Shown: piece by piece, positions 1 through 64,000 of the stretch
How positions within the stretch are numbered: the first letter of the stretch is position 1
Layout: every line of letters starts with the position of its first letter
Virus record (IMG/VR): IMGVR_UViG_3300033074_000580
Coordinates: 159,270-223,269 of that record
Source: a virus
Taxonomy: Duplodnaviria > Heunggongvirae > Uroviricota > Caudoviricetes
Length of the DNA: 64,000 bases
Reading direction: 5' to 3' (one strand)
Notes under the pieces: model-generated
Seen by the model: only the letters and a program-made list of their open reading frames with translations
The model's database searches: none
What the model was told of the DNA's origin: nothing
Position numbers and translations under genes: made by a program

Positions 1-52
1 TGGACTGTCATACAAAGACCACCCCGAGTTACCATCTCCGTCCCTGAAAAGA

Positions 53-65
53 ATTTACTGGATTG
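53..65 (+). promoter_or_regulatory. AATTTACTGGATT upstream element, 11-13 nt 5' of the -33 TTTG
   Basis: the same placement recurs at 5105-5113, 8811-8819 and 10675-10683. Confidence 0.55.
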
Positions 66-74
66 AAAAAAAGA

Positions 75-106
75 TTTGTGTATAACAATTATACTTTGTA
101 CATTTG
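75..106 (+). promoter_or_regulatory. Bacteroidota-type promoter (TTTG -33, TACATTTG -7)
   Basis: TTTG at 75-78, 20-nt spacer, TACATTTG at 99-106. Confidence 0.6.
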
Positions 107-136
107 GTCATTGTTAAACTTTTAAATACTAATGTA

Positions 137-460
137 ATGAACAACGAAACAAAAAGATTGATTGAGAACATTGAGACTACAACCGATGTAAGAAAATTGG
201 AGGTAACTATTTCAATGTTAATGTTCGGTTGGGTAATGGACGACAACAACAAAGAGGACTACGAGAATCTAATTGAAATTTCTCAAAGTCGTTTGAATGT
301 ACTGATGTTACTTCGAGGAGAAGAACACCCACTTCAACATTTAGATTTGGTAAAAGACAAAAAGAAAATCGAGATGTCAGTAATGATGTCAATGATGAAA
401 TCGGTTATTGACCAAGAAGAAAATAAAATGGATTTATCCGATTTCTATTCGATGAACTAA
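137..460 (+). CDS. hypothetical protein (107 aa)
   Basis: ORF 104..460 trimmed to the first ATG (137), which lies downstream of the promoter at 75-106; coding-like composition. Confidence 0.5.
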   Translation: MNNETKRLIENIETTTDVRKLEVTISMLMFGWVMDDNNKEDYENLIEISQSRLNVLMLLRGEEHPLQHLDLVKDKKKIEMSVMMSMMKSVIDQEENKMDLSDFYSMN

Positions 461-545
461 TTCCCCTATAGTAGAAACCGAAAGACCTCAACGAAAGTTG
501 GGGTTTTTTTATGTCCACAGATTTCTCCCTGATCACCTGTACAAC

Positions 546-571
546 TTTACTGGACTACGTACTCCAGTAAA
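546..571. repeat. TTTACTGGA / TCCAGTAAA inverted repeat (8-nt spacer)
   Basis: 546-554 and 563-571. Confidence 0.9.
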
Positions 572-623
572 TTTAAATCTGGATCACCGTGAAAAAAAAG
601 TTTGTTCTGGACCACAAAATAAA

Positions 624-655
624 TTTGTATGGTAATTGTATTAGTGTTATATTTG
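624..655 (+). promoter_or_regulatory. Bacteroidota-type promoter
   Basis: aaataaaTTTGtat ... TATATTTG (648-655); near-identical to the promoters at 1231 and 6838. Confidence 0.65.
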
Positions 656-692
656 GGTATTGAAATTATTACTCACATAAAAACACAATGAA

Positions 693-1052
693 ATGAAAAA
701 CGGAATTTTAATTGATGTACACAATCGTACAATCGAATGGGTTGAGGTTAAGGATTGGAAAGACATTTACACTCACGTTAAGTGTGAACTTTTTGAGTGT
801 GTGGACATTGACGGACAAAATACTGTCTACGTTGATGAAGAAGGACTTTTGACAATGGATTCAAAGTCAATGTTCTTTATGTACAAAGGTTACCCACAAC
901 CTTTATGTGGGAATGGTTTGATTTTAGGAACCGACCACGAGAGTGGGGAAAGTGTTGATTGTTCTCTTTCACTTGAACTTGTTAAATCTAATGTTAGATT
1001 TATGGATATGTTCGAAGTGTCAATGAGAAGTAGATTAGGACAATTTGTATAG
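693..1052 (+). CDS. hypothetical protein (119 aa)
   Basis: ATG ORF following promoter 624-655 and followed by the strong terminator at 1078-1106. Confidence 0.55.
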   Translation: MKNGILIDVHNRTIEWVEVKDWKDIYTHVKCELFECVDIDGQNTVYVDEEGLLTMDSKSMFFMYKGYPQPLCGNGLILGTDHESGESVDCSLSLELVKSNVRFMDMFEVSMRSRLGQFV

Positions 1053-1077
1053 TTCATTTTTAGGTTGATATGTTAAA

Positions 1078-1106
1078 AGGGTGGGATTTTGTCCCACCCT
1101 TTTTTG
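1078..1106 (+). terminator. rho-independent terminator
   Basis: GGTGGGAttttgTCCCACC followed by a T-run. Confidence 0.8.
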
Positions 1107-1135
1107 TATCCAAAAATTTCTGAGGTGATATAAAT

Positions 1136-1167
1136 TTTACTGGAGTTGGTGTCATACATCCAGTAAA
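1136..1167. repeat. TTTACTGGA / TCCAGTAAA inverted repeat
   Basis: 1136-1144 and 1159-1167. Confidence 0.9.
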
Positions 1168-1230
1168 TTTATTCGATGGTTCACCTCCAATCAAGGTGTT
1201 GTCATACAAAGTTCTGGACCGAAAAATAAA

Positions 1231-1262
1231 TTTGTACAAGAATTATATTAGTGTTATATTTG
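1231..1262 (+). promoter_or_regulatory. Bacteroidota-type promoter
   Basis: TTTG 1231-1234, 20-nt spacer, TATATTTG 1255-1262. Confidence 0.65.
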
Positions 1263-1292
1263 TGTATTGTTAAACGACTAAATAAAAATGAA

Positions 1293-1436
1293 ATGAAAGA
1301 AATGTTTGTAACACTAAAAGAACAATGGAACGAAAATCCAAAAGAGATGATTAAAGGAATGTTGTTTATGATTCTTTGGGTTTGTCTTACTTACTTCTTA
1401 TTTTGGTTCGGTAGTATGTTTTGTTATGATATGTAA
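1293..1436 (+). CDS. small hydrophobic protein (47 aa)
   Basis: ORF 1251..1436 trimmed to ATG 1293 downstream of promoter 1231-1262; C-terminal TM-like segment. Confidence 0.4.
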   Translation: MKEMFVTLKEQWNENPKEMIKGMLFMILWVCLTYFLFWFGSMFCYDM

Positions 1437-1566
1437 ATTTTAAACCTATGATAAAAAATCAAGATGGTTCAGTTTTATACGAACCCCACGAAAGACTAAC
1501 TTACTTAGAAAGAATTAAAGACATTCTATTTTTATTATCTATCACACCTAAAATTATTCACACATT

Positions 1567-1791
1567 ATGGAAAAGAAAATAATCAAGTGTAGAATTACAC
1601 CACAACCCAAATCCATATTTGACCCAATCCCACAAATTTTCGTAACTCTCGAAGGTGAGTCTGACGAACAATTTTTACTGGAGTATTATCCTGACGAGAT
1701 TAGTTTCACGGAACAAGAAATTACTGGACTCACGATTAGTGAAGTCAGAACTTTACATTTCCAAAAAGATAAACGATATTTACAATCCTAA
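1567..1791 (+). CDS. hypothetical protein (74 aa)
   Basis: ORF track; co-oriented with the early gene block. Confidence 0.5.
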   Translation: MEKKIIKCRITPQPKSIFDPIPQIFVTLEGESDEQFLLEYYPDEISFTEQEITGLTISEVRTLHFQKDKRYLQS

Positions 1792-1975
1792 ACACATACT
1801 AACTCACAATGAAACAACGTAACATTCTCACAACAAAATTATTAACAATCGACTTTTACTACGAAGGAATTTTCTTTGGAGTAGGTAAGATTGACGACAC
1901 AATCGGAATCATTCTTCCGTTTTTAATTATTGAATTCCACATTCCCCGTAAACCAAAACCTAAAAATTACTTATA

Positions 1976-2194
1976 ATGTTTAACGAAATTTTAGACAAAC
2001 TAAGAGAAGACGTAGGTAAACGTATTCGAATAATCGAAATGAAAGGGGAAGACTTTCAAAGTGGTACCGAAGGAACTATTACCCACATTGACGATATGTG
2101 TAACATTCACGTTCAATGGGACAACGGAAGTACATTGTCCGTAATACCCGATGAAGACCAATACGAAATTCTTGAGAACCCACATGGTAATTAA
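1976..2194 (+). CDS. hypothetical protein (72 aa)
   Basis: ORF track; stop overlaps the TTTACTGGA element at 2196. Confidence 0.5.
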   Translation: MFNEILDKLREDVGKRIRIIEMKGEDFQSGTEGTITHIDDMCNIHVQWDNGSTLSVIPDEDQYEILENPHGN

Positions 2195-2289
2195 CTTTAC
2201 TGGACTTGAAATATGATTTGGTATTACAAGTTTATGGTTATATCTTTGTAAAACAATTTTTTTTATCCACACTTTAAATTTCAAATGAA

Positions 2290-2661
2290 ATGTTAAATTT
2301 AAAATTAACCTATCACGGAAGTGGTAACACCACATTAGTAAACATGGAAAGATTTACTACAATGTATCAAACAATTGACAATCGTAACGGACAACCTTTT
2401 ACGAAGATTCATTTCTCCGAAACCAATTTCTTAATGGTACAAGAAACACCACAAGAAATTGAAGAACTAATGGATTTAATTTCAAACGGAGGTAAACAAG
2501 AAGTGGAATGGAAAGTTCCAACAATTGAAGAAAGGTTTGAACAACAAACATTCCAACCAAGACCACAAAGACAACGAGTTCCATATCAACAAAAACCAAG
2601 ATACACAACTCGTGAAACAAATTATAATAACTTTGATACACCGAACTACAATAGATATTAA
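2290..2661 (+). CDS. hypothetical protein with Q/P/R-rich C-terminus (123 aa)
   Basis: ORF track, ATG start. Confidence 0.5.
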   Translation: MLNLKLTYHGSGNTTLVNMERFTTMYQTIDNRNGQPFTKIHFSETNFLMVQETPQEIEELMDLISNGGKQEVEWKVPTIEERFEQQTFQPRPQRQRVPYQQKPRYTTRETNYNNFDTPNYNRY

Positions 2662-2774
2662 AAGTGTTGTAATACTCTTTTAATGTTATGGGTGGTTAGT
2701 GAGTATTCCCTCATCGTTAATTCGGTGGGGGATTTTTTTGTCAAGAATGTTTCCCTGTAATTCACCTGTTGTAC

Positions 2775-2800
2775 TTTACTGGAGTACATGGTCCAGTAAA
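2775..2800. repeat. TTTACTGGA / TCCAGTAAA inverted repeat
   Basis: 2775-2783 and 2792-2800. Confidence 0.9.
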
Positions 2801-2923
2801 GATTTTCCATCGGGGACCGTATCCAAGAATTTCTCTTATTTAGAATGATTATAAATTTCATTATTTTTGAAAAATAATTAAAATACCTTTGGTAAAATGG
2901 TATCATTGTGTTAATTTTATGGT

Positions 2924-3220
2924 ATGGAATTAACTCACCAAGAGTACTTGACTTTGAAGGAAATCGTAGGGAGATACGAGAAAACTTCTAACAACCCAAA
3001 CGTTTTTTTATCCACAAAGGAACTAAACAAATCCATTTACGACATGGACATTTCAGTTAGATTGTTCCACGTTATGAAAAACGGAATGGGTATCAAAACT
3101 ATCCGTGATATGATTCACTTGTCGGTTCACGACTACACGATTCAACGAAACTTCGGTAAGAGATGTCTTGAAGAACTCAAAGAAATTTACGAAGAACACG
3201 GACTTAAATTTGTAGAGTAG
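2924..3220 (+). CDS. hypothetical protein (98 aa)
   Basis: ORF track; followed by terminator 3241-3278. Confidence 0.5.
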   Translation: MELTHQEYLTLKEIVGRYEKTSNNPNVFLSTKELNKSIYDMDISVRLFHVMKNGMGIKTIRDMIHLSVHDYTIQRNFGKRCLEELKEIYEEHGLKFVE

Positions 3221-3240
3221 TAGTAATCATAACTCGAATT

Positions 3241-3278
3241 AGAATCCCTCAGACTTTTGGTTTGGGGGATTTTTGTTT
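3241..3278 (+). terminator. rho-independent terminator (repeated module)
   Basis: agaatccctcagacttttggtttgggggatttttg; near-identical copy at 5537-5578. Confidence 0.6.
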
Positions 3279-3365
3279 TCTCCTGATCTGATCCTGATCA
3301 GCTCAAAAACTTTACTGGATTATTTTGAAACACAGAAAAAAAAATCTGTGGATCCCTTCATTAAC

Positions 3366-3420
3366 TTTACTGGACTGAAATCAAAATGTTCCACGTGGAA
3401 CGTCTACCCAATCCAGTAAA
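3366..3420. repeat. TTTACTGGA ... GTTCCACGTGGAAC ... TCCAGTAAA composite element
   Basis: motif 3366-3374, perfect 14-bp palindrome 3388-3401, inverse motif 3412-3420. Confidence 0.85.
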
Positions 3421-3545
3421 CATTTTTTCTGATCACCCGGATAAAAAAAGTTTGTTCTGGACAGAAAAATAATTAGGGTAAAATAGTATTGATATGATAT
3501 TGTTTTGTATATTTGTGTATTGTTTAACTCTTAAATGTATTCCAA

Positions 3546-4121
3546 ATGAACACATTAGTAAAAAATGTTATCGAAGTAGATGACAAAGGTTTTGAGAATT
3601 TATTCCTCGATTTAGAAAATCGAAAAACAATTCCGTTTCTTTACATTGGTCGAAAAAGTGATAAACCAAATGAATTGGTTTTGAAGTCCAAAATTGACGG
3701 AAGTAAAAATCCTTATTGGAAAGAAGTAAGTAAGGAAGTTTTTAATTCATTCCGACTTGTAGTAAATTTCAAAGGTCGAGTACACGGAAATTTAGGTAAG
3801 GAAGGAAAACCTACTACCGACTATGAGGAAGGAGAATTGAAAGGTAAGGAACATATTTCCAAATGTCTTTTAACTGATAAAGTAAGTAAGACAAAAAGAT
3901 ATGTTATGTTAGAATACTTTGTTGAAAGTCCTATCAAATCTAAAACTACTTACTTTCATAACGGAAACGAAATTGATAAGAAGTTTTTAGAGAAGTGGAT
4001 TAACTTTGTTGAAACGAAGTATGACAATCAAGGTACTGATAGACCTGTTCGAGTTATTACCTTAGATATTAAGAACATTAACCAAGTAAATGTAGATGGA
4101 GTAATTTACAAACGAGGTTAA
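3546..4121 (+). CDS. hypothetical protein (191 aa)
   Basis: ORF track; preceded by a TAnnTTTG -7 box at 3508-3515 and followed by terminator 4146-4178. Confidence 0.55.
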   Translation: MNTLVKNVIEVDDKGFENLFLDLENRKTIPFLYIGRKSDKPNELVLKSKIDGSKNPYWKEVSKEVFNSFRLVVNFKGRVHGNLGKEGKPTTDYEEGELKGKEHISKCLLTDKVSKTKRYVMLEYFVESPIKSKTTYFHNGNEIDKKFLEKWINFVETKYDNQGTDRPVRVITLDIKNINQVNVDGVIYKRG

Positions 4122-4145
4122 AAATAAAAGTTCCCCCACTTTTGA

Positions 4146-4178
4146 AACCACAACATTTTTGTTGTGGTTTTTTTTGTT
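4146..4178 (+). terminator. rho-independent terminator
   Basis: CCACAACatttttGTTGTGG followed by T8. Confidence 0.75.
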
Positions 4179-4218
4179 GTTATAATTTTTTTTACCGTCT
4201 TGAAGACTGGTCGAAAAC

Positions 4219-4251
4219 TTTACTGGATTAGGGGTATTACATTCCAGTAAA
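4219..4251. repeat. TTTACTGGA / TCCAGTAAA inverted repeat
   Basis: 4219-4227 and 4243-4251. Confidence 0.9.
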
Positions 4252-4314
4252 GTATTACAGTTGGTTCACAGGGACGGTGAAAAAAAAATAAAAATAATTT
4301 ACAATAAAATGTAT

Positions 4315-4340
4315 TTTGTGTTATATTATTTGTATATTTG
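4315..4340 (+). promoter_or_regulatory. probable promoter (-7 TATATTTG; non-canonical -33 spacing)
   Basis: TATATTTG 4333-4340. Confidence 0.35.
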
Positions 4341-4363
4341 TAGACACTAAACACACACTTAAA

Positions 4364-4513
4364 ATGAAAGAAAAACAAGTAAACATTGACGACCTAATTA
4401 AAGTACTCGAAGAACAAGTACAAAAAGGAGTAACTATTGTTTCAATTAAAGGAACACTTAGTTCACCACAAGACGGAAACCTTATTATTTTATCCACCGA
4501 AAAACAAATGTAA
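4364..4513 (+). CDS. small hypothetical protein (49 aa)
   Basis: ORF 4316..4513 trimmed to ATG 4364 downstream of the -7 box at 4333-4340. Confidence 0.4.
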   Translation: MKEKQVNIDDLIKVLEEQVQKGVTIVSIKGTLSSPQDGNLIILSTEKQM

Positions 4514-4514
4514 A

Positions 4515-5078
4515 ATGAAAAAGTACGAATTAGAAATCGAACAAGACACAGATTCAGAAAATCCACGAACAAGTTGGGATAATGTTACCACAATGGTTTG
4601 TTTTCACAAACGATACAATTTAGGTGACAAACACAATTACAAATCCGATAACTTCGATAGTTGGGACGAGATGAAGGAACAAATTTTACTGGATTATAAC
4701 GTCCTAATGATTAAACCTTTGTATCTATTCGACCACTCGGGAATTACAATTTCAACAAAAGACTTTGGGGATAGATGGGATTCAGGAATGATAGGATTCA
4801 TATTCATTGATGAAAAGGAATGGAAAAAAATGATGGGTGAAGATATGGATAGAAGTGAAGAACGTTTACAAAGAATTATCGATGGTGACGTTGAAACTTA
4901 CGATTCATATTTACGAGGTGACGTTTACCGATATGAAGTTTACGAAGTAGAGGAATGTAATTTAGGTCACACACATAAAACCTTTGTTGAAGGTTGTGGA
5001 GGATATTATGATGAAGACGATTGTCGAAGTGAAGGTGAAAGGGTGATAGATTATTTACTGGAGAAAGTCCCTTCTTAA
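4515..5078 (+). CDS. hypothetical protein (187 aa)
   Basis: ORF 4437..5078 trimmed to ATG 4515, which starts 2 nt after the previous stop. Confidence 0.55.
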   Translation: MKKYELEIEQDTDSENPRTSWDNVTTMVCFHKRYNLGDKHNYKSDNFDSWDEMKEQILLDYNVLMIKPLYLFDHSGITISTKDFGDRWDSGMIGFIFIDEKEWKKMMGEDMDRSEERLQRIIDGDVETYDSYLRGDVYRYEVYEVEECNLGHTHKTFVEGCGGYYDEDDCRSEGERVIDYLLEKVPS

Positions 5079-5104
5079 CGGAGGGGACTAACGTCCTGAG
5101 TAAC

Positions 5105-5113
5105 TTTACTGGA
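5105..5113 (+). promoter_or_regulatory. TTTACTGGA upstream element
   Basis: 12 nt 5' of the TTTG at 5126. Confidence 0.5.
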
Positions 5114-5125
5114 TTGTAAATTTAA

Positions 5126-5157
5126 TTTGTATATAAAAGTATTACATTGTATATTTG
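5126..5157 (+). promoter_or_regulatory. Bacteroidota-type promoter
   Basis: TTTG 5126-5129, 20-nt spacer, TATATTTG 5150-5157. Confidence 0.6.
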
Positions 5158-5186
5158 ATTATTGTTTCACCTTAATAATTAACACT

Positions 5187-5513
5187 ATGTTTAATCAAGA
5201 TTTTAAAGACAGAGAAATTGAATTTCAAATGGACGACCTTTCAGACGAGGTTTATTTCGAAGGTTGTGATGAACACACCTTAACGGAAATGTTTATGATA
5301 CAACTATTCGAGAAAATTAAATTGAAAGATTGGTTTATTCAAGGAAATAAAACGGAAGGTATTGTAACCTTTCATTCAGACAACGAACTTACAATTGAAT
5401 GGAAGTCAATTACAATGGGGGACGATTGGGACACGGACGAAGAAGTAGAACATAAACAAGACGTCCTTTTGAATATCGACCCGAGTCAATGGGAAGTTAT
5501 AAATTACAATTAG
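5187..5513 (+). CDS. hypothetical acidic protein (108 aa)
   Basis: ORF 5127..5513 trimmed to ATG 5187 downstream of promoter 5126-5157. Confidence 0.5.
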   Translation: MFNQDFKDREIEFQMDDLSDEVYFEGCDEHTLTEMFMIQLFEKIKLKDWFIQGNKTEGIVTFHSDNELTIEWKSITMGDDWDTDEEVEHKQDVLLNIDPSQWEVINYN

Positions 5514-5536
5514 AATAGTTTAGAGTTAGGAACAGA

Positions 5537-5578
5537 GAATCCCTCAATCTTTTAGGTTGGGGGATTTTTGTTGTATTA
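5537..5578 (+). terminator. rho-independent terminator (repeated module)
   Basis: gagaatccctcaatcttttaggttgggggatttttg. Confidence 0.6.
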
Positions 5579-5605
5579 CGGATCTGATCTGATCAGGGTG
5601 AAAAC

Positions 5606-5636
5606 TTTACTGGATTGATTGTAATACTCCAGTAAA
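5606..5636. repeat. TTTACTGGA / TCCAGTAAA inverted repeat (13-nt spacer containing GTAATAC)
   Basis: 5606-5614 and 5628-5636; same spacer form as 9688-9718. Confidence 0.9.
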
Positions 5637-5770
5637 CTATTTCAGGTGATCCACGGGGATCATCAGGAAAAAATAATTTAAAATAAATTGAATTCTTTTA
5701 AAAAAAGATTTGGATAATATCTAAAATAGATTTACATTTGTTCATTCATTCACCATAAAACATATACGAT

Positions 5771-6616
5771 ATGTTATTTCCAACACAAGACAAATTGGAT
5801 TGGTCAGTAAGAACTGAAACTATCCAAACAGAATCAGGAATTCAAATTCCTAACAAGATGTCAATTATTCGTAATGACACAAATGACTTTCTTTCTATTT
5901 GTAGTGATGACTACTATCCCTACCAAAACGAAGAACTAATTAACCTACTTCAAAAGGTATCAGGTTTAACAGGACTTGATATTGTTAAGTGTGGTTTCTT
6001 CGGTAAAGGGGAAAAGGTCTTTATTCAAATGAAATCCGATAACCTTAAATTAGGTACGGATAGAATTGAAGGTTATATGACAGGTATCAATTCATTCGAT
6101 GGTTCAACCTCGTTATCATTCGGACCTAGTAACATTACAATCAGTTGTCAAAACACATTCTATTCGTCTTACAAACAAATGGAGAATAAAGTAAGACACA
6201 CAAAGAACATGGTTGTTCGTGTAGACGAAATTTGTAGAAACGTTGAATCAGTATTAGACGAAGAAAAAATTATCTTCGATAATATCATTCAATTATCTGA
6301 AACTCGTTTCGATGATATTATTAAAGATGACGTTGTTCGTAAGTTGTTCAACATTAAAAAGGAAATCGACCTTAAAGATGATGAATCAATTTCAACAGTT
6401 ACACGAAATAAGATGTCGAAATTCTATGTAGATTTACACGGAGAACTTCAAGAAAAAGGTGATAACCTTTGGGGTTTATTTAGTGGAGTTACAAAGTACA
6501 CTACACATAGTATGTACAAAGGTGATAACACGGAACGTAAAATGTTCGGTATGACAGAACGTTCAGTCGGTGGAATCGAACGAAATATTTTTAAAGGTTT
6601 AGTTGAATTGGTATAA
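5771..6616 (+). CDS. DUF932-family phage/plasmid-like protein
   Basis: 281 aa; the segment 'IIRNDTNDFLSICSDDYYPYQNEEL' resembles the DUF932/TIGR03299 signature (R-x-D-t...vs..Y-x-p-x-QN). Confidence 0.6.
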   Translation: MLFPTQDKLDWSVRTETIQTESGIQIPNKMSIIRNDTNDFLSICSDDYYPYQNEELINLLQKVSGLTGLDIVKCGFFGKGEKVFIQMKSDNLKLGTDRIEGYMTGINSFDGSTSLSFGPSNITISCQNTFYSSYKQMENKVRHTKNMVVRVDEICRNVESVLDEEKIIFDNIIQLSETRFDDIIKDDVVRKLFNIKKEIDLKDDESISTVTRNKMSKFYVDLHGELQEKGDNLWGLFSGVTKYTTHSMYKGDNTERKMFGMTERSVGGIERNIFKGLVELV

Positions 6617-6641
6617 AATCCAATTGGTTAGGTTAAGGGGA

Positions 6642-6669
6642 ACCCTCGTAGTAATACGGGGGTTTTTTA
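6642..6669 (+). terminator. rho-independent terminator
   Basis: ACCCTCGTAgtaaTACGGGGGT followed by T6. Confidence 0.7.
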
Positions 6670-6760
6670 TTTGTCTGGATTTTGTCCAGGCAAAATCTGT
6701 ATAAATTTTACTGGATTAAAGTACACCAGTTTTTTACCTGCTGATCCCCAGCTCACGAAC

Positions 6761-6782
6761 TTTACTGGATTGGTCCAGTAAA
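6761..6782. repeat. TTTACTGGA-TTGG-TCCAGTAAA tight inverted repeat inside a larger palindrome
   Basis: 6761-6769 and 6774-6782, flanked by the inverted repeat 6724-6747 / 6805-6822. Confidence 0.9.
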
Positions 6783-6837
6783 CTTTTGCCAGGAGGATCA
6801 CTGGTAAAAAACTTTTAGTTCTGGAATGAAAAATAAA

Positions 6838-6869
6838 TTTGTATGGAAACTATATAAGTGTTATATTTG
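6838..6869 (+). promoter_or_regulatory. Bacteroidota-type promoter
   Basis: TTTG 6838-6841, 20-nt spacer, TATATTTG 6862-6869. Confidence 0.65.
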
Positions 6870-6897
6870 TGTATTGTTTAATTAAAACCATATACAA

Positions 6898-7323
6898 ATG
6901 AGTATGTTAAAAAACATTGAAACCTATCGAGAGTTTCTTAAAAAACAGAAAGAAGAAAGAGAGTCTTTCTTGGAAATCGTATCAACAAAAATTGTTGACG
7001 GACTAACTGACTACATTAAAGATTTTGGTTGGGTTCGTAAAGGTAAAAGTGGTGGTCTTAGTGGTGATAAGATTAAAGGTGTTAAGTACACCAAAAATTT
7101 CAATGGTAAAGATGTTACTATCGAGTATCGTAACAATTTACGAATTGATAACGACGGGTTATATTACTCGGGTGGTTTTAATGAATTCATCCACGACAAA
7201 TCGTTAGGTGAACCATTAGAGGTACTTCGAATGAGACACTTCTATTGGAATGGTGAACATACGACAGGTTGGGATTTAGATGAGGTACTTAGACGAATGG
7301 ATGAGTTCTATTCTAAACAATAA
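6898..7323 (+). CDS. hypothetical protein (141 aa)
   Basis: ORF track; promoter 6838-6869 upstream. Confidence 0.55.
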   Translation: MSMLKNIETYREFLKKQKEERESFLEIVSTKIVDGLTDYIKDFGWVRKGKSGGLSGDKIKGVKYTKNFNGKDVTIEYRNNLRIDNDGLYYSGGFNEFIHDKSLGEPLEVLRMRHFYWNGEHTTGWDLDEVLRRMDEFYSKQ

Positions 7324-7379
7324 TTGACGGGGGACAAAGTCCCCCTTCTATAATTCATAACACAAAAAACTATACTGGA

Positions 7380-7754
7380 ATGAAACTACATATTTTAAAA
7401 GTAACTGACCAAGACGATTCACAATTTGAATCGTATTACACATTCAAAAGTTTAAGAGAACAAGTATTAAACGAATGGTACGATGTGTGGGGAGAACACA
7501 AGGAAGAATCTCAGGACTATACCAAAGAACAAATTCAAAATAGTGATGAAGATTTGATAAGTTATATGGGAAGTTGGGGTTACAATGTCGAAGTGGTTTG
7601 GATTGGTACACAAGACGATTTTCCAAAACGAACCGATGTTATTGAAGTTGATATTTCATTCTATCACCCTAACGATAACGAGAGAATTAAAGTATATGAC
7701 GATGAGGGTATGAGAGAGGAGTTCGAATATAAATTAAAAAACCTTGTAAAATAA
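7380..7754 (+). CDS. hypothetical acidic protein (124 aa)
   Basis: ORF track. Confidence 0.5.
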   Translation: MKLHILKVTDQDDSQFESYYTFKSLREQVLNEWYDVWGEHKEESQDYTKEQIQNSDEDLISYMGSWGYNVEVVWIGTQDDFPKRTDVIEVDISFYHPNDNERIKVYDDEGMREEFEYKLKNLVK

Positions 7755-7759
7755 TTCTT

Positions 7760-8011
7760 ATGTCAAACTATCAAATTAAATCAAATCAGTACATTCCACG
7801 AAATGCGAAATCCACCCCAAGTGGATTTCCAATGTGTTCAACGTATTACTATGTTGTTAATGAGGACAATAAGATAATAAACAAACACACCCTCAAAACA
7901 TATCGAGGAAGAAATTTAGATATGTTTTATTTCAGGACAGAAGAAGGGGCGAAAACTTTACTGGAACAATTAAATAATTTGGAAAGTGTTGGTATTACCG
8001 AATTAAAGTAA
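7760..8011 (+). CDS. hypothetical protein (83 aa)
   Basis: ORF track. Confidence 0.5.
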   Translation: MSNYQIKSNQYIPRNAKSTPSGFPMCSTYYYVVNEDNKIINKHTLKTYRGRNLDMFYFRTEEGAKTLLEQLNNLESVGITELK

Positions 8012-8043
8012 TACATTTGTACACACCATAAAAATAACACACA

Positions 8044-8307
8044 ATGGAAACATTTGATTTTTACTTAGACACAAAGGTTACGACTTGGTATCGTACACCA
8101 TTTGAAATTGAGGCTAAATCTTTGGAGGAGGCTAAAAAGTTAGCTATTGAGTTTGTTGAAAAAGATAGACACTCCGAAATTTCTTGGGAACAAATTGACG
8201 ACACCATTGAGGTAATGTCAACAAAAGATAATGATAACCAATCAACGGAGGTGTTATATTACGAACCTGTTGGAGATATGATTTGGGATAACACTAAAAC
8301 TAATTAA
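8044..8307 (+). CDS. hypothetical protein (87 aa)
   Basis: ORF track; -7 box TACATTTG at 8012-8019 upstream. Confidence 0.5.
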   Translation: METFDFYLDTKVTTWYRTPFEIEAKSLEEAKKLAIEFVEKDRHSEISWEQIDDTIEVMSTKDNDNQSTEVLYYEPVGDMIWDNTKTN

Positions 8308-8308
8308 C

Positions 8309-8641
8309 ATGGGAGTAGGTAAAGAAATTTATAACACAAAAAATATCATTGACCTATCGAACGTGGATTCGTGGGACTTGATGAAAGAATTAAAATCTCG
8401 TGGGTATTACACAGATTTAATTTTCGGAGTAAGTGATGTGGATTTACAATTAGAGTCTATCAATGATGGTAGAGATGAAGACAATCAAATTGTTTTAAGT
8501 GAGGAGGAGAAGATGGATGTACTCGATAGTTGTTTTAGTGTTGAGTGGTATTGTCAACGAATGAACGAAGATATTGAACAAGAACTTCTTGACCATTATG
8601 ATTCGGAGGAGTATTACAAGAAAGAAGAAATAGAAGAATAG
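8309..8641 (+). CDS. hypothetical acidic protein (110 aa)
   Basis: ORF track; followed by terminator at about 8664-8697. Confidence 0.5.
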   Translation: MGVGKEIYNTKNIIDLSNVDSWDLMKELKSRGYYTDLIFGVSDVDLQLESINDGRDEDNQIVLSEEEKMDVLDSCFSVEWYCQRMNEDIEQELLDHYDSEEYYKKEEIEE

Positions 8642-8726
8642 TGTTTTAGTGGGTTAAACAATAGGAAGGGTGGACAGAAATGTTCACCTTTTTTTATTCC
8701 CCGAACTGTGCCGGCGACGGGAAAAC

Positions 8727-8748
8727 TTTACTGGATTGGTCCAGTATA
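8727..8748. repeat. TTTACTGGA-TTGG-TCCAGTAtA inverted repeat (one mismatch)
   Basis: 8727-8735 and 8740-8748. Confidence 0.8.
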
Positions 8749-8755
8749 CTTTACA

Positions 8756-8803
8756 CAGCGCATGCGCAGCATGATCTGCGAATTTGCGCAGCCTGATCTG
8801 CTG
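8756..8803. repeat. GC-rich GATC-containing repeat (GCGCAGC[A/C]TGATCTGC, twice)
   Basis: the 18-mer GCGCAGCCTGATCTGCTG at 8786-8803 is identical to 9730-9747. Confidence 0.85.
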
Positions 8804-8810
8804 TAAATAA

Positions 8811-8819
8811 TTTACTGGA
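8811..8819 (+). promoter_or_regulatory. TTTACTGGA upstream element
   Basis: 13 nt 5' of the TTTG at 8833. Confidence 0.45.
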
Positions 8820-8884
8820 TTGAAAATATTATTTTGTTATAATCATTTTATTGTTTTATCTTTACACAACTAAAACACACATAT

Positions 8885-9643
8885 ATGGAAATGAAATTCA
8901 CAACCGTGGCGGAAGCCAAACGATTAACAGGTTTATCCTATCTCGCTAAATGTAACCACACAGCGAAACACAAAAAGGCATATAAGTACGATGAACTTGT
9001 GTATAGCCTTTATTTAGCTCCCGCGAAAATGTCTGGTTACGAAGTTTGTCCGATGAGAAATAAACATTGTACGAACTTATGTCTAAATGAATCAGGTCAC
9101 AACCGAATCGATATCCACGAAAATAAAATTAACCAATCGCGAATAACTAAAACTAAATTGTTTTTTGAGAACAGACAGTTTTTTATGGAGTGGATGATTT
9201 ATGAAATTAACTTTTATAAAAACAAAGCTAAAAAGTTAGGATATAACTTTAGTGTAAGATTAAACAATACGTCTGATTTATCCCCTGAATCATTTTATGT
9301 TGATATCGACGGAACAAAGAAAAATATATTACAATTGTTTCCCGATGTTCAATTCTACGATTACACAAAAGTTTTCAAAAGAACTGATTTAGTTAAAAAG
9401 TATAAAAATTACGATTTAACTTTTTCCTATAGTGGTACAAATATGGATGAATGTGTTCAGGCAATGGATAAGAAAATTAGAGTAGCCGTAGTATTCGAGG
9501 GTCTACCTACTACATTTTGGAATCGGAAAGTTGTCGACGGTGACAAGTACGATATGAGGTATTACGACCGAAAGAATATAATAGTCGGACTTAAGTTTAA
9601 GAAAGTCAGAAAGAAATTAGTAAAGAACCCCTTCGTAGTGTAG
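8885..9643 (+). CDS. hypothetical Cys/His-containing protein (252 aa)
   Basis: ORF track; slightly GC-richer codons than neighbouring genes; flanked by ~110-bp direct repeats. Confidence 0.55.
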   Translation: MEMKFTTVAEAKRLTGLSYLAKCNHTAKHKKAYKYDELVYSLYLAPAKMSGYEVCPMRNKHCTNLCLNESGHNRIDIHENKINQSRITKTKLFFENRQFFMEWMIYEINFYKNKAKKLGYNFSVRLNNTSDLSPESFYVDIDGTKKNILQLFPDVQFYDYTKVFKRTDLVKKYKNYDLTFSYSGTNMDECVQAMDKKIRVAVVFEGLPTTFWNRKVVDGDKYDMRYYDRKNIIVGLKFKKVRKKLVKNPFVV

Positions 9644-9653
9644 GGGTTTTTTA
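9626..9653 (+). terminator. rho-independent terminator
   Basis: AACCCCTtcgtagtgtAGGGGTT followed by a T-run; overlaps the 3' end of the gene. Confidence 0.7.
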
Positions 9654-9687
9654 TTGTGCACTGTATCTGCACAGCAACAGTAAAAAC

Positions 9688-9718
9688 TTTACTGGATTAA
9701 ATGTAATACTCCAGTAAA
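9688..9718. repeat. TTTACTGGA / TCCAGTAAA inverted repeat
   Basis: 9688-9696 and 9710-9718. Confidence 0.9.
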
Positions 9719-9727
9719 CTTTTTGAC

Positions 9728-9765
9728 ATGCGCAGCCTGATCTGCTGCAGATCATTCGCAGATCA
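9728..9765. repeat. GC-rich GATC-containing repeat, second copy
   Basis: GCGCAGCCTGATCTGCTG at 9730-9747, followed by GCAGATCAT twice. Confidence 0.85.
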
Positions 9766-9874
9766 TCTGTAAAGAATTTACTGGATTAAAAATAATTTAA
9801 AAAATTATTATCGTAATACTTGTACGGAATTAAAATTATACCTATCTTTGGTCTTCACTAAAACAATACACATT

Positions 9875-10303
9875 ATGGGAACTCGCTCAACTTATCGAAT
9901 TATCGAACAATTTACCGATAAAGGTAAAGTCGTAAATCAGGAAATCTGTTTAGTGTATCGTCAATTCGACGGATACCCAACAGGTCATCCAATGGAAACC
10001 GCTGAATGGTTGGCATCTGGCACAGTTGTAAATGGTTATTCTAATACGGATAATTTACAATTCAACGGAGCTGGTTGTTTAGCCGCACAACTTGTTGCGA
10101 AATATAAAGATGGTGTTGGTGGAACTTACATTCAATCTTTGAAATCTCGCGGAAACTCTTGGGAAGATTATCTTTATGACATTATTGTAAAAGAAGATAA
10201 AACTATTGAATATGTGTGCTATGAGAATGGGGTTCGTAAGAAAGAATTATTTCGTGGAACTCCACAGGACTTCGTAGAGAAATTTGAAAAACAAGAAGCG
10301 TAA
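9875..10303 (+). CDS. hypothetical protein (142 aa)
   Basis: ORF 9848..10303 (TTG start) trimmed to ATG 9875. Confidence 0.5.
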   Translation: MGTRSTYRIIEQFTDKGKVVNQEICLVYRQFDGYPTGHPMETAEWLASGTVVNGYSNTDNLQFNGAGCLAAQLVAKYKDGVGGTYIQSLKSRGNSWEDYLYDIIVKEDKTIEYVCYENGVRKKELFRGTPQDFVEKFEKQEA

Positions 10304-10674
10304 TGAAAAAACATCAAGTTAGATTCAATCTCGGAAAGGGAGAGAATTATATGAAGTGGAAAATAACTTACAACGACGGCAGGGTGGAATATCACCATCC
10401 TGCTGAAGTTCAGTTACTATTACACGATTGCACATTAAAGAACAACAGAAAGGCTGCACAGAGAATCTTTACTGGAGAGAGTACCAAAGTAGTTTGTGCT
10501 TATGTTCTTTGTAAGGGAATTGAAATCTTAACTGAAGATTTTATTCCTGAAACTTCCGCACATTTAAAATACAATCCTCGTGTGTTTCCATTTTGGAACT
10601 TGGATGGGATGAATGTGGATGGGAACGAATACAAAGAATTATTTTCTGTACACAGCAAGCTCTATCTAAAATAA
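10303..10674 (+). CDS. hypothetical protein (123 aa)
   Basis: ATGA stop/start overlap with the upstream gene. Confidence 0.5.
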   Translation: MKKHQVRFNLGKGENYMKWKITYNDGRVEYHHPAEVQLLLHDCTLKNNRKAAQRIFTGESTKVVCAYVLCKGIEILTEDFIPETSAHLKYNPRVFPFWNLDGMNVDGNEYKELFSVHSKLYLK

Positions 10675-10683
10675 TTTACTGGA
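10675..10683 (+). promoter_or_regulatory. TTTACTGGA upstream element
   Basis: 12 nt 5' of the TTTG at 10696. Confidence 0.5.
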
Positions 10684-10695
10684 TTGAAAAATAAG

Positions 10696-10727
10696 TTTGT
10701 TAAAATTAAATTATTGTAATACATTTG
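10696..10727 (+). promoter_or_regulatory. Bacteroidota-type promoter
   Basis: TTTG 10696-10699, 20-nt spacer, TACATTTG 10720-10727. Confidence 0.6.
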
Positions 10728-10781
10728 TACATCATTAACTCACAAACTCGTGGACAGGAGATAAACTGAACAACACTCACT

Positions 10782-11333
10782 ATGGGATTAGATATGTATC
10801 TCTCAAAGAAAACCTATGTTAAAAGATGGGGTTACGAAAAACCCGAAGAAGCATTTAATGTCACAATCCAAAAAAATGGGGTGACATATCCTCACATCAA
10901 GTCCGAACGAATTTCCTACATCACGGAAGAAATTATGTACTGGAGAAAAGCAAATCAAATTCACGGATGGATTTGTTCCAATGGTCAAGTAATCACGGAA
11001 GATGTTAGATACATTTTGGAAGGTGAACAAATTGTTGAGTTGCTTGAAACTTGTAAGAAAGTTCTTGAACTTATCAACACATCAACTAAATCGACTACAC
11101 AGGTTGTGGGTGGTTGGAGAAATGGTGAAGAATATAAAGTTGATGTTGATGTGTATGACAACACAGATGAGATTATGGAGTTACTTCCACCAACACAGGG
11201 ATTTTTCTTTGGTTCATCAATTATTGATGATTGGTATAAAGAACAAATCGAGGAAACTATTAAAGTGTTAGAAGAAGAAATCAATTCTAATACGGATAAT
11301 TATCCCGAATACGAATACTACGCTTCGTGGTAA
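10782..11333 (+). CDS. hypothetical protein (183 aa)
   Basis: ORF track; promoter 10696-10727 upstream and terminator 11345-11385 downstream. Confidence 0.5.
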   Translation: MGLDMYLSKKTYVKRWGYEKPEEAFNVTIQKNGVTYPHIKSERISYITEEIMYWRKANQIHGWICSNGQVITEDVRYILEGEQIVELLETCKKVLELINTSTKSTTQVVGGWRNGEEYKVDVDVYDNTDEIMELLPPTQGFFFGSSIIDDWYKEQIEETIKVLEEEINSNTDNYPEYEYYASW

Positions 11334-11344
11334 AATAAAATAAT

Positions 11345-11385
11345 GGGGATATTGTTAGGAATAATGATATCCCCTTTATATCTTT
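11345..11385 (+). terminator. probable terminator
   Basis: GGGGATAT...ATATCCCC stem with a U-rich tail. Confidence 0.5.
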
Positions 11386-11409
11386 GTTCAACATTTAAAC
11401 ACACAGACT

Positions 11410-12093
11410 ATGCCAAATTGGTGCAACAACTACATTGAGATTTCAGGTTCTAAGGAGAATATGAAACCCATCTACGATTACTTCAACGAAGGACAGAAAG
11501 TAATCGACAAGTATTACGAGGATGTTAAGAAGTACAGAGAAGAAAATCCTGACGCAACTGATTTAGGAGTTAGTTGGGAGGAGAATCTTGTTATGAATAC
11601 TTTAGTTCCACACGACGAGGAATACGACCGAATTAAAGAGTCAGGAGATTTCTTACTTAATCCTCAAACAAGATTTTATGGAACTAAATGGGACTTCGAC
11701 CTAAGGGAAGCAAATCTAAATCAGGTGGAAGAAACTTTAATCACATTAGCCCCATCAACAGCTTGGTCACCTCCATCCGAGTTCTGTCAAAGATTGACCA
11801 AGAAATATAATGTACACGTTAATCTTACATATGAGGAAGGTGGTGTAGGTTTTGTGGGTCAGGAAGAATTTGAGGGTGGTGAGATGATTGGACAGGTAAT
11901 CTACGAAGATTACTACGAAGGTCTTTACAATTTGGATAAAGAAACCTTTTGGAGTATGGTGGATTATGAATGTGATGATGTGGATGAAGACACCACAGAG
12001 GAGGAGTTTCTTGAGAAGTTCAATTCCTATGTGTCCGAAGAAGATTTGGAAAAGATTAAAGAATACTATCACGAATATAAAATAGAGTCGTAA
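11410..12093 (+). CDS. hypothetical protein, possibly DUF1281-like (N-terminal MPNWCNN motif)
   Basis: 227 aa; the family assignment is recalled from the N-terminal motif only. Confidence 0.45.
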   Translation: MPNWCNNYIEISGSKENMKPIYDYFNEGQKVIDKYYEDVKKYREENPDATDLGVSWEENLVMNTLVPHDEEYDRIKESGDFLLNPQTRFYGTKWDFDLREANLNQVEETLITLAPSTAWSPPSEFCQRLTKKYNVHVNLTYEEGGVGFVGQEEFEGGEMIGQVIYEDYYEGLYNLDKETFWSMVDYECDDVDEDTTEEEFLEKFNSYVSEEDLEKIKEYYHEYKIES

Positions 12094-12350
12094 TGGAAAA
12101 GAAGTTAAAAGTTAAATACAGCACATTTGTTAGCCCACTCTCATATAATGAGTGGGCACAACAATACAAGGTTTCAAGTTTATATACGGAGAGTACTCCA
12201 TATTATCAGGGAAACCTTACCCATCAGGAGCCAAACCAAAAATCCAGTTTATATCAGTCGATTGAGGATTTGTTCCCGAGAAGACCACTATTAAAATCAA
12301 TCATTCAAAAATTTAAAACAAAGAAAAGATGCCAAGAGAAAACAAACTAA
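12093..12350 (+). CDS. hypothetical protein (85 aa)
   Basis: ORF track; ATGA overlap with the upstream gene. Confidence 0.4.
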   Translation: MEKKLKVKYSTFVSPLSYNEWAQQYKVSSLYTESTPYYQGNLTHQEPNQKSSLYQSIEDLFPRRPLLKSIIQKFKTKKRCQEKTN

Positions 12351-12799
12351 CAGAAGGAGTGTTTACTGGAATAGTAGGGACTCGAGAAAGAATCAGTTCA
12401 TATGACCTATTCTTAGAAACGATGACCAAGAAGAATTCACCTGAATTATCTAAGTGGAGCAAGAAGTATCGTGACCACATCAATAAGAATAAGGTGAAGT
12501 TCCAAAACTTAGCCAAACTTGAGGAGGTGATAATGCAGCTCAGGAGTAAAGAAACTTTACTGGAGAACATCAAACTGTCACTCGTTCGTGAATACATCTA
12601 CGCAAGAGCATTGTTCTACCGTGAGGGTAAAGGGACAAAAGACATTCGTGTTATCGTCGACAAGACTGATATCTACGGTGAGGACCTTAATGTTCTTCTT
12701 AAGAATAAGGAATTTATGTCCAAAGCTGTAACCAAACTACAGGCTGCAATGGATAAAGAAATTGCTGAGAATGTGAGGACCATTGAAAATATATTCTAG
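12329..12799 (+). CDS. hypothetical protein (156 aa)
   Basis: ORF track. Confidence 0.5.
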   Translation: MPRENKLTEGVFTGIVGTRERISSYDLFLETMTKKNSPELSKWSKKYRDHINKNKVKFQNLAKLEEVIMQLRSKETLLENIKLSLVREYIYARALFYREGKGTKDIRVIVDKTDIYGEDLNVLLKNKEFMSKAVTKLQAAMDKEIAENVRTIENIF

Positions 12800-12851
12800 A
12801 ATTATTTGGAATATTCGAACGAAGTGTTAACTTTACTAAAAATTCACACAT

Positions 12852-13178
12852 ATGAACTACACAGAACAAATCAATCAATTGAGGGATAAGATGCATAAGG
12901 ACATCATCCACTCAGTTCAAAGAGCTCATTCGGTTATGGATGAGTTTGATGTCGAGTTACTTAATCCATTCTCCATTTGGGTAACCGAAGGGTTTGAGGA
13001 TGAGTATCAGGTTAATATTGCGGTTATGGGTGTATCAGGTATTACAGGTGATTTAATCACACGAGGTATTACAGAGGATGCATATTGTGATATTAACTAT
13101 AGTGACCTTACATTGGAGCAACTTGCATATCTCCACAGACAAATTGAAACACAACAATTCACCATAAACATAATATAA
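12852..13178 (+). CDS. hypothetical protein (108 aa)
   Basis: ORF track. Confidence 0.45.
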   Translation: MNYTEQINQLRDKMHKDIIHSVQRAHSVMDEFDVELLNPFSIWVTEGFEDEYQVNIAVMGVSGITGDLITRGITEDAYCDINYSDLTLEQLAYLHRQIETQQFTINII

Positions 13179-13179
13179 A

Positions 13180-13725
13180 ATGAAAACGATTCAATTAACT
13201 GAAGAAGTAATGGTATCCGACCCTTGTTACACGGTGCCAACCTGGTGTCAACATAAGCTCACAGGTGTATTACCAGGGGAGTATGTAACGAATGTTATGA
13301 AATCCGACGAGGGTGCTTGGGGACACAGGATAGGATTATTGGTGGCGGTCCATAAGGATTATGTCCACGATGATTTATCTTGGAGGGTAGTATCTGCGGC
13401 AGATATCGGGGTCGACTCGGGTCAGGCTGGCATCTTTGCAATGGACACATACAGAAAGGACAGCGTCTTCCAAGAACCAAACAACTTTGGTTTCTCCCAA
13501 GTTGCTGAGGGTGATCATTGGTACGGCCATATGTGTGATAGGACCTTAAGTGATGAGCAATGGGGAACTTACAGCCACGGGGTTGTTTCTTCCACAGGTT
13601 ACGGGGATGGTTCCTATAGATTATGTGTGGCAAAACACAATGGGAAGATTGTCGGGATTGGTATTGATTACTTGGGATATAAGAACTATGCGTTCAACCT
13701 GGTGATAGATAAAGAGTTGGTATAG
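13180..13725 (+). CDS. hypothetical protein (181 aa), GC-richer codon usage
   Basis: ORF track; compositionally distinct from the AT-rich upstream genes. Confidence 0.5.
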   Translation: MKTIQLTEEVMVSDPCYTVPTWCQHKLTGVLPGEYVTNVMKSDEGAWGHRIGLLVAVHKDYVHDDLSWRVVSAADIGVDSGQAGIFAMDTYRKDSVFQEPNNFGFSQVAEGDHWYGHMCDRTLSDEQWGTYSHGVVSSTGYGDGSYRLCVAKHNGKIVGIGIDYLGYKNYAFNLVIDKELV

Positions 13726-13784
13726 TTAAACAATATGAAGACGGGGGAGTTATTCCCCTATCTTTGTATATTAAATAAACAGAT

Positions 13785-13976
13785 ATGACAACAATTAGAA
13801 CACAGGTGATTCCAACCAAGAAAGGTTATGAAGTTTGGTACTCCTTAGATGGAGGACAATCAATGGAGCTTCATAGTGTCCACAAGACAATGGACAGTGC
13901 GGTGAAGGAAACGGTGAGCCTCAAGGGCCACTATACTTTACTGGAGAAGATTACACGTAAATTCACAAACCTCTAA
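13785..13976 (+). CDS. hypothetical protein (63 aa)
   Basis: ORF track. Confidence 0.4.
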   Translation: MTTIRTQVIPTKKGYEVWYSLDGGQSMELHSVHKTMDSAVKETVSLKGHYTLLEKITRKFTNL

Positions 13977-13989
13977 ATAACGATTAACT

Positions 13990-14127
13990 ATGAAAAAGTT
14001 CCTCAAGAAGGTAGAGTACATATGGGACATCTACTTCGTCTACTTCCTTTACAACGGCAATAAGACCGACCGTTATTATGCTTACCTCAGGAAGAAGTAC
14101 CCCGAAATGTTTACTGGAGAGAAGTAA
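13990..14127 (+). CDS. small hypothetical protein (45 aa)
   Basis: manually read ATG ORF (MKKFLKKVEYIWD...), too short for the ORF track. Confidence 0.3.
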   Translation: MKKFLKKVEYIWDIYFVYFLYNGNKTDRYYAYLRKKYPEMFTGEK

Positions 14128-14257
14128 TCTCCCCGTGATCACCCGGTGATCAGGACTCCGAAGTTTACTGGATTAGGGGACATGTAAAAATATTTTGCCG
14201 GCAGATTTTTTATTGTGGATATTATTTACTATATTTTAGTATAAAATAATAAAACAC

Positions 14258-14440
14258 ATGAAAAAACAATCATCAACACGCCGTCAGACTGTAACCACTT
14301 ATGTTCCTGTATCTGACAACATCTACCACGACGGTTCATCATACCGTGTACGTGTTAGTATCAACGGTAAGAAGTACTCTAAGAACTTCTCTAACAAACG
14401 TAAAGCGGTTTCATTCCGTAACGAATTGTTAGGTCGATAG
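14258..14440 (+). CDS. AP2/integrase-arm-like DNA-binding domain protein (60 aa)
   Basis: 'YRVRVSINGKKYSKNFSNKRKAVSFRNEL' resembles AP2/integrase DNA-binding folds; codons of the cgt/ggt/aac/tac type. Confidence 0.45.
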   Translation: MKKQSSTRRQTVTTYVPVSDNIYHDGSSYRVRVSINGKKYSKNFSNKRKAVSFRNELLGR

Positions 14441-15360
14441 TAAGTACTACTTCCAATAAGACTTCGGGGTCTCCTACAGTTGCTCATGTTAGCTGTACGG
14501 GGACCCTTCTTATTTGTACATGTCAGAGATATTCCTTACCTTGTTCTTAGGGAGGAAGAAGGTCCACAAACTTTACTGGATTAACTGATTACGGGACTCC
14601 CCTTCGGGTCGTCCCTTCATCCCGTGGTGAAGGTTCCACGTGGAACGTGGGTATTACACCATACATGTGGGACTGTATGACAGGGGTATATATTGTACTA
14701 TTCTAAGTCCCCGTCGAAAATTCCCTAAGGGTTTTTCTAAAAACCATATAACTATTCTAAGATTCAGGGATGTATTACCATCCTGAAGGGAGGACTCGTA
14801 GAGTCCGACCGACTCAATCACTTCTTTTGTGGACTTAATCCAGTAAACTATGTAATACATATAACCCATTATACGGGGGTCCTAACGGACCCCCTTCATC
14901 CCGTACAGTTGCCAGACAATATCACAATATTATGACCATAGTGTATTACCCATATTTGTCTGGCAAGAATTACGGGGACTCTGTCGAGTCCCCTTCAGGG
15001 GGGTTAGGACCTATAATGTATGACACGTTATATGGTATAATATGTATTACATAATACTATAATATAAACGGGATGAAGGACCGACCGAAACGAAGTGTAG
15101 GGAGGTCCGTATTACACTAAAATGGTTATATTCTGGTACCGGAAATAAAATGGGTCGTGATTCACGCAAGGGTCAATCCCGTAATACATTCCTAGCCCGT
15201 GGGGAAAAGTGGGAATTTGTGGATTGTAATACTGGTATCCCAAATTTTAGATAAAAAAAGATAATTTAGTATATATTTTTCGATCACGATAAAAGTGTCA
15301 GAAAAAAGTACAGGTTTTTGTACTAAAAACAGGAAAAAATTCGGTCTAATTTTAGGGGGA
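14441..15360. other. ORF-free, GC-rich, hairpin-dense repeat array at the convergent junction (candidate structured ncRNA cluster, or replication origin / iteron region)
   Basis: repeated modules: CCCTTCATCCCGT at 14613 and 14892, with the reverse-orientation copy at 15068 carrying one mismatch; TACAGTTGC twice; TACGGG(G)NYYC three times; UUCG/UUCA-looped GC stems; about eight GTAATAC/GTATTAC sites; AT-rich core 15036-15066. Confidence 0.5.
14633..14646. repeat. second copy of the perfect palindrome GTTCCACGTGGAAC
   Basis: identical to 3388-3401. Confidence 0.85.
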
Positions 15361-15451
15361 AAATAGTGTGGATTCTGACTATATTAGAGGGGTTTTATTA
15401 TGGGGTTCTGGAACCGGTATTGTCGGTCGGGAGTCTTTCGACTCCCTCCCT

Positions 15452-15901
15452 TCAGGGTGTATTAAAATTTAGATGTACTCTTCTTACTATACTCGGAGTA
15501 AACTTCTTATTATGTCTTGTCTTATGTCCTTGTTCATTTAAGAGATTACTTATCTGGGTATAATTTAGATATCCATTTACCTTTACAAATTCATCTATAA
15601 AGTTCTTACAGAATATCCAATTTTCATTCTCAATACGATTCCTTTTAATAGATTCAACACCCTTTAATGTGGCAACCTTTGTTAGATTCTGAGGTGAACC
15701 TAATTTAACTCCTCTATCTTTGGCTCGTTTCAATCCTTCTCTTGTCAATATTCCATGGTTAGTAAAATCAATCCCATGTACTTTACCGTGACAAACTTCA
15801 CATAAGGGTATGGTTTTAGTTCCCCCTTTACTCTGTGGAATCACATGATGATGATGTATATTTTCCTTAGAGTCACATTCAAAACAATAATATACTTTCA
15901 T
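15452..15901 (-). CDS. HNH endonuclease fused to a resolvase-type helix-turn-helix DNA-binding domain
   Basis: N-terminal 'CFECDSKENIHHHHVIPQSKGG...CEVCHGKVHG' HNH motif; C-terminal recombinase-like HTH. Confidence 0.8.
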   Translation of the reverse strand: MKVYYCFECDSKENIHHHHVIPQSKGGTKTIPLCEVCHGKVHGIDFTNHGILTREGLKRAKDRGVKLGSPQNLTKVATLKGVESIKRNRIENENWIFCKNFIDEFVKVNGYLNYTQISNLLNEQGHKTRHNKKFTPSIVRRVHLNFNTP

Positions 15902-16230
15902 GATAAGTTCTCTATAATAATCGGTTCATCACAATGGGGACAATCCTTTAGTACAAGAAGATTATTCATATGGAAGGACCATTTCTCAACCTGTGGTTTT
16001 TCCATAGTAGATAGTTTTCTGAATCCATCTTGATTATCCACTTCACCATATATGTCATAATATTTTCCCTTATACCTTGTGATAATATGATTCCCATTCG
16101 TATATGGTATACAACCTTTATACATCTTACTTAGTAGGAGGTGAAACTTATAACAACCTCCTTTTGTGTAGATGTGATGAATATACCTGTCAGTATTTCT
16201 TAGTTCATCTATGAAGTCTACTATGTTCAT
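15898..16230 (-). CDS. hypothetical protein (110 aa)
   Basis: ORF 15898..16308 trimmed to the ATG that starts 1 nt after the upstream stop. Confidence 0.45.
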   Translation of the reverse strand: MNIVDFIDELRNTDRYIHHIYTKGGCYKFHLLLSKMYKGCIPYTNGNHIITRYKGKYYDIYGEVDNQDGFRKLSTMEKPQVEKWSFHMNNLLVLKDCPHCDEPIIIENLS

Positions 16231-16231
16231 A

Positions 16232-16522
16232 CTACTCAACAATAACTTTATGACATTCCCAACACTTATAACATCCTTCTCTATAGTATTCCCTATATCT
16301 TTGTTCATGAATACATCCTAATGTTTTCTCTACTACATTATTCTTTACCTTAAAGAATTTGAGAATCTTATCTGTGAAAGAGAGTTTATTCTTTCTTAGT
16401 TGTTCTTGGTATTCTATTACTTCCATGGCTTCTCCCATAGATACAGGTATACCTCTTCTAACTCTATCAGATAGTTCTTCGAGTCTATTATCCTTTATGG
16501 TCTTTCTGAATGTATTTTTCAT
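16232..16522 (-). CDS. hypothetical protein (96 aa)
   Basis: ORF track. Confidence 0.45.
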   Translation of the reverse strand: MKNTFRKTIKDNRLEELSDRVRRGIPVSMGEAMEVIEYQEQLRKNKLSFTDKILKFFKVKNNVVEKTLGCIHEQRYREYYREGCYKCWECHKVIVE

Positions 16523-16845
16523 CTATTGAATGTTATTGTTATATCTGATTGATTGTTGAATATCTCCCCGCCTTCTGTCATTCTATCCTGTCTTTCCCAT
16601 ATATCCCTTAGATATTCCGCGTTCTGTTCACTACGGAAATACCATAATGAATCATAGTCAGGTTTGAATACGATTGCAAACTTCTTTCCAACATATCTTC
16701 TTACAATAGTATATTTGGGAATCATTCTCCCCGTAATTGATGAAAATTCCTCCTTATTCATTGTATAGAACGTTTCCCCCGCGTATATATAACCACCATC
16801 GTGAGCGGTTGCAATCGGATTCTTTAAGAACTTAAACGGTTTCAT
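16519..16845 (-). CDS. hypothetical protein with MKPFKFLK N-terminal leader (108 aa)
   Basis: trimmed to the ATG that gives the shared MKPFKF leader. Confidence 0.5.
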   Translation of the reverse strand: MKPFKFLKNPIATAHDGGYIYAGETFYTMNKEEFSSITGRMIPKYTIVRRYVGKKFAIVFKPDYDSLWYFRSEQNAEYLRDIWERQDRMTEGGEIFNNQSDITITFNR

Positions 16846-16941
16846 ATACCAAATATACAATATATTCCGATATATCCCAAATAATTTAAATTTTTTTATG
16901 TCAAATCTATTGTTTAACTTTGTGGTCTAAACAAATAAACA

Positions 16942-17121
16942 CATGAAAGGAATATCTTATAGACCGTTAGCAGACATGCATAGTGATGGAGTATACTTCG
17001 ATAAAGATGAATTACTATTGGTAGGTGACGATAGTCTATGTCAATATAGTGGATTACCCTCCGTACAATCCTACGTATTCGTAAAAGAAGAAGAGGAAGA
17101 TGTGGTTATAGGACACTCATA
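16942..17121 (+). CDS. small hypothetical protein (59 aa) on the opposite strand
   Basis: manually read ATG ORF in the 245-nt gap, with a TAACTTTG -7-like box at 16914-16921. Confidence 0.25.
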
Positions 17122-17426
17122 AAGTACGTCTGAATAATATAAGATAACTTATATCCAGTGAACGCACCAAGTGCCGATGGGATTGGGAATACGATGAGTC
17201 TACCAAGGTCGGTGACGTATTTGGGACGATTAACAATCCTCCCCATAAAGAAATAGTATGCCAAATATCCCAATATAACCATGATATCAGTTCTGGTGGA
17301 TATGAATACCACAATGGTCGCACCCAAGAATCCAAAGATGAAGTTATCTCTTACCCCTTCGAACACCTCTTTGGGTCCACATTCATTCCATTCCTTAACA
17401 ATCTTTTGTAATTTCTTCTTGGCCAT
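17106..17426 (-). CDS. membrane protein (106 aa)
   Basis: two or three hydrophobic segments. Confidence 0.45.
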   Translation of the reverse strand: MAKKKLQKIVKEWNECGPKEVFEGVRDNFIFGFLGATIVVFISTRTDIMVILGYLAYYFFMGRIVNRPKYVTDLGRLIVFPIPSALGAFTGYKLSYIIQTYFMSVL

Positions 17427-17449
17427 ATACCATTAAATACCGTATGTAT

Positions 17450-18187
17450 TTATTTGGACTCGTTTATCCTTCTATTATCAACCTGTTCCTTCTTTGTTGC
17501 CCATCTACAATTATCTTTGGAATAGGCGTCAATCAATTTATGGTTATCAATCCTATCAATACTATGCGTCGGAGTGGGTTTGAAACCCATATCCTCAAAA
17601 AAATTCTCAAATGATTCCAACCACCTATCACATACCGTTAGTCCTCTTCCACCATAATCCTTAAAATGTATGGTCTTGGGATTATAACATCTCTGTTTTA
17701 ATGATTGCCAAGCCTTATACTCGGAAGTCTTATGCATATCATGCTTTGTAATTGTCTCCAAACTCCTCTCAATTCTATAACAACCACATGATGTGGTCTT
17801 TCCCGCCGTTAAATGTCTCATCTGAACCACACATATGTTCCCACATGTACATTCACACTCATATTGTCTATGGTCCCTTTTTTGATTATTGTATCTAATA
17901 CCCTCAACCTCCCTTTTCACCTTTAATCTACCATATACATCCCCAACATTTAAAAATGTTCTCCTACTCTTTAATCCATTCTCCTTGGAATTTTTAAATT
18001 TCTGACAACCGCAAGATGTTGTTGCACCATTTACCACATTAGTAAGTTTGATTACCTTCTCCACCCCACAATCACATTTACACAAAATCAACCTACCCGT
18101 GTACTTCTGACCCTCAGGTGTCGGAACTTCACGAATTATCTTTAGATATCCGTACTTCTTTTCATAATCTATTTCAATCTTTGCCAT
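17450..18187 (-). CDS. HNH homing endonuclease with N-terminal CxC...GC zinc-finger repeats
   Basis: C-terminal 'YGGRGLTVCDRW...SIDRIDNHK...NCRWATKKEQ' is a classic HNH motif. Confidence 0.85.
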   Translation of the reverse strand: MAKIEIDYEKKYGYLKIIREVPTPEGQKYTGRLILCKCDCGVEKVIKLTNVVNGATTSCGCQKFKNSKENGLKSRRTFLNVGDVYGRLKVKREVEGIRYNNQKRDHRQYECECTCGNICVVQMRHLTAGKTTSCGCYRIERSLETITKHDMHKTSEYKAWQSLKQRCYNPKTIHFKDYGGRGLTVCDRWLESFENFFEDMGFKPTPTHSIDRIDNHKLIDAYSKDNCRWATKKEQVDNRRINESK

Positions 18188-18195
18188 TCTTTATA

Positions 18196-18450
18196 CTATT
18201 GGGGTTGTTGTTCCCAGTTTTCCCTATTACTCCAACCCGTCATCCAATGTTCACGTTCTATTGTTCCAATATCATATGGACATTGACCTGGTGGGAGATT
18301 GTTATGATGTGCATCCCAACCTTGATATTGTTCGTATGGGATGGGAGTAGGTTCTTCCCTTATTCCACCCAAGAAATAATCATCCATCCTATCCATGTAG
18401 TCGGTGAATACTCTCTCGGGTTTATTTTGAAAAAATTTAAATGGTTTCAT
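18196..18450 (-). CDS. hypothetical protein with MKPFKFFQ leader (84 aa)
   Basis: ORF track; shares its N-terminal octapeptide with neighbouring genes. Confidence 0.5.
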   Translation of the reverse strand: MKPFKFFQNKPERVFTDYMDRMDDYFLGGIREEPTPIPYEQYQGWDAHHNNLPPGQCPYDIGTIEREHWMTGWSNRENWEQQPQ

Positions 18451-18453
18451 ATA

Positions 18454-18756
18454 TTAAGGTCTAAATCTTATCCATTGAATTGCAATCAAATCCACTAATA
18501 TATCAAATCTCCAACCAATTCCATCATTATCAATACTATGTACAAAACCATCAGGACCGGTAATTGATAAGATTATTGCAATATGTCCATCAGGAAATTG
18601 ATTTAGAAATGAATGAATACCAAAATGATAATCTAATGCAATATCGTAATTGTATTGGTCAAGATTCTCAAGTCTTCCCCACATCCACGATGCACCATTG
18701 TGTGGTGTTATCTCATCCTGATTGTTATCTTGAAAAAATTTAAAATCTTTTACCAC
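18454..18756 (-). CDS. hypothetical protein with M-VKDFKFFQ leader (100 aa)
   Basis: ORF track. Confidence 0.5.
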   Translation of the reverse strand: MVKDFKFFQDNNQDEITPHNGASWMWGRLENLDQYNYDIALDYHFGIHSFLNQFPDGHIAIILSITGPDGFVHSIDNDGIGWRFDILVDLIAIQWIRFRP

Positions 18757-19250
18757 ACACTTAATATTTTTGCTATCGTTAGAATTACAAATATTGTTAA
18801 TCCTCCGGCAATTGCAATTACACCTGCTGGGTCTTTAAACCAAAACTGTTCTTGAAAGAATATCTTTATCTTCATCCACCATTTTGGATTTGTTGTTGTT
18901 GCTATTGGTGTGCCGGTGAAGAATGGTACAATTCTTTCTCCACCATTTATTCTTCTAATCAATCTCAATCTTTCTTGGTGCTCTTGGTCTTCGATTCTTT
19001 GTCTGGTTAATTGAGTTGGTTGAATAGTTTCAAAACGTCCTAACTCCCTGTCAAAATAATATCTATCCGCCTCCATATGTGTACCTCGATACAATCTATC
19101 ATATGTGGCACGGTCTGTGTGATATAATCTTCTTCGATACATATGACCACCAGGAGTGTCCTCATTAAACGATGCGGTTGCTTGAGTTAAATCATTTAAC
19201 ATCTGCGGGTCATCGAGTGTCCCCTTCTGAAAAAATTTAAATGGCTTCAC
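18750..19250 (-). CDS. hypothetical protein with MKPFKFFQ leader and C-terminal TM segment (166 aa)
   Basis: GTG start; ORF track. Confidence 0.5.
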   Translation of the reverse strand: MKPFKFFQKGTLDDPQMLNDLTQATASFNEDTPGGHMYRRRLYHTDRATYDRLYRGTHMEADRYYFDRELGRFETIQPTQLTRQRIEDQEHQERLRLIRRINGGERIVPFFTGTPIATTTNPKWWMKIKIFFQEQFWFKDPAGVIAIAGGLTIFVILTIAKILSVW

Positions 19251-19548
19251 TGTATTGTATTTGTTCTTCTTTTATTTCTTCAATCAATGGTTGGTTTTCC
19301 AATTCCTCAATTACGATATTGATAGCTTCAGGGTAATGTGTGTCACCACTTCGAAAGTTTATACCTACTAAACCTAATACCTCATTGTTAATGTAGTGAC
19401 GATTCTTACCTTTACCATTCACAATCTCGTGGTCCATCGAAACATCATCCCAACTTTCTAAGACACATTGATGTCCACCTTTAATTTTGTAATGTAATCT
19501 CACAATATTATTGTGAGAAAATTGTTTGATGAATTCTCCTAATTTCAT
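19237..19548 (-). CDS. hypothetical protein (103 aa)
   Basis: ORF track. Confidence 0.45.
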   Translation of the reverse strand: MKLGEFIKQFSHNNIVRLHYKIKGGHQCVLESWDDVSMDHEIVNGKGKNRHYINNEVLGLVGINFRSGDTHYPEAINIVIEELENQPLIEEIKEEQIQYSEAI

Positions 19549-19552
19549 ATTT

Positions 19553-19753
19553 TTAATTTTCTATATCAACGTGAAAAAATATCGAGTCCCATTTAGAGTG
19601 AGCCATAAAACGTGTACCATCTTTACATTCATAAAGATTAACCGGTTTACCATTAACAATGTCTGTGAATCTAAACTCTATAAATTTTGCAAATAATCTT
19701 TTTATCATCACTAATTGTTTTCGTAAATCAATGTATAGTCTCCATTGATACAA
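19553..19753 (-). CDS. hypothetical protein (66 aa)
   Basis: ORF track. Confidence 0.35.
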   Translation of the reverse strand: MYQWRLYIDLRKQLVMIKRLFAKFIEFRFTDIVNGKPVNLYECKDGTRFMAHSKWDSIFFHVDIEN

Positions 19754-19950
19754 ACATTTTTCTTATTTGTATCTCTAAAATATATTGTTCTTCCTGTAAC
19801 ATTAAACTGGTTACAATGATACACTCTGTCTGCGGCATATATTGTATACTTTGCGGGTTTATCAGATGTAAACAAACTAATCAACTTTACAAATGTCACA
19901 AATGCAATTAACAACATTGCAAATACAACCGTTTTTTTAAATGGTGTCAT
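19711..19950 (-). CDS. small secreted/membrane protein (79 aa)
   Basis: N-terminal hydrophobic signal-like segment. Confidence 0.4.
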   Translation of the reverse strand: MTPFKKTVVFAMLLIAFVTFVKLISLFTSDKPAKYTIYAADRVYHCNQFNVTGRTIYFRDTNKKNVCINGDYTLIYENN

Positions 19951-20285
19951 AGAAATTTTCTAATTTTATAGTACAACTTAAACAATCTTTTATATAACCA
20001 CTCAGGTTTCCTATAATAGAAACCCTTACTCTTTGTTTTTGGATAAGACCAATGATAACCAACCATTTGTTCAAATAGAAACTTTCTTAATCTGAATTTA
20101 ACTTCCTCCCAAAACGATAACATGTAGATATCACATGTTATTTTTTCATAATCACCTTCTATTTTAGTTTCAAACCAAAATAATGTGTTTCCCATTCTAC
20201 ACAAACCAGATAGATGAACATCGTAATGATTGGATATCCAAACAAAATCAATTTCATCATATGGTAATGTTGCTATTCGTTTCAT
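19947..20285 (-). CDS. hypothetical protein (112 aa)
   Basis: ORF track. Confidence 0.45.
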   Translation of the reverse strand: MKRIATLPYDEIDFVWISNHYDVHLSGLCRMGNTLFWFETKIEGDYEKITCDIYMLSFWEEVKFRLRKFLFEQMVGYHWSYPKTKSKGFYYRKPEWLYKRLFKLYYKIRKFL

Positions 20286-20872
20286 TTTAATAATTCATTT
20301 AAAACGTGTTTGGCAAATTTCTTATGTCCTGAAGATTTTAAATGAATACCATCATCAGAATCACTTCTGTCTACAGTATTATCCATAGGAATGATTCTAC
20401 ATCCAGTAATTCTTTCTTGAATTTTCTTTTGTAGTTTTATGTATCGATTTCTACAACGAGTGGTTGTTGCATCGTCATAAGTTGTTCTAACATTAACCTT
20501 CTCAGGGTTATAACCAACAATAACAATGACTTCCATCTCATATAGATTACCTAAGTCAACCATCGATTGAATGTTATTCAATGTTTCCGTTTCACTAGTC
20601 ATCGCAAATGAATCATTGATACCACCGTATATAATTAAAGTTGAATGAAATTCATTTTTCTTTAAGTAAGATTCCAATGTTGATAACATCCACTTAGTTC
20701 TTTTACCTCCTTTTGATATGTTATGAAACTTCATATCCATACCCTTAGCCACACTTGATTGCCATCCACCACTATAACAAGTTAAACTATCTCCCACAAA
20801 TAATATCCTTCTACCTGTCTCAGATTTAAAAGATACCATAGTTAAACATAAAAATAAAATTACTCCCCTCAT
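20282..20872 (-). CDS. SGNH/GDSL hydrolase
   Basis: 'ILFVGDSLT' block I with the catalytic Ser; signal-like N-terminus. Confidence 0.7.
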   Translation of the reverse strand: MRGVILFLCLTMVSFKSETGRRILFVGDSLTCYSGGWQSSVAKGMDMKFHNISKGGKRTKWMLSTLESYLKKNEFHSTLIIYGGINDSFAMTSETETLNNIQSMVDLGNLYEMEVIVIVGYNPEKVNVRTTYDDATTTRCRNRYIKLQKKIQERITGCRIIPMDNTVDRSDSDDGIHLKSSGHKKFAKHVLNELLK

Positions 20873-20899
20873 AATGGATTTATAAAGTTGTGATTCGTA

Positions 20900-21136
20900 T
20901 TATTTAACAGTTATTCCAACTGGATATGATTGACTACGTCCCTCAACAATGTACAAAGTATCATCGCCATAAGTGTAAACTGAAACATAACCAGATGATA
21001 TTTCTAATCTATCTGCAACTTTTTTAAAGTTAGAAACTGATTCAGATACAACATGTTCTGTTTGTGTGTTTTGTGGTTCACAAGAAATTAGTGACATCAA
21101 TACTAATCCTATAATAATTCCTAATAATGTTTTCAT
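20900..21136 (-). CDS. lipoprotein (78 aa)
   Basis: signal peptide ending in 'LISC' (lipobox-like Cys). Confidence 0.5.
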   Translation of the reverse strand: MKTLLGIIIGLVLMSLISCEPQNTQTEHVVSESVSNFKKVADRLEISSGYVSVYTYGDDTLYIVEGRSQSYPVGITVK

Positions 21137-21142
21137 TTGATT

Positions 21143-21742
21143 TTAATTTAATGAGTTTGGATAATATAATAATGTTGGGTTTTTCTTTTGAATATCGGTG
21201 TTAGGAAATTGTTTTTTAAATTCCGTTACATCGAATCGTTTTGTAATAAGATGAACTCCACTATTTGTTGGAATAACTGCCTCAACCTTCGGCCCCTCTG
21301 GTCTTAACATATAGATTTCATTACTGATTAAGTTTTCAATTCCATTCTCTTTTGAATCTATATCCACAATCCATCTCTTCTCTTGTGTTTTGATTTGTCC
21401 AACTACGGAATCAAACACATTCTTTTGATTTATTTGGCCAGATTGAATACGAGTAACGATTTCAGATATCATGTTCAACCCAACATCCATATGATTTTGT
21501 TTACACACATGGATATAAGCACGTGCCTTAAACACCTCACATAACATCTTAATCTCATCATATCTTTTATCAAGATATTCATGTGATGTGATGCAATATG
21601 ATTTGATTGTTCTAACTGATTGATGATTATCTTTCTCACCTTCGGGTTGGTCTTTCTTGCGCAGAAAAACATACAATTGATAGAAGTCACCTTCCTTATC
21701 AAATGTCAACAATGGTTTTATAAGCTTAATGTTATCAATCAT
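21143..21742 (-). CDS. hypothetical protein (199 aa)
   Basis: ORF track. Confidence 0.5.
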   Translation of the reverse strand: MIDNIKLIKPLLTFDKEGDFYQLYVFLRKKDQPEGEKDNHQSVRTIKSYCITSHEYLDKRYDEIKMLCEVFKARAYIHVCKQNHMDVGLNMISEIVTRIQSGQINQKNVFDSVVGQIKTQEKRWIVDIDSKENGIENLISNEIYMLRPEGPKVEAVIPTNSGVHLITKRFDVTEFKKQFPNTDIQKKNPTLLYYPNSLN

Positions 21743-21835
21743 GTTAATGAATGTTATTTTTCTTTGTTACCAAATTTGTATCCGACGGAAAACCATAAGA
21801 TACATAAAATTACTACTTTATAGAATTCCATTTTG

Positions 21836-22348
21836 TTAAAGTTTAATGTAACTGATTCCTCCTTGTGTTCCCTTTAATGGATTGTTGTATTTTAATTCGG
21901 CAGATTCTCTACTAATAATCTTTCCGTTTTTATGAAACAACGCCCATTTCCATTCTTTGTTAGGTCTATAACCAGGACCCTTCCAATGATGATGGATACC
22001 TTTTTCGTATTTTTCTAATTTAGTTATGGTTGCTTCCAACACATATTCATCAGACACCTCAAGATAAACCATACCTTCATATATTTTATCTCTCTTAGGA
22101 CAATTATACATTACCGCATAACCACAATCTTTAGAAATGTCTAAGTCCTCATTACTACGAGCACTAATCACAATGGCGAGTTGGTCATGAGTAACCTCAA
22201 CTTTTTTCTTTGTGACTTTGGGTAGAACCTCAACTAACTTTTTAATGTTACCTCTGTGAGCTCTAACCGCATCTTGCATTGTATTGTATAATGTTGATGG
22301 TTCACTACCATCTAACAATACAACTTTATAAGCCTTTTCTACTATCAT
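21836..22348 (-). CDS. hypothetical protein (170 aa)
   Basis: ORF track. Confidence 0.5.
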   Translation of the reverse strand: MIVEKAYKVVLLDGSEPSTLYNTMQDAVRAHRGNIKKLVEVLPKVTKKKVEVTHDQLAIVISARSNEDLDISKDCGYAVMYNCPKRDKIYEGMVYLEVSDEYVLEATITKLEKYEKGIHHHWKGPGYRPNKEWKWALFHKNGKIISRESAELKYNNPLKGTQGGISYIKL

Positions 22349-22349
22349 T

Positions 22350-22745
22350 TTATTCTTTTGGTTTAATTAGTTTAACATTTTTAATTGTTGTTTGTTTGTC
22401 TTTTGGGTTGATAAGAATATCGATACGTTTTTTATATCGTTTATTCATGACATCTTGGACGACGTATTCACCATTGAATTTACCTGCGTTTTTGATTGTA
22501 AGTTTTGTTCCAAACGGATATTTCTTTTTTAAATCTCTTGACACCGCCATTATGCGATGTTTCTTTGGATTCTTCTTACTAATTTTAAAACCAGATGCGG
22601 TAATTCTTGGGTGTTTATCTGTCTCAGAACCAACAGACTTATATGTTGTTAGGGTAACAACTTCAAACGGTTCAACTTCTATACTATCTTCGTTAACTTC
22701 CTGTGGAAATATAACGAACATCATTAAAAATAATAGTATATTCAT
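22350..22745 (-). CDS. secreted protein (131 aa)
   Basis: trimmed to the ATG that gives the signal peptide MNILLFLMMFVIF; perfect minus-strand promoter upstream. Confidence 0.5.
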   Translation of the reverse strand: MNILLFLMMFVIFPQEVNEDSIEVEPFEVVTLTTYKSVGSETDKHPRITASGFKISKKNPKKHRIMAVSRDLKKKYPFGTKLTIKNAGKFNGEYVVQDVMNKRYKKRIDILINPKDKQTTIKNVKLIKPKE

Positions 22746-22769
22746 TTTTGTATGTGTTTGTTTCTTCTC

Positions 22770-22802
22770 CAAAGATATTATATTTTTTTGAATATTCCAA
22801 AA
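22770..22802 (-). promoter_or_regulatory. minus-strand Bacteroidota-type promoter, TTTTGGAATATTC class
   Basis: minus strand reads TTTGgaatattcaaaaaaatataaTATCTTTG. Confidence 0.65.
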
Positions 22803-23381
22803 CTATATCAAAGTATCTCGTTTTCTTTGAATATAATTCATACCAATAGTACCATTTTGTAATCTTCGTTTACTATCTAATAAATCCAAATACTTTAAAT
22901 CACCCATGTTAAGAAACGATTTAACTTTTTCAACATCTTCTTTTTCTTCAAATAAGTTTTCGTATGTTGTTCTTAACGCATTGATATTCAACTCATCTAA
23001 TTTTTCTGATAATTTTCCAACCCAGTTTTCCATTCGATTGATTTCATCCTTATGTCTTTCAACCCAGTCGTTATTTAATTCATATGTTTTGTGATTTTTA
23101 TAATCACCAACTTTATTATCCGAATAAACCCAACTGATTGCAACATCTCTAAAATTCAATCGTTTATGAATTATCACCTTATCAAATTTAGATATGAAAT
23201 CATTATCAATTCTAAATAAAAACTCTTTAACCACAATGTTATCGTGGTCAATATAATCAAGAAGTTCTTCGTGATTCGGGGAAAACGGTTCGTGTAAATG
23301 AATATAGTTTAATTCACTTGAAATCCAAGTACTTAAAGAATATCCACCCGACCTTGGATATGTTATAATCAATATTCTCAT
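22803..23381 (-). CDS. sulfotransferase-family protein
   Basis: 'TYPRSGGYSLSTW' resembles the 5'-PSB PAPS-binding motif; 'FRDVAISWVY' resembles the 3'-PB motif. Confidence 0.55.
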   Translation of the reverse strand: MRILIITYPRSGGYSLSTWISSELNYIHLHEPFSPNHEELLDYIDHDNIVVKEFLFRIDNDFISKFDKVIIHKRLNFRDVAISWVYSDNKVGDYKNHKTYELNNDWVERHKDEINRMENWVGKLSEKLDELNINALRTTYENLFEEKEDVEKVKSFLNMGDLKYLDLLDSKRRLQNGTIGMNYIQRKRDTLI

Positions 23382-23623
23382 TCATCATAGTTTTTAATTA
23401 GTTTCTCCCATTCGGGTCTTAATAAGATTTTAGGTAATTCTATTTCAGGAGTTGCACCATCATCCTCTTTTGATGTTAAATGCCAAGAACCACATAGTGG
23501 ACAATGGTACGAGCGTATCTCTCTTCGGTATTGTTTTCTACCGAAGCGAGTATCTCTGATATAGTTCAGAGCAGTCTTCGCACCTTTTTTAGTGAATTTA
23601 GATTTTTCACACTCTTTGTCCAT
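23378..23623 (-). CDS. zinc-ribbon protein (81 aa)
   Basis: 'CPLCGSWH' motif; minus-strand promoter upstream. Confidence 0.45.
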   Translation of the reverse strand: MDKECEKSKFTKKGAKTALNYIRDTRFGRKQYRREIRSYHCPLCGSWHLTSKEDDGATPEIELPKILLRPEWEKLIKNYDE

Positions 23624-23627
23624 AGGA

Positions 23628-23660
23628 CAAATGTAACTAATTTTTCAGAATATTCCAAAA
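23628..23660 (-). promoter_or_regulatory. minus-strand promoter, TTTTGGAATATTC class
   Basis: minus strand reads TTTGgaatattctgaaaaattagtTACATTTG. Confidence 0.65.
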
Positions 23661-23664
23661 AATA

Positions 23665-23913
23665 TTATAGCTTTTCTAACACTATTTTATTTAATTCACT
23701 ATCCCTCAGGGCTATGGTTTGACAAACCTCACCACTATTAGTTAATAGGGAAACTAAATAAACCCCGTTTTGACGTAATTTGATTTTAATTATTTCACCA
23801 CATATGAATCCCATTTCCATCAATCTTAATCGAATACAAGGTTTACATTTTAAACAATGTTCAGCTTCGGGAATATCGATAACTTTATATAATTCACCAA
23901 TTTCTAATTTCAT
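23665..23913 (-). CDS. FeoA-like (SH3-like) domain protein
   Basis: 'RLRLMEMGFICGEIIKIK...GEVCQTIALRDSELNKIVLE' matches the FeoA pattern. Confidence 0.5.
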   Translation of the reverse strand: MKLEIGELYKVIDIPEAEHCLKCKPCIRLRLMEMGFICGEIIKIKLRQNGVYLVSLLTNSGEVCQTIALRDSELNKIVLEKL

Positions 23914-24641
23914 TTATAATTTTTTAAATAATATTCTAAATCTTCTGGCGTCCCAAGTCCCCACATATCTTTTGATTCAATCATATAGTTGTATATTTGT
24001 AAACCATTACCGATTGCTTCGTTATAAACAGGACAAACATAAAATTCATTATTAACTCGGATGTTCTTATCAATCATTTGTTCTGCGGATTTAACAAAAT
24101 CCGAACCATGTTTCCAATAGTAAATTCCTGCAGTTGCCTTATTTGATATTGCTCTTTTTTCCGCAACCTCAGTTATTAGATTGGTGTTGCTGTTTACCCT
24201 TGCAAATGACCACTTCTCATCATATGCTTCGAAACACATTATTGCGCCATCATATTCTTTAACCGCACCCATGAAATCATTTGAGTCCCATATAATTAAC
24301 TGGTCTGAATTCATGATGATTAAAGGGTTATCATTATTGATTAGTTCTTTAGATGCCAACACACTACACGCAGCACCTTCAGTTAATCCATTAACTTCCA
24401 CAATTGAGAAGTTAGGAGTGAAAGATAAAATATCATCCAATGGATAATCGAGTCTATGTTCCTTTTGAACGATGTATATGAAATGAGCATCTATGTTCAT
24501 GGATTCAACAACCAATTTAACCATCGGTTTTCCATTAACATCAATCAATGGTTTTGGCAATTCGTATCCAACCTTTTGGAATCGACTACCCAATCCCGCC
24601 ATTGGGATTACAACATTTAATTTATTGTTTTTATATTTCAT
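23910..24641 (-). CDS. sugar-phosphate nucleotidyltransferase
   Basis: N-terminal 'VIPMAGLGSRF' NTP-transferase signature. Confidence 0.7.
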   Translation of the reverse strand: MKYKNNKLNVVIPMAGLGSRFQKVGYELPKPLIDVNGKPMVKLVVESMNIDAHFIYIVQKEHRLDYPLDDILSFTPNFSIVEVNGLTEGAACSVLASKELINNDNPLIIMNSDQLIIWDSNDFMGAVKEYDGAIMCFEAYDEKWSFARVNSNTNLITEVAEKRAISNKATAGIYYWKHGSDFVKSAEQMIDKNIRVNNEFYVCPVYNEAIGNGLQIYNYMIESKDMWGLGTPEDLEYYLKNYK

Positions 24642-25492
24642 TAAAATAAATAATCTTTATAACTAATATTATGTTGGTCCATGTATTTTTTTATATCCAC
24701 AAATCTTTCTTCTTTAACCATGTTTTTCCAATTATATGCGAATCTATGTGAATCAATAACATCTTTGTTATATTCTAATTTACCATTTAAAAAATCCATA
24801 TAATCTGGTCTTATCAACATAGGCTCAACCATACCAGATTTTTGGTAGATTAGTCTATGTTTCATATAGAATGATGTTAGTTTATGATGTGGATTGGCAA
24901 TGTATAAATTTTTCTTATTTAATGTTAACTCAGTATCATATAATCTTGAACAAAATACATTAGACGCAACCGAACCCGCCTTCATGAAAAAATCGGAAGA
25001 CATTGGATAATCATCTTTAGTTGATTCAAAATGAATATCTAAATTTGTTATCTCCAATGAAAATATTTTAGATTTTAGATGTTTAAAATTTTTATTTTCA
25101 ATTTTATATAAAACATCCGGTCTAATAAAAATCACAAAGTCATAATCAAAATTAAAACTAACTTCTCGTTTTCTTTTTGCAATTGATAATATTGAATCTA
25201 AGTAAGCAATCTTCAAATAATTATTTTTTTTAAATGAAGATTCATATTCAACGGATTGTTCATGAAAGTTATTTCTTACAATTGCACCGGTTTCTTTTAC
25301 AGATGCATTTAGATAAACTAAATTATAATTTTTGAAATCCTCATAAATCGCTTCATTATTTACGGTTCCTGAATCCCACATCGCAATATACCAATCGGGG
25401 TTATCATATAAAGTATTAAACAATTCAATTGTTTCGTTTTTTATTAGATTCCACGTTCTAGCATGACCCCTTAAAAATATTGCAACTTTCAT
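24641..25492 (-). CDS. hypothetical protein, paralog family A (283 aa)
   Basis: N-terminus 'MKVAIFLRGHARTW...YIAMWDSG' parallels that of 45414..46136. Confidence 0.55.
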   Translation of the reverse strand: MKVAIFLRGHARTWNLIKNETIELFNTLYDNPDWYIAMWDSGTVNNEAIYEDFKNYNLVYLNASVKETGAIVRNNFHEQSVEYESSFKKNNYLKIAYLDSILSIAKRKREVSFNFDYDFVIFIRPDVLYKIENKNFKHLKSKIFSLEITNLDIHFESTKDDYPMSSDFFMKAGSVASNVFCSRLYDTELTLNKKNLYIANPHHKLTSFYMKHRLIYQKSGMVEPMLIRPDYMDFLNGKLEYNKDVIDSHRFAYNWKNMVKEERFVDIKKYMDQHNISYKDYLF

Positions 25493-25971
25493 TATATTTC
25501 AAATAAATTTAATCCAATTCTATTTCCCATCCAAGGAATGATATTATTATGTATTTTTTCAGGATTATCTAATATCATGGTATTAGCCGACATTATAGCC
25601 GACGATAAAGTTACCACCGCGTTTTTATGACCACCAAACCAACTATGTTTAAAATTTGGTTTTATAGATTCTAAATAAATTTCATCGGGTTTGGGTTCAC
25701 CGATACTCTCAATAATTTTTTTTATATTGACCCCATTTGAATCCCAAATTAAAATAGACTGTGTATATTTTTGTTCACCAAATACTGAATCATATTTAAA
25801 TAACTCCTCTTCAATATCAATACCACCCAATCCAATATTTTTATATGTGGATACCGTAAAATCATATGGCGTGTTAATAACTTTTACATTAGGAATGTTT
25901 AAAGTTATTTCAGTATCCTTATATAAATTACAAACTATGGTCATTATCTTTTTAAAAAATATGATTGCCAA
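25492..25971 (-). CDS. hypothetical protein (159 aa)
   Basis: ORF track. Confidence 0.5.
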   Translation of the reverse strand: MAIIFFKKIMTIVCNLYKDTEITLNIPNVKVINTPYDFTVSTYKNIGLGGIDIEEELFKYDSVFGEQKYTQSILIWDSNGVNIKKIIESIGEPKPDEIYLESIKPNFKHSWFGGHKNAVVTLSSAIMSANTMILDNPEKIHNNIIPWMGNRIGLNLFEI

Positions 25972-26264
25972 ACCATTTTCTTATAATATGAATGACTACT
26001 CTTAGTTGATTTTAATTTACCCTCTCTTTTCTCAAGATAGTTTTTAAACCACTCAGTATTTCTTTTTTCGTCAACATATTTTTGTTCTTCCTTATTTTTC
26101 TTTTCTTTACTCAAAAAACTTCTACATCTAGTACATTTAGTAAAATTAGAATGTTTCATTTTTTTACTATAAAAAAGTTCGATATCCTTAACCTTATCGC
26201 AACACCCACAGTATCTCAAACCTTTTTCTTCAAATTCGAGTTTCATTTTTTTAGTTACCAACAT
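25944..26264 (-). CDS. basic zinc-finger protein (106 aa)
   Basis: 'CGCCDKV...CTRC'; Lys-rich. Confidence 0.45.
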   Translation of the reverse strand: MLVTKKMKLEFEEKGLRYCGCCDKVKDIELFYSKKMKHSNFTKCTRCRSFLSKEKKNKEEQKYVDEKRNTEWFKNYLEKREGKLKSTKSSHSYYKKMVWQSYFLKR

Positions 26265-26275
26265 ATAAATAATGT

Positions 26276-26461
26276 TTATGACATCAGATAAGTTATTTTT
26301 ATAGACTTACCATGAAACTCTGTTCTATACAAATAACATTCAGCTTCAGATACTCTAAGACTTTTTAACTTTCTTTCTGCCTGTTCTAACGATTCACATT
26401 GAATAGTTTCCTGACCGACTTCAATGTGGTATTTAATTGTTACTTTTACTTCCATCACCAA
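26276..26461 (-). CDS. hypothetical protein (61 aa)
   Basis: ORF track; terminator just upstream. Confidence 0.35.
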   Translation of the reverse strand: MVMEVKVTIKYHIEVGQETIQCESLEQAERKLKSLRVSEAECYLYRTEFHGKSIKITYLMS

Positions 26462-26491
26462 AAATACAAAAATATATCGACAATACCAAAT

Positions 26492-26518
26492 AAAAAACCC
26501 CCTAATCGGGGGTTTTAT
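26492..26518. terminator. bidirectional terminator hairpin
   Basis: A-run, CCCCCtaatCGGGGG, T-run. Confidence 0.7.
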
Positions 26519-26754
26519 TAAAAATATTTTAAATTACCTTTCAACTCGTCGAAGGTATTGAAACCGTCTTGTTTTGGTTTTTTTACTTCCTTTTTACTAT
26601 TCCTTAGTTTGGTAGTCACATTATCGAAAAACTCGTCATATTCCAATAATTGATGATTCTCGTTTACTTGTACCTTTTCAGTTACAATACCATCTTCTTT
26701 TAATAGATGTCCTTGTAATCTTTTATATGTTTCTTCTGTTATTTTAATTTTCAT
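26518..26754 (-). CDS. hypothetical protein (78 aa)
   Basis: ORF track. Confidence 0.4.
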   Translation of the reverse strand: MKIKITEETYKRLQGHLLKEDGIVTEKVQVNENHQLLEYDEFFDNVTTKLRNSKKEVKKPKQDGFNTFDELKGNLKYF

Positions 26755-27274
26755 CGGTATTGTTGTTTAAAGCTGTGCCAATGTTTATCGTTTGGTTTGG
26801 ATATGTGTCCGTAAAATCTTTTAATAGACTTGTACGATTCACGGTAAAATGCATCTCTTCAAATATCCTATATAAAGTATTCATACCATCACTTACATTG
26901 TAAAGTTCATTAAGGACATGATTGTACTTGTTATAGGTGTCTCTAGTTTCATCGTCCATCTCATCATTGATATAAGCATCCCAATGAGATTCGATAATAT
27001 CATAGAATTGGTCATGTTTTTTAGAATAAACGTCTTGAGTGTTTTCAATATCTTGAAGTAACTTATCGTATTTACTGGGGTCTTCTAATATCTCTCTAAG
27101 ACTTAGGTCCATAACAAAATTATATATTCTGTTTATTGTTTTTTTACCCTCATTTGTGATTTTTTCCATCTCACTTAATTGTTTGGGTAAATCATTTTGA
27201 TTAGGTAGAATGTTCAAAGTCTCTTCTACTATTCGAATCAAATCATTTTTCGTAAGTTTAACTATTTTAGCCAT
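26744..27274 (-). CDS. hypothetical protein (176 aa)
   Basis: ORF track. Confidence 0.5.
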   Translation of the reverse strand: MAKIVKLTKNDLIRIVEETLNILPNQNDLPKQLSEMEKITNEGKKTINRIYNFVMDLSLREILEDPSKYDKLLQDIENTQDVYSKKHDQFYDIIESHWDAYINDEMDDETRDTYNKYNHVLNELYNVSDGMNTLYRIFEEMHFTVNRTSLLKDFTDTYPNQTINIGTALNNNTDEN

Positions 27275-27293
27275 ATAGATAAATATATAAAAC

Positions 27294-27839
27294 CTACGAT
27301 TTGTACAATCTCATATGATTATATAATGCCACGGGATTCTCTTCTGCAATAACCCCATATTCCTTCATTACGTTCTCATGAATGACCTCAGTATTCTCAG
27401 TAATGTATTTGGATATGATGTTAACAAACCCGTAATTTGACTCGTCTATGAGTTCCTGGTCGGTACCTGGAATCCCACAATAGTCCGCCTCCTCAATCTC
27501 ACTAATGAACATCCCACTATAAAACCCTTTTAACCCAAAAGTTCTAACAAACCCATCGGCATTGCACCAAATGTAGACATTATCCTTTTTCTCCATTAAA
27601 CAAGAAACCATTAAATGGTCAATGATATAACCATTAGAGGAATCGAACATTCCCACACTAAAAAGACCCTTAGGACTTCCGTGACCCATCATCATGACTC
27701 TATCATGTTCCCTGATGAGTTGTTGAATTTCTCCTTTTGTGTATCCACCGGTAACCAATGTTTGGTTTGGGATATCCTTGTAAACGATATCAAGAAACGT
27801 TGTAGTTTCGTCTTTTGGATGTATAATAAGTGTTTTCAT
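27294..27839 (-). CDS. hypothetical protein with conserved His/Cys pair (181 aa)
   Basis: 'VMMMGHG' and 'VYIWCNADG' each follow a hydrophobic strand; a thiol-hydrolase fold is only speculative. Confidence 0.5.
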   Translation of the reverse strand: MKTLIIHPKDETTTFLDIVYKDIPNQTLVTGGYTKGEIQQLIREHDRVMMMGHGSPKGLFSVGMFDSSNGYIIDHLMVSCLMEKKDNVYIWCNADGFVRTFGLKGFYSGMFISEIEEADYCGIPGTDQELIDESNYGFVNIISKYITENTEVIHENVMKEYGVIAEENPVALYNHMRLYKS

Positions 27840-28222
27840 TATTCTATAATGTTTTTAATGTCTTCATAGACACCGTCACTAACTTGTTTATAGTCACTAT
27901 ATTGGTGGTACCTTTCTCTGTGTGTGTTAACCGCGTGGATGATAGTTGTGTGGTCTCTTTCTAACATTTCACCTATTGCCTCATAGGTATAATTAAATTG
28001 TTCTCTTAACGTATTGATAAAGATGAATCTAGCATCAATCACCTCTCTTTTTCTAATTCTGGATGTGATATCTTTTAAGTTGACGTTACAGTTTCTGGCA
28101 ATGATTAAAAGGATGTCATCCAGACTAATTCTATCTCTCTTGAACTTCTTAATTTTCTTTATTTCATCCTTATTTTTAATACCGGGGAAAACGTAAGGAC
28201 TAATCTTAACCAATGTACTCAT
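27839..28222 (-). CDS. DnaA C-terminal (DNA-binding) domain protein
   Basis: 'REVIDARFIFINTLREQFNYTYEAIGEMLERDHTTIIHA' matches the Bac_DnaA_C consensus. Confidence 0.7.
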   Translation of the reverse strand: MSTLVKISPYVFPGIKNKDEIKKIKKFKRDRISLDDILLIIARNCNVNLKDITSRIRKREVIDARFIFINTLREQFNYTYEAIGEMLERDHTTIIHAVNTHRERYHQYSDYKQVSDGVYEDIKNIIE

Positions 28223-28237
28223 ATGTTATATTTTGTA

Positions 28238-28270
28238 CAAAAATAGGGGATTAGTTAGAATATTCCAAAT
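28238..28270 (-). promoter_or_regulatory. minus-strand promoter, TTTGGAATATTC class
   Basis: minus strand reads TTTGgaatattctaactaatccccTATTTTTG. Confidence 0.6.
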
Positions 28271-28275
28271 ATTTT

Positions 28276-28509
28276 TTAGAAATTTCCAAAAAGGTACTGA
28301 TATATTACTTCAGGTATTTTAGTACAAATTACCTCATTACCGTTAGAATCGGTACATAAGATGCTCGGTAATCCTTTAATGTATTCACGAATATACTTTG
28401 GACCTTGTTTTAATTTGGCCACAACCAAGTCCTTTCTGTATAGTTTTTCACTATCATAGTATTCTAAAAGAACTTTATTGTATTGAGATTCTGTTAGTTT
28501 TATTTTCAT
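28276..28509 (-). CDS. hypothetical protein (77 aa)
   Basis: ORF track. Confidence 0.4.
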   Translation of the reverse strand: MKIKLTESQYNKVLLEYYDSEKLYRKDLVVAKLKQGPKYIREYIKGLPSILCTDSNGNEVICTKIPEVIYQYLFGNF

Positions 28510-28688
28510 TTTAATTCGTCGAATAGTTTCTTTAATTGGGAACCTCCCTTAAACAATAAATATCCTCCTCCAATGATTAAAAACAAGAAAAACAGAATTA
28601 CATAGGTGTGGTAAATCAAACCATATAACAGGAATAAGATAATAAAAGTCCAAATTAACCATCTTTTAATTTTAGTTTTCATTATCAT
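28506..28688 (-). CDS. small two-TM membrane protein (60 aa)
   Basis: two hydrophobic helices; a holin-like role is only speculative. Confidence 0.4.
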   Translation of the reverse strand: MIMKTKIKRWLIWTFIILFLLYGLIYHTYVILFFLFLIIGGGYLLFKGGSQLKKLFDELK

Positions 28689-28696
28689 AAATATCC

Positions 28697-29701
28697 CTAC
28701 CCATTAAAAGACGCACTTCTTGGGAGTTCCATTACTGGTGCCTGTTCGGTCATATCCATCTCAGGTTCAGGTTCTTCTAATCCAACCTCATCCTCTATAT
28801 TATTTGTTAAGGCTCTACGAACACGACCTCTTCTGTTATTTTCAATTGGAACTGGTTCTGATGGTATATTTTGTTCACCTATAAAGTGTCCTTTACTTCT
28901 TAACAATCTTTCTTCTTTAGTTCTTTCTTCATCCGATAACAAGAAACGATTTGTTTTAGCATCAATTGTTGATTCTCTCTTAATCATACCCAAAAGGTTG
29001 TCAGGTAATTCTGTTTGCATAGAATCAATCCTCACATCCTTTTGGTTCCAAAATGAAAATTCGGGTTCGTTTTTATCTAAAGAATTAAAGCTCGCAACTT
29101 TATAACCGTTCTTTTTGTTAATGGCATATATTAAAACACCTCTACTGGCATACTTCATAAAGTAATCAGGATTGTTTTCTTGTGTTGTGCACCATTTAGT
29201 GTTTGAACCATATTTTCTTGATGCAGTATATGTTAAAGGTCTAACCATTAACCATTCGTCACTTTCAAATACGATACGAATTTGTTTCTCCATATCTTTC
29301 ATATCGGCAACCATTTCAGCAAGACTTAATTCTGATAACACTTCATCGAATGAATTATATCTACTCAAATCATTTTGTTTAATTAAACCTCTTTCATTTA
29401 ATTCACAAAACTTTTGGAATGCTTTCAAATCTGAAAAATTAAACATTGAATCAATCATTCGGTAAAAGAAAACAATCTCTAATGTTGTGAATTTTTTTAA
29501 TGTTTCTTTAGGTATCTTAAACTCATCACTAAGTCTTTCGATAATTTCTTTTTTATGCTCATCAATGTTCGGTGTTTTTTTCATTATACGAATCAAAGTT
29601 TCGGTGTATTTTGATTTACCTTCAGGTGATAATAATGAAAACAATTCAAACATGTTGATGTTATTCTCGGGCTTTTCTTTTAATTCTTTAGCTCTTGACA
29701 T
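28697..29701 (-). CDS. hypothetical protein (334 aa)
   Basis: ORF track. Confidence 0.55.
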   Translation of the reverse strand: MSRAKELKEKPENNINMFELFSLLSPEGKSKYTETLIRIMKKTPNIDEHKKEIIERLSDEFKIPKETLKKFTTLEIVFFYRMIDSMFNFSDLKAFQKFCELNERGLIKQNDLSRYNSFDEVLSELSLAEMVADMKDMEKQIRIVFESDEWLMVRPLTYTASRKYGSNTKWCTTQENNPDYFMKYASRGVLIYAINKKNGYKVASFNSLDKNEPEFSFWNQKDVRIDSMQTELPDNLLGMIKRESTIDAKTNRFLLSDEERTKEERLLRSKGHFIGEQNIPSEPVPIENNRRGRVRRALTNNIEDEVGLEEPEPEMDMTEQAPVMELPRSASFNG

Positions 29702-29752
29702 TTTAACTATATTTTATCTAATAATAATATTTTATTTTTATAATACCAAATT

Positions 29753-29947
29753 TTATAATTCTTTTTCTATTGAATTCATAATCCCCGTTGTCGATGAAAA
29801 TGAAAACATAAGGAAGAGTGTTTTGGTTACCCAATGCCAAACAAATAAATTTGGTTCATTGGTGAAAAACCAAAAAATTAAATACCATATTCCAAATCCA
29901 AAAATAAAGGATAGACAAACGAATAATAACAATTTAAACATATTCAT
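29753..29947 (-). CDS. small membrane protein (64 aa)
   Basis: two hydrophobic segments in an otherwise empty 250-nt gap. Confidence 0.35.
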   Translation of the reverse strand: MNMFKLLLFVCLSFIFGFGIWYLIFWFFTNEPNLFVWHWVTKTLFLMFSFSSTTGIMNSIEKEL

Positions 29948-29950
29948 AAT

Positions 29951-30235
29951 TTATTTTATTTCAATGTAATTTGATTTACGATACATTTTACTTTCCTCAT
30001 ATTCCCTTTTCCAATTGTTAATTATCTCTTCAGCTTGCCATTTATTTTGAAATGGATAATCGGAGGAAACCCACACTTTAAACGGTAGGTAGAAATAATT
30101 TGTTTTAAACCAAACTTTTTTTTGTGGTTTATAAAAATTTACACCATCACTTACCCAAGTTTCAATTCTATATTTAGGACTCGCCTCTAATGTCATCACT
30201 CCCAATAACATTAGCACTAATAATATTTTTTTCAT
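29951..30235 (-). CDS. secreted protein (94 aa)
   Basis: N-terminal signal peptide 'MKKILLVLMLLGVMTLEA'. Confidence 0.45.
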   Translation of the reverse strand: MKKILLVLMLLGVMTLEASPKYRIETWVSDGVNFYKPQKKVWFKTNYFYLPFKVWVSSDYPFQNKWQAEEIINNWKREYEESKMYRKSNYIEIK

Positions 30236-30477
30236 TAGTATTTGTTTTTTTCTGATTTACCTAAATGAATGTGACCCTTAACTCTTCCATTAAAATTATC
30301 TTCTTCGATATTTCTGTCCACAATTTTTGACGTATCATTAAGTCTCGTCATTTCTTGAAGTATTTTCTTGGCAATTGAGTTTGCATATTTTCTCTTATGT
30401 TTGGTATTGTCGGCACCTAACAATGGCGCTTCAAATTCAACATCCAAGTCCAATGTGATTTGATATCTGAATAACAT
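30235..30477 (-). CDS. hypothetical protein (80 aa)
   Basis: ORF track. Confidence 0.4.
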   Translation of the reverse strand: MLFRYQITLDLDVEFEAPLLGADNTKHKRKYANSIAKKILQEMTRLNDTSKIVDRNIEEDNFNGRVKGHIHLGKSEKNKY

Positions 30478-30487
30478 AATATATGAT

Positions 30488-30958
30488 TTATAAGTCTAAA
30501 ACTTTTAGTTGGTCAATTGTGTGTTTTGCACTAACATGATGAATACCGATTCCACCCGCATCTCTCCATCCTTGAATGTTGTCAATTCTATCGTCAATCA
30601 AAATTGATGTGGGGGTTGCAAAATCTTTCTTATGTTTAGCACTACGAAGTATTAAATGAACACCTGGTAATTCTTTGTTAATCCAGTCGTGTTTAGCCAC
30701 TCTCGATTCTGGTTGTCTTGATGGTGCGGATAATATTTCAGGATTATATTTTTTTATATAATTCCACAATCTTTTACCATCTGACATCCATTTTAAGTTT
30801 GCCCAAAAGTCATAACCCGCTTTGTTTATCGGGTCCCAAAAATTTTCGTCATTACGATGTGTACCATCAAGTTGGTGACCTGTTAATTCAAAGTAACCTT
30901 TATCAAAGTCGACAAGAACTCCGTCCATGTCACAATAGATTTTGTATTTTGTGTTCAT
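30488..30958 (-). CDS. 5'(3')-deoxyribonucleotidase (HAD, NT5C family)
   Basis: 'KIYCDMDGVLVDF' motif I. Confidence 0.75.
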   Translation of the reverse strand: MNTKYKIYCDMDGVLVDFDKGYFELTGHQLDGTHRNDENFWDPINKAGYDFWANLKWMSDGKRLWNYIKKYNPEILSAPSRQPESRVAKHDWINKELPGVHLILRSAKHKKDFATPTSILIDDRIDNIQGWRDAGGIGIHHVSAKHTIDQLKVLDL

Positions 30959-31003
30959 ATTTTAAATATAAGTAATTTTTTTCGTTTTAACAAAAAATGG
31001 GCA

Positions 31004-31033
31004 TAAAAAAACCCTCAAAATTGAGGGTTTTTG
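31004..31033. terminator. bidirectional terminator hairpin
   Basis: aaaaaaACCCTCAAaattTTGAGGGTttttt. Confidence 0.75.
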
Positions 31034-31050
31034 TTTATAATATATTGGTG

Positions 31051-31314
31051 TTACTCAGCTGCCATTCCTAATTCTTCGGAACCACTTTCCAAACCGGAAA
31101 TCTTACCACTCATATCCTTTCTTCCAAGGATATCTCCAGTTTTAGAGTTGATAACATAGATTACTCCATTCTCATCTTTCCCTAAAAAAATCTGTATTTT
31201 ATCGTCCTGAGGTTGTTCATCAAGTTCGTGTGTTTCCTCATCAACTTGTTCGTTAACGATATTGTTAACTATCTTTTCAATATCTTCTTGTTTTAATTTT
31301 ACTATTTTTGACAT
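31051..31314 (-). CDS. hypothetical acidic protein (87 aa)
   Basis: ORF track. Confidence 0.4.
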   Translation of the reverse strand: MSKIVKLKQEDIEKIVNNIVNEQVDEETHELDEQPQDDKIQIFLGKDENGVIYVINSKTGDILGRKDMSGKISGLESGSEELGMAAE

Positions 31315-31341
31315 GTCTTTTTTATATATAAATACTGATTA

Positions 31342-31440
31342 TTAGGTTTTTTTCTTATGAAGTCCCTTCTTTTGATTCATCTTACGGGTTTCTTTACCCA
31401 TTTTGATTCTATTCTTCTTCTTTTTTTCTGCTTTTGTCAT
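31342..31440 (-). CDS. Lys-rich micro-protein (32 aa)
   Basis: manually read: MTKAEKKKKNRIKMGKETRKMNQKKGLHKKKT. Confidence 0.25.
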   Translation of the reverse strand: MTKAEKKKKNRIKMGKETRKMNQKKGLHKKKT

Positions 31441-31464
31441 GTAAATAAATATAACAAAAGAATA

Positions 31465-31500
31465 GAAAAAACCCCGATGGGAATGTCCTAATCGGGGTTT
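31465..31500 (-). terminator. minus-strand terminator
   Basis: A-run on the plus strand, then CCCCGAT...ATCGGGG. Confidence 0.6.
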
Positions 31501-31508
31501 ATGAACTA

Positions 31509-32453
31509 CTAGTTAACTCCTTTAAATAATTGTGGGGTTTGACCGTAAACCGGTAACTTTCCGTCCCATTTTTCAATCCACAATTGTTGTAACAATAATG
31601 AATTCAAAGTAGATTGTTTCATTCTGTTTGCTTCAGACTCAGCCTTAGCGGTTGTTAACATCGCCTGAGCGTTACCTTCAGCGGTTGCCACTTTAATCTT
31701 AGCTTCAGCTTCAGCTTGTTTAACTTTATTCTCTGCCATCAAAGCAGCTTGAACCGCATTGTTCTTGGCGTTTATTGCGTTCTTAAATGATTCAGGATAT
31801 AATAGATTAGATGTAAATTGATTTACAACAAACCCTTCATGTAACAATTGACCTTCCAATAACTTACGAACTTCAATCTCAAATTGAGCTCGATTACTAA
31901 TCAATTCATCTGCGGTATATTTGTTTGTTGCTAATCTAAACGCGTCGAATACTGCGGTCTTTAAGAACCCTTCTTCAATCTGTTCTAAACTTCTACGATA
32001 CTTAGCAAAGATTTGTGGTACCTTTTCTCTTTGTACTGAGTAGTTGATGATTGGAGATACGTGGAACTCACTACCGTCTCTACTGTTTACGATGAATGAA
32101 TTGTCGCCAGTATATTCTTTGTGTTGAATAAATGTTGGGAATTCATAAATGTTGTGAGTGATTGGATTAAAGAATACCATACCAGTAACTTCAGTTACAT
32201 CACTTACACCTTTATTATCACCATATAAGTTTACCTTTACACCAACGTGTCCAGCATCAATTCTTTCACATGAAAAGAAAAGAAAAATAATTAGGAAAAA
32301 TCCCACCACACCTGTTACAATTGTTTTCATTGTTTTTTTAATTTTAATTGTTTGTTCGTTATTAAATTCTTCTTCCATTAGGTCCAATTCTTCCTCGGAC
32401 CTACGATTACCTCGATTATCCCATCGGTTATTGTATCTATCAAATTTCGCCAT
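31509..32453 (-). CDS. SPFH/band-7 (prohibitin-like) membrane protein
   Basis: N-terminal TM segment; prohibitin-like core and Ala/Glu-rich coiled-coil tail. Confidence 0.8.
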   Translation of the reverse strand: MAKFDRYNNRWDNRGNRRSEEELDLMEEEFNNEQTIKIKKTMKTIVTGVVGFFLIIFLFFSCERIDAGHVGVKVNLYGDNKGVSDVTEVTGMVFFNPITHNIYEFPTFIQHKEYTGDNSFIVNSRDGSEFHVSPIINYSVQREKVPQIFAKYRRSLEQIEEGFLKTAVFDAFRLATNKYTADELISNRAQFEIEVRKLLEGQLLHEGFVVNQFTSNLLYPESFKNAINAKNNAVQAALMAENKVKQAEAEAKIKVATAEGNAQAMLTTAKAESEANRMKQSTLNSLLLQQLWIEKWDGKLPVYGQTPQLFKGVN

Positions 32454-32796
32454 ATTGTTTTGTTTTAGTTGTTTTATACAAATTGTTAATTACTTTATGT
32501 GCCTCTGTCCATCTTAAAATTGGTCCCTTACCTGAAATATGGTACTTACTTAAAGGTGAAAACGGTGTGTGTGAAATATATTTACCATTTTTTGCTCTAT
32601 GAATCATTTTTTTTATATCCCCATCAACATTAAGAACCGGTCCCAGTATTTTATTATCAAATGGATTTTTTTCAAACGGTTCAAATTCATATAGATAATC
32701 AAACACAACATCATCTTTAATGTACCAACCATATGTTGCAATGGTAGAAACTTCTAAAATCAATAATAGAATTGTTAATACTAATAAAATTTCCAT
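32440..32796 (-). CDS. membrane-anchored hypothetical protein (118 aa)
   Basis: N-terminal hydrophobic segment. Confidence 0.45.
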   Translation of the reverse strand: MEILLVLTILLLILEVSTIATYGWYIKDDVVFDYLYEFEPFEKNPFDNKILGPVLNVDGDIKKMIHRAKNGKYISHTPFSPLSKYHISGKGPILRWTEAHKVINNLYKTTKTKQYGEI

Positions 32797-32797
32797 A

Positions 32798-33283
32798 TTA
32801 TTTTGTTAAAATAGGTGATGTGGTTGTTAATGGTGTTGGTGTAAATGTAACAACTGTCACATCACAATTTCTTAAATTACTTTTTATTGCAGATTCAATC
32901 GCACCCCAATCACCACCACCAATACCCGCACCAATCTTTGGTAGTCCAATATGTTTACCCGCAAATATTCTATTCATACTTTTTAAACACGATTTAAGTG
33001 CATTTAGTCTGAAATCCGGTCCTGGTCTATATTGTGTATAGGAATTAACAACAAACAATCTATATTTGGTATTATATTCCCAATCAATTTTACCCAACTT
33101 TTCTTTCATTCCTTCGAACCTTTTACTTTCAAGAAAGAATCTATCACAACCAAACGCTCTAGCCATTTGTGGTGCTAATCCTCCAGCCATTGCATTGAAA
33201 CAATTACAACCGTGTGTTATAACATCGAATTGTTTATTCTTTGCCAATTCAATTAAATCCCCTTCAATTATGTTATATTCCAT
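32798..33283 (-). CDS. macro-domain protein (ADP-ribose binding/processing)
   Basis: 'DVITHGCNCFNAMAGGLAPQMARAFG' and 'LPKIGAGIGGGDW' motifs. Confidence 0.8.
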   Translation of the reverse strand: MEYNIIEGDLIELAKNKQFDVITHGCNCFNAMAGGLAPQMARAFGCDRFFLESKRFEGMKEKLGKIDWEYNTKYRLFVVNSYTQYRPGPDFRLNALKSCLKSMNRIFAGKHIGLPKIGAGIGGGDWGAIESAIKSNLRNCDVTVVTFTPTPLTTTSPILTK

Positions 33284-33284
33284 A

Positions 33285-33665
33285 TTATTTTCTTTTTACT
33301 TTTGGATGAACTACATGTGGTTCTGGTTTCTTTTTAGTCGCTCTTTTCTTTTTAATCACCTCTTCTTTGGGTAGATAATCGAGTTCTGTTTCTCCCGGTG
33401 GAATTGGTTTTTCATCCTCTTCTGATAAAAAATCAAATAGATTTTTCCATTGAATAAAATGGAAAGCGAAAAGAATTGAGAATCCGCCGAGTAATAATGA
33501 AATAATGTTTAATATTGTATCTGAAGCGGTTAATCCTGGAAATACTATGAATTCAAAAATCAAAATAATTCCGAGTACAACCCCAACTACTGACAATATT
33601 TTTGGGTTAAATGTTTTTTTTAATGTTTCTTTCATGGTGTGAGTTTTAAGGATGGTTGGGTTCAA
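33285..33665 (-). CDS. membrane protein (126 aa)
   Basis: three hydrophobic segments; basic C-terminus. Confidence 0.5.
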   Translation of the reverse strand: MNPTILKTHTMKETLKKTFNPKILSVVGVVLGIILIFEFIVFPGLTASDTILNIISLLLGGFSILFAFHFIQWKNLFDFLSEEDEKPIPPGETELDYLPKEEVIKKKRATKKKPEPHVVHPKVKRK

Positions 33666-33852
33666 AGTTCCAATTAAATAAATCTTAAAAGAGTTTTAAA
33701 GTTTGACGGTTAACTGTTGACTTGTTGATTTTTAATTTTTGAGTTCATAAACATCATCAAGTTATCAGACTTTAGCAGATTGAATATGTCAAATGGTTTG
33801 TGACCATTCATATTGATTTAAATAATTTTCCCTCGTCCCCCAACCAATATTT

Positions 33853-34290
33853 TTAATCGATTGTTGTGTTATGATTCCATTGGTCTAATTCATCTTGTAA
33901 GGTTTCGATTCTCGCCTCCAAGTTTTTAACCATACTATCTTTTTCAACAATGTTAATTTCTGCGTGTTTAATTACTGGTTCACCTTCACCCCATCTTCCA
34001 CCATTAACTTTACCGGATGCACAGTTAAGCGTTTTCAAATGTTTCACTTGATTTTTTAATTCTGATAATTCAAAAATCTTATCATAAACCGGTAAGTTAG
34101 CTTTATGAATTTGTGTTTTCAAAACGATTAAATCGTTTGTTAATTGCATCCACTTTCCAATAGATTCTGTCGCCGAATATGGACGTGGATTGCCTTCATC
34201 AACAACATTATAGTGTGATGCTTTATAAAACTCTTCGTTGATTAAACCTACGAGTTTGTTTTTCTTTTTAAGTGCTTGTTTGATATTCAT
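33853..34290 (-). CDS. hypothetical coiled-coil protein (145 aa)
   Basis: ORF track. Confidence 0.5.
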   Translation of the reverse strand: MNIKQALKKKNKLVGLINEEFYKASHYNVVDEGNPRPYSATESIGKWMQLTNDLIVLKTQIHKANLPVYDKIFELSELKNQVKHLKTLNCASGKVNGGRWGEGEPVIKHAEINIVEKDSMVKNLEARIETLQDELDQWNHNTTID

Positions 34291-34300
34291 ATTTTTAAAT

Positions 34301-34651
34301 TTAATCTTCTTCTAAATCTTCTGGTTCCCAATTCTCATTTTTATCTTCAACAAAATCTCTCATCTCTTGCATCCCAAGAATAACTTCTTCAACATTATCG
34401 GTATCATGGAAATTAAAATGAAACTTAAGACCTGTAGTTGTTTCTAACGCTAAACCAACCCATTGTTCGTTTTGTCTTGTAACATCAGGAAAATCATTAT
34501 GTACAAAAACATAATTAACATCAGTAACTAATTCGTCTTTTGTGTCTAACCCAACTTCTTCATCTTCATACAATTCCTTGAATTGTTTTTCTAATGATGA
34601 CAACTTTTTAAAGGTGTCAATAATTTCTTGCTTTAATTGTTCCTTTTCCAT
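34301..34651 (-). CDS. hypothetical acidic protein (116 aa)
   Basis: ORF track. Confidence 0.45.
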   Translation of the reverse strand: MEKEQLKQEIIDTFKKLSSLEKQFKELYEDEEVGLDTKDELVTDVNYVFVHNDFPDVTRQNEQWVGLALETTTGLKFHFNFHDTDNVEEVILGMQEMRDFVEDKNENWEPEDLEED

Positions 34652-34702
34652 AAACTTATGTGTTTATTCAATAATAAGAAATATATTTGATATAAAAAAA
34701 TT

Positions 34703-35356
34703 TTATCCAACAATTCCAACAATATCATCCATATGATGGTCATCAGTACCCAATTCAGAACCTATTTGATGTCTTTTGAGTGCTTTAATTACATCTTTTA
34801 AATCATATGGTGCAAATTCTAAACTACCATCCATACCAACATCCATACGACGACCATTACTAATCTTTTTATCGAAAGGTAAATGGCAATGTCCATGTAA
34901 ATGTATACGTCCTTTACGAAGTCCGTTCCAACTTGATATTGGGTAATGACACATCTCGATTGTTTCTCCTTGATATTCAAATTGGTCAAACCAACTCACA
35001 CTCATAAAAAGTTTTTTAACATCCCCTCTATTTCTATCAATGTGATGGTCATGATTACCCAGAATCAAATGTATGTTCTTACAAATCAATCTGTTATGGA
35101 ATTCTTCAATGTTTTCAAATCCACCAAAACTCCAATCACCTAAGTGAATTAGAATATCATCTTGTCCAACAACTTCGTTAATGTTATTAACAATTGCTGA
35201 ATTCATCTTTTCAATTGTCTCAAAAGGTCGTGTTTGTTTTTCAGGAATATCACCATTAGGTAATCTCCAATTAGTTACACCACGACATATATTTTTGTGG
35301 GCGTAATGAGTGTCAGATGTTATCCACACTCTTATATTATCATCTATCTTTATCAT
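34703..35356 (-). CDS. metallophosphoesterase (calcineurin-like)
   Basis: motifs 'SDTHYAH' (DxH), 'LGDWSFGG' (GD) and 'LGNHDHH' (GNHD). Confidence 0.75.
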   Translation of the reverse strand: MIKIDDNIRVWITSDTHYAHKNICRGVTNWRLPNGDIPEKQTRPFETIEKMNSAIVNNINEVVGQDDILIHLGDWSFGGFENIEEFHNRLICKNIHLILGNHDHHIDRNRGDVKKLFMSVSWFDQFEYQGETIEMCHYPISSWNGLRKGRIHLHGHCHLPFDKKISNGRRMDVGMDGSLEFAPYDLKDVIKALKRHQIGSELGTDDHHMDDIVGIVG

Positions 35357-37500
35357 ATCAATGTCTTTTTATTTGGTAATGGGGTAATTTCTTCGACTGG
35401 TTTATTTGACCAATCTCCCGAACCTTCCCACTCATATTCAAAACTAAAATCAACATTACTATTCATGTGAAATAGTTGTATTTCTAGTTGTTTAAATTCG
35501 GGGTCAGGTCTACCTTCTTCACCCCATCTTGGTTTTGCAATTTTTCTTGCTCTTGTCGATGCATTTAATTTAGTATATGAATAGTCTTCTAATCTAAATG
35601 GAATTCTTTCAACAGGGTCATATGCCGGTTGTGTAAATTTATGTTTACATTTATATGTCCACTTACCTTCATCATCTATCTTAAAATGATGGTCAGCCCA
35701 ATATGGTCCAGCATTTCTAGCACCAAATTCAATCATATCCAACTCCTCATCATATTTTAAATGAATCTCAAATCCACCCCTTGTTCTCCAAAATAATCTA
35801 AACAGAACAAACATTTCGTTAACTAAACTATCTGCGAAATTACTAATGTTAGGTTTAATGATATTGTAATCAAAACCAGTTTCATAATCAATCTCAATTA
35901 GTTTATCGGGATTGTCAAATGTTAGTGTGTAATGAAACTCAGGTAAGTTAGGTCTCCACGGTACACTAATCGGTTCTTCACTTTTCATATTTTGTAAGAA
36001 TATCGCAAATGATTTTACTCTATTCAAAACATGTATCTTAGATAATTTATAATCATCTCTCATCCAACTACCTAAGTAAAAGAATGGTGATATATTGAAA
36101 CGTTCAATGTTTTGTCCGGCAACCGTATTAACACCTAATCCAAAACCAAAACCAGCCGCAATTGTTAATATACTTGTGTTTCTATTTCTCCAAATGAAAC
36201 TCATCGTGTGTCCAAAGTCTTCATAGTCTTCAGTTGGGAAACCTACAATCCAGTTCGTCAATCCACCAACACCAACAACTTTACCCGATGCCAAGTTATC
36301 TTCCATTTCTTGAATGGTAACTCCTTTTAACATATCGTTAAGTACTTTCTGACTACCAGATTCACAACCATAACTCAACATCTCACAACCACCCGCCTTC
36401 AAGTCTTTATAATATTCTAAATCCATTCGACCATCATGTCTAGCATAACCCGTCCAATGTATCTTCATTCCCTTTGCAACAACACCTTTACAAAATGCTC
36501 TTAATTCATTTAAGTTACCATTAACTAAACTATCAATGAACCAAATAACATCGGTACCTTTGTTATAATATAACCATTCGATTTCCGTTATCGCATCAAC
36601 CGCCTGTCTTTGTCTATACTTCCAAAAATGTGTTTCTTCACAGAAAGAACATTTAGCAATACAACCTCTACTGAATTCTGTGTTAACTCCGTTTGGATAA
36701 ACATACTCATTAAAATCAAATGTTGAATAATCAGGTAATGGTAGATTATTTAAATTTAATCTTTGGTTTTCAGGTTGTGCCAAATATTGCATCGTTGGAT
36801 GAACCACACCCTTTTCTATTTCATTTAATATTTGTAACAAAATCATTTCACCTTCACCATTAACCGCATAATCAATTACACCTTGTGGATAATCATTAGG
36901 GTCTAAGAATTGATATTGTCTCAACGCAACGTGTGGTCCCCCTAATAATATTTTTATTGATGGTTTTAGTTTCTTTAACTCGGTCATCATCCACTTAACC
37001 GGTTGTTCATTACAATAATATAATGTAAACCCAACAACATCAGGGTCAAATGCCATAATATCTTTTAGGTACTCTTTAAATAATGGTTCCGTATGTTGGT
37101 GAATTTCTTCGTAGTAATGTGGTGGATTCCATTTCCATTCACGAGCACCATCAAAGGGGTCAAAGTCAATTTTATTTTCCAATAACCATTTACGAGATTC
37201 ATTATGTACTTTAACATTAAAATCGAAACACTTAGTATTATAACCGGCCTTTCTTGAAACGGCAGATAAACGAGCAATACTAAATGGCGGAAAGTTAGGT
37301 GACCACTCGGGCATTAACACAAGTGCTAATTTTGTATTTTTGGTACTCGGTATAATCTCAACGTCTGTGACGTTTTCTTGAACCTTAGCTTTTGCGAAAG
37401 GTGCAATGGCTCTCATCATGTCGAGGTGTTTATCCTCAGCATTGAAATCCATTGGTCTTGGTTTAGATTCTTCCTTTCTGTAATTGTAAAGTTCTGCCAT
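35353..37500 (-). CDS. B12-binding-domain radical SAM enzyme (715 aa)
   Basis: 'CIAKCSFC' CxxxCxxC motif after an N-terminal cobalamin-binding-like Rossmann region; long C-terminal extension. Confidence 0.8.
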   Translation of the reverse strand: MAELYNYRKEESKPRPMDFNAEDKHLDMMRAIAPFAKAKVQENVTDVEIIPSTKNTKLALVLMPEWSPNFPPFSIARLSAVSRKAGYNTKCFDFNVKVHNESRKWLLENKIDFDPFDGAREWKWNPPHYYEEIHQHTEPLFKEYLKDIMAFDPDVVGFTLYYCNEQPVKWMMTELKKLKPSIKILLGGPHVALRQYQFLDPNDYPQGVIDYAVNGEGEMILLQILNEIEKGVVHPTMQYLAQPENQRLNLNNLPLPDYSTFDFNEYVYPNGVNTEFSRGCIAKCSFCEETHFWKYRQRQAVDAITEIEWLYYNKGTDVIWFIDSLVNGNLNELRAFCKGVVAKGMKIHWTGYARHDGRMDLEYYKDLKAGGCEMLSYGCESGSQKVLNDMLKGVTIQEMEDNLASGKVVGVGGLTNWIVGFPTEDYEDFGHTMSFIWRNRNTSILTIAAGFGFGLGVNTVAGQNIERFNISPFFYLGSWMRDDYKLSKIHVLNRVKSFAIFLQNMKSEEPISVPWRPNLPEFHYTLTFDNPDKLIEIDYETGFDYNIIKPNISNFADSLVNEMFVLFRLFWRTRGGFEIHLKYDEELDMIEFGARNAGPYWADHHFKIDDEGKWTYKCKHKFTQPAYDPVERIPFRLEDYSYTKLNASTRARKIAKPRWGEEGRPDPEFKQLEIQLFHMNSNVDFSFEYEWEGSGDWSNKPVEEITPLPNKKTLI

Positions 37501-37533
37501 TAAAATATTATTTTTATAATTAGTTTTTTTATA

Positions 37534-38037
37534 TTAACAAAAATCTGTTGATGAGCTCACTCGAAGCCCATCGATTATTAAATCATCGTACTTTTCATTA
37601 TCCAACCAGAATGAACCGTGTCCTTTGGTTCTTTCTTTTCTACGATATTCTTCGTTTACAACCAAACCATTCGGTTCACCCCATTCCAACGCCATTGTAA
37701 TGAATTCTTCAACATCTTGTTCTTCACCATATTCATCAACAACTCTACCTGAACGAATGAATTCAAATAAACTTTCTTTGTCTGAATAGTATTTGTTATT
37801 GTGAAAATTCCAACAGAACTTCCATCCACTACTTCTTTTCCCCAAATGAATACTGGTATCCATTAAGAACATTTCCCACGGTGAAAACCATTCCCAATTT
37901 TTAGTAGGGCTAATGGTTCTAAAACCACCTTCAATGTTTCCTGGTGTTAAATCTAGACCATTTACATGACCTAATAATTCCATTTTACGAGTAACCATTT
38001 CCTCGTGTGTCGGTATTCTGTAATAGTTTGTTCCCAT
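37534..38037 (-). CDS. hypothetical protein (167 aa), likely co-transcribed with the radical SAM gene
   Basis: ORF track. Confidence 0.5.
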   Translation of the reverse strand: MGTNYYRIPTHEEMVTRKMELLGHVNGLDLTPGNIEGGFRTISPTKNWEWFSPWEMFLMDTSIHLGKRSSGWKFCWNFHNNKYYSDKESLFEFIRSGRVVDEYGEEQDVEEFITMALEWGEPNGLVVNEEYRRKERTKGHGSFWLDNEKYDDLIIDGLRVSSSTDFC

Positions 38038-38094
38038 TATGTTGTGAGTTAATACACAAATGTAACATATATTTTGGATATTCTAAAATATATC

Positions 38095-38126
38095 ATAAAA
38101 AAAATCCCCACATTTCTGTGGGGATT
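38095..38126 (-). terminator. minus-strand terminator
   Basis: aaaaaaaATCCCCACAtttcTGTGGGGAT. Confidence 0.7.
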
Positions 38127-38175
38127 GTAACAAAACTCAACTTGAGTCAGTCCGTGGTTACTTACCAGGAGAGGT

Positions 38176-39582
38176 TTACTTATTTTTAATAACTGTTTTA
38201 ACCAAATCTATGATTTCATTTTCATTCATTTTCAAACGAGTTACTTGGTCTTTTGTTTTGAATACTCTTTCCTTCAATTGAAGCATCGCTTCATTCTTAG
38301 AATATGCTGCAATTTGACTTGCCAAATCATCAAACACCACTTTCAATGTTCTCATAACTTTTGGGTTGTCCAAAATACTTCTTTTTGGGTCGAATTGAAT
38401 TGGTTCTGAATAATTTGTTGCTGCGTTTGCTCTAAAAGTAACAACAGGTTTCAAATTACCACCACCTCTTAATGATTCTTCTCTTAATTTTTCACTAATT
38501 TCAACACTAACTTCACCTGTGAATTCAATTTGTCCATTGTTAACGGTTTCACTCTTCAATTCAAATGATGTCATTGTAACGTAGTCCTTCTCTTCAGCCT
38601 TCATACCTCGTCTATCTAATTTATAAACTCGAGTAAGTGGGTCTCTTTTAAAATCAGAACTTGTTTTTATTTGTTTTCTTTCAACACTCCAGTTAACACC
38701 AGCATTGTATTGTCTTGCTTGGTATTCTGCGTCACTAATTTCGATATTCTTTTCTTCACCATCAGGTAGATTATTTAACTTAATCAATCCTAATGCTGAT
38801 TTCATGAATTCAGGATAGTTGTCATATGTGTAAACTGAGTGACTTTGAACTAATGCACTGTTGTTATCAATTTTTGAATACTGATTAAACCCTCTTTTTT
38901 GATGTCCTGGGTCCTGTGTTGGATAGTTAATCGGTGGGAATCCTGATAAATATAAATTTTCTTGAACATTACTCATAAACTCTTCCATCGGTTTACGAAG
39001 TGCAAGTAAATAATATGTCTTTGGTGTTAAGTCTTTTGTACCAATACCGAGATTTAAATCCACACCAGTTTTTTCAGCAAATGCGTTTCTAAATTCTTCA
39101 CTACTTGGTTTTTGTAGATATTCAGGATATGCTTTTTGATGTCCCGTTGCAATAAAATCAACAAAGTGAATTGTTCCCTTTTCAGGAGTCAAAACACCAA
39201 CCAAAGGAACAACAACATCCTCAAACCAATCGGTAAATTCTTTATTGTTCATTAGCTCTTCTTCAGTTGATTCTCCAACCGCAACAACAATAGTACCTTC
39301 ACCCAACTTTCTTGATGTGTTAAGTACATAAGCCATTGGATATTTTTCCTTTTCATTCTTTGCAACACTCATTGTTGGGTGAATTAAAGGTTTAACTCTT
39401 GATGCTTGTGGTTCAATTTCTTTACCTGTAACAGGGTCAATTTTTTTCTTACCTTGACCTCTTTCAAGTCTACCTGATTTAGTTTTGGTTGTTTGGAATC
39501 TTGGGGTGTAACCCATTTCGTCAATATCGAATTGATTTTCGGTTACTAAAGATACTAAGTCCTTCTTTGATATTTCTTTCAT
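38176..39582 (-). CDS. hypothetical protein (468 aa)
   Basis: ORF track; terminator 38095-38126 downstream. Confidence 0.55.
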   Translation of the reverse strand: MKEISKKDLVSLVTENQFDIDEMGYTPRFQTTKTKSGRLERGQGKKKIDPVTGKEIEPQASRVKPLIHPTMSVAKNEKEKYPMAYVLNTSRKLGEGTIVVAVGESTEEELMNNKEFTDWFEDVVVPLVGVLTPEKGTIHFVDFIATGHQKAYPEYLQKPSSEEFRNAFAEKTGVDLNLGIGTKDLTPKTYYLLALRKPMEEFMSNVQENLYLSGFPPINYPTQDPGHQKRGFNQYSKIDNNSALVQSHSVYTYDNYPEFMKSALGLIKLNNLPDGEEKNIEISDAEYQARQYNAGVNWSVERKQIKTSSDFKRDPLTRVYKLDRRGMKAEEKDYVTMTSFELKSETVNNGQIEFTGEVSVEISEKLREESLRGGGNLKPVVTFRANAATNYSEPIQFDPKRSILDNPKVMRTLKVVFDDLASQIAAYSKNEAMLQLKERVFKTKDQVTRLKMNENEIIDLVKTVIKNK

Positions 39583-39623
39583 TTCAATTAAAATTTCTTA
39601 TATGTATATAAATACTCGGATTA

Positions 39624-40091
39624 TTACATTTGGAACCATTCTGGATTAACTCTACCCTTCCATTTACAAAATTCTTTTTTATCACCCATATAATAATTTC
39701 TATATGATTGAATTGTATCTCCGTAAACCTTATATTCTTCAGGCATTGCAAGTGCTGGGGGTGTAAATTCCCTATCCTTAATATTTGGTCTATGATATGC
39801 ACACCATTCAATGATGTCTTGAGTTTTATGACGTTTTCCGTACCTATATGTGTACTCTTCACATAAATTGAATCCTAAGTCCACCAACCAAATGTAGTTC
39901 TGTAAATCCTCTCTAACCCATATAGAACACGGGTGATTCTTATGTGACAGTTTATATGGTGCTTCTCCACCTGTTGCCCAATGTGCTCCACAAAGTAATT
40001 GGGCAGTTTCTAATATCATTTTAACCACATGTTTGTCGTTATGATATTCCGCACATTTTTTAGGACTCCAATCTAAAAAGAAAATGTTCAT
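39624..40091 (-). CDS. possible pyrimidine-dimer DNA glycosylase (endonuclease V/DenV-like)
   Basis: weak N-terminal resemblance; start set to M15, which begins directly after the upstream stop. Confidence 0.35.
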   Translation of the reverse strand: MNIFFLDWSPKKCAEYHNDKHVVKMILETAQLLCGAHWATGGEAPYKLSHKNHPCSIWVREDLQNYIWLVDLGFNLCEEYTYRYGKRHKTQDIIEWCAYHRPNIKDREFTPPALAMPEEYKVYGDTIQSYRNYYMGDKKEFCKWKGRVNPEWFQM

Positions 40092-40092
40092 G

Positions 40093-40374
40093 TTATTTGT
40101 TTGTTTCGTAATATTGTTTTCTAACCTTGGCACCCAACTCCATGTCGTTTGGTGTATTCAATATATCTTCAGCTGATATTGTAACCAATGTGGTTCTGTT
40201 CTTCATGATTCGTTTAATTTCATCATCAGTAACGTAACCTTGATAATGGGATTTATTATAACAACCAATACAAAGTTGTCCCATCCCGTCAATATAACCT
40301 GTTCTAAAATCCACGTGTGTTGTTATTTCTTCGTGTGTTTCTTTACCACATAAGATACATGTTTCTTTTGGCAT
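40093..40374 (-). CDS. zinc-ribbon protein (93 aa)
   Basis: 'CILCGKE...CIGCYN'. Confidence 0.45.
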   Translation of the reverse strand: MPKETCILCGKETHEEITTHVDFRTGYIDGMGQLCIGCYNKSHYQGYVTDDEIKRIMKNRTTLVTISAEDILNTPNDMELGAKVRKQYYETNK

Positions 40375-40449
40375 AATAATAAGTTTAGAGTGTAAATCTA
40401 AACTTATTATTTGAAATATCCAATAAAATCTTTAAAAATTATAAAAATA

Positions 40450-41727
40450 TTAAGCTAAACTAGCAATTTTAGGTGAAGCCCCCGCATTGTAACTACTAAC
40501 GACTTTAGCAACTAAATCACCCGTACCCCAAGTTTTTAGGGATTCGCATTGTGCAATTCTATCGGCACCTAAATCGTTTCTTAATCCACTTAAAATACAA
40601 TTATATCTACCGTTTTTAAGGGTTTTAATTGTTGCAACTAAACCATCTTGTGCACTCTTATAGTTTCTAACTCCGTGTGAGTTCATTACTGTTGAACCAG
40701 GTAAATCCCAAGTCGTATTGAATGGATTGTTTATTCCACCCTTACCTTCCGCTTGTCTCCACGCAAATAGGAATTTCATATTCTCTTGGGTAACAGGTGC
40801 TTGTAGTGCGGTTAATAATGTTTTATAGAATTCGTTGTCAGTTGAACCAGTATAATTTATGTTACTAACATTACTATATTGTTGAATCTCACTTGCCTTA
40901 ACACCTCTTTCTTTCAATAATTGAATTAACTTTTGCAACATTTCGGGTGTTGCAACTTCTCCAGTAACTGATGAACCCACACCTTCCCCATATTGTAAGT
41001 GAAAATGTCCTCCTGTTGAGGCTTTTGATGGGTTGGTATATTCATCAATATAATTGAATTTGTTGTTCTTAGATTTGAAAGAATCTAAGATAGATTTAAA
41101 TGCATTTGCGTTTTCACTATTATATGGTTGAAGAACCAAATCAACCGCCTGACCTAAAGTGTGTTTACTATTATATCCGACACCTTGGTGAAACTTATCG
41201 TTACCTGATGTAACTACCACTTTAACATTTGGTTTTTGACTTTTAAATGTTTTTAATACCTCACTAACAATATTACTAAGTTCGTCGGAAATATCTCCAC
41301 CACTTGTTAATTGTCCCGATTTTTCTTGATATCCTAATGAAGATAAGGTATTTCTTAAATCAGCGGCATCTTCATTTAATTGTGAATTATCCTTTTTAAA
41401 TTTTTGAACCGCGGCACCCGTTTCAGGACCAAATAAACCATCAACACCAAATCTAGGTAATTCATATCCAAGAAGTATTAAACCAATTTGCATAGTTTCA
41501 ACTTCCTTTTGGAACGTCATTGAACCTCTTTCTTGTTGAGTGATTCCGTTACCTTTGGATGCTGTTTCTAATGTGTCGAAGAATTTTTGAACGTCGGGTT
41601 CGACTACATCGGCTTTCTTTTCGTCTTTTCTACCGAGTAATTTATCTAAAAAACCTTCATTTACTACTTGTTTTCCGTAGTTTAATTTGTGTATTCTCTC
41701 TAACTGTTCTTTAAGATTATTCTTCAT
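40450..41727 (-). CDS. endolysin: peptidoglycan-binding domain plus M15-family peptidase
   Basis: 'LILLGYELPRFGVDGLFGPETGAAVQKFK' (PG_binding_1) and 'SKHTLGQAVDL' (M15 Zn-peptidase S-x-H-x2-G-x-A-x-D motif). Confidence 0.75.
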   Translation of the reverse strand: MKNNLKEQLERIHKLNYGKQVVNEGFLDKLLGRKDEKKADVVEPDVQKFFDTLETASKGNGITQQERGSMTFQKEVETMQIGLILLGYELPRFGVDGLFGPETGAAVQKFKKDNSQLNEDAADLRNTLSSLGYQEKSGQLTSGGDISDELSNIVSEVLKTFKSQKPNVKVVVTSGNDKFHQGVGYNSKHTLGQAVDLVLQPYNSENANAFKSILDSFKSKNNKFNYIDEYTNPSKASTGGHFHLQYGEGVGSSVTGEVATPEMLQKLIQLLKERGVKASEIQQYSNVSNINYTGSTDNEFYKTLLTALQAPVTQENMKFLFAWRQAEGKGGINNPFNTTWDLPGSTVMNSHGVRNYKSAQDGLVATIKTLKNGRYNCILSGLRNDLGADRIAQCESLKTWGTGDLVAKVVSSYNAGASPKIASLA

Positions 41728-41748
41728 ATCAATATAAATATCAATAAA

Positions 41749-42144
41749 CTACACTTTTACCCATTTTTGAGTTGAATCTAATTTGAATGACCCGACGTAT
41801 TTTTTATTCCATTGGTCGGGGGATATTAACGATAAAAAGGTAGTCTCATCTTCCCTAACATATAAATGATAAATTTCATTCATAACGGGTATAAATGAGT
41901 ATGTGGATTGGTATACCAATTCATTCCAATTCACTTCATCAACAAGTTTCTTAAACTCCTCAACAAGTTCTTCGTATTTTGTTTTGAATTGTTTATTGGC
42001 AACTCCCGCCTGCATTTGTTTCCACCCTCCAACATCTTCTAATTTAATTGCAGGTGCGCCTTGATTACTACCATAAGTTAATCCTCTTTGATAGTAACCT
42101 TTCTCTTCATCCCATACAACTAAATCTGGTTTCTTTTTAGCCAT
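41749..42144 (-). CDS. hypothetical protein (131 aa)
   Basis: ORF track. Confidence 0.5.
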   Translation of the reverse strand: MAKKKPDLVVWDEEKGYYQRGLTYGSNQGAPAIKLEDVGGWKQMQAGVANKQFKTKYEELVEEFKKLVDEVNWNELVYQSTYSFIPVMNEIYHLYVREDETTFLSLISPDQWNKKYVGSFKLDSTQKWVKV

Positions 42145-42307
42145 TACCTATTTGATTTTTATCATTCTCATCAAACTCACCAAACAAATCGTCACCCTTA
42201 TAATCGGGATGATTCTTCATCATGTAGTCAAATCCTCTCACCCAAAAATATGAAATCAATGCCGAGAAACTAAAAACTATAATTGCAACTATAAAAAAAC
42301 TTGTCAT
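42137..42307 (-). CDS. small membrane protein (56 aa)
   Basis: manually read ATG ORF MTSFFIVAIIVFSFSALISYFW... Confidence 0.3.
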   Translation of the reverse strand: MTSFFIVAIIVFSFSALISYFWVRGFDYMMKNHPDYKGDDLFGEFDENDKNQIGNG

Positions 42308-42325
42308 AATGTTATTTGTTTAATT

Positions 42326-42508
42326 CTAATTATCTTCCACCCAAACTTTTAAATCTTCAGACAATGGATTAGATTCGCCCGGAATATAATTCGGATTATC
42401 AATCGTTTTCCATTTCATACCACATCTTTTACAAATACATTTAGATGGCATCCATACAAAATTGTATGAATATTTGTGTCCGAACAATTTACAAATCAGT
42501 TTCTTCAT
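42326..42508 (-). CDS. DUF1660-like small prophage protein
   Basis: 'CKLFGHKY...CICKRCG'; the family assignment is recalled, not computed. Confidence 0.4.
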   Translation of the reverse strand: MKKLICKLFGHKYSYNFVWMPSKCICKRCGMKWKTIDNPNYIPGESNPLSEDLKVWVEDN

Positions 42509-42752
42509 AACTCCCTAATGTCTTAAAATATTTACTTTTACCTTTTCGTGCCAATTTAATTTCATCGTGAAGAGTTTTACCATCTTTTCTCAATTCCCTT
42601 TCAATTTCATTAAGTCTTTGCCACTTTCTTATCTCTCTTTGTTCTTCTTCTTTACCACCAAAAACATAATAATGGAGGAGTACACCTAATATACCAGGAG
42701 GTTCGGGTAAACAAAAACCTGCCAATATTATCAACAATATGAATGTCATCAT
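42489..42752 (-). CDS. membrane protein (87 aa)
   Basis: N-terminal TM segment. Confidence 0.4.
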   Translation of the reverse strand: MMTFILLIILAGFCLPEPPGILGVLLHYYVFGGKEEEQREIRKWQRLNEIERELRKDGKTLHDEIKLARKGKSKYFKTLGSYEETDL

Positions 42753-43342
42753 AATAAAAATTTTAAAATCTTATCTTTAATACCGCTTTGTTTAATCCCT
42801 TCAGAACTTAATGGTGTTTCAACAAAATTATCTAAACCCCATTCATGTTCATATGAAATGGAATAATCCAAACCAGTTTTACCCATTCTCAAATCATCAA
42901 TAGCAACCCAATGTGTTATTTCAGGATGGTCAACCAAGTATTGTTTAATCTCAATACTTCTTGTTTGTTCCAATTCCCATTCACGAGACCAAACAAATCC
43001 TGCAGGATATGCTCCGATGTACCAAGTACATTGACCCAAGTTTGGTGTAAAGTCTATTGGTTTCTTTTTGAGACCTTGTGATTCATAATACTCACCCATC
43101 TCCTCAACAGTTGCCCATCTTTTCCAATCAGATGAGACAACAATTTCAGCATTAGTTTCTTCCAAGATTTCATTCAAAACTTTGATTGCCTTTTTATTGA
43201 AGTTATCAAAACGGGACATCACGGGTAACGATGCTACCGATTGTGATAATTTCCTACCTGCTTCTCTTTGTTTCTTAAACCGACCACCCCATTCGGTTGA
43301 TAAACATATCACACCATCGTGGTCTAAAAATATTACTTTCAT
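42749..43342 (-). CDS. HAD-superfamily phosphatase
   Basis: 'VIFLDHDGVI' motif I. Confidence 0.65.
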   Translation of the reverse strand: MKVIFLDHDGVICLSTEWGGRFKKQREAGRKLSQSVASLPVMSRFDNFNKKAIKVLNEILEETNAEIVVSSDWKRWATVEEMGEYYESQGLKKKPIDFTPNLGQCTWYIGAYPAGFVWSREWELEQTRSIEIKQYLVDHPEITHWVAIDDLRMGKTGLDYSISYEHEWGLDNFVETPLSSEGIKQSGIKDKILKFLL

Positions 43343-43686
43343 CTAAAATATATTTTATCAGGTAAATCCCCAAATACAAATTTGGTTACATCACATAACC
43401 ACATCTTTAAATCGTAATGTTGTCCTTTATAAGTACTTAACACATACCAAGCACCTTCACCCAATTCCCATGCCTCTAATCTACCATAATGTTCAAACAT
43501 TAACACTTCACAATTCTCAAATGGCTTAGTGGATAATGTAACATATACATCAGTTTCTCCTTGAGATAATAAATCTAAAAATGTATCCGCACCCGCAACC
43601 ATTTGTAAATCATATTTCTCACCTTCCCATCCAGGCAAGTCTATGAACCAACCATATTCGTCTTTATAGAATCGATATATTCTCAT
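43339..43686 (-). CDS. hypothetical protein (115 aa)
   Basis: ORF track. Confidence 0.45.
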   Translation of the reverse strand: MRIYRFYKDEYGWFIDLPGWEGEKYDLQMVAGADTFLDLLSQGETDVYVTLSTKPFENCEVLMFEHYGRLEAWELGEGAWYVLSTYKGQHYDLKMWLCDVTKFVFGDLPDKIYFR

Positions 43687-44363
43687 CTATTAAATTCTTT
43701 GAATACTTTTATGAATGGTTTTTCATACTTCTCAATTTCTTTAATATCCAAACCATTATAAAGACCGGTTGATAGAAATGCTTGTGCTTCGTCATCTAAA
43801 ATTTTTCTATCATTGACATATCCCATCTTTATAAGTTTCTTATCTATTTTATCCATAGTCTTTTTAGGGATTAAAGATAATTGATACGTCATTCTTAATT
43901 TGTATTCTTTATTTGTATAATATAAACCATGTGCAATCTCGTGGTTCATAGTACCTTTATCTTTAGAACTTGCACCAATCAAATACCAATCATGTCTTGT
44001 CCCATTATTTTTATTTTGAGCATCTAATGCACAATAAAAATAAATGTCATTCATTATATTATCATATTCAGTTTCTTTATAAAACTTATCGTGTGCCTTT
44101 TCTAAAACATTAGATGGGATATTATAACCAGACCAATCTTCAGGATATGTGAATACATCTTTTTTCCAAACATTCTTATAGAATTTCATATACTCCATCC
44201 ATGTGAAATATTTTCCTCTGAATTGTTTATATGGTGATTCGTAAAATTCTTGATAACGACAAAACAACATAGCTCTATCATAGTTGTCATCAACTGAAAC
44301 ACAATAGATGTATGGTTTTATTTCTTTTACTTTACCTTTAACTAAAGGATGTTTTATTTTCAT
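43683..44363 (-). CDS. putative zinc metallopeptidase-like protein (HExxH motif)
   Basis: 'MNHEIAHGLYY'. Confidence 0.45.
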   Translation of the reverse strand: MKIKHPLVKGKVKEIKPYIYCVSVDDNYDRAMLFCRYQEFYESPYKQFRGKYFTWMEYMKFYKNVWKKDVFTYPEDWSGYNIPSNVLEKAHDKFYKETEYDNIMNDIYFYCALDAQNKNNGTRHDWYLIGASSKDKGTMNHEIAHGLYYTNKEYKLRMTYQLSLIPKKTMDKIDKKLIKMGYVNDRKILDDEAQAFLSTGLYNGLDIKEIEKYEKPFIKVFKEFNR

Positions 44364-44365
44364 TT

Positions 44366-45076
44366 TTACTCATTTTCTTCAGTCATTCGACATCTGTTAC
44401 ATTGTTTGTCACATCTATCTCCACCATCATCTTCAACAGAACAATAAAACGGTTTGTCATTATTCATACAACTTGATAATATTTCTAAACATAACTGTTC
44501 AGGAATTTTACTTCTTTCATATGCGTTACTTCTGCCTTGTGTTCCCGTTTTAGAACCTCTTGGTGCTGCAACATGACAAGGGTCACCATTCTTACACATT
44601 GGACGAGGAACCCACATATTGCTATTGGTCCATATGTCAGTTGGTTTCATTCGTTCATCACCATATTGACAATATGTTACTGTGTGTCGTTTAAAGTCTG
44701 CCATGAATGGCATTTTACGAAGTACTCCTCTTGGATTTTCCATGAACCAATATCTTGGATTAAAATGTTCTATTATTTCTATTGTTTTCTTAACTAACTC
44801 GATACCTAATCTTGCGCCATCTGTTTTAGGAATGTAAGCACCTTTACCTCCAGTCCAATGGTGTCCTAATGATGCAACACTAAAACTTGTACATGGGGGT
44901 GATGCCCAAATAACATCTGGTTTAAACGGTACTTTCTTTACATCAAAATCCAATATACTAATTGGATAATGAATCCCTTCAAATTCAACCAAGTCAGATG
45001 AAAAAACTTCCATCCCTAAACTTTCGGAAATTTTACCAACCGAGCGACTGCCCGCAAACAATTCCAATACCTTCAT
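44366..45076 (-). CDS. DNA (cytosine-5) methyltransferase
   Basis: motif I 'LELFAGSRSVG', motif IV 'SPPCTSFS' and 'ENPRG'. Confidence 0.8.
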   Translation of the reverse strand: MKVLELFAGSRSVGKISESLGMEVFSSDLVEFEGIHYPISILDFDVKKVPFKPDVIWASPPCTSFSVASLGHHWTGGKGAYIPKTDGARLGIELVKKTIEIIEHFNPRYWFMENPRGVLRKMPFMADFKRHTVTYCQYGDERMKPTDIWTNSNMWVPRPMCKNGDPCHVAAPRGSKTGTQGRSNAYERSKIPEQLCLEILSSCMNNDKPFYCSVEDDGGDRCDKQCNRCRMTEENE

Positions 45077-45357
45077 TAACGTAAGTGTTTATACTTCGCC
45101 GCCATGTTATTGATGTAGTTTTCTTCGTGAATTGACAATAAGTCCCTACATTTTTTTAAATGGTCTAAACTATTCCAAAACGTCAAATCGTTTATGTTGG
45201 GGTTTTTAACTCCATTATTTTTCCACACTTCATCCTGTGGTGGGTCGATGTCGCCGTCTTCAATTAAGATTTCAACTAATCTTTTTCTTTCACTTTTACT
45301 ACATGAGTCAATGAACTCACTTGGGTCGATGTCAACTTCTGCTGTAAATTCTGGCAT
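45076..45357 (-). CDS. hypothetical protein (93 aa)
   Basis: ORF track. Confidence 0.4.
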   Translation of the reverse strand: MPEFTAEVDIDPSEFIDSCSKSERKRLVEILIEDGDIDPPQDEVWKNNGVKNPNINDLTFWNSLDHLKKCRDLLSIHEENYINNMAAKYKHLR

Positions 45358-45413
45358 AACTTTATAATTTAAATGTTTATCTAAAGATACTAAAAAAAAT
45401 TGAAAATAAAAAA

Positions 45414-46136
45414 TTATACTAACTTAGTTTTATTTAATGGAGTATCGATGAATTTCCATTCATAAAACTTCTCACGGATTGTTTCAATTGATGGTGATGT
45501 TATTTCCCTTAATGTTGGTCTCATTATGATTATATCAAAATCCACAATCTTTGTTTTTAATCCCAATTTTGTGGATAACTTATATAATTGTTTATGTGGA
45601 TTAACTTCCGAAGAAACAACATCTAATTCACTTATGAATTTACACATCTCATTGTGGTTCCCAAAATAAAATGTATCTGTTAAAAGAAATGGCTTTGGTG
45701 AAACGTAACCACTAGCATTTATTAACTTATTACAATAGAGTGTGTCTATTTCGTTTAACTCACGAAATATTGAGTGGTCGTTTAATTCGAAATGAAGGTC
45801 AGGTCTTAATAACATTATAGAATCATAATGTTTATTACTTTCTTTCATCAACCTAAACGATTCCTTCCAATGATAAAACATCTTCTGTGTGTTCCCATTT
45901 AGAAAACTAACATCGTCTTGGTTTTTAATTGAAACTGTTGCGTTTGGTAATTGATTGAGAATCCTATCTAATGTGACATCTTCTATGATGTTAATGTTTA
46001 AATCGTTCCTTATCTGAATAGATTTATCCCAAGTTGAGACATAGACATCACAATCGTATTCATTTAAAAATTTCCACGATTTAATTGCAATGTCCAGTTC
46101 TCTATACTCACCAAAAACTAAAACGGCAATTCTCAT
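45414..46136 (-). CDS. hypothetical protein, paralog family A (240 aa)
   Basis: '[14 protein letters not shown]...YVSTWDKS' parallels 24641..25492. Confidence 0.55.
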
Positions 46137-46465
46137 AATGAAAAAGATTCACCACATCCACAAGTTCTACTTGCATTTGGATTACCCCAACTAAATCCCT
46201 TACCATTTAACCCGTCAGAATAATCTAGTTCGGTACCAAAAAGATATAATATTGATTTTCTATCAATAACCACTTTTAATCCTCCGTCCAATTGAACCAC
46301 TTCATCTGTGATATCTTCAACATCATCAAAATCCATCTTATATGAGAGTCCACTACATCCTCCGCCAATCACACTAACGCGAAGATGGTGGGTGTCGGGT
46401 GTTAAACCTTCACTCACCATCAATTCTAATAGGTGATGTAACGCTTTATCTGTTACAGTAATCAT
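46133..46465 (-). CDS. iron-sulfur cluster assembly protein, IscA/ErpA (HesB) family
   Basis: '[14 protein letters not shown]' and C-terminal 'CGCGESF' cysteines. Confidence 0.85.
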
Positions 46466-46469
46466 AATT

Positions 46470-46730
46470 TTATTCTATTAAATCTTCAATGTCAATATTA
46501 TGGTCGCCGATTGTTTTAAGTATGTTATCCATACACATATCAATAACATCATAAACCTCAACATCCTCATTTTTAAACTCTTTGAATTCTAATTCTCTTT
46601 CGAGTCTCTTTCTTAGATTCATTTCAATCTCCCAAAGAGCAAGTGCTAAGTCTGTTGATTTAATAGCACGTTTGTGTGCCATTTTATCATCATGGTCATT
46701 TAAGTCAAACTCTAAAATCGCTTTTGCCAT
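46470..46730 (-). CDS. hypothetical protein (86 aa)
   Basis: ORF track. Confidence 0.4.
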
Positions 46731-46930
46731 ATGTCACTAAGTTTTTTACCTGGTTTTATTACTTTACCGGTTTGTTCATCCATCATAGGTGCTCTCCACA
46801 TTTCAAATCCAATCCATATTATGGACACAGTTAATCCAATTAAAATGTAAATCATATAGTGGTTTTTTATTGTTCTATGTATTTTGGTTTCCAAAATTGC
46901 CACCATTTTCTTTTGATAATTGGTCGACAT
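46712..46930 (-). CDS. small TM protein (72 aa)
   Basis: hydrophobic segment. Confidence 0.35.
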   Translation of the reverse strand: MSTNYQKKMVAILETKIHRTIKNHYMIYILIGLTVSIIWIGFEMWRAPMMDEQTGKVIKPGKKLSDIWQKRF

Positions 46931-47205
46931 TCTGAAAATGGATTATCACCAAAATTCACCTTATTTAAATATTTTGAAGATAAAACATTAAAAAAGATTT
47001 CGTGATATTTTTCAGGTATTTTTGCGAAATCTGAAGATACTTCAACATTTATTGTTATTGGCCCATCCTCAGAATAGATTGTAAAATTTTCGGTTAATTT
47101 TACTATTTGTGATGTTTTTAAATTTATGAAGTCTCCATTACCTAAATGGAACTCCCCTTGCCTTTTACTCATTTTATTCAGTTTCGGTGAATAATATCTC
47201 CTCAA
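46867..47205 (-). CDS. hypothetical protein (112 aa)
   Basis: ORF track. Confidence 0.4.
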   Translation of the reverse strand: MRRYYSPKLNKMSKRQGEFHLGNGDFINLKTSQIVKLTENFTIYSEDGPITINVEVSSDFAKIPEKYHEIFFNVLSSKYLNKVNFGDNPFSECRPIIKRKWWQFWKPKYIEQ

Positions 47206-47449
47206 ACTTTTGTGCTGAGAGACTGTCTTTTTCTTTTAAAATTTCAAGTGCCATTTCATATCTTCCTAAGTTACTTTGAAGTATGAATAATGAATCTTGT
47301 AATTCTTCTTTTTGAATATCTCCACCACTAACGTGGTACTTATCGGTTTGACATTTTTTTAGTTCGTCAATTGAGTTTACATATTTGATTGATATTATTG
47401 TAAACCCAATTAAAAGACTTACGATGTAAAATTTTACTTGTGATGACAT
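47174..47449 (-). CDS. membrane-anchored protein (91 aa)
   Basis: N-terminal TM segment. Confidence 0.4.
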   Translation of the reverse strand: MSSQVKFYIVSLLIGFTIISIKYVNSIDELKKCQTDKYHVSGGDIQKEELQDSLFILQSNLGRYEMALEILKEKDSLSAQKFEEILFTETE

Positions 47450-47451
47450 TT

Positions 47452-47721
47452 TTATAAGTTTTGTATTTCGATTAGTAAATCGGTTACTTCATCTTCTGTT
47501 AGATGTCCTCTTACATCACCTTGAGCTACGGGATTCTCATAATGTAGTTCACCTTCAGAATCTAAAACCGCCAATTCGTATAAACCGGCAGGACCACCGT
47601 ATGAATATGTGTGAGATACAACAGAAGCTCCCCATCCATTTTCAAAATTGATGCGACCAGTTTTTCCTTTCATAAAATCATCTGAAATGATTTCAAATTG
47701 AATGTCTTTAAATGTTTTCAT
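47452..47721 (-). CDS. hypothetical protein (89 aa)
   Basis: ORF track. Confidence 0.4.
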   Translation of the reverse strand: MKTFKDIQFEIISDDFMKGKTGRINFENGWGASVVSHTYSYGGPAGLYELAVLDSEGELHYENPVAQGDVRGHLTEDEVTDLLIEIQNL

Positions 47722-47732
47722 TTTATTTATGT

Positions 47733-47897
47733 TTAAAATATTTCCTCCGCAATTCCTAAAACTTCAGCAAGTCCCAATAAAATTGCCGCAACTTCTAAGT
47801 GTCCTTGGAAAAGAGAAAAACAGGCACCAAATCTGATGCCTGATTTAAAAATACTTATCCAAAAATGACTATTTGATTTTGATTCTTTCGGTTCCAT
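47733..47897 (-). CDS. small hypothetical protein (54 aa)
   Basis: manually read ATG ORF MEPKESKSNSHFW... Confidence 0.3.
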   Translation of the reverse strand: MEPKESKSNSHFWISIFKSGIRFGACFSLFQGHLEVAAILLGLAEVLGIAEEIF

Positions 47898-47910
47898 AAA
47901 TCTAATATAG

Positions 47911-48888
47911 TTATTTTTTCTGAGATTTCAAAATTTGTTTATTATTTAAGAAACTATAGATGTGACCAGTCACTGGAATACACCATCCGTTACCAATCAT
48001 CTTGATTCTTTTGGTTGCGGTCACACCTTCAACGTTAGTATATCCCGCTTTAAGTCCTTGAAGTACTTCCGCTTCCATAATGGTTAATTGTTTAATCTCA
48101 CCAGATTCTGTCTCATAAAATCCTGTGCCAAATGATTCACCCTTTCTATTTGTTGAACCAAGTTGTGTAACTAAACAATTTGATTTACCATCAATTCGAG
48201 TTGTTTTCGGATAAAAATATTTTCCATCTTTACCTTTACGACCTCTAAAACCAACACCATTCTTTGCACCATTAACAATATTACCAATTGTTATTCCTCT
48301 ATCTTCAGGTACTTGTACTCCTTCAATATCTGTCCAAAATAAACGAATACGACTTTGTCCCCAAACACGAGCTGCGTCAAATACAATTGGTTTAACACCT
48401 AACGCGTCACTAATAACATTCTCCCACTTCTTTGTCATCTTAACGTTTTCTAACAAGAAATTAAGAACTGGTAAACCTCTTTCAATTTGTAGGTCGCGAA
48501 TACCACGATATAACCTAACGAATTCCCAAAACAAATATGATTGACCTTCGAATTCAAATCCTTCAGATACCAATTGTTCATAATGTTCTAAAGTTAAAAT
48601 GTCAATCTCAGTTGTGGTTGAGAAACCTTTTTTCTTACCCATAAATGATAGACATTGACATGGTGAACCTCCATCAATAACGGTTACATCTAAAAAATCT
48701 TCGGGTTTAAGATTACGAACATCACCAACTTGAATAGTATCGGGAAAATTTGCGTTCAATACTTTGATTGAAGACTCTTCCACTTCACTACTGTAATGTT
48801 TAACAACATTTAATCCAGCATACTCAGCAGATAATCTTGACCCGCCATAACCAGCAAATAGAGATAAAAATACGTGTTCTTTTTTCAT
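47911..48888 (-). CDS. DNA (cytosine-5) methyltransferase
   Basis: 'LSLFAGYGGS', 'GGSPCQCLSF' and 'LLENVK'. Confidence 0.85.
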   Translation of the reverse strand: MKKEHVFLSLFAGYGGSRLSAEYAGLNVVKHYSSEVEESSIKVLNANFPDTIQVGDVRNLKPEDFLDVTVIDGGSPCQCLSFMGKKKGFSTTTEIDILTLEHYEQLVSEGFEFEGQSYLFWEFVRLYRGIRDLQIERGLPVLNFLLENVKMTKKWENVISDALGVKPIVFDAARVWGQSRIRLFWTDIEGVQVPEDRGITIGNIVNGAKNGVGFRGRKGKDGKYFYPKTTRIDGKSNCLVTQLGSTNRKGESFGTGFYETESGEIKQLTIMEAEVLQGLKAGYTNVEGVTATKRIKMIGNGWCIPVTGHIYSFLNNKQILKSQKK

Positions 48889-48974
48889 GTTTATTTTGTT
48901 TATTAGTTTAACAACACAACAAATTTATGTGATTATTTTTAATATACAAAAATATTTTAGAATATTTTTTAAAA

Positions 48975-49006
48975 AAATAAAAAACCCATTGAAAATCAAT
49001 GGGTTA
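48975..49006 (-). terminator. minus-strand terminator
   Basis: A-run, then AACCCATTGAaaaTCAATGGGTT. Confidence 0.65.
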
Positions 49007-50396
49007 TGAAATCGTATTTTTCTTTTTTCCAATCAAAGGTTAGATGTTTTTCCATCCTATCGGTTAGAATATCAATTGCCCTTTGGAATAAATCCTCGTC
49101 GACTGCGGTATTCGCTTTACCATAACTCTGTATTAGTTTACCCTTTTTATATTGTAGGTTAATCTTTTTTCTTTTATGTGACATAGATACGAAAACATAA
49201 ACGGCTCCGTGTAAGAATTGTTTGGCCATGCAGTTCTTCATATTATAACCCTCAATTCTATAATCCTCTTCCGAAACCAATACAGTTGGTTTATAAAGTT
49301 TATCATCGACAACAATCTCTTCTTCAATAACATCAATAAACTCCTTTGGTAAATCATACTTTATTTTATATCCTCTGGTGAAATGTAATTTTACTCCTGA
49401 CCAAGTCTCCATATGATTTTCAAAATCACTATCCGTTTTCGCTTTATATCTTAAATCAATTCCTTTTGATTCTAATAATTCACGGATTGAGAATAATTTA
49501 TTTAGTGAATAAACAAGTGAATCACTTTTTAATGTTTCGGTTTCCCAATTTTCTATTGTCTTTACCATACACATTTTTTCCGATTCATTTTTCAATTCAT
49601 GTATTCTTTTATTGGGAGGTAGTTCATAACAATGTTTTTCCCAATTAAATTGTTTCAAGTAGTCAATATGATTACTCCCAAATAATTTACAGATGTAATT
49701 TAAAGATTGTATGTGTATTGGTTTATTTGTATTCTTGTTTAACTCTCCAATCAAATATTTTGATTTAATTCCGTATGAATCTAATATTGCAGGAAGAAAT
49801 TTAAAATCATTTTTCTCTAACCATTTTTTCTTTGGGTAATTGTGTTGGATGTCATAGTATATACCATCGTGAGATTTAATTCCCTTCACATCTAAATGAT
49901 AATCCACCATTAAATCATATAATCTATTTATCTTGGCGTCGTTTAGATAATTCTTTGTTCTATAATATTCTAACGTAAAATTGGGTTGTAGAATTTCAAC
50001 CAGTAGTTTCATAATTGAATCTTGTGCTCTGTGGAATTTAACACCCCAATACCCGATTCTTTTTTCACCTCGAACAAAACCATTTTCACACAAATCGAAA
50101 ATCAAACTGAAATCATTTCTTTTGGAAATTGTTTTATTTTTAAATGATTTTTCAGTTGTTAAATTATCATTCTTTATGGAGTATGTGGTATTGATATCTC
50201 CGTTGTTGATGTTTAAACATAGTTGATGTTGGAAGAATACTTTCTTTCTATCTCCATATCTACTATATTCAAAATCGTACTTAGCGTCAAATATCAAAAC
50301 GGAATCATCTTGTAATAATTGTAATTCACATAAAGATTTTGTTAAACCTTTATCGGTCTTTTCTTGTGTGTGTCTAAATAATAAATCCATATACAA
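48996..50396 (-). CDS. hypothetical protein, paralog family B (466 aa)
   Basis: shares central and C-terminal blocks (including an 'EG-x2-M-x-[NH]-C' motif) with 50427..52286. Confidence 0.6.
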   Translation of the reverse strand: MYMDLLFRHTQEKTDKGLTKSLCELQLLQDDSVLIFDAKYDFEYSRYGDRKKVFFQHQLCLNINNGDINTTYSIKNDNLTTEKSFKNKTISKRNDFSLIFDLCENGFVRGEKRIGYWGVKFHRAQDSIMKLLVEILQPNFTLEYYRTKNYLNDAKINRLYDLMVDYHLDVKGIKSHDGIYYDIQHNYPKKKWLEKNDFKFLPAILDSYGIKSKYLIGELNKNTNKPIHIQSLNYICKLFGSNHIDYLKQFNWEKHCYELPPNKRIHELKNESEKMCMVKTIENWETETLKSDSLVYSLNKLFSIRELLESKGIDLRYKAKTDSDFENHMETWSGVKLHFTRGYKIKYDLPKEFIDVIEEEIVVDDKLYKPTVLVSEEDYRIEGYNMKNCMAKQFLHGAVYVFVSMSHKRKKINLQYKKGKLIQSYGKANTAVDEDLFQRAIDILTDRMEKHLTFDWKKEKYDFITH

Positions 50397-50426
50397 AAGA
50401 TATATGGATTTATTGATATTGTGTAG

Positions 50427-52286
50427 TTAAAAAGGTAATCTAAATTCGGCTTGTCTGGGTCCCCTATCGTCTAAATTTATTTCCATCCCATTTATTTTTA
50501 CCGGTACTTTCTTTTTCTCCTTCCAATTTAATGTACCCCATCTTGCGTGTAATCTAATTTTATCATCTAACAACAATAACCCATCATTAAATGTTTCAGG
50601 TGGAACTTTATTACAGAAATGTCTTTTTTGTATTGGTTTACCATTTTGAATTTCATATTCCACAGTAACCCTATCTGAACCATCTTCATTTCTTAAAGAT
50701 ACAATCATTGACTTATCTTTATCTGCATATGATGCAACACAATGGTGCATGAAATCACCTTCTTCAACATATTCTTCTTCTCTTTTCAAAATGACAGGAT
50801 ACAATGTATGTAAAGACTTATCGTCATATAAACATTGAATAGGTTCTTCAATATCTTTTAATGTTTTCTCATCGTATTGATATTCAATTACCCATCCCTT
50901 TCTAATCCCGCTTAATATTTTTGAAAGTTCTCTATGTTCTTCATTGAACTCTTTCATGCTTTTTGCTTTCATGAAGATATCGGGAATGTATTTTCTTATT
51001 TTGTCAATCATATTAAAATGGTCATCATACATTCTTATAGATTGTCCCGATAATATATTTCTATTAGTACTATCATCAGACAATACTCTGATTAAATTTT
51101 CCTTTTCAATATCAGATAATGGTGTATATCTTTGTTGTGAAGAAAAATGTAATAATGTTTCTTTAGTTATACCACCATATGAATATGGTGTATCTGTTCT
51201 TGATGACCTACTTAAAACATCATCGTTTAGATTACCCAAATACTTTGAGTAGTTATCTCCCAATCTATTGCATAACCAATGAAGACCTTCCAAATCTATG
51301 TTAGGGTATTTGTGTACAATTTTGATTGTTGATTTTGATTTTAAACCGATAGTGTCTAATACCGATGCAACTAATTTTCTATCGTTCTTTTTAAGATACT
51401 TTTCGGTAGGGTAAAATTTAGACAAAAGATATTCAATGTCACCATCAGGAATTCTTATTTGTTTCTTTTCAACAAAGAATGACATTAAATCGGTTGTAAA
51501 TTTATTTGGGTTTGTTGTATAGTTTACAAATAATTTTGGTTTGTTACCAAATAATAACTCATGTATTTTTGAGGTGAATTCAACATCATTAAATGAATTT
51601 ATCATTTCATTATATAACCTAGATTTCTTTTTGAAATTCTTAGCAACATTAAAAAATGAATAATTGGATATTGCGGTGTTATTCAACATCATAAAAGAGT
51701 TTGTTCTAAATTTTGAATTGGAGTTTCGTCCATTTTTACTCTTTTCTAATATTGTGAAATTACCGGTCTTCGTGTTTATAGTTACCGAAAACACGTGGTA
51801 ACTCTTTTTAAAATAAATTGAATTGAATTTTCTATACTTTGAGCCGTGATAGATTTTAATGGTAACCTTATCCCCAAATTTTCTAACTGACCTTTCGGTT
51901 GTTGTTATTGTAACCTCCGAAAATGGATTACCATAGTGTCTTTTTATTTGTCTGTCATTTATAGTATCAAATTCGTAAATAGCAAAATTTAGGTTGAATC
52001 TTTCAACCACGTCACTATTCTCATAAAAGAAATGCGTTTTCTTTTTACCGTTTTTAGTTGGGAAATTGACTACCCTTCCTTTTACTGGTTCCGGTTCCCT
52101 AAGAACAGAGGACAACAATTTTTCATTAGTTGTATACGAATCATCAAAAAATTCCTCCTCGTCTTCAAACCCATCCAAGTTGACATGCATTGAATTAAGT
52201 GAGGTTTTCTTTTCAGTTAATTTAGAATAATCTCTAAATAACGTGATAGTTGCATGACTAAATTTTTCGGTATATATTTCCTCCAT
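50427..52286 (-). CDS. hypothetical protein, paralog family B (619 aa)
   Basis: paralogous to 48996..50396. Confidence 0.6.
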   Translation of the reverse strand: MEEIYTEKFSHATITLFRDYSKLTEKKTSLNSMHVNLDGFEDEEEFFDDSYTTNEKLLSSVLREPEPVKGRVVNFPTKNGKKKTHFFYENSDVVERFNLNFAIYEFDTINDRQIKRHYGNPFSEVTITTTERSVRKFGDKVTIKIYHGSKYRKFNSIYFKKSYHVFSVTINTKTGNFTILEKSKNGRNSNSKFRTNSFMMLNNTAISNYSFFNVAKNFKKKSRLYNEMINSFNDVEFTSKIHELLFGNKPKLFVNYTTNPNKFTTDLMSFFVEKKQIRIPDGDIEYLLSKFYPTEKYLKKNDRKLVASVLDTIGLKSKSTIKIVHKYPNIDLEGLHWLCNRLGDNYSKYLGNLNDDVLSRSSRTDTPYSYGGITKETLLHFSSQQRYTPLSDIEKENLIRVLSDDSTNRNILSGQSIRMYDDHFNMIDKIRKYIPDIFMKAKSMKEFNEEHRELSKILSGIRKGWVIEYQYDEKTLKDIEEPIQCLYDDKSLHTLYPVILKREEEYVEEGDFMHHCVASYADKDKSMIVSLRNEDGSDRVTVEYEIQNGKPIQKRHFCNKVPPETFNDGLLLLDDKIRLHARWGTLNWKEKKKVPVKINGMEINLDDRGPRQAEFRLPF

Positions 52287-52357
52287 GGTTATATGTTATT
52301 ATGGTACAATAATATGAAAAATATTTGACATATACTTATATACATAAATGTTTTTTT

Positions 52358-52492
52358 ATGGCAAAAGCAAAAGGTAAAGGTGGTGCATCTTCAATGAAGA
52401 TTACCTTCGGAAAAAGGAAGAGCGGAAGGTCTCAAAAATCTTGGGGTCCTAAGGCTCAAAAACCTAAGAAATATAGAGGTCAGGGTCGTTAA
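52358..52492 (+). CDS. Lys/Gly-rich basic micro-protein (44 aa)
   Basis: manually read: MAKAKGKGGASSMKITFGKRKSGRSQKSWGPKAQKPKKYRGQGR; hairpin plus T-run follows. Confidence 0.3.
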   Translation: MAKAKGKGGASSMKITFGKRKSGRSQKSWGPKAQKPKKYRGQGR

Positions 52493-52965
52493 TTTAAACG
52501 TCCTGCCCCCTTATATGAGCGTAGGTAACGGGGTTCAAATAAGCTACTTATTTTAACCCCTTCCTTTTTATTTGCGGCATGAGCGAAAGTATCGTTACCC
52601 AAATACAACCCACAATGCCAACCACTTGGACTTTGTCTACTTCTAAAGAATACTATATCTCCAACCTGTAAACTATCTTTCTTTACTCTTTTGGTTTGAT
52701 TCCATTGTTCTGCACAATTTTTACCCAATTTCAAACCATAAACCTCCCAATATAATTTTTTAGTAAATTGGGAGCAGTCAATACCTCTTTTGGTACTACC
52801 ACCTAAACGATATTTTACCCCATACCATTCCATTACAAATGATGTTAATGGGGTTAATTTTGTTGGGTTTAGTTTACTGTATTCGACATAATCTATAAAT
52901 TGATTTTGACCATATCCAATAGACCCAATCATTAAAAATGTAATAATAAATGTAATTTTTTTCAT
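52489..52965 (-). CDS. NlpC/P60-family peptidase with signal peptide
   Basis: 'GIDCSQFTKKLY' catalytic Cys, downstream His; start set at the signal peptide MKKITFIITFLM. Confidence 0.7.
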   Translation of the reverse strand: MKKITFIITFLMIGSIGYGQNQFIDYVEYSKLNPTKLTPLTSFVMEWYGVKYRLGGSTKRGIDCSQFTKKLYWEVYGLKLGKNCAEQWNQTKRVKKDSLQVGDIVFFRSRQSPSGWHCGLYLGNDTFAHAANKKEGVKISSLFEPRYLRSYKGAGRLN

Positions 52966-52966
52966 A

Positions 52967-54013
52967 CTAATTTGATAAAGGTGCTTTAATTGTTGGGTGT
53001 GATTCATAATTTACTAATGTAAAATCCTCTAATTTATACATCGGTAAGGAATCACCTTCCAATCTTTTAACATTTTCTTCTATTTTCAATAATGGTAGAT
53101 TCTTAAAAGGTTCTCTACTAATTTGTTCTTTTGCCTGTTCAATATGGTTTGAGTATAAATGAACGTCTCCCAAATTACCAATCAACTCATCTGGAACCAT
53201 ACCCACCTCTTTGGATATAATTTCCAATAATAAACCATATGATGCGATATTAAATGGTAAACCTAAAAATGTATCCACACTTCTTTGATTCCACATTAAA
53301 GAGATTGCTCGTTTTGGGACCGGATATAATTTATCAATTTCTTCATGGTCTACTTTGTGGAAATCAAACGGCTCAAATAAATTACCATAAGTTTTTGATG
53401 CTAAATCTAATCTTTCTTCAATATTTAACTCTCTAGTATAAACTTGAAATCCATAATGACAAGGTGGTAAAACCATTTGGTCTAACTCACCTACATTCCA
53501 AGCCGATACCATTAACCTTCTACTATCAGGATTTGTTTTAAGTTCGTTAATTAAGTTTTGGATTTGGTCTGTTCCCCAAGTGTGATTTGGTTTAGTCCAA
53601 TCTCTCCATTGCTTACCATAGATTGGTCCTAATTCACCCCATTTTTCTGCAAACTCATCATCGGTTTTGATTTTATCAACAAATAGTTCTTTGGTTAGTT
53701 GACTTTCATTACCAAACCATTCGGTCATTTTCTTTTGGTAATTCTTATAAGCATCCCCATCCCAAATGTGACAACCATTATCAATCAGATATTTTATATT
53801 TGTGTCTCCACGTAAAAACCATAACAATTCAATTACCATTGTTTTCCACGCCATCTTTTTAGTTGTAAGTAATGGGAAACCTTGGGACATCTTATGACGA
53901 ATTTGACGACCGAATACTGATATAGTACCAGTTCCCGTTCTATCGGTTTTAACAATCCCATTATCGATGATATCTTGTAATAGTTCTTGATATTTGATGT
54001 CTAATGTATTCAT
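52967..54013 (-). CDS. thyA: thymidylate synthase (ThyA family) carrying a ~40-aa insertion
   Basis: 'DRTGTGTISVFG', 'PPCH', 'FLGLPFNIASY' and 'GDVHLYSNH' conserved blocks. Confidence 0.9.
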   Translation of the reverse strand: MNTLDIKYQELLQDIIDNGIVKTDRTGTGTISVFGRQIRHKMSQGFPLLTTKKMAWKTMVIELLWFLRGDTNIKYLIDNGCHIWDGDAYKNYQKKMTEWFGNESQLTKELFVDKIKTDDEFAEKWGELGPIYGKQWRDWTKPNHTWGTDQIQNLINELKTNPDSRRLMVSAWNVGELDQMVLPPCHYGFQVYTRELNIEERLDLASKTYGNLFEPFDFHKVDHEEIDKLYPVPKRAISLMWNQRSVDTFLGLPFNIASYGLLLEIISKEVGMVPDELIGNLGDVHLYSNHIEQAKEQISREPFKNLPLLKIEENVKRLEGDSLPMYKLEDFTLVNYESHPTIKAPLSN

Positions 54014-54639
54014 ATTAAATTTTTTCTTTCTGATTTTGTTTGTATAATTTTCATTATGTCTTCTGCCAATTGCTTTTGACCCTTTTCCGAAAAATGACCA
54101 TCAACCAATTCAAAATTCGTTTCATCACCTATTGTGTGATAACCACCAAAAGGATAACAATTTAATTTAGTGGTAAACGGTGTCCAATGAATTATGGTAT
54201 TGTGGGTGTTTGTTAGGTTAATATAATCAATCCAATAATTTACCTCATTTAAAAACTTATCAGACATTCTATTAACAAACATTTCTTCTACCGTTCTTTC
54301 TGAAATGTCCAAATCATCTAATACGTTTTTAAAATTTGGCACCATTGTAATCCATTCCCCACTTTTGGTTACAACTCTAAACCTTTCAATTGACGACCAA
54401 TTTATTAGTACTATATCATCACTTTTTATTTCTGAATAATGTTTAAAGAATGATTCCAAAATTGAGTAGTTATCATTTCCACCAACACCATAATTTATGA
54501 GGTCACATCCTAATTTCTCCGATATAATTTCTGAAAATATTTTAGGTTTATAACCTTTCCACTTCACATAAGAAGTTGACCATATGGCATACTCATTGTA
54601 ACCTTCACTAAAACTATCTCCGAATGTAAACAACTTCAT
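54010..54639 (-). CDS. SGNH/GDSL-like hydrolase
   Basis: 'LFTFGDSFSEG'. Confidence 0.6.
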   Translation of the reverse strand: MKLFTFGDSFSEGYNEYAIWSTSYVKWKGYKPKIFSEIISEKLGCDLINYGVGGNDNYSILESFFKHYSEIKSDDIVLINWSSIERFRVVTKSGEWITMVPNFKNVLDDLDISERTVEEMFVNRMSDKFLNEVNYWIDYINLTNTHNTIIHWTPFTTKLNCYPFGGYHTIGDETNFELVDGHFSEKGQKQLAEDIMKIIQTKSERKNLI

Positions 54640-54640
54640 A

Positions 54641-55009
54641 TTAAAACTTACTAATGCTTAATCTTTGTTTATTCTCTTTTTCAATTTCACGAGAATATTT
54701 TTCTTTCATTCCAGTAACTCTATGAATATCTCTATATGCCTCAATATGATAATCGTGTAAATAATTCATCATAAATTCATACTCACCAATTATATCATCA
54801 TAACGTCTTTCTTTTGAATCCCAACCATCTTCTTCAGACTTTAAGGTTCCCTCTAAATTACTTATTACGGTTTGTAATGAATCTTCTTTACAATTTGTTT
54901 TAATAGTATCATATGCTATTTCTGGTTTATCATAAATCATATAGATTGATGAGGTCACCATTAACATAAACACTAAAATGTGCCAGGTTTTAACTTCGTT
55001 ATTTTTCAT
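54641..55009 (-). CDS. membrane-anchored protein (122 aa)
   Basis: N-terminal TM segment. Confidence 0.45.
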   Translation of the reverse strand: MKNNEVKTWHILVFMLMVTSSIYMIYDKPEIAYDTIKTNCKEDSLQTVISNLEGTLKSEEDGWDSKERRYDDIIGEYEFMMNYLHDYHIEAYRDIHRVTGMKEKYSREIEKENKQRLSISKF

Positions 55010-55214
55010 TTGTATAATATGGATTTATTTGAAATTGTATTCCCATAAAAAATGTTAACCATCTTACACTAAACCCAATTGCTGGTGTGTAACATCCTGT
55101 TGAAAAAAATACATCTTTTCTATAAAAGAAAACAATCGTTGGTATGATAAACCAATGATATTTCTTATTATAAAGAAAGAAGTCTGTCAAATACTTTGGT
55201 TCTCTATTCTTCAT
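54999..55214 (-). CDS. small membrane protein (71 aa)
   Basis: ORF track; hydrophobic. Confidence 0.3.
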   Translation of the reverse strand: MKNREPKYLTDFFLYNKKYHWFIIPTIVFFYRKDVFFSTGCYTPAIGFSVRWLTFFMGIQFQINPYYTNEK

Positions 55215-55503
55215 TATTTCTTTTAAAATATGGTTTTAACTTTTCTTTTATTGCGTCATAGTGAACCATGGCAAACCACTTACCAACAATACTACCCATA
55301 ATATAAAAAATTATACCTAGATAATCACCTCTGAATAAACCATCTAATGAATAGTAGGTTGACCCTAATGCCATTAAATTTATCCAAACACTATTGACCA
55401 ATAAACTTTTTATTTTATTCTCATATGTAAACCTTATCTCCATTACTTTGAAGATGTTAAACATAATTTGAAAAAATAAAATTAGTAAATAATTATTCAT
55501 CAT
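55204..55503 (-). CDS. membrane protein (99 aa)
   Basis: three hydrophobic segments. Confidence 0.4.
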   Translation of the reverse strand: MMNNYLLILFFQIMFNIFKVMEIRFTYENKIKSLLVNSVWINLMALGSTYYSLDGLFRGDYLGIIFYIMGSIVGKWFAMVHYDAIKEKLKPYFKRNNEE

Positions 55504-55798
55504 AATCTCCTGTTGTTCTTCTTAATAATCTATCCACTTCGTCTTCTTTTTCTTTCAATTCGACAATTCTCATATACCAACCCTTCTTATCCGCATCTGG
55601 CTTTTCTACTTTTACGTTTTTATCAAACCATTTACTAAACCAAGTTCCTTTGTATACTAATACTTGACATCTCTCATCAAATTCATTTGCATCATCTTGG
55701 TCTAATAAACCTTCACCGACTAATTTTTGTAATATTAGTTCTTTTACTTTTTGGTAGTTAGACATATCGGTTTCTAACTGTAATAATTGTGCGTCCAT
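55493..55798 (-). CDS. hypothetical protein (101 aa)
   Basis: ORF track. Confidence 0.45.
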   Translation of the reverse strand: MDAQLLQLETDMSNYQKVKELILQKLVGEGLLDQDDANEFDERCQVLVYKGTWFSKWFDKNVKVEKPDADKKGWYMRIVELKEKEDEVDRLLRRTTGDYDE

Positions 55799-55810
55799 AT
55801 TTAATTTTAT

Positions 55811-56410
55811 TTAGTCTACATCATTTAATGTCCAAAGTTGCACGGTTAATGCCTTCCCTCTTGTATCTTGAAAATCAAAGTCAATCTCTAATTCTGTTCC
55901 TTTAAAGAATACTTTATCGACAAAGTCCCAATCACCATCGGGTGTATCGATTGAACCTCTAATATATGAGAAATCTTTGGCTGTAGGTATTTCTTCAGAT
56001 TCTAAATTAAAACCGTAAACAATTCCTTTATTTTCCTCAAAGAAAAGTAGAATGTTTTCATCACCATCTTCTTCAGGGTAACCATTTAAATTTCTACCTT
56101 CATAATCTTCAACGACTTCATAATGGTCAGTCATATCATCCAACTTGAATGTACCGACGGTTTCACCATTCTCATCTTCGATTATGAATTCCAATCTATC
56201 ATTATCCATTGGAACATCAATAACCCACATGTTGGTACTGAATGGTTCATATCCATCAACAACAGTTTCGATATCCCAAGCCATTTCACTAAGTTCATCG
56301 TGACCGTTTTCTTCTTGATATTCTCGAAGGTCTTCAACCTGTTCATTGGTGAGTGAATGTGCCGATGCGTTTAGTTCCCACCCGTGTACTTTTAATTTGT
56401 AGTTTGCCAT
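55811..56410 (-). CDS. hypothetical acidic protein (199 aa)
   Basis: trimmed to ATG MANYKLK; removes the 113-nt overlap with the upstream gene. Confidence 0.5.
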   Translation of the reverse strand: MANYKLKVHGWELNASAHSLTNEQVEDLREYQEENGHDELSEMAWDIETVVDGYEPFSTNMWVIDVPMDNDRLEFIIEDENGETVGTFKLDDMTDHYEVVEDYEGRNLNGYPEEDGDENILLFFEENKGIVYGFNLESEEIPTAKDFSYIRGSIDTPDGDWDFVDKVFFKGTELEIDFDFQDTRGKALTVQLWTLNDVD

Positions 56411-56414
56411 ATTA

Positions 56415-57014
56415 CTAAATTGATTCATATTCAATTTCACCATAATCATAATAGTCGTTATCGTCATTATTAACAACACCTTCTTGCCACGGGTCTTCCT
56501 CAACCATTTTGATTGCCTCACATGCACTTCTTGCGGTTACAGTATATGTCCAAGATTGTGTAAGTGGTTGTTCTGCTTTAATTGTAAATTCATGATATTC
56601 ATCATCTTCTTCATCACCACAATCATCCAAATCATAATCAACAACTTCTTTAACTGGTTTAAGTGGTCGCTTGAATTCGTCAATTGCCTCCATCAATCTA
56701 TTTCTAATTGAAATTAGTTGTTCCAAATCAAGAGACATAAATTCGAAGTTACCAACAGCGGTACATAGCTTGATTGAAACACTTGGGACTTGTCCTTTGG
56801 ATTCATCATCATCGTTTGATAAATCTACATAGAAACTATCTAATCTACCAAATTCAACGGTGTCAACTTTAGGTGAAGTATATTTTATTGTCCATTCATC
56901 CGGATTAGTCGCCTCCATTGTCATAAACTCAAGTTCTAAATCCGATAATGTTTTCATTGCATCAGAATATCTTTTCTCAAAATCCTTCTGCCATTTTTTA
57001 GTGAACTTTGCCAT
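56415..57014 (-). CDS. hypothetical acidic protein (199 aa)
   Basis: ORF track. Confidence 0.5.
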   Translation of the reverse strand: MAKFTKKWQKDFEKRYSDAMKTLSDLELEFMTMEATNPDEWTIKYTSPKVDTVEFGRLDSFYVDLSNDDDESKGQVPSVSIKLCTAVGNFEFMSLDLEQLISIRNRLMEAIDEFKRPLKPVKEVVDYDLDDCGDEEDDEYHEFTIKAEQPLTQSWTYTVTARSACEAIKMVEEDPWQEGVVNNDDNDYYDYGEIEYESI

Positions 57015-57019
57015 GTTGT

Positions 57020-57190
57020 TTATTTTTTAGGTTTTTTAAAATAGTCTAATATTATATTAAACGACCCAAGACTTATTGCACCCCACCCAAAATAATTAAC
57101 TAAATTAGGGTCGGCACCTCTAAGTCCATATTTTTCAACCAATATACCCGTGACTATCATCATCACGTAAATTATCTGTCTTAGTTTCAT
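57020..57190 (-). CDS. small hydrophobic protein (56 aa)
   Basis: manually read ATG ORF MKLRQIIYVMMIVTGILVEKYG... Confidence 0.3.
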   Translation of the reverse strand: MKLRQIIYVMMIVTGILVEKYGLRGADPNLVNYFGWGAISLGSFNIILDYFKKPKK

Positions 57191-57246
57191 TTCCTTTTTT
57201 TCACTAATATAGTAAATTTATATTAAAATTCCAAATAATTATCAAT

Positions 57247-57609
57247 ATGGTTCATATTAACAACAAAACATTTCCCGCCGAATATTTATCAACCGATGAA
57301 GAAATTGAAAAGGGAATGATGGGTAGAGATTCATTAGAAGGATGTATGGTTTTTAAAATGGGTAAAGGACATCATTCATTTTGGATGAAAAATTGTCTCA
57401 TACCCCTTGATATTGTGTTTGTTACAAATAATCGTATTAGCCGAATACACCCTAACTGTCCCGCACCAAATCCACGTCAAATGACTTTACCAAGATATAC
57501 CGGAATCGGTGACCATGTTATAGAGTTTCCCGCCGGAACATCTAATGGTTGGAAAGTTGGAGATAAGGTTGCCATGTACTTAGGTACTCCTCAAAATCCA
57601 GTTAGATAG
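57247..57609 (+). CDS. DUF192-domain protein
   Basis: 'GMMGRDSLEGCMVFKMGKGHHSFWMKNCLIPLDIVFV' matches the DUF192/COG1430 pattern. Confidence 0.6.
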   Translation: MVHINNKTFPAEYLSTDEEIEKGMMGRDSLEGCMVFKMGKGHHSFWMKNCLIPLDIVFVTNNRISRIHPNCPAPNPRQMTLPRYTGIGDHVIEFPAGTSNGWKVGDKVAMYLGTPQNPVR

Positions 57610-58348
57610 TTTCATTAAATTGGTATTCAATACTGTAATCTTCATTCCTTATCTTATTTAAAAAAACATCGTAAAGGGTGTCGTGAAATTTTTTCGATGG
57701 GTGAGCCAAATCTCTTGCAAGTTTATCATACCTATCAGGAAAATAACCCAAATGATAATAGTTACATCCTATTTTATTTGCTAAATTTTTAATTGAATTA
57801 ACATATGTGATATACAATAAATTAAGTTGTTCATTGTCAATTAAGTACTTAGAATATAATTCTTCATGTTCTTTATCATGTATACTTATTATTCTTGGTT
57901 TTCCATCAATAAAAAATTCATACCTCGGTAGTATCGGTGCGAAATGAAAAATATTTTTAATTTTCAATTCTTCATGAAAACCATATAATATTCTAAATTG
58001 ACTCATAATACTTGACCCACCTAATGATAGGTTCCAAAATTTTCCACCGATAGTCTGATTTAATTTATACGCCCACGTATCTTCGAGATGTAATCCAATA
58101 CCCATAGTGAAACTACAACCCAAATAAACATTACCTTCTTCATTTATATTAAAATCATCCGCCGTTCTGAATCCATTATTATTGAATTGATATTCGATTG
58201 GATTATTCAAATAATAATTTAAAGTTTCATTAGACGGGTCATTTTTGAGGTTATCATAAAATCTTTCCTTCGTATCCATGGGACACCAAAGTAATGTTTT
58301 ATTTTTAGGGTAAAAACTATATTTGTATTTATTGTTCATCCTCAACAA
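57602..58348 (-). CDS. hypothetical protein (248 aa)
   Basis: ORF track. Confidence 0.5.
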   Translation of the reverse strand: MLRMNNKYKYSFYPKNKTLLWCPMDTKERFYDNLKNDPSNETLNYYLNNPIEYQFNNNGFRTADDFNINEEGNVYLGCSFTMGIGLHLEDTWAYKLNQTIGGKFWNLSLGGSSIMSQFRILYGFHEELKIKNIFHFAPILPRYEFFIDGKPRIISIHDKEHEELYSKYLIDNEQLNLLYITYVNSIKNLANKIGCNYYHLGYFPDRYDKLARDLAHPSKKFHDTLYDVFLNKIRNEDYSIEYQFNETI

Positions 58349-59012
58349 TACACGTATTTATATAATCGTATTTAACTTTTGGTTTTACTTTTTCAAATAC
58401 CCAAAAATAAGAATGATATTTTCTTGCATGATATTGTTTAGTCCATTTTGTACCGTTAAAGGCATTGACTCTAACATTTGAAGTTAATACAAATAAATCT
58501 CTTGGGTAAAATCCAATTCTATATGCCATGTTCATAACCATGACGTGACTGAAATATTGTTTACCTCCCGATACGGTATCTTGACATTTCATCACAACAA
58601 AACCACCATCTTCGGTAATTCTATACAATTCTTTCAATGTGTTATTGTAGTTTGATTTTAAATCCTCGTAAGTTCCATACCCCTCAAATCTTTTTGCAAT
58701 AATAGAACTACCTTCTTTACCGTTTCTGTGACTATTACCACTACCAACAATAACAAATGGTGGGTCCCACATAATACTTTTCATTGAATTGTTTTCAAAC
58801 GGCAAATTTTCTGAGTTGGCTTCGATTACCGATTCATTTATAGGATATAAATCTGTTTTGTGTTTTGGACCATTTAAATCTTTCCAAAAATTACCTTTGG
58901 AATATGTACAATCCAAATCAAACTGTTCTATACCATATAATTCCATTATGTTTTTAATTGTTTCATAATTGGATCCGTACACACTTTTTACCGGCTTAAA
59001 GTCTTTTTCCAT
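58329..59012 (-). CDS. hypothetical protein with DPPF motif (possible amino-methyltransferase-like)
   Basis: 'IMWDPPFV' resembles motif IV of N6A/N4C methyltransferases; no clear SAM motif I found. Confidence 0.4.
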   Translation of the reverse strand: MEKDFKPVKSVYGSNYETIKNIMELYGIEQFDLDCTYSKGNFWKDLNGPKHKTDLYPINESVIEANSENLPFENNSMKSIMWDPPFVIVGSGNSHRNGKEGSSIIAKRFEGYGTYEDLKSNYNNTLKELYRITEDGGFVVMKCQDTVSGGKQYFSHVMVMNMAYRIGFYPRDLFVLTSNVRVNAFNGTKWTKQYHARKYHSYFWVFEKVKPKVKYDYINTCIVEDEQ

Positions 59013-59100
59013 TGATTTTTATTTTCTTTTTGTTTACATTTAATCAAAGTATAAGAAATAAAAACTAATAAACCAAAATATTTATAAAAAAAGAAACATT

Positions 59101-59247
59101 ATGGGATGCGGATGTAAAAAAAGAAATCAGGATACAGCAACAGAACCAGTACCTTTAACAATTAAAATTACCGAACAACAAACACCGGTACCTACACAAC
59201 CAGCACCTGTTCAGGAGCAAACTACAACAGATAATACTAACCAATAA
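59101..59247 (+). CDS. small Cys-rich / Pro-Thr-Gln-rich protein (48 aa)
   Basis: manually read MGCGCKKRNQ...; followed by terminator hairpin 59255-59293. Confidence 0.25.
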   Translation: MGCGCKKRNQDTATEPVPLTIKITEQQTPVPTQPAPVQEQTTTDNTNQ

Positions 59248-59254
59248 TAAAAAA

Positions 59255-59293
59255 ATATCGGGCAGAAATATAGATTTTGTCCGATATTTTTTG
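59255..59293 (+). terminator. rho-independent terminator
   Basis: ATATCGGgcagaaatatagattttgtCCGATAT followed by T6. Confidence 0.65.
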
Positions 59294-59328
59294 TATACTT
59301 AGTATATATAAATGTATAAACATATATA

Positions 59329-59526
59329 ATGAAAATAGAGAAGAAGCTAACGAGTGTTCATATATTGGACGACGTTTATAAGAAATTCAAGGTTAATGCC
59401 ATTGATGGTACAATTAACTTACAAAAATTAGTTAACAGGTCATTAGACTTGTATAATAAAGACGAATCTTTTAGAGAAAAGATAGATAATCACACTGGTT
59501 TAGCTGTGAGTGGTTCAAAGTATTGA
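59329..59526 (+). CDS. hypothetical protein (65 aa)
   Basis: ORF track. Confidence 0.4.
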   Translation: MKIEKKLTSVHILDDVYKKFKVNAIDGTINLQKLVNRSLDLYNKDESFREKIDNHTGLAVSGSKY

Positions 59527-59530
59527 TTTA

Positions 59531-60892
59531 ATGAAGAAGAAAAAAATATTATTATTATCTGACGATTTGCGAATGACGTCAGGTATTGCCACCATGTCTA
59601 AAGAAATCGTATTGGGTACAATTGACAAATACGACTGGGTTCAATTAGGTGGGGCAATTAAACATCCTGAATTTGGAAAAGTTGTTGATATAAATGACGA
59701 TGTTAGAAAGAGAACGGGTGTTGAGGATGCTAATTTAAAAATAATTCCATATAATGGTTATGGTGATATTGGTATTCTTAGAAAATTATTATTAGAAGAA
59801 AAACCAGATGCTATTTTACATTTCACCGACCCACATTATTGGCAATGGTTATATGATAATGAACATGAAATAAGACAAGTATGTCCAATACTTTATTATC
59901 ACATATGGGATAACTTACCAGACCCAAAATATAATAGAGATTTCTATGAAAGTTGTGATTGGATTGGTTGTATATCTAAACAAACATATGGTATTGTTCA
60001 TAGAGTTGGTAAAATGACTGATGAACCAACATATAAACCTTTAGAAGATTGGCAGATTAGTTATGTTCCACACGGAATAAATCCTGAGGTGTTCAAACCG
60101 ATTGATAAAATTTCAGATGAATTCGATAAGTTTTTGTTTTCAAAAAAGAAATATGAATTCATTTTATTTTACAACAATAGAAACATAAGAAGAAAACAAC
60201 CAAGTGATGTGATATATTCATATAAATTGTTTTGTGACATGTTACCGAAGGAAGAATCTGATAAATGTCTATTGTTAATGCACACCGCACCAGTTGACGA
60301 TAATGGTACAGATTTAAATGCAGTTAAAGATACTTTATGTCCTGACTACGATGTTAAATTTACCAACATTAAATTAGAACAGGATAAATTAAATGAATTA
60401 TATAACGCATCTGATTGCACAATAAACATTGCAAACAATGAAGGTTTCGGTTTAACCACAGTCGAAAGTCTAATGGCCGGAACACCAATCATTGTAAATG
60501 TAACAGGAGGTTTACAAGACCAATGTGGTTTTAATTACACCGCAGACAATTACATTACATTTGGTTCACTTCATATTAAAAAAGACCACGGGTCAACAAA
60601 ACATGGTGAATGGGTTAAACCAGTATGGTCAGTTGCAAATAACATAAATGGTTCGGTACCAACACCTTATATTTTTGATGATAGAGTAAACGATTATGAT
60701 GTTGCACAAGCAATTAGTGAAGTTTATTCATGGGGTAAAGAGGGTAGAAAAGAAAGAGGATTAAAGGGTCGTGAATTTGCAATTGAGAACTTCTCATCAA
60801 AAGTGATGTGTGATAAAATGGTTGAGGGAATTGAAACCGCATTGATGAATTATAAACCAAGAGAAAAATTTAATTTATATAAGTTAGTATGA
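59531..60892 (+). CDS. glycosyltransferase family 4 (GT-B)
   Basis: 'NNEGFGLTTVESLMAGTPIIV' E-x7-E motif; start trimmed to MKKKKILLL. Confidence 0.8.
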   Translation: MKKKKILLLSDDLRMTSGIATMSKEIVLGTIDKYDWVQLGGAIKHPEFGKVVDINDDVRKRTGVEDANLKIIPYNGYGDIGILRKLLLEEKPDAILHFTDPHYWQWLYDNEHEIRQVCPILYYHIWDNLPDPKYNRDFYESCDWIGCISKQTYGIVHRVGKMTDEPTYKPLEDWQISYVPHGINPEVFKPIDKISDEFDKFLFSKKKYEFILFYNNRNIRRKQPSDVIYSYKLFCDMLPKEESDKCLLLMHTAPVDDNGTDLNAVKDTLCPDYDVKFTNIKLEQDKLNELYNASDCTINIANNEGFGLTTVESLMAGTPIIVNVTGGLQDQCGFNYTADNYITFGSLHIKKDHGSTKHGEWVKPVWSVANNINGSVPTPYIFDDRVNDYDVAQAISEVYSWGKEGRKERGLKGREFAIENFSSKVMCDKMVEGIETALMNYKPREKFNLYKLV

Positions 60893-62145
60893 ACAAACCA
60901 ACATTATTATTTAGAGGACCAGTAAAAACGAGAAGTGGGTACGGTGCACATTCAAGAGATTTATTACAAGCATTGTATGAGATGGATTTGTTTGATATTA
61001 AAATTGATAGTTGTATGTGGGGAACCACACCAATGACCGCATTGGAAAGTGATAATACATTTCACAAATGGATTGAATCGAACATTGTAACAGTTAATTT
61101 AAATCAGACACCCGAACTTTATATTCAAGTCACAGTACCAAATGAATTTCAAAGAGTTGGTAAATTTAACATAGGAATTACTGCGGGTATTGAAACAACA
61201 ATTGCACCAAAAGATTGGGTTGATGGTTGTAATAGAATGGATATGATAATCACCACATCAACATTTTCTAAGGATGTATTATTACAAACTGTTTATAATG
61301 AAAATGAAAAGAATACTGGAAAATTAGTTAAACAACATAGAATCGAAAAACCTATTGAAGTATTGTTTGAAGGTGTTAATACTAATGTTTATAACAACAT
61401 TAAAAATGATGACTTTAAATTAGATATTTTGGAAGATTTTGCGTATCTTTTTGTTGGTCATTGGTTAAAAGGTGATTTAGGACAAGACAGAAAAGATGTG
61501 GGTATGTTGATTAAATGTTTTGCAAGTGCGTTTAAGGATAGTGAAGATAAACCCGCATTAGTTTTAAAAACATCGTCCGCAGGATTTTCAATAAAAGAAA
61601 GAGAATCTTTCAGAAAGAAAATTCAAGGATTAGTTAGTGATATACCAAATCCACCTTCCATTTATTTGTTATTTGGTGAATTATCAGATAGTGAAATGAA
61701 TGACCTATATAACCACCCAAAAATTAAATCAATGGTATCAATAACAAAAGGTGAAGGGTTTGGTAGACCATTGTTAGAGTTTTCAATGACGGGTAAACCA
61801 ATAGTTGCATCTAACTGGTCGGGACATAAAGATTTTTTACCTATGGATAAGGCAATTATGGTTGGAGGTAAATTGACAGATGTTCACGATAGTGCAATTG
61901 ATTCATTTATAATAAAAGGTTCCAAATGGTTTACTGCAAATTATGGTGAAGTTGTTGAGGTATTAAAATTAGTTAAGAAAGATTATGATATGTTTATAAA
62001 AAAATCTGAAGTTTTGAGAGAAGAGAATGTTAATAATTTTTCAATGGAAAAAATGAAAGATAAGTTTAAATCAATAATCTTGCCGTTTATGGTTATTCCA
62101 CAAGAAACTAAATTAGTTTTACCTAAATTAAATAAAATTAAGTAG
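60889..62145 (+). CDS. glycosyltransferase family 4-like (GT-B)
   Basis: 'KGEGFGRPLLEFSMTGKPIVAS'. Confidence 0.75.
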   Translation: MNKPTLLFRGPVKTRSGYGAHSRDLLQALYEMDLFDIKIDSCMWGTTPMTALESDNTFHKWIESNIVTVNLNQTPELYIQVTVPNEFQRVGKFNIGITAGIETTIAPKDWVDGCNRMDMIITTSTFSKDVLLQTVYNENEKNTGKLVKQHRIEKPIEVLFEGVNTNVYNNIKNDDFKLDILEDFAYLFVGHWLKGDLGQDRKDVGMLIKCFASAFKDSEDKPALVLKTSSAGFSIKERESFRKKIQGLVSDIPNPPSIYLLFGELSDSEMNDLYNHPKIKSMVSITKGEGFGRPLLEFSMTGKPIVASNWSGHKDFLPMDKAIMVGGKLTDVHDSAIDSFIIKGSKWFTANYGEVVEVLKLVKKDYDMFIKKSEVLREENVNNFSMEKMKDKFKSIILPFMVIPQETKLVLPKLNKIK

Positions 62146-62147
62146 AG

Positions 62148-62411
62148 ATGGCTAAGTCAAGAAAAAAGAAAATTGAAACTCCTGAGGTTGAATTTGACCT
62201 TAATGTTCCTGAAATTGAATATTATACTCCGTGTGAGTGGATGATTCAATTTGACGATGATGAACCTCAATTGTTTGCACAATCAGACGATAATTCAACC
62301 AATCATGAAGTTGTAATTAAATTACAAAACACAAACCAATCGTTTATAACTTTTACCAATAGTGAAAATGGTAAGACTTTTAAAATGTGGGCAAGACCCA
62401 AACAAAAATGA
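62148..62411 (+). CDS. hypothetical protein (87 aa), tandem paralog
   Basis: 'QFDDDEP' block shared with the next gene. Confidence 0.4.
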   Translation: MAKSRKKKIETPEVEFDLNVPEIEYYTPCEWMIQFDDDEPQLFAQSDDNSTNHEVVIKLQNTNQSFITFTNSENGKTFKMWARPKQK

Positions 62412-62665
62412 GTTTTAAATTTTTAAGAGGTGATGAAGATATATTTTTAAGATTGGAACCAATGCAGGTATTATCTTTAAGACAAAACACACCTCACACA
62501 AATAATGAATATTGTTTTCAATTCGATGACGATGAACCTCACGTGTTTGGTACGGGTCATGATACATTAACTATGACAATACAACCAACAACCGGTGGGA
62601 ACATAACATTCGAACATAATGGTAGAAGATTTAAAATATTTGCGAGGGAAAGAATAAATGAATAG
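62408..62665 (+). CDS. hypothetical protein (85 aa), tandem paralog
   Basis: ATGA overlap; trimmed to MSFKFLRG. Confidence 0.4.
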   Translation: MSFKFLRGDEDIFLRLEPMQVLSLRQNTPHTNNEYCFQFDDDEPHVFGTGHDTLTMTIQPTTGGNITFEHNGRRFKIFARERINE

Positions 62666-62885
62666 TTTTAAATTTTTTCGTGGCTTTGTTGTTGATGTTG
62701 AAACGGAATTAACGAATATGTTATCCGAACAAATTGCGAGAGAAATTGATAATAATATTATTGATGAATTAACCAGAAGAATAAACGATGGTGTACCATC
62801 AATATTTGAAGGTAGAATACAACGTTTAAATACTAATTTAGAATATTTTAATCGTTGGATGGACATAGGAGGACAAAGAGCATGA
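62658..62885 (+). CDS. hypothetical protein (75 aa)
   Basis: ORF track. Confidence 0.35.
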   Translation: MNSFKFFRGFVVDVETELTNMLSEQIAREIDNNIIDELTRRINDGVPSIFEGRIQRLNTNLEYFNRWMDIGGQRA

Positions 62886-62972
62886 GATGTGAAAGACACA
62901 GTTGGGATTCTAAAGACGCTGAGTGGTGTTGGAGATGTGAAGAATTAACGATAGAAGAAAATAAACGAAAAT

Positions 62973-63593
62973 ATGAAGATAAGTTACGCAATAACAATTT
63001 GCAACGAATTGACGGAAATAAGGAGATTAGTCCCGTTTTTATTGGATTACAAGAGACCTCAGGACGAAATAGTGATTCTATATGATAACACAAATGGAGA
63101 CCCTGACGTATTAAATTTTCTATTACCGTATAATAAACTACCAAATGTTCAAACTTGGAGATGTTTTGATTGGAATGATAATTTTGCCGATTTTAAAAAC
63201 ATATTAAACGGTTATTGTACTGGTGATTATATCTATCAAATTGACGCAGATGAGATGATTAGTCAATATATGGTTGAGAATTTACATAACATTCTTGAAA
63301 TGAACCCAAACGTAGACTTAATCTTTGTACCCCGTATTAACACAGTAGATGGGATAACACAAGAACATATCGACACTTGGAGATGGAACATAAATGAAAA
63401 GGGTTGGATAAATTTTCCCGATAGACAAGGTAGAATTTATAAGAAACATCTTAGATGGTATGGTAAAGTTCATGAAAGGATTATAGGCGGTAGTAAATTT
63501 GCCTCCTTACCTGATGACGAAGAATATTGTATTCAACATCACAAAACAATACAAAGACAAGAAAAACAAAACAAATATTACGGAACAATATGA
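62973..63593 (+). CDS. glycosyltransferase family 2-like
   Basis: 'ISYAITICNE' N-terminus and 'YQIDADEMI' DxD-like motif. Confidence 0.55.
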   Translation: MKISYAITICNELTEIRRLVPFLLDYKRPQDEIVILYDNTNGDPDVLNFLLPYNKLPNVQTWRCFDWNDNFADFKNILNGYCTGDYIYQIDADEMISQYMVENLHNILEMNPNVDLIFVPRINTVDGITQEHIDTWRWNINEKGWINFPDRQGRIYKKHLRWYGKVHERIIGGSKFASLPDDEEYCIQHHKTIQRQEKQNKYYGTI

Positions 63594-64000
63594 TAATAAA
63601 TAAACTAATAATCGATTCATCAGATTCAATTACTGATTTATGTAAGTTGGGTGTAAAATATCCAACAGATAAATCTCCATATGTTGTTCATGATGGACAT
63701 AGACATCCATACATGGCGGTATATGATATGTTATTTATGTCATTACGATACAAACCAATTAAATTTGCTGAAGGCGGTATTGCCGAAAATATGTCAATGA
63801 AGTGTTGGAGGGAATACTTCCCATATGCCGAGTTACATGGATTTGAATATGACCAAACATACATGAATAAAGCAATTAGTGATAATTTAGAAAACACTAC
63901 ATATCATTTCATGGATGTTAATAAATCCGAGTCAATTGAAGAGTGTTTACAATCGACTGGTGGTGGATTTGATGTGATAATTGATGATATGATACATGAT
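63590..64000 (+). CDS. SAM-dependent methyltransferase-like protein (partial; runs off the window)
   Basis: manually read ORF MIINKLII...; 'FAEGGIAENMSM' glycine-rich loop and acidic 'VIIDDMIHD'. Confidence 0.35.
   Translation, partial: MIINKLIIDSSDSITDLCKLGVKYPTDKSPYVVHDGHRHPYMAVYDMLFMSLRYKPIKFAEGGIAENMSMKCWREYFPYAELHGFEYDQTYMNKAISDNLENTTYHFMDVNKSESIEECLQSTGGGFDVIIDDMIHD

Follow-up and report, generated by a model that had tools for sequence, protein, structure and literature searches.

A short leader built around a Phe-Lys-Phe-Phe/Leu core, located 3–5 residues past the start, is common to dozens of otherwise unlike small proteins in a lineage of large uncultured phages and looks like an undescribed sorting or loading signal. 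The consensus of the leader is M-(I/V/L)0-1-[K/R]-[P/D/E/T/S/Q]-F-K-F-[F/L]-[polar]-[G/K/N]. The pooled set consists of 110 unique tagged proteins of 46–191 aa, the bodies of which form at least 36 clusters that are either unrelated or mosaic. Literature searches with the motif strings returned nothing relevant, only (KFF)3K carrier peptides and food peptides.

The window, i.e., the whole stretch of 64,000 nucleotides analysed here, encompasses six tagged genes (Table 1). The first-pass annotation had described a cluster of four genes; all lie on the minus strand, and their positions and translations are as it gave them. All four carry the leader, in the form M-(K/V)-(P/KD)-F-K-F-(F/L), but two more tagged genes, both on the plus strand, had been missed. 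Independent gene calls in two public contigs with the same DNA place the starts of the four minus-strand genes at identical positions. Orthologues of gene 3 are likewise called from GTG, and those of gene 4 in the contigs L006, L007 and L009, among others, begin with ATG-AAA-CCA. The start of gene 4 overlaps the 3' end of the upstream gene (19237–19548) by 14 nt, and that of gene 5 overlaps the upstream stop (ATGA). The four-gene cluster had also been placed between two HNH homing endonuclease genes. One of these, the 149-aa gene, indeed matches the Pfam families HNH (20.9 bits, cut-off 21.4) and HNH_5 (22.3 bits), in both cases slightly under the cut-off, but is located two genes beyond the cluster. 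The other, the 245-aa gene, lies inside the cluster and has no Pfam match; its sole support as a probable homing-type endonuclease is 69–78% DNA identity over 80–200 nt to genes of staphylococcal phages annotated as HNH/HTH homing endonucleases. Profile searches with the 106-aa gene that also interrupts the array gave no family match.

Table 1. Tagged genes of the window and their untagged neighbours.
Feature	Coordinates	Strand	Start codon and N-terminus	Length	Codons of the core	Remarks
Tagged gene 1	16519..16845	-	ATG, MKPFKFLKNP	108 aa	16836-16825	core FKFL
Tagged gene 2	18196..18450	-	ATG, MKPFKFFQNKPE	84 aa	18441-18430	
Tagged gene 3	18454..18756	-	GTG, MVKDFKFFQDNNQDE	100 aa	18744-18733	
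Tagged gene 4	18750..19250	-	GTG, MKPFKFFQKGTLDD	166 aa	19241-19230	
Tagged gene 5	62408..62665	+	MSFKFLRGDED	85 aa	62414-62425	
Tagged gene 6	62658..62885	+	MNSFKFFRG	75 aa	62667-62678	
Untagged paralogue of gene 5	62148..62411	+	MAKSRKKK			bodies 38% identical, E 2e-11
Gene interrupting the array	17450..18187	-		245 aa		probable homing-type endonuclease
Leaderless gene interrupting the array	17106..17426	-		106 aa		apparently hydrophobic stretches, from reading the sequence
HNH-type endonuclease gene beyond the cluster	15452..15901	-		149 aa		weak Pfam match

The frequency of the motif is far above that expected by chance: FKF[FL] is present at residues 3–6 in 6 genes of the window against 0.015 expected from the window's own amino acid composition (Poisson P about 2e-14). 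Seven of the nine exact-pattern matches in viral contigs are starts of open reading frames of at least 99 aa in related low-GC contigs, whereas of the 16 matches in cellular genomes (596 Gb) about one is a convincing gene start. The cellular matches are taken as chance, the sole exception being SecE of a member of the Pelagibacteraceae (MKPFKFFQEV), which we treat as a coincidence because about 5e8 proteins should contain one such match. In a control set, 989 kb of DNA from aquatic T4-like phages that is similarly rich in AT, no open reading frame with the leader was detected.

Several lines of evidence indicate that the leader is a module in its own right. The bodies of the four minus-strand genes of the window belong to four different BLAST clusters, and the two that were modelled have confident but unlike AlphaFold folds. 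The earlier description of a conserved peptide in front of unrelated bodies is correct and holds for the whole phage lineage. In these two models, the pLDDT is 60–64 for the leader and 89–97 for the bodies (for gene 3, 64 over residues 1–20 and 89–95 over the body); as modelled, the leader is a flexible N-terminal tail. In alignment A1 (32 sequences of the 100-aa gene family), F5 is invariant and K6 and F7 are kept in at least 90% of the sequences, with indels of 0–9 residues just past the leader. The layout of gene 3 is a leader, an acidic linker of varying length and a conserved beta-rich body; in alignment A2, the motif columns are near-invariant as well. In families delimited solely by body homology, 119 of the 126 members keep the motif, and so do about 20 of the 26 representatives inspected from an exhaustive search. 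Absence of the leader from homologues in related phages had been named in the first-pass annotation as a refuting outcome; the leader is present there, with near-invariant columns in two of the window families. Rare family members have a different N-terminus and lack the leader, and in the window itself tagged gene 5 and its untagged paralogue are encoded side by side, which shows that the leader is separable. The bodies, in turn, share sub-modules in varying combinations (YTDEYxF, MDRMDD..LGGIR, RHWNLLPQDL and Rmf-like stretches). The leader does not resemble the signal peptides, which have a hydrophobic core of 10–20 residues after a basic N-terminus, with twin Arg in the case of Tat and a lipobox Cys in lipoproteins: a hydrophobicity scan detected no hydrophobic stretch adjoining the leader, the strong stretch shared by a whole family being C-terminal and confined to one family, and the residues past the motif are polar (Q/R/K/S/T, then G/K/N), unlike such a core.

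For most of the cargo, no family was found in Pfam, PHROGs or NCBIfam. The body of gene 1 is predicted to combine a beta-rich domain with a long helix at its C-terminal end, and the AlphaFold model of gene 3 has no fold match in the PDB. The C-terminal part of gene 2 resembles the Rmf/CrpP fold, with sub-threshold scores against Pfam RMF (E 2.3e-4, 21.6 bits, cut-off 27.9) and, over residues 43–74, against the NCBIfam Rmf/CrpP family NF041886 (25.9 bits, cut-off 28). Gene 4 ends in a hydrophobic, transmembrane-like segment (AGVIAIAGGLTIFVILTIA) that is present in all 8 of 8 members of the 166-aa family. Gene 6 contains a stretch of 32 residues similar to a segment that is conserved near residue 330 in the major capsid proteins of T4-type phages, with 56% identity over 32 residues to residues 329–360 of the capsid protein of Microcystis phage Mel-JY01 and a match to Pfam Gp23 (E 6.6e-5) that is below the cut-off. 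Taken together with a 157-aa tagged protein from another contig (L004:5576-6049), the capsid-like cargo (75 aa in the case of gene 6) includes stretches of 25–32 residues that match the Gp23 profile (22.9 and 18.9 bits, cut-off 24.4); given that these stretches are short and below the cut-off, the possibility that the two are full-length Gp23/HK97-type capsid proteins was rejected. Stretches that resemble capsid proteins are prone to detection bias. A search with the capsid-like peptide retrieved 119 T4-like capsid genes from other aquatic phages, none of which belongs to the lineage and none of which is tagged.

The source of the window is an uncultured phage with a genome of about 324 kb, and the lineage, with genomes of roughly 320 kb, is known only from metagenomes; DNA and protein searches among 50,697 phage records revealed no cultured relatives. 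The sugar-nucleotidyltransferase alone matched cyanophages, which says little on the lineage. Shine-Dalgarno sites are found at 3 of the 81 genes of the window and the upstream regions are A-rich, which suggests a host among the Bacteroidota. In related contigs, the tagged genes form arrays of 12–19 consecutive small genes, all with the leader. Such arrays are co-directional, with overlapping stops and starts, and are set among small accessory genes; in one uninterrupted run of 12 tagged genes, every gene overlaps the one before it by 1–14 nt. In a 335-kb contig, 19 of the 48 independently called genes within 20 kb are tagged, and one genome has at least 19–22 tagged genes within 20 kb. No structural genes were detected in the 64-kb window or in the flanks fetched, and the window contains neither tRNA genes nor Rfam matches; a promoter and terminator scan of the window yielded sites no commoner than in shuffled sequence.

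We propose that the leader is a lineage-specific address tag that is read in trans and is under peptide-level selection, an interpretation that we consider probable. The strict four-residue core, its fixed distance from the free N-terminus and the unlike folds that follow it point to an address label with one common partner. By analogy with the capsid targeting sequence of T4, this partner could be a component of the assembling procapsid, in which case the tag would bring a large and rapidly changing repertoire of small effectors into the head, to be co-injected; it would work like the T4 sequence but be non-homologous to it and, apparently, dispense with proteolytic removal after Glu. We prefer capsid loading as the destination, but only tentatively, and regard the protease or chaperone handle and the docking role discussed below as serious rivals. 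In its favor, the tagged proteins are all small, like the T4 internal proteins, and two of them contain short stretches similar to conserved segments of T4-type major capsid proteins. Against it, sites of the prohead protease type are not enriched within about 25 residues past the tag: [LIV]-x-E occurs in 22 of 110 proteins vs 25 of 104 in the control segment, and [SAG]-x-E in 23 of 110 vs 26 of 104. The presence of at least 19–22 tagged genes in one genome also counts against capsid loading, and we know of no set of tag-loaded capsid proteins that is nearly as large. Furthermore, the broad spread of pI among the tagged proteins matches that of their untagged neighbours, so that these proteins do not resemble DNA-binding ones, and the transmembrane-like C-terminus of the 166-aa family is easier to reconcile with insertion into a membrane than with storage inside a capsid. 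The setting of the arrays among accessory genes, the lack of the tag on all T4-like major capsid proteins sampled and the shortness and sub-threshold scores of the capsid-like stretches likewise count against it.

The nucleotide sequences of the leaders bear on whether an RNA signal might be the selected entity instead, with UUYAARUUYYU past the AUG serving as a translational operator or enhancer, or as a start context in a host where initiation does without Shine-Dalgarno pairing. RegA sites on T4 early mRNAs, to which such a signal can be likened, are AU-rich; the motif is extremely AU-rich too, and its distance to the start is fixed. The scarcity of Shine-Dalgarno sites and the A-rich upstream regions are in line with this possibility, the synonymous changes in Phe and Lys codons are all transitions that wobble pairing could tolerate, and stops of upstream genes fall within the motif. 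Nevertheless, we regard an RNA signal as highly improbable. The wobble positions follow the genome-wide codon mix, with no extra constraint: the share of TTT at the three Phe positions of the core is 78%, 60% and 77% vs 73% in gene bodies, and that of AAA at the Lys is 77% vs 68%. The fourth position alternates between Phe and Leu and thereby takes six further codons, transversions included (TTT, TTC, TTA, CTA, CTT, CTC and TTG are all found), the residue before the motif comes from unrelated codons (CCA, GAT, GAA, ACA), substitutions at the protein level are conservative (K to R), and selection on composition would not by itself account for the order F-K-F. The constraint is on the peptide: synonymous codons are used in the motif as they are in the gene bodies, and the core is encoded by 28 DNA strings. 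The first-pass annotation had argued the same from synonymous differences (CCA/CCG, AAA/AAG, TTT/TTC) and had noted that upstream sequences are not conserved; the former are present and the 20 nt before each start are unlike. A translation start downstream of the shared segment had been named there as another refuting outcome, but the leader behaves as translated sequence, as judged by the kept reading frame, the body-like codon mix, the Phe/Leu exchange at the fourth position and the agreement of gene calls. A slippery-site or +1 frameshift at UUUAAA that would fuse neighbour genes was also considered and rejected because many leaders use TTC-AAA, which leaves no stop or slippery run.

At the protein level, the exposed aromatic and basic N-terminus might be a handle for turnover or folding, recognised by an AAA+ protease, an adaptor or a chaperone of the host or the phage (ClpXP N-terminal signals, Lon, trigger factor, DnaK and SecB-type binding are the candidates), so that co-expressed takeover proteins would be short-lived or passed to one folding/degradation machine; this appears rather unlikely. 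The tag is strictly N-terminal and sits on a flexible tail, its aromatics alternate with Lys between basic flanks, and there is a likeness to known signals: ClpX N-motif 1 is polar-(T/hydrophobic)-hydrophobic-basic-hydrophobic, which x-[P/T]-F-K-F fits, and trigger factor and SecB prefer aromatic-plus-basic stretches. No cleavage site would be needed, the genes in the coupled arrays have the look of early accessory genes, and both membrane-anchored and Rmf-like cargo would be compatible with such a handle. However, known degrons and chaperone motifs are degenerate, whereas the F, K and F of the leader hardly vary and keep a fixed offset; Asp or Glu directly precedes the first Phe in 30% of the tags, a poor fit to ClpX motif 1; and, to our knowledge, no phage lineage puts one degron on dozens of families, which also counts against a handle. 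It is likewise doubtful that the leader serves to dock the proteins on a different shared hub, such as a phage-built compartment, the surface of a membrane, the ribosome or a modifying enzyme of the phage that acts on the conserved Lys or the N-terminus, whereby every array product would be brought to one place or receive one modification. The general evidence for a tag read in trans applies equally to docking, the F-x-F pattern with Gly, Asn or Pro after it lends itself to binding by beta-strand addition, the recurrence of Rmf/CrpP-like cargo hints at ribosome-directed functions, and KFF-type repeats are known membrane-active peptides, with (KFF)3K in use as a carrier; yet no candidate receptor was found, a single unit of 4–8 residues is weak for membrane binding, and the variety of the cargo seems too great for one target. 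Finally, the leader could be an heirloom of one ancestral small gene that underwent tandem duplication and module swapping, with the N-terminus kept for a role inside each protein, for example, as an oligomerisation strand. The tandem arrays and the mosaic bodies with recombined sub-modules agree with such a history, but we find it quite improbable: in the AlphaFold models the leader is unpacked against either body, a linker of varying length separates it from the body in A1, the two modelled bodies differ in fold and the 36 clusters have no detectable similarity, and leaderless members and paralogues exist.

Returning to the address tag, we also envisage, as an unlikely variant, that the tag and a phage-encoded reader make up a dedicated sorting system, in which the arrays would capture any fragment recombined behind an FKF[F/L] start and deliver it to one destination. 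The captured fragments, which would include pieces of capsid proteins and Rmf-like domains, would be co-translated, and the destination could be the capsid or another phage-made compartment. Such a system, if real, would be a case of natural multi-cargo protein delivery with more than 20 payloads per genome. Were the tag to load capsids, T4 would have its first counterpart, on a much larger scale, which could help to detect injected anti-defence proteins and serve as a tool for protein packaging; a role in degradation or docking would instead bring to light a so far unseen mode in which a phage controls a whole gene set through one partner. More generally, the four-residue tag, which marks dozens of fast-evolving small proteins, gives direct access to 'dark matter' genes in large uncultured phages: sequence alone suffices to list the tagged genes, and the destination of the tag would place all of them.

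The closest parallel is found in the T-even phages, in which the internal proteins are diverse defence proteins that have only a capsid targeting sequence in common (PMC3012670). The translated T4 IpII and IpIII genes both begin with MKTYQEFIAE in front of unlike bodies, and the likeness to T4 internal proteins drawn in the first-pass annotation is a fair analogy in this respect, although the sequence likeness is loose, a protease site is missing and the repertoire here is far larger. As with the capsid targeting sequence of IpI, IpII, IpIII and Alt, a short N-terminal peptide that is a separable module precedes unlike bodies of small proteins, the cargo set varies among related phages, and the genes are located amid non-structural accessory genes with homing-type endonuclease genes near. 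The sequences differ, MKTYQEFIAE in T4 vs MK[P/D/T]FKF[F/L] here, and coincide only in M, K, the aromatic character of position 4, F at position 7 and, in some leaders, T. In T4 the prohead protease cuts the tag at its terminal I-A-E, whereas sites of this type are not enriched behind the leader. Accordingly, the identification of the tag as a T4 capsid targeting sequence was rejected. Moreover, T4 has a handful of such genes with their own intergenic regions, whereas here at least 19–22 form overlapping arrays, and packaging is demonstrated for T4, whereas the tagged proteins are known from genes alone.

In giant phages such as phiKZ and SPN3US, many head-internal proteins, some of them in paralogous families, are described (PMC5694885, PMC7411985). 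The tagged proteins differ from these sets in that all are at most 191 aa and [S/A/G]-x-E is not enriched. Most of the ejection and inner-body proteins of phiKZ and SPN3US are large; processing takes place at [S/A/G]-x-E, and the proteins have propeptides but are not known to share a short tag. With the N-terminal signals for AAA+ proteases and chaperones, the leader shares an exposed aromatic and basic stretch; those signals, however, are loose consensus classes on single proteins, whereas the leader has a near-invariant core that dozens of families of a single phage lineage have in common. The loading peptides of encapsulins and microcompartments are about 10–20 residues long, helical and often C-terminal, unlike the four-residue core with no predicted helix in a phage context, but they resemble the tag in being short terminal sequences on diverse cargo that are read by a shell or scaffold.

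The first-pass annotation had attributed a common N-terminal peptide to four clustered genes with unrelated bodies, and the minus-strand translations agree with this. The starts of all four genes are identical in independent gene calls on two public contigs with the same DNA, the four proteins fall into four separate BLAST clusters, and the 20 nt located 5' of each start are unrelated, i.e., upstream sequence is indeed not conserved. The two HNH genes said to flank the cluster are placed differently: one (15452–15901, with weak HNH matches) lies outside it and the other (17450–18187) inside, the endonuclease call for the latter being based only on DNA similarity to staphylococcal phage genes. 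A six-frame scan of the window with the pattern F-[K/R]-F-[hydrophobic] identified two additional tagged genes, i.e., genes with an FKF[F/L] core near the start, on the opposite strand. Altogether, six window genes carry FKF[FL] at residues 3–6, compared with 0.015 expected from the amino-acid composition of the window itself (P ~2e-14); the sole other FKF[FL] among the predicted proteins counted for this statistic is internal, in a 466-aa protein. The earlier observation is confirmed and extended, and its interpretation is partly supported. The 79-aa gene that adjoins the cluster (19711–19950) starts MTPFKKTVVFAMLL, which half-resembles the leader (M-T-P-F-K) and is immediately followed by a hydrophobic segment; this N-terminus may be decayed or unrelated.

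Genes with shared N-termini in the window and on the related 335-kb contig (L147)
Feature	Source	Coordinates	Strand	Start
Tagged gene, 108 aa	window	16845-16519	minus	ATG, MKPFKFLKNP
Tagged gene, 84 aa	window	18450-18196	minus	ATG, MKPFKFFQNKPE
Tagged gene, 100 aa	window	18756-18454	minus	GTG, MVKDFKFFQDNNQDE
Tagged gene, 166 aa	window	19250-18750	minus	GTG, MKPFKFFQKGTLDD
Tagged gene, 85 aa	window	62408-62665	plus	MSFKFLRG
Tagged gene, 75 aa	window	62658-62885	plus	MNSFKFFRG
MKL[L/M/I]D-type paralogue	L147	12571-13416		
MKL[L/M/I]D-type paralogue	L147	15972-16805		
MKL[L/M/I]D-type paralogue	L147	16805-17851		
MKL[L/M/I]D-type paralogue	L147	18519-18968		
MKL[L/M/I]D-type paralogue	L147	18973-19332		

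An exact scan for degenerate DNA encoding MKPFKFF[Q/H] yielded nine matches in eight loci of viral contigs, seven of which are starts of ORFs of 99–189 aa on low-GC contigs of 37–335 kb. These seven ORFs include orthologues of the window genes and MKPFKFF-led ORFs with new bodies. The 16 matches in 596 Gb of cellular genomes are nearly all in short or internal frames and unconvincing as gene starts, with the one clear exception of a Pelagibacteraceae SecE. This SecE-like 62-aa ORF of the single-cell genome AG-895-J17 (L020, 5808–5996), which resembles SecE by its sequence (...KVTWP..., one hydrophobic helix), starts MKPFKFFQEVRREGSKVTWP, the first eight residues being those of the phage leader. 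SecE N-termini commonly read K-F-F-x-E-V, and the match is probably a coincidence. A metagenome scan added about 20 further loci of the lineage, amid many chance matches.

In these relatives, the tagged genes form arrays. One matching contig (L010) carries 14 consecutive genes with the start M-x(0-4)-FKF[F/L], and another (L004) is similar; on the 335-kb contig, 19 of the 48 genes in 20 kb with JGI gene calls are tagged, and a further three show either a variant motif or a start that was called too far downstream. In a run of 12 tagged genes on this contig, every one overlaps its predecessor by 1–14 nt; in six cases the overlap is exactly 14 nt, and the stop of the upstream gene is then the TAA within ...CCA-TTT-AAA... 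of the tagged gene. Genes that precede tagged genes often end ...E-T-I, ...E-N-I or ...E-A-I (window 19237–19250; L147 9649–12143; proteins P0228, P0232 and P0233), and this C-terminal "motif" simply arises from the 14-nt overlap, because the stop falls inside CCA-TTT-AAA of the next gene. Adjoining the FKF[F/L] array of the 335-kb contig is a second set of paralogues (119–348 aa) with a different common N-terminus, MKL[L/M/I]D[I/T][L/I/V].ED. The control set, 119 loci (989 kb, 30–38% G+C) of other aquatic phages that surround T4-like capsid genes, contains no tagged-type ORF.

The 100-aa gene product of the window has a 99% identical counterpart on a 323,865-bp contig with sister contigs of 316–335 kb, and the source is therefore an uncultured phage lineage of ~320 kb; no cultured relatives were found by DNA or via the window proteins tried. 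The window (32.5% G+C, ~115 mostly small genes) contains no tRNA genes or Rfam matches, and its recognizable genes are accessory or metabolic, namely those for a radical SAM and B12-binding protein, thymidylate synthase, DNA methylases, a PcfJ-like protein, an SPFH protein, glycosyltransferases and a GDSL lipase. A Shine-Dalgarno-like sequence precedes only 3 of the 81 window genes of at least 100 aa, which is below the 7.7% background, and the upstream regions are G-poor, with A making up 54–67% from −14 to −10 and T 51% at −15. A-rich starts devoid of Shine-Dalgarno sequences are the start-site style of Bacteroidota, which suggests a host of this type, probably a flavobacterium. Directly downstream of the minus-strand HNH gene 15901–15452, about 1 kb (14440–15450) lacks a credible ORF and includes a terminator-like GC hairpin (14993–14974); Rfam gave nothing at the gathering threshold for this stretch, and relaxing the cut-off to E 1 brought up only weak matches with scores far under the gathering level.

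The pool of 110 unique tagged ORFs, chosen by the motif itself, covers 46–191 aa (median 107). The first Phe occupies position 4 in most ORFs (69), position 5 in 32, position 3 in six and position 6 in three; it is most often directly preceded by P (48), D (21), E (12), T (8) or S (8), with K or R two residues ahead in 72%, and the core is followed by Q/R/K/S/T and then G/K/N. The leader is covered by no Pfam, PHROG or NCBIfam model. The bodies form at least 36 BLAST clusters, many of them mosaics, with sub-modules (YTDEYxF, MDRMDD..LGGIR, RHWNLLPQDL and Rmf/CrpP-like stretches) recurring in varied combinations, and the pI of tagged proteins is widely spread (median 6.7), as in untagged neighbours.

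Among the cargo of several unrelated tagged genes are Rmf/CrpP-like stretches (G[WY]..A..G....NPY......W..GW). Two of these are profile matches, both below family cut-offs (L004 7175–7408 and, just under them, the C-terminal part of the 84-aa protein), and three were recognized by eye (L004 6620–6856, L004 4064–4297, L010 8810–9037). The 166-aa family has a strongly hydrophobic C-terminal segment in all eight members. Furthermore, a 32-residue part of the 75-aa protein shares 56% identity with residues 329–360, a conserved segment, of a T4-like capsid protein, and a 157-aa relative (L004 5576–6049) contains the '...RR....IA.D.V.VQP...' stretch of the same protein. These stretches of 25–32 residues resemble the VQPM region and, near residue 330, the AELT.MLSE.I..EID segment, the two parts of T4-type major capsid proteins that are conserved best. 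They could be fragments captured from capsid genes, or else mimics that act in assembly; being short and below family cut-offs, the matches are leads only.

The codon mix of the core is like that of the bodies. TTT accounts for 78%, 60% and 77% at the three core Phe positions vs 73% in the corresponding bodies, AAA for 77% at the core Lys vs 68%, the four core residues are encoded by 28 DNA strings, and the fourth position is TTT, TTC, TTA, CTA, CTT, CTC or TTG. The residues are thus kept, and the wobble positions vary as freely here as in other parts of the genes. Given that the pool was motif-selected, families defined by body homology alone were also tested. The leader is kept in homologues from related phages: of the 126 members of the 157-aa family, 119 have the motif, and the seven exceptions either lack the N-terminal region (four) or read FKLL or FNFF (three). 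In the 100-aa family (32 sequences, 49–99% identity), F5 is invariant, K6 and F7 are present in at least 90%, and an acidic linker has indels over the 10–20 residues after the leader; across the 45 sequences of the 108-aa family, F6 never varies, and F4 and K5 are present in at least 90%. When 1.84 billion representatives were searched exhaustively with a profile, only 33 clusters were recovered, with the motif in ~20 of the 26 representatives inspected and a different N-terminus in a few, and within the window, 62148–62411 is an untagged paralogue of tagged 62408–62665 (38% identity, E 2e-11). The free codon mix and the residues kept across body-defined families bear out the earlier claim of conservation at the peptide level; judged by sequence, the tag is a translated element that is under selection at the protein level and is separable from the body. 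An operator or start context acting in RNA is in line with the synonymous Phe and Lys changes, all of which are transitions, but is weakened by the codon data and appears highly improbable.

In AlphaFold models of the 100-aa and 108-aa proteins, the bodies are confident (block pLDDT 89–97) and unlike, a beta-rich domain in one and, in the other, a long helix behind a small beta domain, and the leader has low confidence (pLDDT 64 for residues 1–20 and 60 for residues 1–10, respectively). Accordingly, the leader as modelled has the character of a short linear motif carried by a flexible tail. These models, together with the linker and the leaderless members, weaken the view that the tag is an inherited intramolecular element, which we consider improbable. 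ClpX, trigger factor and SecB prefer loose aromatic-plus-basic motifs; the make-up of the tag fits such preferences and would suit its use as a protease or chaperone handle, but given the looseness of these motifs, this role seems unlikely, and docking to some other hub or to a modifying enzyme is a similarly minor candidate. Given the near-invariant four-residue core, its fixed distance from the free N-terminus, the flexible tail and the unlike folds, we propose that the tag is likely to be an address label read in trans by one common partner. Its destination could, more tentatively, be the procapsid, with a role similar to that of the T4 capsid targeting sequence, the precedent known from phages.

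A full-text literature search for the leader motif strings found nothing relevant (FKFF with phage returned only the (KFF)3K carrier peptide), nor did a keyword search for shared N-termini in jumbo phages. The T4 IpII and IpIII proteins both start MKTYQEFIAE, followed by unlike bodies, and T-even internal proteins are diverse defence proteins that have only the tag in common, and it is this tag that directs them into the scaffolding core (PMC3012670). The likeness to T4 internal proteins suggested in the first-pass annotation extends to a common tag on unlike small bodies but not to sequence or, apparently, processing: no sequence relationship to the T4 tag was found, and there is no protease-site enrichment behind the tag (20–21% of proteins vs 24–25% in a control segment). 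Also counted against a T4-like role are the more than 19 tagged genes per genome, the one family with a transmembrane-like C-terminus and the absence of structural genes from the window and every relative stretch examined, and because of these points we rate the procapsid destination well below the address tag. In favour of such a role are the same logic with small cargo, the diversity and mosaicism of this cargo, in a manner suggesting an arms race, and the two tagged cargo proteins with capsid-protein-like peptides. This probable terminal address tag on variable phage cargo, with its putative destination, is new in sequence and unprecedented in scale.

Follow-up and report, generated by a model that had tools for sequence, protein, structure and literature searches.

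Two experimentally studied phage proteins are among the closest described relatives of the macrodomain protein analyzed here. T4 Tk.4, also named AdfM (anti-DarT factor Macrodomain), was characterized in one preprint by genetic evidence only; its knock-out sensitizes T4 to DarTG2, and the proposed substrate is the thymidine-linked ADP-ribose made by DarT2 on DNA (bioRxiv 10.1101/2025.11.20.689424). Vibrio phage Gary Adpp (KNV71_gp137) is the phosphatase that acts on ADPR-1''-phosphate in NARP1-AP, an operon for rebuilding NAD+; biochemical and genetic evidence showed that it counters the RES NADase aRES, its substrate being the ADPR-1''-phosphate released by RES-type NADases, and an H24A mutant is listed in Table S4 of that work (bioRxiv 10.64898/2026.01.28.702374). 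The two proteins are 35% identical to each other. PhiKZ gp104, likewise called ‘AdfM’, is a stand-alone phage macrodomain that removes DarT2-made ADP-ribose from DNA (PMC13309987). In SCO6735, a further macrodomain protein, Gln85 is essential for ADPr removal from thymidine (PMC9411070).

The locus compared with these systems lies in a 64-kb window, the whole stretch of DNA analyzed, which shows phage character in its ~32% GC content, long single-strand gene runs and family matches to phages only. Its source is a large uncultured phage, probably with a Bacteroidota host. The original prediction had described an anti-defence neighbourhood in which a deoxyribonucleotidase (NT5C), an SPFH protein, a macrodomain protein and a small membrane protein lie within 3 kb. 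All four genes were recovered from the ORF listing on the minus strand with matching coordinates, accompanied by further ORFs at 31051-31314 (87 aa) and 32440-32796 (118 aa) and by two intrinsic terminators. The family matches of NT5C, SPFH and the macrodomain are significant, and chance is excluded. The macrodomain stood up as a counter-defence candidate, while the combined system of three genes did not. We favor, with moderate confidence, the reading that this 3-kb stretch is no single system but a mosaic of independent accessory genes, in which a mobile counter-defence macrodomain gene of the Tk.4/Adpp family was inserted into a pair formed by a small transmembrane (TM) gene and the SPFH gene. 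For synteny, we used an SPFH-centered sample (the best 80 of 380 matching IMG/VR contigs) and a macrodomain-centered sample (the best 80 matches, with 69 distinct macrodomain sequences), both partly redundant, counting genes within 10 kb as nearby.

The SPFH gene (31509..32453, minus strand) encodes a 314-aa prohibitin-like SPFH/Band-7 membrane protein that matched Pfam Band_7 (PF01145, 3e-20, 73 bits versus a cut-off of 23.6) and phrog_200 (7e-66), with prohibitin 1/2 as its top PDB sequence matches (prohibitin-2, 3e-7). It resembles phage phrog_200 SPFH proteins, bacterial HflK/C and prohibitins in its architecture of a membrane anchor at the N terminus, a Band_7 domain and a coiled-coil region at the C-terminal end; the N terminus has a charged extension plus a single TM segment that ends in FFSC, with hydrophobic residues at ~44-61. 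Such SPFH/prohibitin-like proteins are common across large phages, among them Staphylococcus, crAss-like and Lak phages. Homologs of this one occur in 798 cultured phage records, and identity reaches 68-84% in the best 80 of 380 matching IMG/VR contigs. Its conserved upstream partner is TM126 (33285..33635, minus strand), a small two-TM protein with a Lys-rich, low-complexity C-terminal tail. The ORF extends to 33665, and the match to the start of the homolog in the related locus L001 indicates that translation probably begins at the ATG at 33635 (MKETLKK...). In 62 of the best 80 of 380 SPFH-centered loci, a TM126 homolog directly adjoins SPFH or runs into its start (39 at E<1e-10; median gap, -11.5 nt). 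In contrast to bacterial SPFH proteins, the partner is thus a two-TM protein with a Lys-rich tail and not NfeD-type; an SPFH-NfeD operon was rejected on this ground and because TM126, the 118-aa protein (g118) and the 87-aa protein (g87) had no Pfam match. The ancestral conserved element would be TM126 translationally coupled to a prohibitin-like SPFH scaffold and closed by a strong terminator. Upstream, outside the 3-kb stretch, a calcineurin-like metallophosphoesterase of 217 aa (34703..35356, minus strand; Pfam Metallophos 9e-9, phrog_547 2e-43) is a syntenic neighbor, and 30 of the best 80 of 380 loci have it no farther than 10 kb from SPFH.

An intrinsic terminator directly follows the SPFH stop codon (31465..31500, minus strand; hairpin and U6, -18.6 kcal/mol, z = -4.8, 0/200 shuffles folding as well). 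A second one (31005..31032, minus strand) lies 3' of the 87-aa gene and 5' of NT5C and combines a 10-bp GC-containing hairpin with U7 (-14.6 kcal/mol, z = -5.6 versus shuffles). The acidic g87 (31051..31314, minus strand) matched no family in Pfam or PHROG profiles and is kept downstream of SPFH in 10 of the best 80 of 380 loci; lying between the two terminators, its gene is apparently monocistronic. Because both strong terminators intervene, SPFH and NT5C belong to different transcription units, and the region is divided into three. NT5C (30488..30958, minus strand) is the first gene of its own unit and encodes a 156-aa 5'(3')-deoxyribonucleotidase of the HAD superfamily (Pfam PF06941, 29.7 bits versus a cut-off of 24.8; phrog_2643 ‘5'-3' deoxyribonucleotidase’, 2e-30), with HAD motif I DMDGVL (D10-x-D12) and motif IV LIDDR (D121-D122) both in the translation. 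Homologs occur in 55 cultured phage genomes, chiefly from large aquatic and soil phages. NT5C appears to be a nucleotide-pool enzyme of the auxiliary kind that large phages typically carry.

The macrodomain gene (32798..33283, minus strand) encodes a predicted stand-alone hydrolase of 161 aa. Its Pfam Macro score of 19.2 bits is under the cut-off of 22, and it matched phrog_335 (9e-46) and the PADLOC DarG model (7e-8). Searches of the PDB with a family profile retrieved BT1257 (6e-17), TARG1 (1e-9) and SCO6735 (2e-9), and the AlphaFold (AF2) model (pLDDT 90.4) had TARG1, DarG, Poa1p and BT1257 as top Foldseek matches (probability 1.0, TM 0.65-0.74). Despite the sub-threshold Pfam score, profile and predicted structure thus assign the protein to the ALC1-like (TARG1/DarG/Poa1p/SCO6735) class. 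The original prediction had considered MacroD, DarG-like and PARG-like clades; the MacroD and PARG types were rejected, as neither was among the sequence matches and the top Foldseek ranks were all ALC1-like, viral MacroD-like macrodomains appearing at lower ranks only. Residues H24, G25, N27, Q84, P115, I117, G118 and G123 are invariant in 44 homologs. The catalytic residues are therefore in place, the predicted active site comprising His24, Asn27, Gln84 and the Gly-rich loop P115-W126, and Q84 aligns with the Gln of the BT1257 ‘MIGQ’ motif, equivalent to SCO6735 Gln85. By its sequence, the protein looks like an active hydrolase. A role as a DarG antitoxin was rejected on the basis of the 161-aa length, the NCBIfam DarG score (25.2 bits versus a cut-off of 250) and the replacement of Lys80 by Gln; nor does the protein have a C-terminal DarT-binding domain or an adjacent darT, its neighbors being TM126 and g118. 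The gene is under purifying selection, as are the SPFH-adjacent copies (dN/dS 0.07-0.35 overall and 0.13-0.35 for SPFH-adjacent macrodomains, rough values because dS is near saturation).

Within phages, the protein shares 34% identity with T4 Tk.4 over 154 aa (E 2e-27, full-length; both in phrog_335 and both in the tblastn family), 31% with Gary Adpp (E 7e-17, full length) and 35% with the NARP1-associated macrodomain of Acinetobacter phage phiAbaA1 (2e-29). It is a new member of the recently characterized phage Tk.4(AdfM)/Adpp counter-defence family. This bears out the part of the original prediction that saw a possible counter-defence enzyme in the macrodomain protein, whose class is DarG/TARG1-like.

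Between the macrodomain and SPFH genes lies g118 (32440..32796, minus strand), which shares 14 nt with the start of SPFH. Its product of 118 aa carries a TM helix at the N terminus and a DYLYEFEPFEKNPFD motif that is invariant. Its AF2 model is poor (pLDDT 52), and only 10 homologs were found among 5.8 billion proteins. In relatives, g118 sits between Namat-like and Adps-like genes, overlapping the Adps start, as in loci L175, L176 and L182. The macrodomain and g118 genes form an 845-nt insertion that splits the TM126-SPFH pair, with the direction of the event being what we infer. The cassette would have entered between TM126 and SPFH and become orphaned from Adps and Namat; in relatives both of its genes are members of NARP1-type clusters for NAD+ reconstitution (Namat - g118 - Adps ... 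macrodomain). Macrodomain junctions differ among loci, with one type shared by the window and L178, another in L001 and another in L088. Distances of the neighboring genes conflict (window versus L088, SPFH dN 0.075 and macrodomain dN 0.201; window versus L001, SPFH dN 0.161 and macrodomain dN 0.117), which points to cassette exchange. In L088, the macrodomain gene runs at its end into the start of SPFH, which would allow the two to be co-translated, and a functional link between them is likewise possible.

The macrodomain-centered loci revealed partners other than those originally proposed. Among the best 80, an Adps-like gene lay upstream in 43, a Namat-like gene downstream in 41 and both in 39, and 36 of the 69 distinct close viral homologs were NARP1-linked. 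The sister locus L087, with a 91% identical macrodomain, has the order Namat - g118 - Adps - 275 - 99 - macrodomain. Phmmer queries with Adps-like and Namat-like proteins matched none of the ORFs in the 64-kb window, and Nudix, NMNAT, ART and NADAR domains were absent among the ~50 window ORFs scanned with Pfam. Given that both Adps and Namat are missing from the window, its macrodomain gene is an orphan copy. SPFH was nearby in 12 and NT5C in two of the best 80 macrodomain-centered loci, with SPFH on either side of the macrodomain at scattered distances (1.5 to 10 kb). Conversely, the best 80 of 380 SPFH-centered loci had NT5C nearby in 11 cases and a macrodomain in one.

Acting on either homolog’s substrate, the macrodomain would cleave a substituent from C1'' of ADP-ribose. 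By analogy with the stand-alone T4 enzyme, we tentatively put forward NARP1-independent reversal of phage-DNA ADP-ribosylation as the likeliest payoff here, because the 64 kb hold no Adps or Namat and yet SPFH-adjacent copies remain under purifying selection; the protein has probably also kept ADPR-1''-P phosphatase activity. Against a DNA substrate, the 91%-identical relative in a NARP1 context favors ADPR-1''-P. As the window covers just a portion of the genome, Adps and Namat could sit outside it, and the protein could work as a classical Adpp, converting aRES-made ADPR-1''-phosphate to ADPR that feeds these two enzymes to rebuild NAD+. We regard this as rather unlikely, though it is consistent with the full-length identity to the biochemically characterized Gary Adpp with His24 kept, with the Namat - g118 - Adps cluster of the sister copy, with the NARP1 linkage of about half of the distinct close homologs and with a neighbor, g118, that is a NARP1-cluster gene in relatives. 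Where relatives have a NARP1 cluster, however, it lies within ~8 kb of SPFH or the macrodomain, and 64 kb of the present phage contain neither gene. Several diverged SPFH-adjacent macrodomains also lack NARP1 in the sequence at hand while remaining under selection, and no NARP1 lies close to the stand-alone homologs of T4-like, rV5-like and Mooglevirus phages.

A role in RNA or housekeeping chemistry appears highly improbable. Here, the protein would perform Poa1p-like clean-up of ADPR-1''-P or Appr>p after Tpt1/KptA-type RNA repair, or would act on O-acetyl-ADP-ribose or in protein de-MARylation reversing a phage-encoded ADP-ribosyltransferase. Poa1p ranks with the top matches by structure and by sequence, the historical annotation is ‘A1pp phosphatase’, the window encodes an RNA-repair-type HAD_SAK_2 protein besides the metallophosphoesterase, and such roles were proposed in a jumbo-phage survey (PMC7824862). 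However, the ~50 window ORFs scanned yielded no domain of the Tpt1/KptA, RNA ligase or ART type, both experimentally studied homologs work in counter-defence, and the conserved partners of the family are NARP1 genes, not RNA-repair genes. The least probable reading, and a very unlikely one, is a single anti-defence or nucleotide-takeover apparatus, for instance one in which SPFH organizes the other two at the membrane, the macrodomain freeing ADP-ribose species and the nucleotidase breaking down nucleotide signals. That the three genes share one strand within 3 kb, in the same order in the closest relatives L001 and L088, speaks for it, and an accessory region common to them is suggested by the SPFH-macrodomain proximity in the macrodomain-centered sample and by a crAss-like phage whose SPFH gene adjoins NARP1-like genes. 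The two terminators, which create three transcription units, argue otherwise, as do the scattered SPFH-macrodomain spacing and the loss of linkage outside one narrow clade. NT5C-family enzymes act on dNMPs and not on cyclic or ADPR-derived signals, a further point against this reading. The defence association suggested for SPFH and NT5C also found no backing, as neither matched any PADLOC defence model and the literature searched contained no function, defence role or anti-defence role for phage SPFH proteins.

Among known systems, the orphan macrodomain shares several features with T4 Tk.4. Both are stand-alone proteins of ~155-160 aa that are not beside NARP1 genes, share the motifs HGCNCF, (Y)TQ at the catalytic position and P-x-IGAGIG-x-G-x-W and have an identical PDB match spectrum. 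T4, however, is of a different lineage with an Enterobacteria host, and an NJ tree placed Tk.4, with weak support, outside the environmental clade holding the window protein; as deep nodes of the macrodomain tree have bootstrap values <20, orthology to Tk.4 or Adpp is not claimed. With Gary Adpp, the protein shares the macrodomain family and the conserved His24, whereas the Adps - Adpp - Namat operon is absent from the 64-kb window, where the gene instead lies between a two-TM gene and SPFH. As in the SCO6735/BT1257 subclass, Gln occupies the position of DarG Lys80 and TARG1 Lys84, and the equivalent of DarG Asn22 is kept; unlike in SCO6735, the ‘mobile loop’ after this Gln is shorter and Lys34 is absent (PMC9411070). 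PhiKZ gp104 gave no detectable BLASTP similarity to the window protein (E 13) and is of a DarG2-like subtype with catalytic Lys78 (PMC13309987) in place of Gln84. It is AdfM by name but of a different subfamily, and would be a functional analogue if the window macrodomain acts on DNA.

The locus lies within a minus-strand gene run spanning ~15.4–59 kb of the window. The window has a GC content of 32%, and a tRNA scan of the 64 kb detected zero tRNAs. Protein-family matches were to phage families only, with the best protein matches coming from Cellulophaga, Flavobacterium, crAss-like and Lak phages. At the DNA level, cultured phages matched only in 60–120-nt pieces within crAss-like SPFH genes; the window is, therefore, without a close cultured relative. 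The original prediction had combined an NT5C nucleotidase, an SPFH protein and a macro domain into an anti-defence toolkit. All four open reading frames (ORFs) that it named were present at the coordinates proposed, on the minus strand: NT5C (30488–30958), SPFH (31509–32453), the macro gene (32798–33283) and a small membrane protein gene, TM126 (proposed as 33285–33665), most likely starting with the ATG at 33635 and then spanning 33285–33635. Two further minus-strand ORFs had been missed, an 87-aa gene (31051–31314) and the 118-aa g118 (32440–32796). PADLOC returned a weak DarG match for the macro gene alone and none for SPFH or NT5C.

To place the locus in context, we matched SPFH to 380 IMG/VR contigs, took the best 80 (68–84% identity, contigs up to 310 kb) and queried ±10 kb around each SPFH gene with every window protein from 27.8 to 39.6 kb. 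Like the macro sample described below, this set comprises the best 80 matches per query and is partly redundant. A TM126-like gene adjoined or overlapped the SPFH start in 62 of these 80 loci (median gap −11.5 nt), 39 of them with a match at E<1e-10, as compared to the presence of macro in 1/80 and of NT5C in 11/80, which identifies the TM126–SPFH pair as the conserved feature of the locus. The 87-aa gene and a metallophosphoesterase gene occurred in ten and 30 of the 80 loci, respectively. TM126, a small protein with two transmembrane (TM) segments and a Lys-rich tail, thus forms with SPFH a conserved membrane module that is probably translationally coupled. Such tightly coupled pairs of a small TM protein and a prohibitin-like SPFH protein occur in hundreds of large uncultured phages. 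The SPFH protein itself is a clear Band_7/phrog_200 member with prohibitins as the nearest solved structures. An SPFH–NfeD-type pair was excluded, as a Pfam scan of the neighbouring genes gave no NfeD match in any of them. A literature search on phage SPFH function returned nothing specific and no work that assigns it a role. Residues 1–45 form a charged N-terminal extension before the TM segment that is conserved in part of the clade, and many relatives align only from residue ~28–42 onward. Within the protein, Met42 and the hydrophobic stretch after it, which ends in FFSC, look similar to a lipoprotein signal, in agreement with the PHROG label ‘lipoprotein’.

The transcriptional layout separates the genes of the proposed toolkit. 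TM126, macro, g118 and SPFH follow one another with no gaps in between, and 14 nt are common to g118 and the SPFH start, so these four genes are probably carried on one common transcript. Directly 3′ of the SPFH stop lies a hairpin followed by U6 (31465–31500, −18.6 kcal/mol, z = −4.8), and a second hairpin with U7 is located 3′ of the 87-aa gene (31005–31032, −14.6 kcal/mol, z = −5.6). The 87-aa gene is thereby isolated between two terminators, and NT5C opens another unit. A sigma-70 promoter scan gave 30 hits, no different from the 27.9 in shuffled sequences, with a consensus that may not suit a Bacteroidota-type host. We also noted a putative, very Lys-rich 32-codon ORF (31342–31440, minus strand; MTKAEKKKKNRIKMGKETRKMNQKKGLHKKKT) in the stretch that separates the SPFH terminator from the 87-aa gene. 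With two terminators in between, the low macro and NT5C counts among SPFH loci and NT5C within 10 kb of macro in only two of 80 macro loci, the three-gene toolkit did not hold up, while its macro component stood as a plausible counter-defence enzyme. We conclude that the neighbourhood does not represent a new system but, taken by itself, an unremarkable mosaic of accessory phage genes.

Other parts of this mosaic were likewise assessed. The NT5C protein scored above the Pfam NT5C cut-off, also matched phrog_2643 and had zero matches in a PDB sequence search; as a nucleotide-pool enzyme, it is an auxiliary gene typical of large phages from aquatic and soil habitats. A function as thymine-excluding dTMPase was dropped in view of a ThyA of ordinary appearance encoded in the window (phrog_160, 6e-113), which at 348 aa exceeds the length of the profile match. 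Accessory functions abound in the rest of the window: genes at 39624–40133, 42749–43342, 44366–45076, 47911–48888, 58329–59012, 52967–54013, 20282–20872, 54010–54639, 22803–23381, 23910–24641 and 59510–63593 encode a DenV-like pyrimidine-dimer glycosylase, a HAD_SAK_2 protein, three DNA methyltransferases, ThyA, two GDSL lipases, a sulfotransferase, a sugar nucleotidyltransferase and three glycosyltransferases. In addition, a 715-aa B12-binding radical-SAM protein (35353–37500) shows weak similarity to PhpK/ApyD/BchE methyltransferases and cyclases, and its gene and the start of the metallophosphoesterase gene overlap. None of 84 related loci has a homolog, which gives it the look of an insertion specific to the window, placed between a 167-aa gene and the phosphoesterase.

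The macro ORF scored below the Pfam Macro cut-off (19.2 versus 22 bits) and was identified by phrog_335 (9e-46) and by a 44-sequence family profile matching BT1257 (6e-17). Its AlphaFold model (pLDDT 90.4) retrieved TARG1, DarG, Poa1p and BT1257 as best Foldseek hits, placing it in the ALC1-like class and thereby providing the class assignment that the original prediction had left to structure or profile analysis. Family-invariant residues include His24, Gly25, Asn27, Gln84 and the loop P115-x-I-G...G123. The catalytic residues, whose absence would have spoken against the original prediction, are thus kept (His24, Asn27, Gln84 and the Gly-rich loop). Asn27 corresponds to DarG Asn22 and PhiKZ AdfM Asn23, and Gln84 falls, in the alignment, on the Gln of the BT1257 sequence ‘MIGQ’. 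Gln84 was also equated with SCO6735 Gln85 through a tag offset that was checked by Val25 and Lys34. SCO6735 Gln85 takes the place of DarG Lys80 and TARG1 Lys84, and ADP-ribose cannot be removed from DNA thymidine without it (PMC9411070). A reading of the gene as DarG was rejected: the protein lacks a C-terminal domain, darT is not a neighbour, and the score reached 25 bits against a 250-bit cut-off. Judged by its residues, the macro protein appears to be a catalytically intact member of the family containing T4 Tk.4 and Vibrio phage Gary Adpp and is, as such, a new member of a known counter-defence family.

In phage Gary, ADPR-1′′-phosphate, which the RES-domain NADase aRES produces, is turned by Adpp into ADPR, from which Adps and Namat, the NARP1 pair, rebuild NAD+; an Adpp H24A mutant is included in the construct list of that preprint (bioRxiv 10.64898/2026.01.28.702374). 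We surveyed the neighbours of the macro family. A single macro sequence as query gave no match, and an alignment-based scan yielded the 80 IMG/VR loci with the closest homologs (40–55% identity). An Adps-like PRPS-family gene was located 0–2.8 kb upstream of macro in 43 of these loci, often abutting it, a NAMPT-like (Namat-like) gene was downstream in 41 and both were present in 39, invariably on the same strand. SPFH lay within 10 kb in 12 loci, on either side and at scattered distances. The Adps-like query shares 33% identity with Gary Adps in the N-terminal part of the latter and matches PDB PRPP synthetases. In a bootstrapped neighbour-joining tree, the window macro groups with that of the related locus L087 (100%), then L001 (100%) and then L088 and L091 (100%). 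This group falls within an environmental clade (76–79% support) with 69 distinct IMG/VR members, of which 36 show NARP1 linkage; T4 Tk.4, phiAbaA1 and Gary lie outside this clade, with deep nodes unresolved.

The second inserted gene leads to the same neighbourhood. L087 has a macro with 91% identity to that of the window and the gene order Namat (C terminus), g118, Adps, 275, 99 and macro; in L175, L176 and L182, g118 is likewise flanked by Namat and Adps. The gene (L087:262–615, L175:10001–10354, L182:1809–2135) encodes an N-terminal TM helix and an invariant motif, DYLYEFEPFEKNPFD, and in the relatives overlaps the Adps start. A search of 5.8 billion proteins gave only ten homologs, and its AF2 model, at pLDDT 52, was too poor to use. 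In this phage group, g118 is an uncharacterized accessory component of NARP1 clusters, and the L087 order together with the recurrent Namat–g118–Adps arrangement suggests that both cassette genes, macro and g118, originated in a NARP1 neighbourhood. As a side observation, the human-gut crAss-like phage cr126_1 (L094; MT774391.1, 36133–42876) carries NAMPT-like, 141-aa, PRPS-like, 64-aa TM and SPFH genes in this order, that is, an apparent NARP1 pair directly upstream of a small-TM and SPFH pair; its 141-aa protein is found again in L175, L176 and L182, where it comes right after Adps.

In the window, 845 nt holding macro and g118 break the TM126–SPFH pair. L178 has the same gene order, and L088 and L090 contain TM112, macro and SPFH without g118. 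In L001, a 57-aa Lys-rich ORF equivalent to the TM126 tail (L001:759–932) lies upstream of macro and the 109-aa TM part (L001:1431–1760) downstream, followed by an 88-aa gene and SPFH; TM126 thus appears split, as if scarred by a rearrangement around the inserted macro. L177 and L183 resemble the window but lack macro and NARP1, have g118 placed elsewhere and carry a ferredoxin gene between SPFH and NT5C. Among the closest relatives, the insertion site is unstable. Distances are also incongruent, with dN values of 0.075 for SPFH and 0.201 for macro between the window and L088 and of 0.161 and 0.117 between the window and L001, which fits cassette exchange. The nearest protein to the window macro in the database search was 91% identical and none was identical. 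Several diverged SPFH-adjacent macros have dN/dS values of 0.13–0.35, indicating purifying selection, with dS near saturation.

The window encodes no Adps, Namat or other NARP-cluster proteins; a Pfam scan of ~50 window ORFs found no Nudix, NMNAT, ART or NADAR proteins, and no homolog of the anti-aRES inhibitor aRad1 was detected (best E 0.34). In T4, knockout of tk.4 makes the phage sensitive to DarTG2, hence the name AdfM, for anti-DarT factor Macrodomain (bioRxiv 10.1101/2025.11.20.689424). As NARP1 is absent from the entire 64 kb, which cover part of the genome, and lies within ~8 kb in those relatives that have it, we tentatively rank first a NARP1-independent, T4-type role, in which the window macro would strip DarT2-type ADP-ribose from phage DNA. 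Ranked next, and rather unlikely, is a classical Adpp acting with a NARP1 pair encoded elsewhere in the genome. These two roles are not exclusive. In both known substrates, DarT2-type ADP-ribose and ADPR-1′′-phosphate, the leaving group is attached to the distal ribose at C1′′, and, by analogy with the known promiscuity of TARG1 and SCO6735 (PMC9411070), a broad 1′′-ADP-ribosyl hydrolase activity is chemically plausible. That the whole Tk.4/Adpp family acts as such a 1′′-ADP-ribosyl-X hydrolase, with one enzyme countering both DarT2 DNA ADP-ribosylation and RES-type NAD+ phosphorolysis, we consider an unlikely, speculative extension. If true, dual use would have left its evolutionary trace in orphan copies such as the window macro, kept under purifying selection after parting from Adps and Namat. 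As a weaker addition, the recurrent placement of macro beside the TM126–SPFH membrane pair may reflect a functional tie.

Among known systems, for which key functional data come from preprints, the window macro is related over its full length to T4 Tk.4 (L085:6923–7390; 34% identity, 2e-27) and to Gary Adpp (31%, 7e-17), and it matches the NARP1-associated macro of Acinetobacter phage phiAbaA1 (35%, 2e-29). T4 Tk.4 and Gary Adpp, the latter taken from Table S1 of the preprint, are 35% identical to each other (E 2e-23) and form one family with two separately assigned functions; neither preprint mentions the activity of the other protein. PhiKZ gp104 (L184:12518–13006), also named AdfM and biochemically demonstrated to clean DarT2-modified DNA (PMC13309987), differs as a separate DarG2-like subfamily without similarity to the window macro (BLASTP E 13) and with a match of only 23 aa to T4 Tk.4. 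The name ‘AdfM’, therefore, covers two macro subfamilies, with Lys at the catalytic position in one and Gln in the other. The window macro links two 2025–2026 preprints that gave one protein family different counter-defence functions, anti-DarT2 and anti-RES activities that were reported separately and hitherto unconnected. As an orphan, selectively kept macro without NARP1, it provides a natural test case for bifunctionality of the Tk.4/Adpp family.

Follow-up and report, generated by a model that had tools for sequence, protein, structure and literature searches.

The stretch of viral DNA analysed here (64,000 nucleotides, hereafter the window) encodes, at positions 35353–37500 of its minus strand, a 715-residue radical SAM enzyme (rSAM) of class-B, or cobalamin-type, architecture, which belongs to an uncharacterised and apparently virus-restricted branch of these enzymes and is carried as a solo cassette between two backbone genes. 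We give an even chance to the reading that best accounts for these features jointly, namely an enzyme that methylates a sugar, with the substrate inferred from relatives and the chemistry from established class-B enzymes. To our knowledge, bacterial natural-product or cofactor pathways are the source of almost all characterised class-B enzymes. The carrier of the rSAM gene is an uncultured Immutovirus-like phage, probably with a Bacteroidota host; phage origin is supported by PHROG matches, an endolysin-like protein, an HNH endonuclease and syntenic IMG/VR contigs, and the best protein matches in the window are to Flavobacterium phage immuto. The rSAM locus comprises the following features.

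34703–35356, minus strand: calcineurin-like metallophosphoesterase (Pfam Metallophos, 9e-9; phrog_547, 2e-43), downstream boundary of the insertion
35353–37500 (stop included), minus strand: B12-binding radical SAM enzyme, 715 aa, the ORF of the accessory cassette
35356–36168, minus strand: family-specific C-terminal domain, residues 445–715, presumed to recognise the substrate
36193–36678, minus strand: radical SAM barrel, residues 275–436 (PF04055, 43.3 bits; GA 29.5)
36640–36663, minus strand: [4Fe-4S] cluster motif C280-x3-C284-x2-C287 (CIAKCSFC), from the translation
36838–37077, minus strand: cobalamin-binding Rossmann core, residues 142–221 (Pfam B12-binding, 34.5 bits; GA 32.1)
37501–37533, minus strand: AT-rich spacer of 33 nt that precedes the rSAM start codon and forms the 5' portion of the insert
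37534–38037, minus strand: 167-aa backbone gene, upstream boundary of the insertion
38103–38126, minus strand: terminator-like hairpin (10-bp stem plus T run; consensus scan) between a 468-aa gene and the 167-aa gene

The ORFs described by the initial annotation are all present on the minus strand as listed, and its central observation, a 715-aa B12-binding radical SAM protein with the motif CIAKCSFC, holds, with both Pfam domains above GA. The CxxxCxxC motif lies within the barrel, as in the radical SAM superfamily, and C280, C284 and C287 are invariant across 44 homologues. N-terminal to the barrel is a Rossmann-type cobalamin-binding domain, as in class B, whose fold is wider than the Pfam match (roughly residues 55–245) and which is full-length and conserved throughout the family, many members of which nevertheless score below the Pfam B12-binding threshold. 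The barrel superposes on those of TsrM, AprD4 and TokK, and the loop 277–290 has low pLDDT in the predicted structure, as expected for a metal-free model. Past the rSAM domain the chain continues for 279 residues, close to the 300 or so first proposed. By domain architecture the product is thus a phage-borne class-B radical SAM enzyme, which would presumably use cobalamin; AprD4 illustrates that a class-B-like fold alone is no proof of cobalamin use.

Homologues occur on 186 IMG/VR contigs, and 120 clusters share 51–94% identity over 95–100% of the query. The family alignment contains more than 100 invariant columns, over 40 of them within the C-terminal domain (about residues 430–720), so that conservation spans the full length of the protein, and the window protein keeps all the invariant residues. 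The C-terminal domain, about 270 residues, occurs solely in this architecture, and no relative was found by sequence or fold, including in the PDB. The class-B enzymes of solved structure, TsrM, TokK, CysS, MgmA/Mmp10 and OxsB, are only 14–17% identical to the window protein and have no counterpart to its C-terminal 270 residues; the window family, moreover, is viral. A PDB sequence search matched the generic core alone (CysS, 1.8e-6). The top Foldseek match is OxsB, with MgmA and CysS also among the structural matches and AprD4, which acts on an aminoglycoside sugar, among the closest. Neither the region nor the protein matched any of 50,697 deposited phage records (megablast, tblastn), and 185,579 species genomes gave just three full-length matches, all on MAG contigs of 29–80 kb; two of these are labelled Halobacteriovorax, with four to five N-twitch rSAM genes adjoining the rSAM. 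The nearest chromosomal homologue, from Halobacteriovorax, is 31% identical over the core only, and its neighbours are TsaD, KsgA and GPx, an uninformative context. No published description of the family was found in literature searches.

HMM classification, which the initial annotation had suggested as a check, placed the enzyme in no known or housekeeping family: neither the full protein nor the C-terminal domain was assigned to a Pfam or NCBIfam family, and no NCBIfam cutoff was reached. The best NCBIfam scores, about 91–96 bits against cutoffs of 481–750, were for PhpK-type P-methyltransferases (TIGR04479, 95.9 against 600), ApyD (NF050148, 94.3 against 750) and BchE (TIGR02026, 91.3 against an equivalog cutoff of 481.35); RiPP C-methyltransferases followed (TIGR03975, 77.2 against 281.85), and the PhpK, ApyD and RiPP matches cover the core region only. 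Several homologues bear JGI names that, together with the place of BchE among these matches, would make the enzyme an anaerobic Mg-protoporphyrin cyclase of the BchE type or a protein of the YgiQ type, and its gene a tetrapyrrole or housekeeping AMG. The likelihood of this is negligible, as the BchE score lies far under its cutoff, tetrapyrrole genes are found near the rSAM in none of 85 loci, and the C-terminal domain is unlike anything known; both identities were rejected.

The initial annotation had treated the rSAM, the phosphoesterase and the 167-aa protein as one module. The overlap on which this was based exists (ATGA at 35353–35356, where the phosphoesterase ATG overlaps the rSAM TGA), the 167-aa gene precedes the rSAM, no terminator separates the three genes in a consensus scan, and all three lie within 3.5 kb in four close lineages. 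With OxsB as top structural match, and ThyA and DNA methyltransferases encoded in the window, they could form a co-evolved OxsB/OxsA-like operon for nucleotide or DNA hypermodification, its cluster fed by IscA and FeoA. Comparison with relatives, however, largely refutes this model, which we now regard as very improbable. Syntenic loci without the rSAM are L097–L099, L105, L110, L139 and L142; the 167-aa gene adjoins the phosphoesterase in L097–L099, L110, L139 and L142, and runs directly into it in L099, L139 and L142. In L099 the 33-nt spacer is also missing, and the stop codon of the 167-aa gene overlaps the start of the phosphoesterase gene. The start-codon context of the phosphoesterase, including the ATG/stop overlap, is conserved with and without the rSAM, so the overlap pre-exists the supposed pairing. 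Phosphoesterase homologues occur in 1,327 sequenced phages (best match Flavobacterium phage immuto, 45%), all of which lack the rSAM, and conversely both neighbours are missing from 57 of the 63 dereplicated rSAM lineages. An OxsB/OxsA-type pair, in which pairing would be conserved and obligate, was rejected on these grounds. OxsA, the phosphohydrolase partner with which OxsB acts on deoxyadenosine phosphates, is an HD-domain protein and not of the calcineurin type, which also counts against the operon. The 167-aa protein itself matched nothing in Pfam, NCBIfam or PHROG; it has 1,997 homologues, at least 73% identical in the top 120 clusters.

The rSAM is instead a segment of 33-nt spacer plus ORF inserted between two backbone genes, and not part of an operon with its neighbours. 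Nucleotide alignments of the junctions support insertion between the 167-aa gene and the phosphoesterase, and close relatives are polymorphic for the presence of the gene. Its position is shifted in L092, where the 167-aa gene lies downstream of it, and in L094, while L104 retains a 51-codon stump with flanks that are 97% identical. The adjacency of the neighbours in rSAM-less relatives, the retention of IscA there (see below) and this stump identify the rSAM as a single-gene accessory cassette that is gained and lost. In these respects it resembles phage morons, which likewise consist of a single ORF and a short spacer between conserved backbone genes, with polymorphism of presence and position in close relatives and a deletion remnant. 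A classical moron is equipped with a promoter and terminator of its own, whereas none is evident for the rSAM cassette, which appears to ride on the backbone transcription unit. Promoter-like sites were at chance level (29, with 27.3 expected) in a scan whose consensus does not cover Bacteroidota-type promoters, and no Shine-Dalgarno sequence was found in the spacer. The sole convincing hairpin, upstream of the 167-aa gene, weakly suggests that the 167-aa, rSAM and phosphoesterase genes are co-transcribed, such sites being at chance level in the region.

The genes that were invoked from elsewhere in the window are all present, with Pfam support for IscA and FeoA.

20–25 kb: NTP-transferase, sulfotransferase and GDSL genes
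23665–23913: FeoA (PF04023, 1.4e-5; 25.5 bits, GA 23)
44366–45076 and 47911–48888: two C5-methyltransferases
46133–46465: IscA-type protein (PF01521, 6e-16)
52967–54013: ThyA (6e-97)
59510–62145: two GT4 glycosyltransferases

The proposed service of IscA and FeoA to the rSAM is not borne out. IscA, put forward as a dedicated Fe-S supply, keeps the same position in relatives of the Immutovirus-like backbone that lack the rSAM, and FeoA, put forward as an iron link, is coupled to a nucleotidyltransferase inside the sugar block of the window and was never found near the rSAM in other loci of the family. The general idea of phage Fe-S carriers serving phage Fe-S enzymes is already published: T4-like marine environmental viral genomes encode an A-type carrier (IscA/ErpA type) with up to 12 rSAM genes, and viral Fe-S assembly was proposed to serve viral Fe-S proteins (Nishimura et al., 2017, PMC5332604). 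The window phage resembles those viruses in being uncultured and aquatic and in encoding an IscA-type protein and an rSAM, but its IscA belongs to the backbone and is independent of the rSAM. No T4 structural hallmarks were found among PHROG matches in the sampled flanks of the gene islands described below.

Gene neighbourhoods across the family point to a sugar. In 55 of the 63 lineages the rSAM has one or more recognisable nucleotide-sugar or carbamoyl enzymes no more than 10 kb away, the island enzymes including an NDP-sugar dehydrogenase, Fcl-like and 4,6-dehydratase-like SDRs, RmlC, DegT-like proteins and a carbamoyltransferase. The islands also hold N-twitch rSAMs (up to five), two B12-rSAM paralogues, SGNH-type proteins, a giant repeat protein (33 of the 63 lineages) and many paralogues of a family of about 400 residues (A2), the commonest neighbour of the rSAM. 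A2 gave no match in a Pfam scan of 10 members or a PDB profile search, and its 1,137 homologues from a search of 5.8 billion proteins are every one unannotated; the description of the islands as glycan islands hence rests on their other members. An H-R...E...E-K motif in A2 gives us the impression of GT10-type glycosyltransferases. A further family, C6, looks amidinotransferase-like (C-terminal GGxFHCVTLD), for which Pfam and NCBIfam gave no confirmation. Such islands, dense in rSAM and sugar genes, are missing from every deposited phage genome. By content only, they resemble the hypervariable host recognition cluster of pelagimyophages, which combines glycosyltransferases, UDP-glucose dehydrogenase and rfaE-type genes with radical SAM cassettes and was read as serving host O-chain modification or the avoidance of co-infection (Zaragoza-Solas et al., 2020, PMC7029224). 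However, the window rSAM is missing from all deposited phages, HTVC008M included, and the window phage is Immutovirus-like and lacks an island: within 10 kb of its rSAM there is no sugar enzyme, and an SGNH-like protein is the only member of the island families in the 64 kb. The window protein itself falls in a long-paralogue clade, nested among island-embedded members.

The sugar and carbamoyl context in 55 of 63 lineages makes the tailoring of a sugar or glycan by radical chemistry, with C-methylation the probable reaction, the best-supported function as judged by gene context; the initial annotation's choice of nucleic-acid or glycan hypermodification is thus favoured in its glycan part, while its private Fe-S supply falls with the persistence of IscA in rSAM-less relatives. 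GenK/GenD1, Fom3 and MoeK5 are sugar-directed class-B methylases. Their clusters and that of AprD4, the apramycin radical SAM 1,2-diol dehydratase, contain aminotransferases, dehydrogenases and carbamoyltransferases and resemble the islands of most family members, and AprD4 combines class-B-type architecture with a carbohydrate (aminoglycoside) substrate of the kind proposed here. The likeness is one of architecture and context; these are bacterial natural-product enzymes and AprD4 works without cobalamin, whereas the window copy is a solo phage gene.

Modelled on established class-B chemistry (TokK, Fom3, GenK and Mmp10 type), a [4Fe-4S] cluster on C280, C284 and C287 would cleave SAM reductively to a 5'-deoxyadenosyl radical, which would take a hydrogen from an unactivated carbon of a substrate held by the C-terminal domain. 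The substrate radical would then receive a methyl group from methylcobalamin on the Rossmann domain, and the cobalamin would be re-methylated by a second SAM. Judged from the gene neighbourhoods of the family in other phages, the substrate may be a nucleotide-sugar or glycan residue, and the product a glycan of the host envelope or of the virion that is modified under phage direction.

A sugar might also undergo other radical chemistry, cobalamin-independent or non-methylating, such as an AprD4-like deoxygenation by 1,2-diol dehydration or an OxsB-like rearrangement; among class-B-like enzymes, OxsB and BchE do not methylate and AprD4 dispenses with cobalamin. Sequence cannot discriminate methylating from non-methylating radical chemistry. 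The many family members without a significant Pfam B12-binding match, and the bare margin of the window protein (34.5 against 32.1 bits), speak for this reading, but the Rossmann domain is full-length and conserved family-wide and most characterised class-B members are methylases, and we think it unlikely, if worth bearing in mind.

The tailored sugar could instead sit on phage DNA, on a glycosylated hydroxymethyl- or hydroxy-pyrimidine, the islands then being DNA-hypermodification islands. DNA glycosylation is known to draw on phage NDP-sugar pathways, so that phage nucleotide-sugar genes can serve this end too (bioRxiv 10.1101/2025.06.16.659550), and the backbone encodes an unusual ThyA homologue with an insertion of about 80 residues alongside several DNA methyltransferases. 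The ThyA and methyltransferase genes, however, belong to the backbone and occur in relatives regardless of whether these carry the rSAM, and the giant repeat protein, SGNH-type proteins, carbamoyltransferase and A2 paralogues look, if weakly, more like polysaccharide assembly. We consider DNA an improbable destination. A protein or peptide target appears equally improbable, whether by RiPP-type or Mmp10/MgmA-type side-chain C-methylation, for example of a virion protein or of the giant repeat protein that is frequent in the islands. RiPP enzymes (ApyD, rSAM_ocin_1) and the MCR glutamine methylase are near the top of the NCBIfam matches, and the structural matches include MgmA and CysS, but the NCBIfam scores lie far under the family cutoffs and resemble those of unrelated class-B members, no precursor-peptide gene was recognised, no giant protein lies near the solo cassette in the window, and the recognisable neighbours are sugar enzymes. 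Weighing against the sugar reading, a cassette able to act by itself must find its substrate in phages that lack the island, and a nucleotide, nucleic acid, lipid or protein would fit this as well as a sugar.

Sugar tailoring, the reading we prefer, also has a more far-reaching form, which we put forward tentatively and hold to be somewhat doubtful: a virus-specific glycan-tailoring family with a new substrate-recognition fold, which introduces a C-methyl group or other radical change into an unprecedented glycan built by the islands, and whose solo copy re-decorates a glycan of the host or virion. If so, the solo enzyme could contribute to superinfection exclusion or to escape from receptor recognition.

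Some alkylations catalysed by class-B radical SAM enzymes rank among the hardest in biology, and the present family is sizeable, seemingly confined to uncultured aquatic phages and endowed with an orphan C-terminal domain. Its analysis corrects a plausible operon inference and the automatic names BchE and YgiQ, and the natural presence/absence variants of the cassette offer a ready-made comparison for testing its function. If the sugar-tailoring proposal is true, these phages make chemically unusual glycans, with consequences for host range, superinfection exclusion and virion recognition.

The enzyme and its two immediate neighbours lie on one strand, each where the initial annotation had placed it:

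35353-37500 (-), B12-binding radical SAM enzyme (rSAM), 715 aa, ORF with Pfam matches
34703-35356 (-), metallophosphoesterase, 217 aa, Pfam Metallophos
37534-38037 (-), ORF of 167 aa

The 167-aa protein has no Pfam match. In rSAM, residues 142-221 form a B12-binding domain and residues 275-436 a Radical_SAM domain (Pfam), and all three cysteines of the CIAKCSFC motif (C280-x3-C284-x2-C287) are invariant among 44 homologues, confirming the proposed 715-aa B12-binding radical SAM protein with a CxxxCxxC motif. rSAM reaches no NCBIfam family (~77-96 bits versus curated cutoffs of 282-750); its matches there (PhpK, ApyD, BchE, a ladderane-lipid rSAM and RiPP methylases) cover the B12 and radical SAM core only. 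Automatic JGI annotation names homologues such as P0002, P0020, P0028 and P0067 either as a BchE-type cyclase ('anaerobic magnesium-protoporphyrin IX monomethyl ester cyclase') or as 'radical SAM superfamily enzyme YgiQ'. Neither name is supported, no NCBIfam cutoff being reached, and both mislead: the BchE model scores 91 bits where 481 are required.

An AlphaFold model built on the 44 homologues is confident (pLDDT 86, pTM 0.84). Its Foldseek matches, OxsB, TsrM, CysS, AprD4, TokK, MgmA and MiaB, are all class-B radical SAM enzymes and are confined to the first ~400 residues. The C-terminal domain (residues 445-715), whose classification the initial annotation had called for, served by itself as the query against 1.84 billion representative proteins and gave just 104 matches; in the full-length ones (600-860 aa) it always occupies ~430-720, behind a B12-rSAM core. 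The domain is an 'orphan' by sequence and by fold, and rSAM, which carries this novel domain, represents a viral branch of the class-B radical SAM enzymes.

More than 120 protein clusters match rSAM over its full length (51-94% identity), and the protein is encoded on 186 IMG/VR contigs; megablast and tblastn found it in 0 of 50,697 deposited phage records. Full-length copies number only three among 185,579 species genomes, all on MAG contigs of 29-80 kb, two of them labelled Halobacteriovorax and with 4-5 N-twitch rSAM genes beside rSAM. The closest chromosomal relative, from Halobacteriovorax, aligns over the core alone at 31% identity, lacks the C-terminal domain and sits amid housekeeping genes. 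Given the viral contigs, the few MAG copies and this core-only relative, the family looks virus-restricted.

De novo clustering of ORFs from 85 rSAM loci placed rSAM inside a large island in most phages. Neighbours were counted as lineages with the gene within 10 kb of rSAM, among 63 lineages dereplicated at 90% identity:

Unannotated ~400-aa family, 2-6 paralogues: 57/63
N-terminal-twitch rSAMs (NF033640, 355 bits), up to five paralogues: 46/63
Giant repeat protein, up to 2,390 aa: 33/63
Carbamoyltransferase: 31/63
Second B12-rSAM paralogue: 28/63
Fcl-like SDR: 26/63
NDP-sugar dehydrogenase: 25/63
DegT-like protein: 19/63
4,6-dehydratase-like SDR: 9/63
RmlC: 5/63

An RfaE-like enzyme and several SGNH-type proteins also occur, and 55 of the 63 lineages show one or more recognisable enzymes of nucleotide-sugar or carbamoyl type within that distance. 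We found no annotation for the ~400-aa family, the commonest neighbour, which has 1,137 homologues with invariant H, R, E, E and K residues. The island is conserved, with one or two B12-rSAM paralogues in each; its carriers are uncultured related phages (comparison loci L005-L085, e.g. L009 1-22130, L010, L033, L078 and L082). Its signature genes were absent from the 50,697 deposited phage genomes, save for N-twitch matches at 22-23% in six jumbo-phage records. In gene content the islands resemble a hypervariable region described in pelagimyophages as the 'host recognition cluster', where rSAM cassettes occur alongside glycosyltransferases, UDP-glucose dehydrogenase and rfaE (PMC7029224).

Island families are absent from the window except for one SGNH-like protein. 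A neighbour-joining tree divides the rSAM family into short (~640 aa) and long (~700-780 aa) paralogue clades, the window rSAM falling in the long clade within a small 'solo' sub-clade (window, L020, L001, L012 and L014). Since this sub-clade is nested among island-embedded members, the solo state is derived.

The window belongs to an uncultured Immutovirus-like phage, probably of a Bacteroidota host, as judged from the best matches of its phosphoesterase (45%; the gene stands alone there) and ThyA (58.5%), both to Flavobacterium phage immuto, together with a GC content of 32% and the absence of a Shine-Dalgarno sequence before rSAM. AT-rich spacers precede rSAM (37501-37533) and gene starts generally, and these three sequence features fit a Bacteroidota-type translation-initiation regime. 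Strand switches lie near 14-15 kb and 59 kb.

The initial annotation had joined rSAM, a partner phosphoesterase and the 167-aa protein in one module, and the rSAM stop and phosphoesterase ATG do overlap as ATGA. When every window ORF was searched by tblastn against the 85 rSAM-carrying loci, rSAM was found in 85/85, and the phosphoesterase, the 167-aa protein and the upstream 468-aa protein in one each, the syntenic relative L020, which shares the window's order (468-aa, 167-aa, rSAM, phosphoesterase). The order is 473-aa, rSAM, 167-aa, 116-aa, phosphoesterase in L092 and Dam, rSAM, 133-aa, phosphoesterase in L094; L095 and L001 (window's clade) have rSAM with neither the 167-aa gene nor the phosphoesterase. 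Three contigs with the 167-aa gene (L097, L098 and L099) have the same backbone without rSAM (HAD_SAK_2, PG-binding or M23 protein, 167-aa, phosphoesterase, SPFH); the 167-aa stop and the phosphoesterase start overlap each other in L099. Aligned with L099 at the nucleotide level, the window carries one additional segment, made up of a 33-nt AT-rich spacer and the rSAM ORF and nothing more, inserted between '...TGTTAA' and 'ATGATAAAGATAGAT...'. The overlap in L099 and this junction indicate that the 'translational coupling', although real as an overlap, is a backbone property older than the insertion. All 1,327 sequenced phages with a member of the phosphoesterase family lack rSAM, and the 167-aa family is very abundant and highly conserved (1,997 matches; best 120 clusters at least 73% identical). 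Comparative genomics thus refutes the phosphoesterase as partner, and the three-gene operon is very improbable.

In L104 only rSAM codons 1-51 are left, with a 5' end 97% nucleotide-identical to L092, and at 13700-14400 this stump is fused to sequence that comes after rSAM in L092; by alignment, it is a recent clean deletion. Across these loci, a single phage lineage has thus acquired, relocated and lost rSAM, a one-gene cassette inserted in what appears to be a transcription unit of the backbone. Backbone genes near the cassette include a macro-domain/phosphatase-like protein (phrog_335; 32798-33283, -), a HAD_SAK_2 domain protein ('Swiss-army-knife' RNA-repair type; 42749-43342, -) and an SPFH/Band-7 protein (31509-32453, -). 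Downstream of the phosphoesterase, close backbone relatives encode an RmlC-like dTDP-sugar isomerase and a small ferredoxin, with rSAM present (L092 9212-9751, 11014-11328) or absent (L098 7766-8305, 8764-9078); the window has neither at the corresponding position.

A dedicated Fe-S and iron supply for rSAM had also been proposed, from IscA and FeoA; these two and ThyA lie elsewhere in the window:

46133-46465 (-), IscA-type Fe-S carrier, PF01521 (6e-16), backbone gene
23665-24641 (-), FeoA-like 82-aa ORF (1.4e-5, slightly over gathering score) and nucleotidyltransferase gene, 4-nt overlap at the nucleotidyltransferase end
52967-54013 (-), ThyA homologue, 348 aa (6e-97), ~80-aa insertion relative to the Pfam model

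These genes are real, as are two C5-methyltransferase homologues and the glycan genes (two GT4 glycosyltransferases, the nucleotidyltransferase, a sulfotransferase and GDSL/SGNH proteins); an N6/N4 methyltransferase is also present, and ThyA further matches 0.6-Mb 'uncultured phage' records. Nishimura et al. (2017; PMC5332604) reported that A-type carriers and numerous rSAM genes occur together in viruses, and IscA lies within 10 kb of rSAM in 7/63 lineages. Relatives of the window IscA occur on 126 IMG/VR contigs (57-99% identity), with rSAM within 10 kb in 0 of 80 examined loci, and L105, L110, L139 and L142/143 retain the whole backbone with IscA and without rSAM (ThyA, PcfJ-like, IscA, C5-MTase, HAD, PG-binding protein, 468-aa, 167-aa, phosphoesterase). 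These loci make IscA a gene of the backbone and not an rSAM companion, which removes it as a dedicated supply. Deposited phages very seldom carry IscA: it is in 11 records, of which only LR756504 and LR756511, two 'uncultured phage' records of 0.6 Mb, look clearly viral. The two adjacent PcfJ-like proteins (48996-52286, -; 466 and 619 aa) are distant paralogues kept across backbone relatives. Dedicated iron supply fails likewise: tblastn found no FeoA homologue in the 85 rSAM loci, and the FeoA-like ORF overlaps the nucleotidyltransferase gene in a sugar-related block with a sulfotransferase (22803-23381) and a GDSL protein (20282-20872), where a FeoA/SH3-like domain has no obvious link to iron.

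The comparisons establish the class-B architecture, the orphan C-terminal domain and, for most family members, sugar-rich neighbourhoods. Sugar tailoring is our best explanation of what rSAM does, at about even odds. By established class-B chemistry, its [4Fe-4S] cluster would cleave SAM, a hydrogen would be abstracted from an unactivated substrate carbon, and methylcobalamin would donate a methyl group. By guilt by association, the substrate may be a nucleotide-sugar or glycan residue, and the phage may use rSAM to remodel glycans of the host envelope or virion. As the window rSAM acts without an island, its substrate would have to exist already in the infected cell. The sugar reading is weakened by the most frequent neighbour of rSAM, the ~400-aa family, being unannotated. 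Related folds, moreover, include the non-methylating OxsB and the cobalamin-free AprD4. Phage nucleotide-sugar pathways can also feed DNA glycosylation (10.1101/2025.06.16.659550).

The initial observation is thus confirmed and its interpretation supported in part: a class-B phage rSAM stands, shorn of its partner phosphoesterase and its own Fe-S and iron supply. Both the family and its relatives' rSAM-rich islands merit experimental study, and because phage variants with and without the cassette occur naturally, the question of function can be tested.
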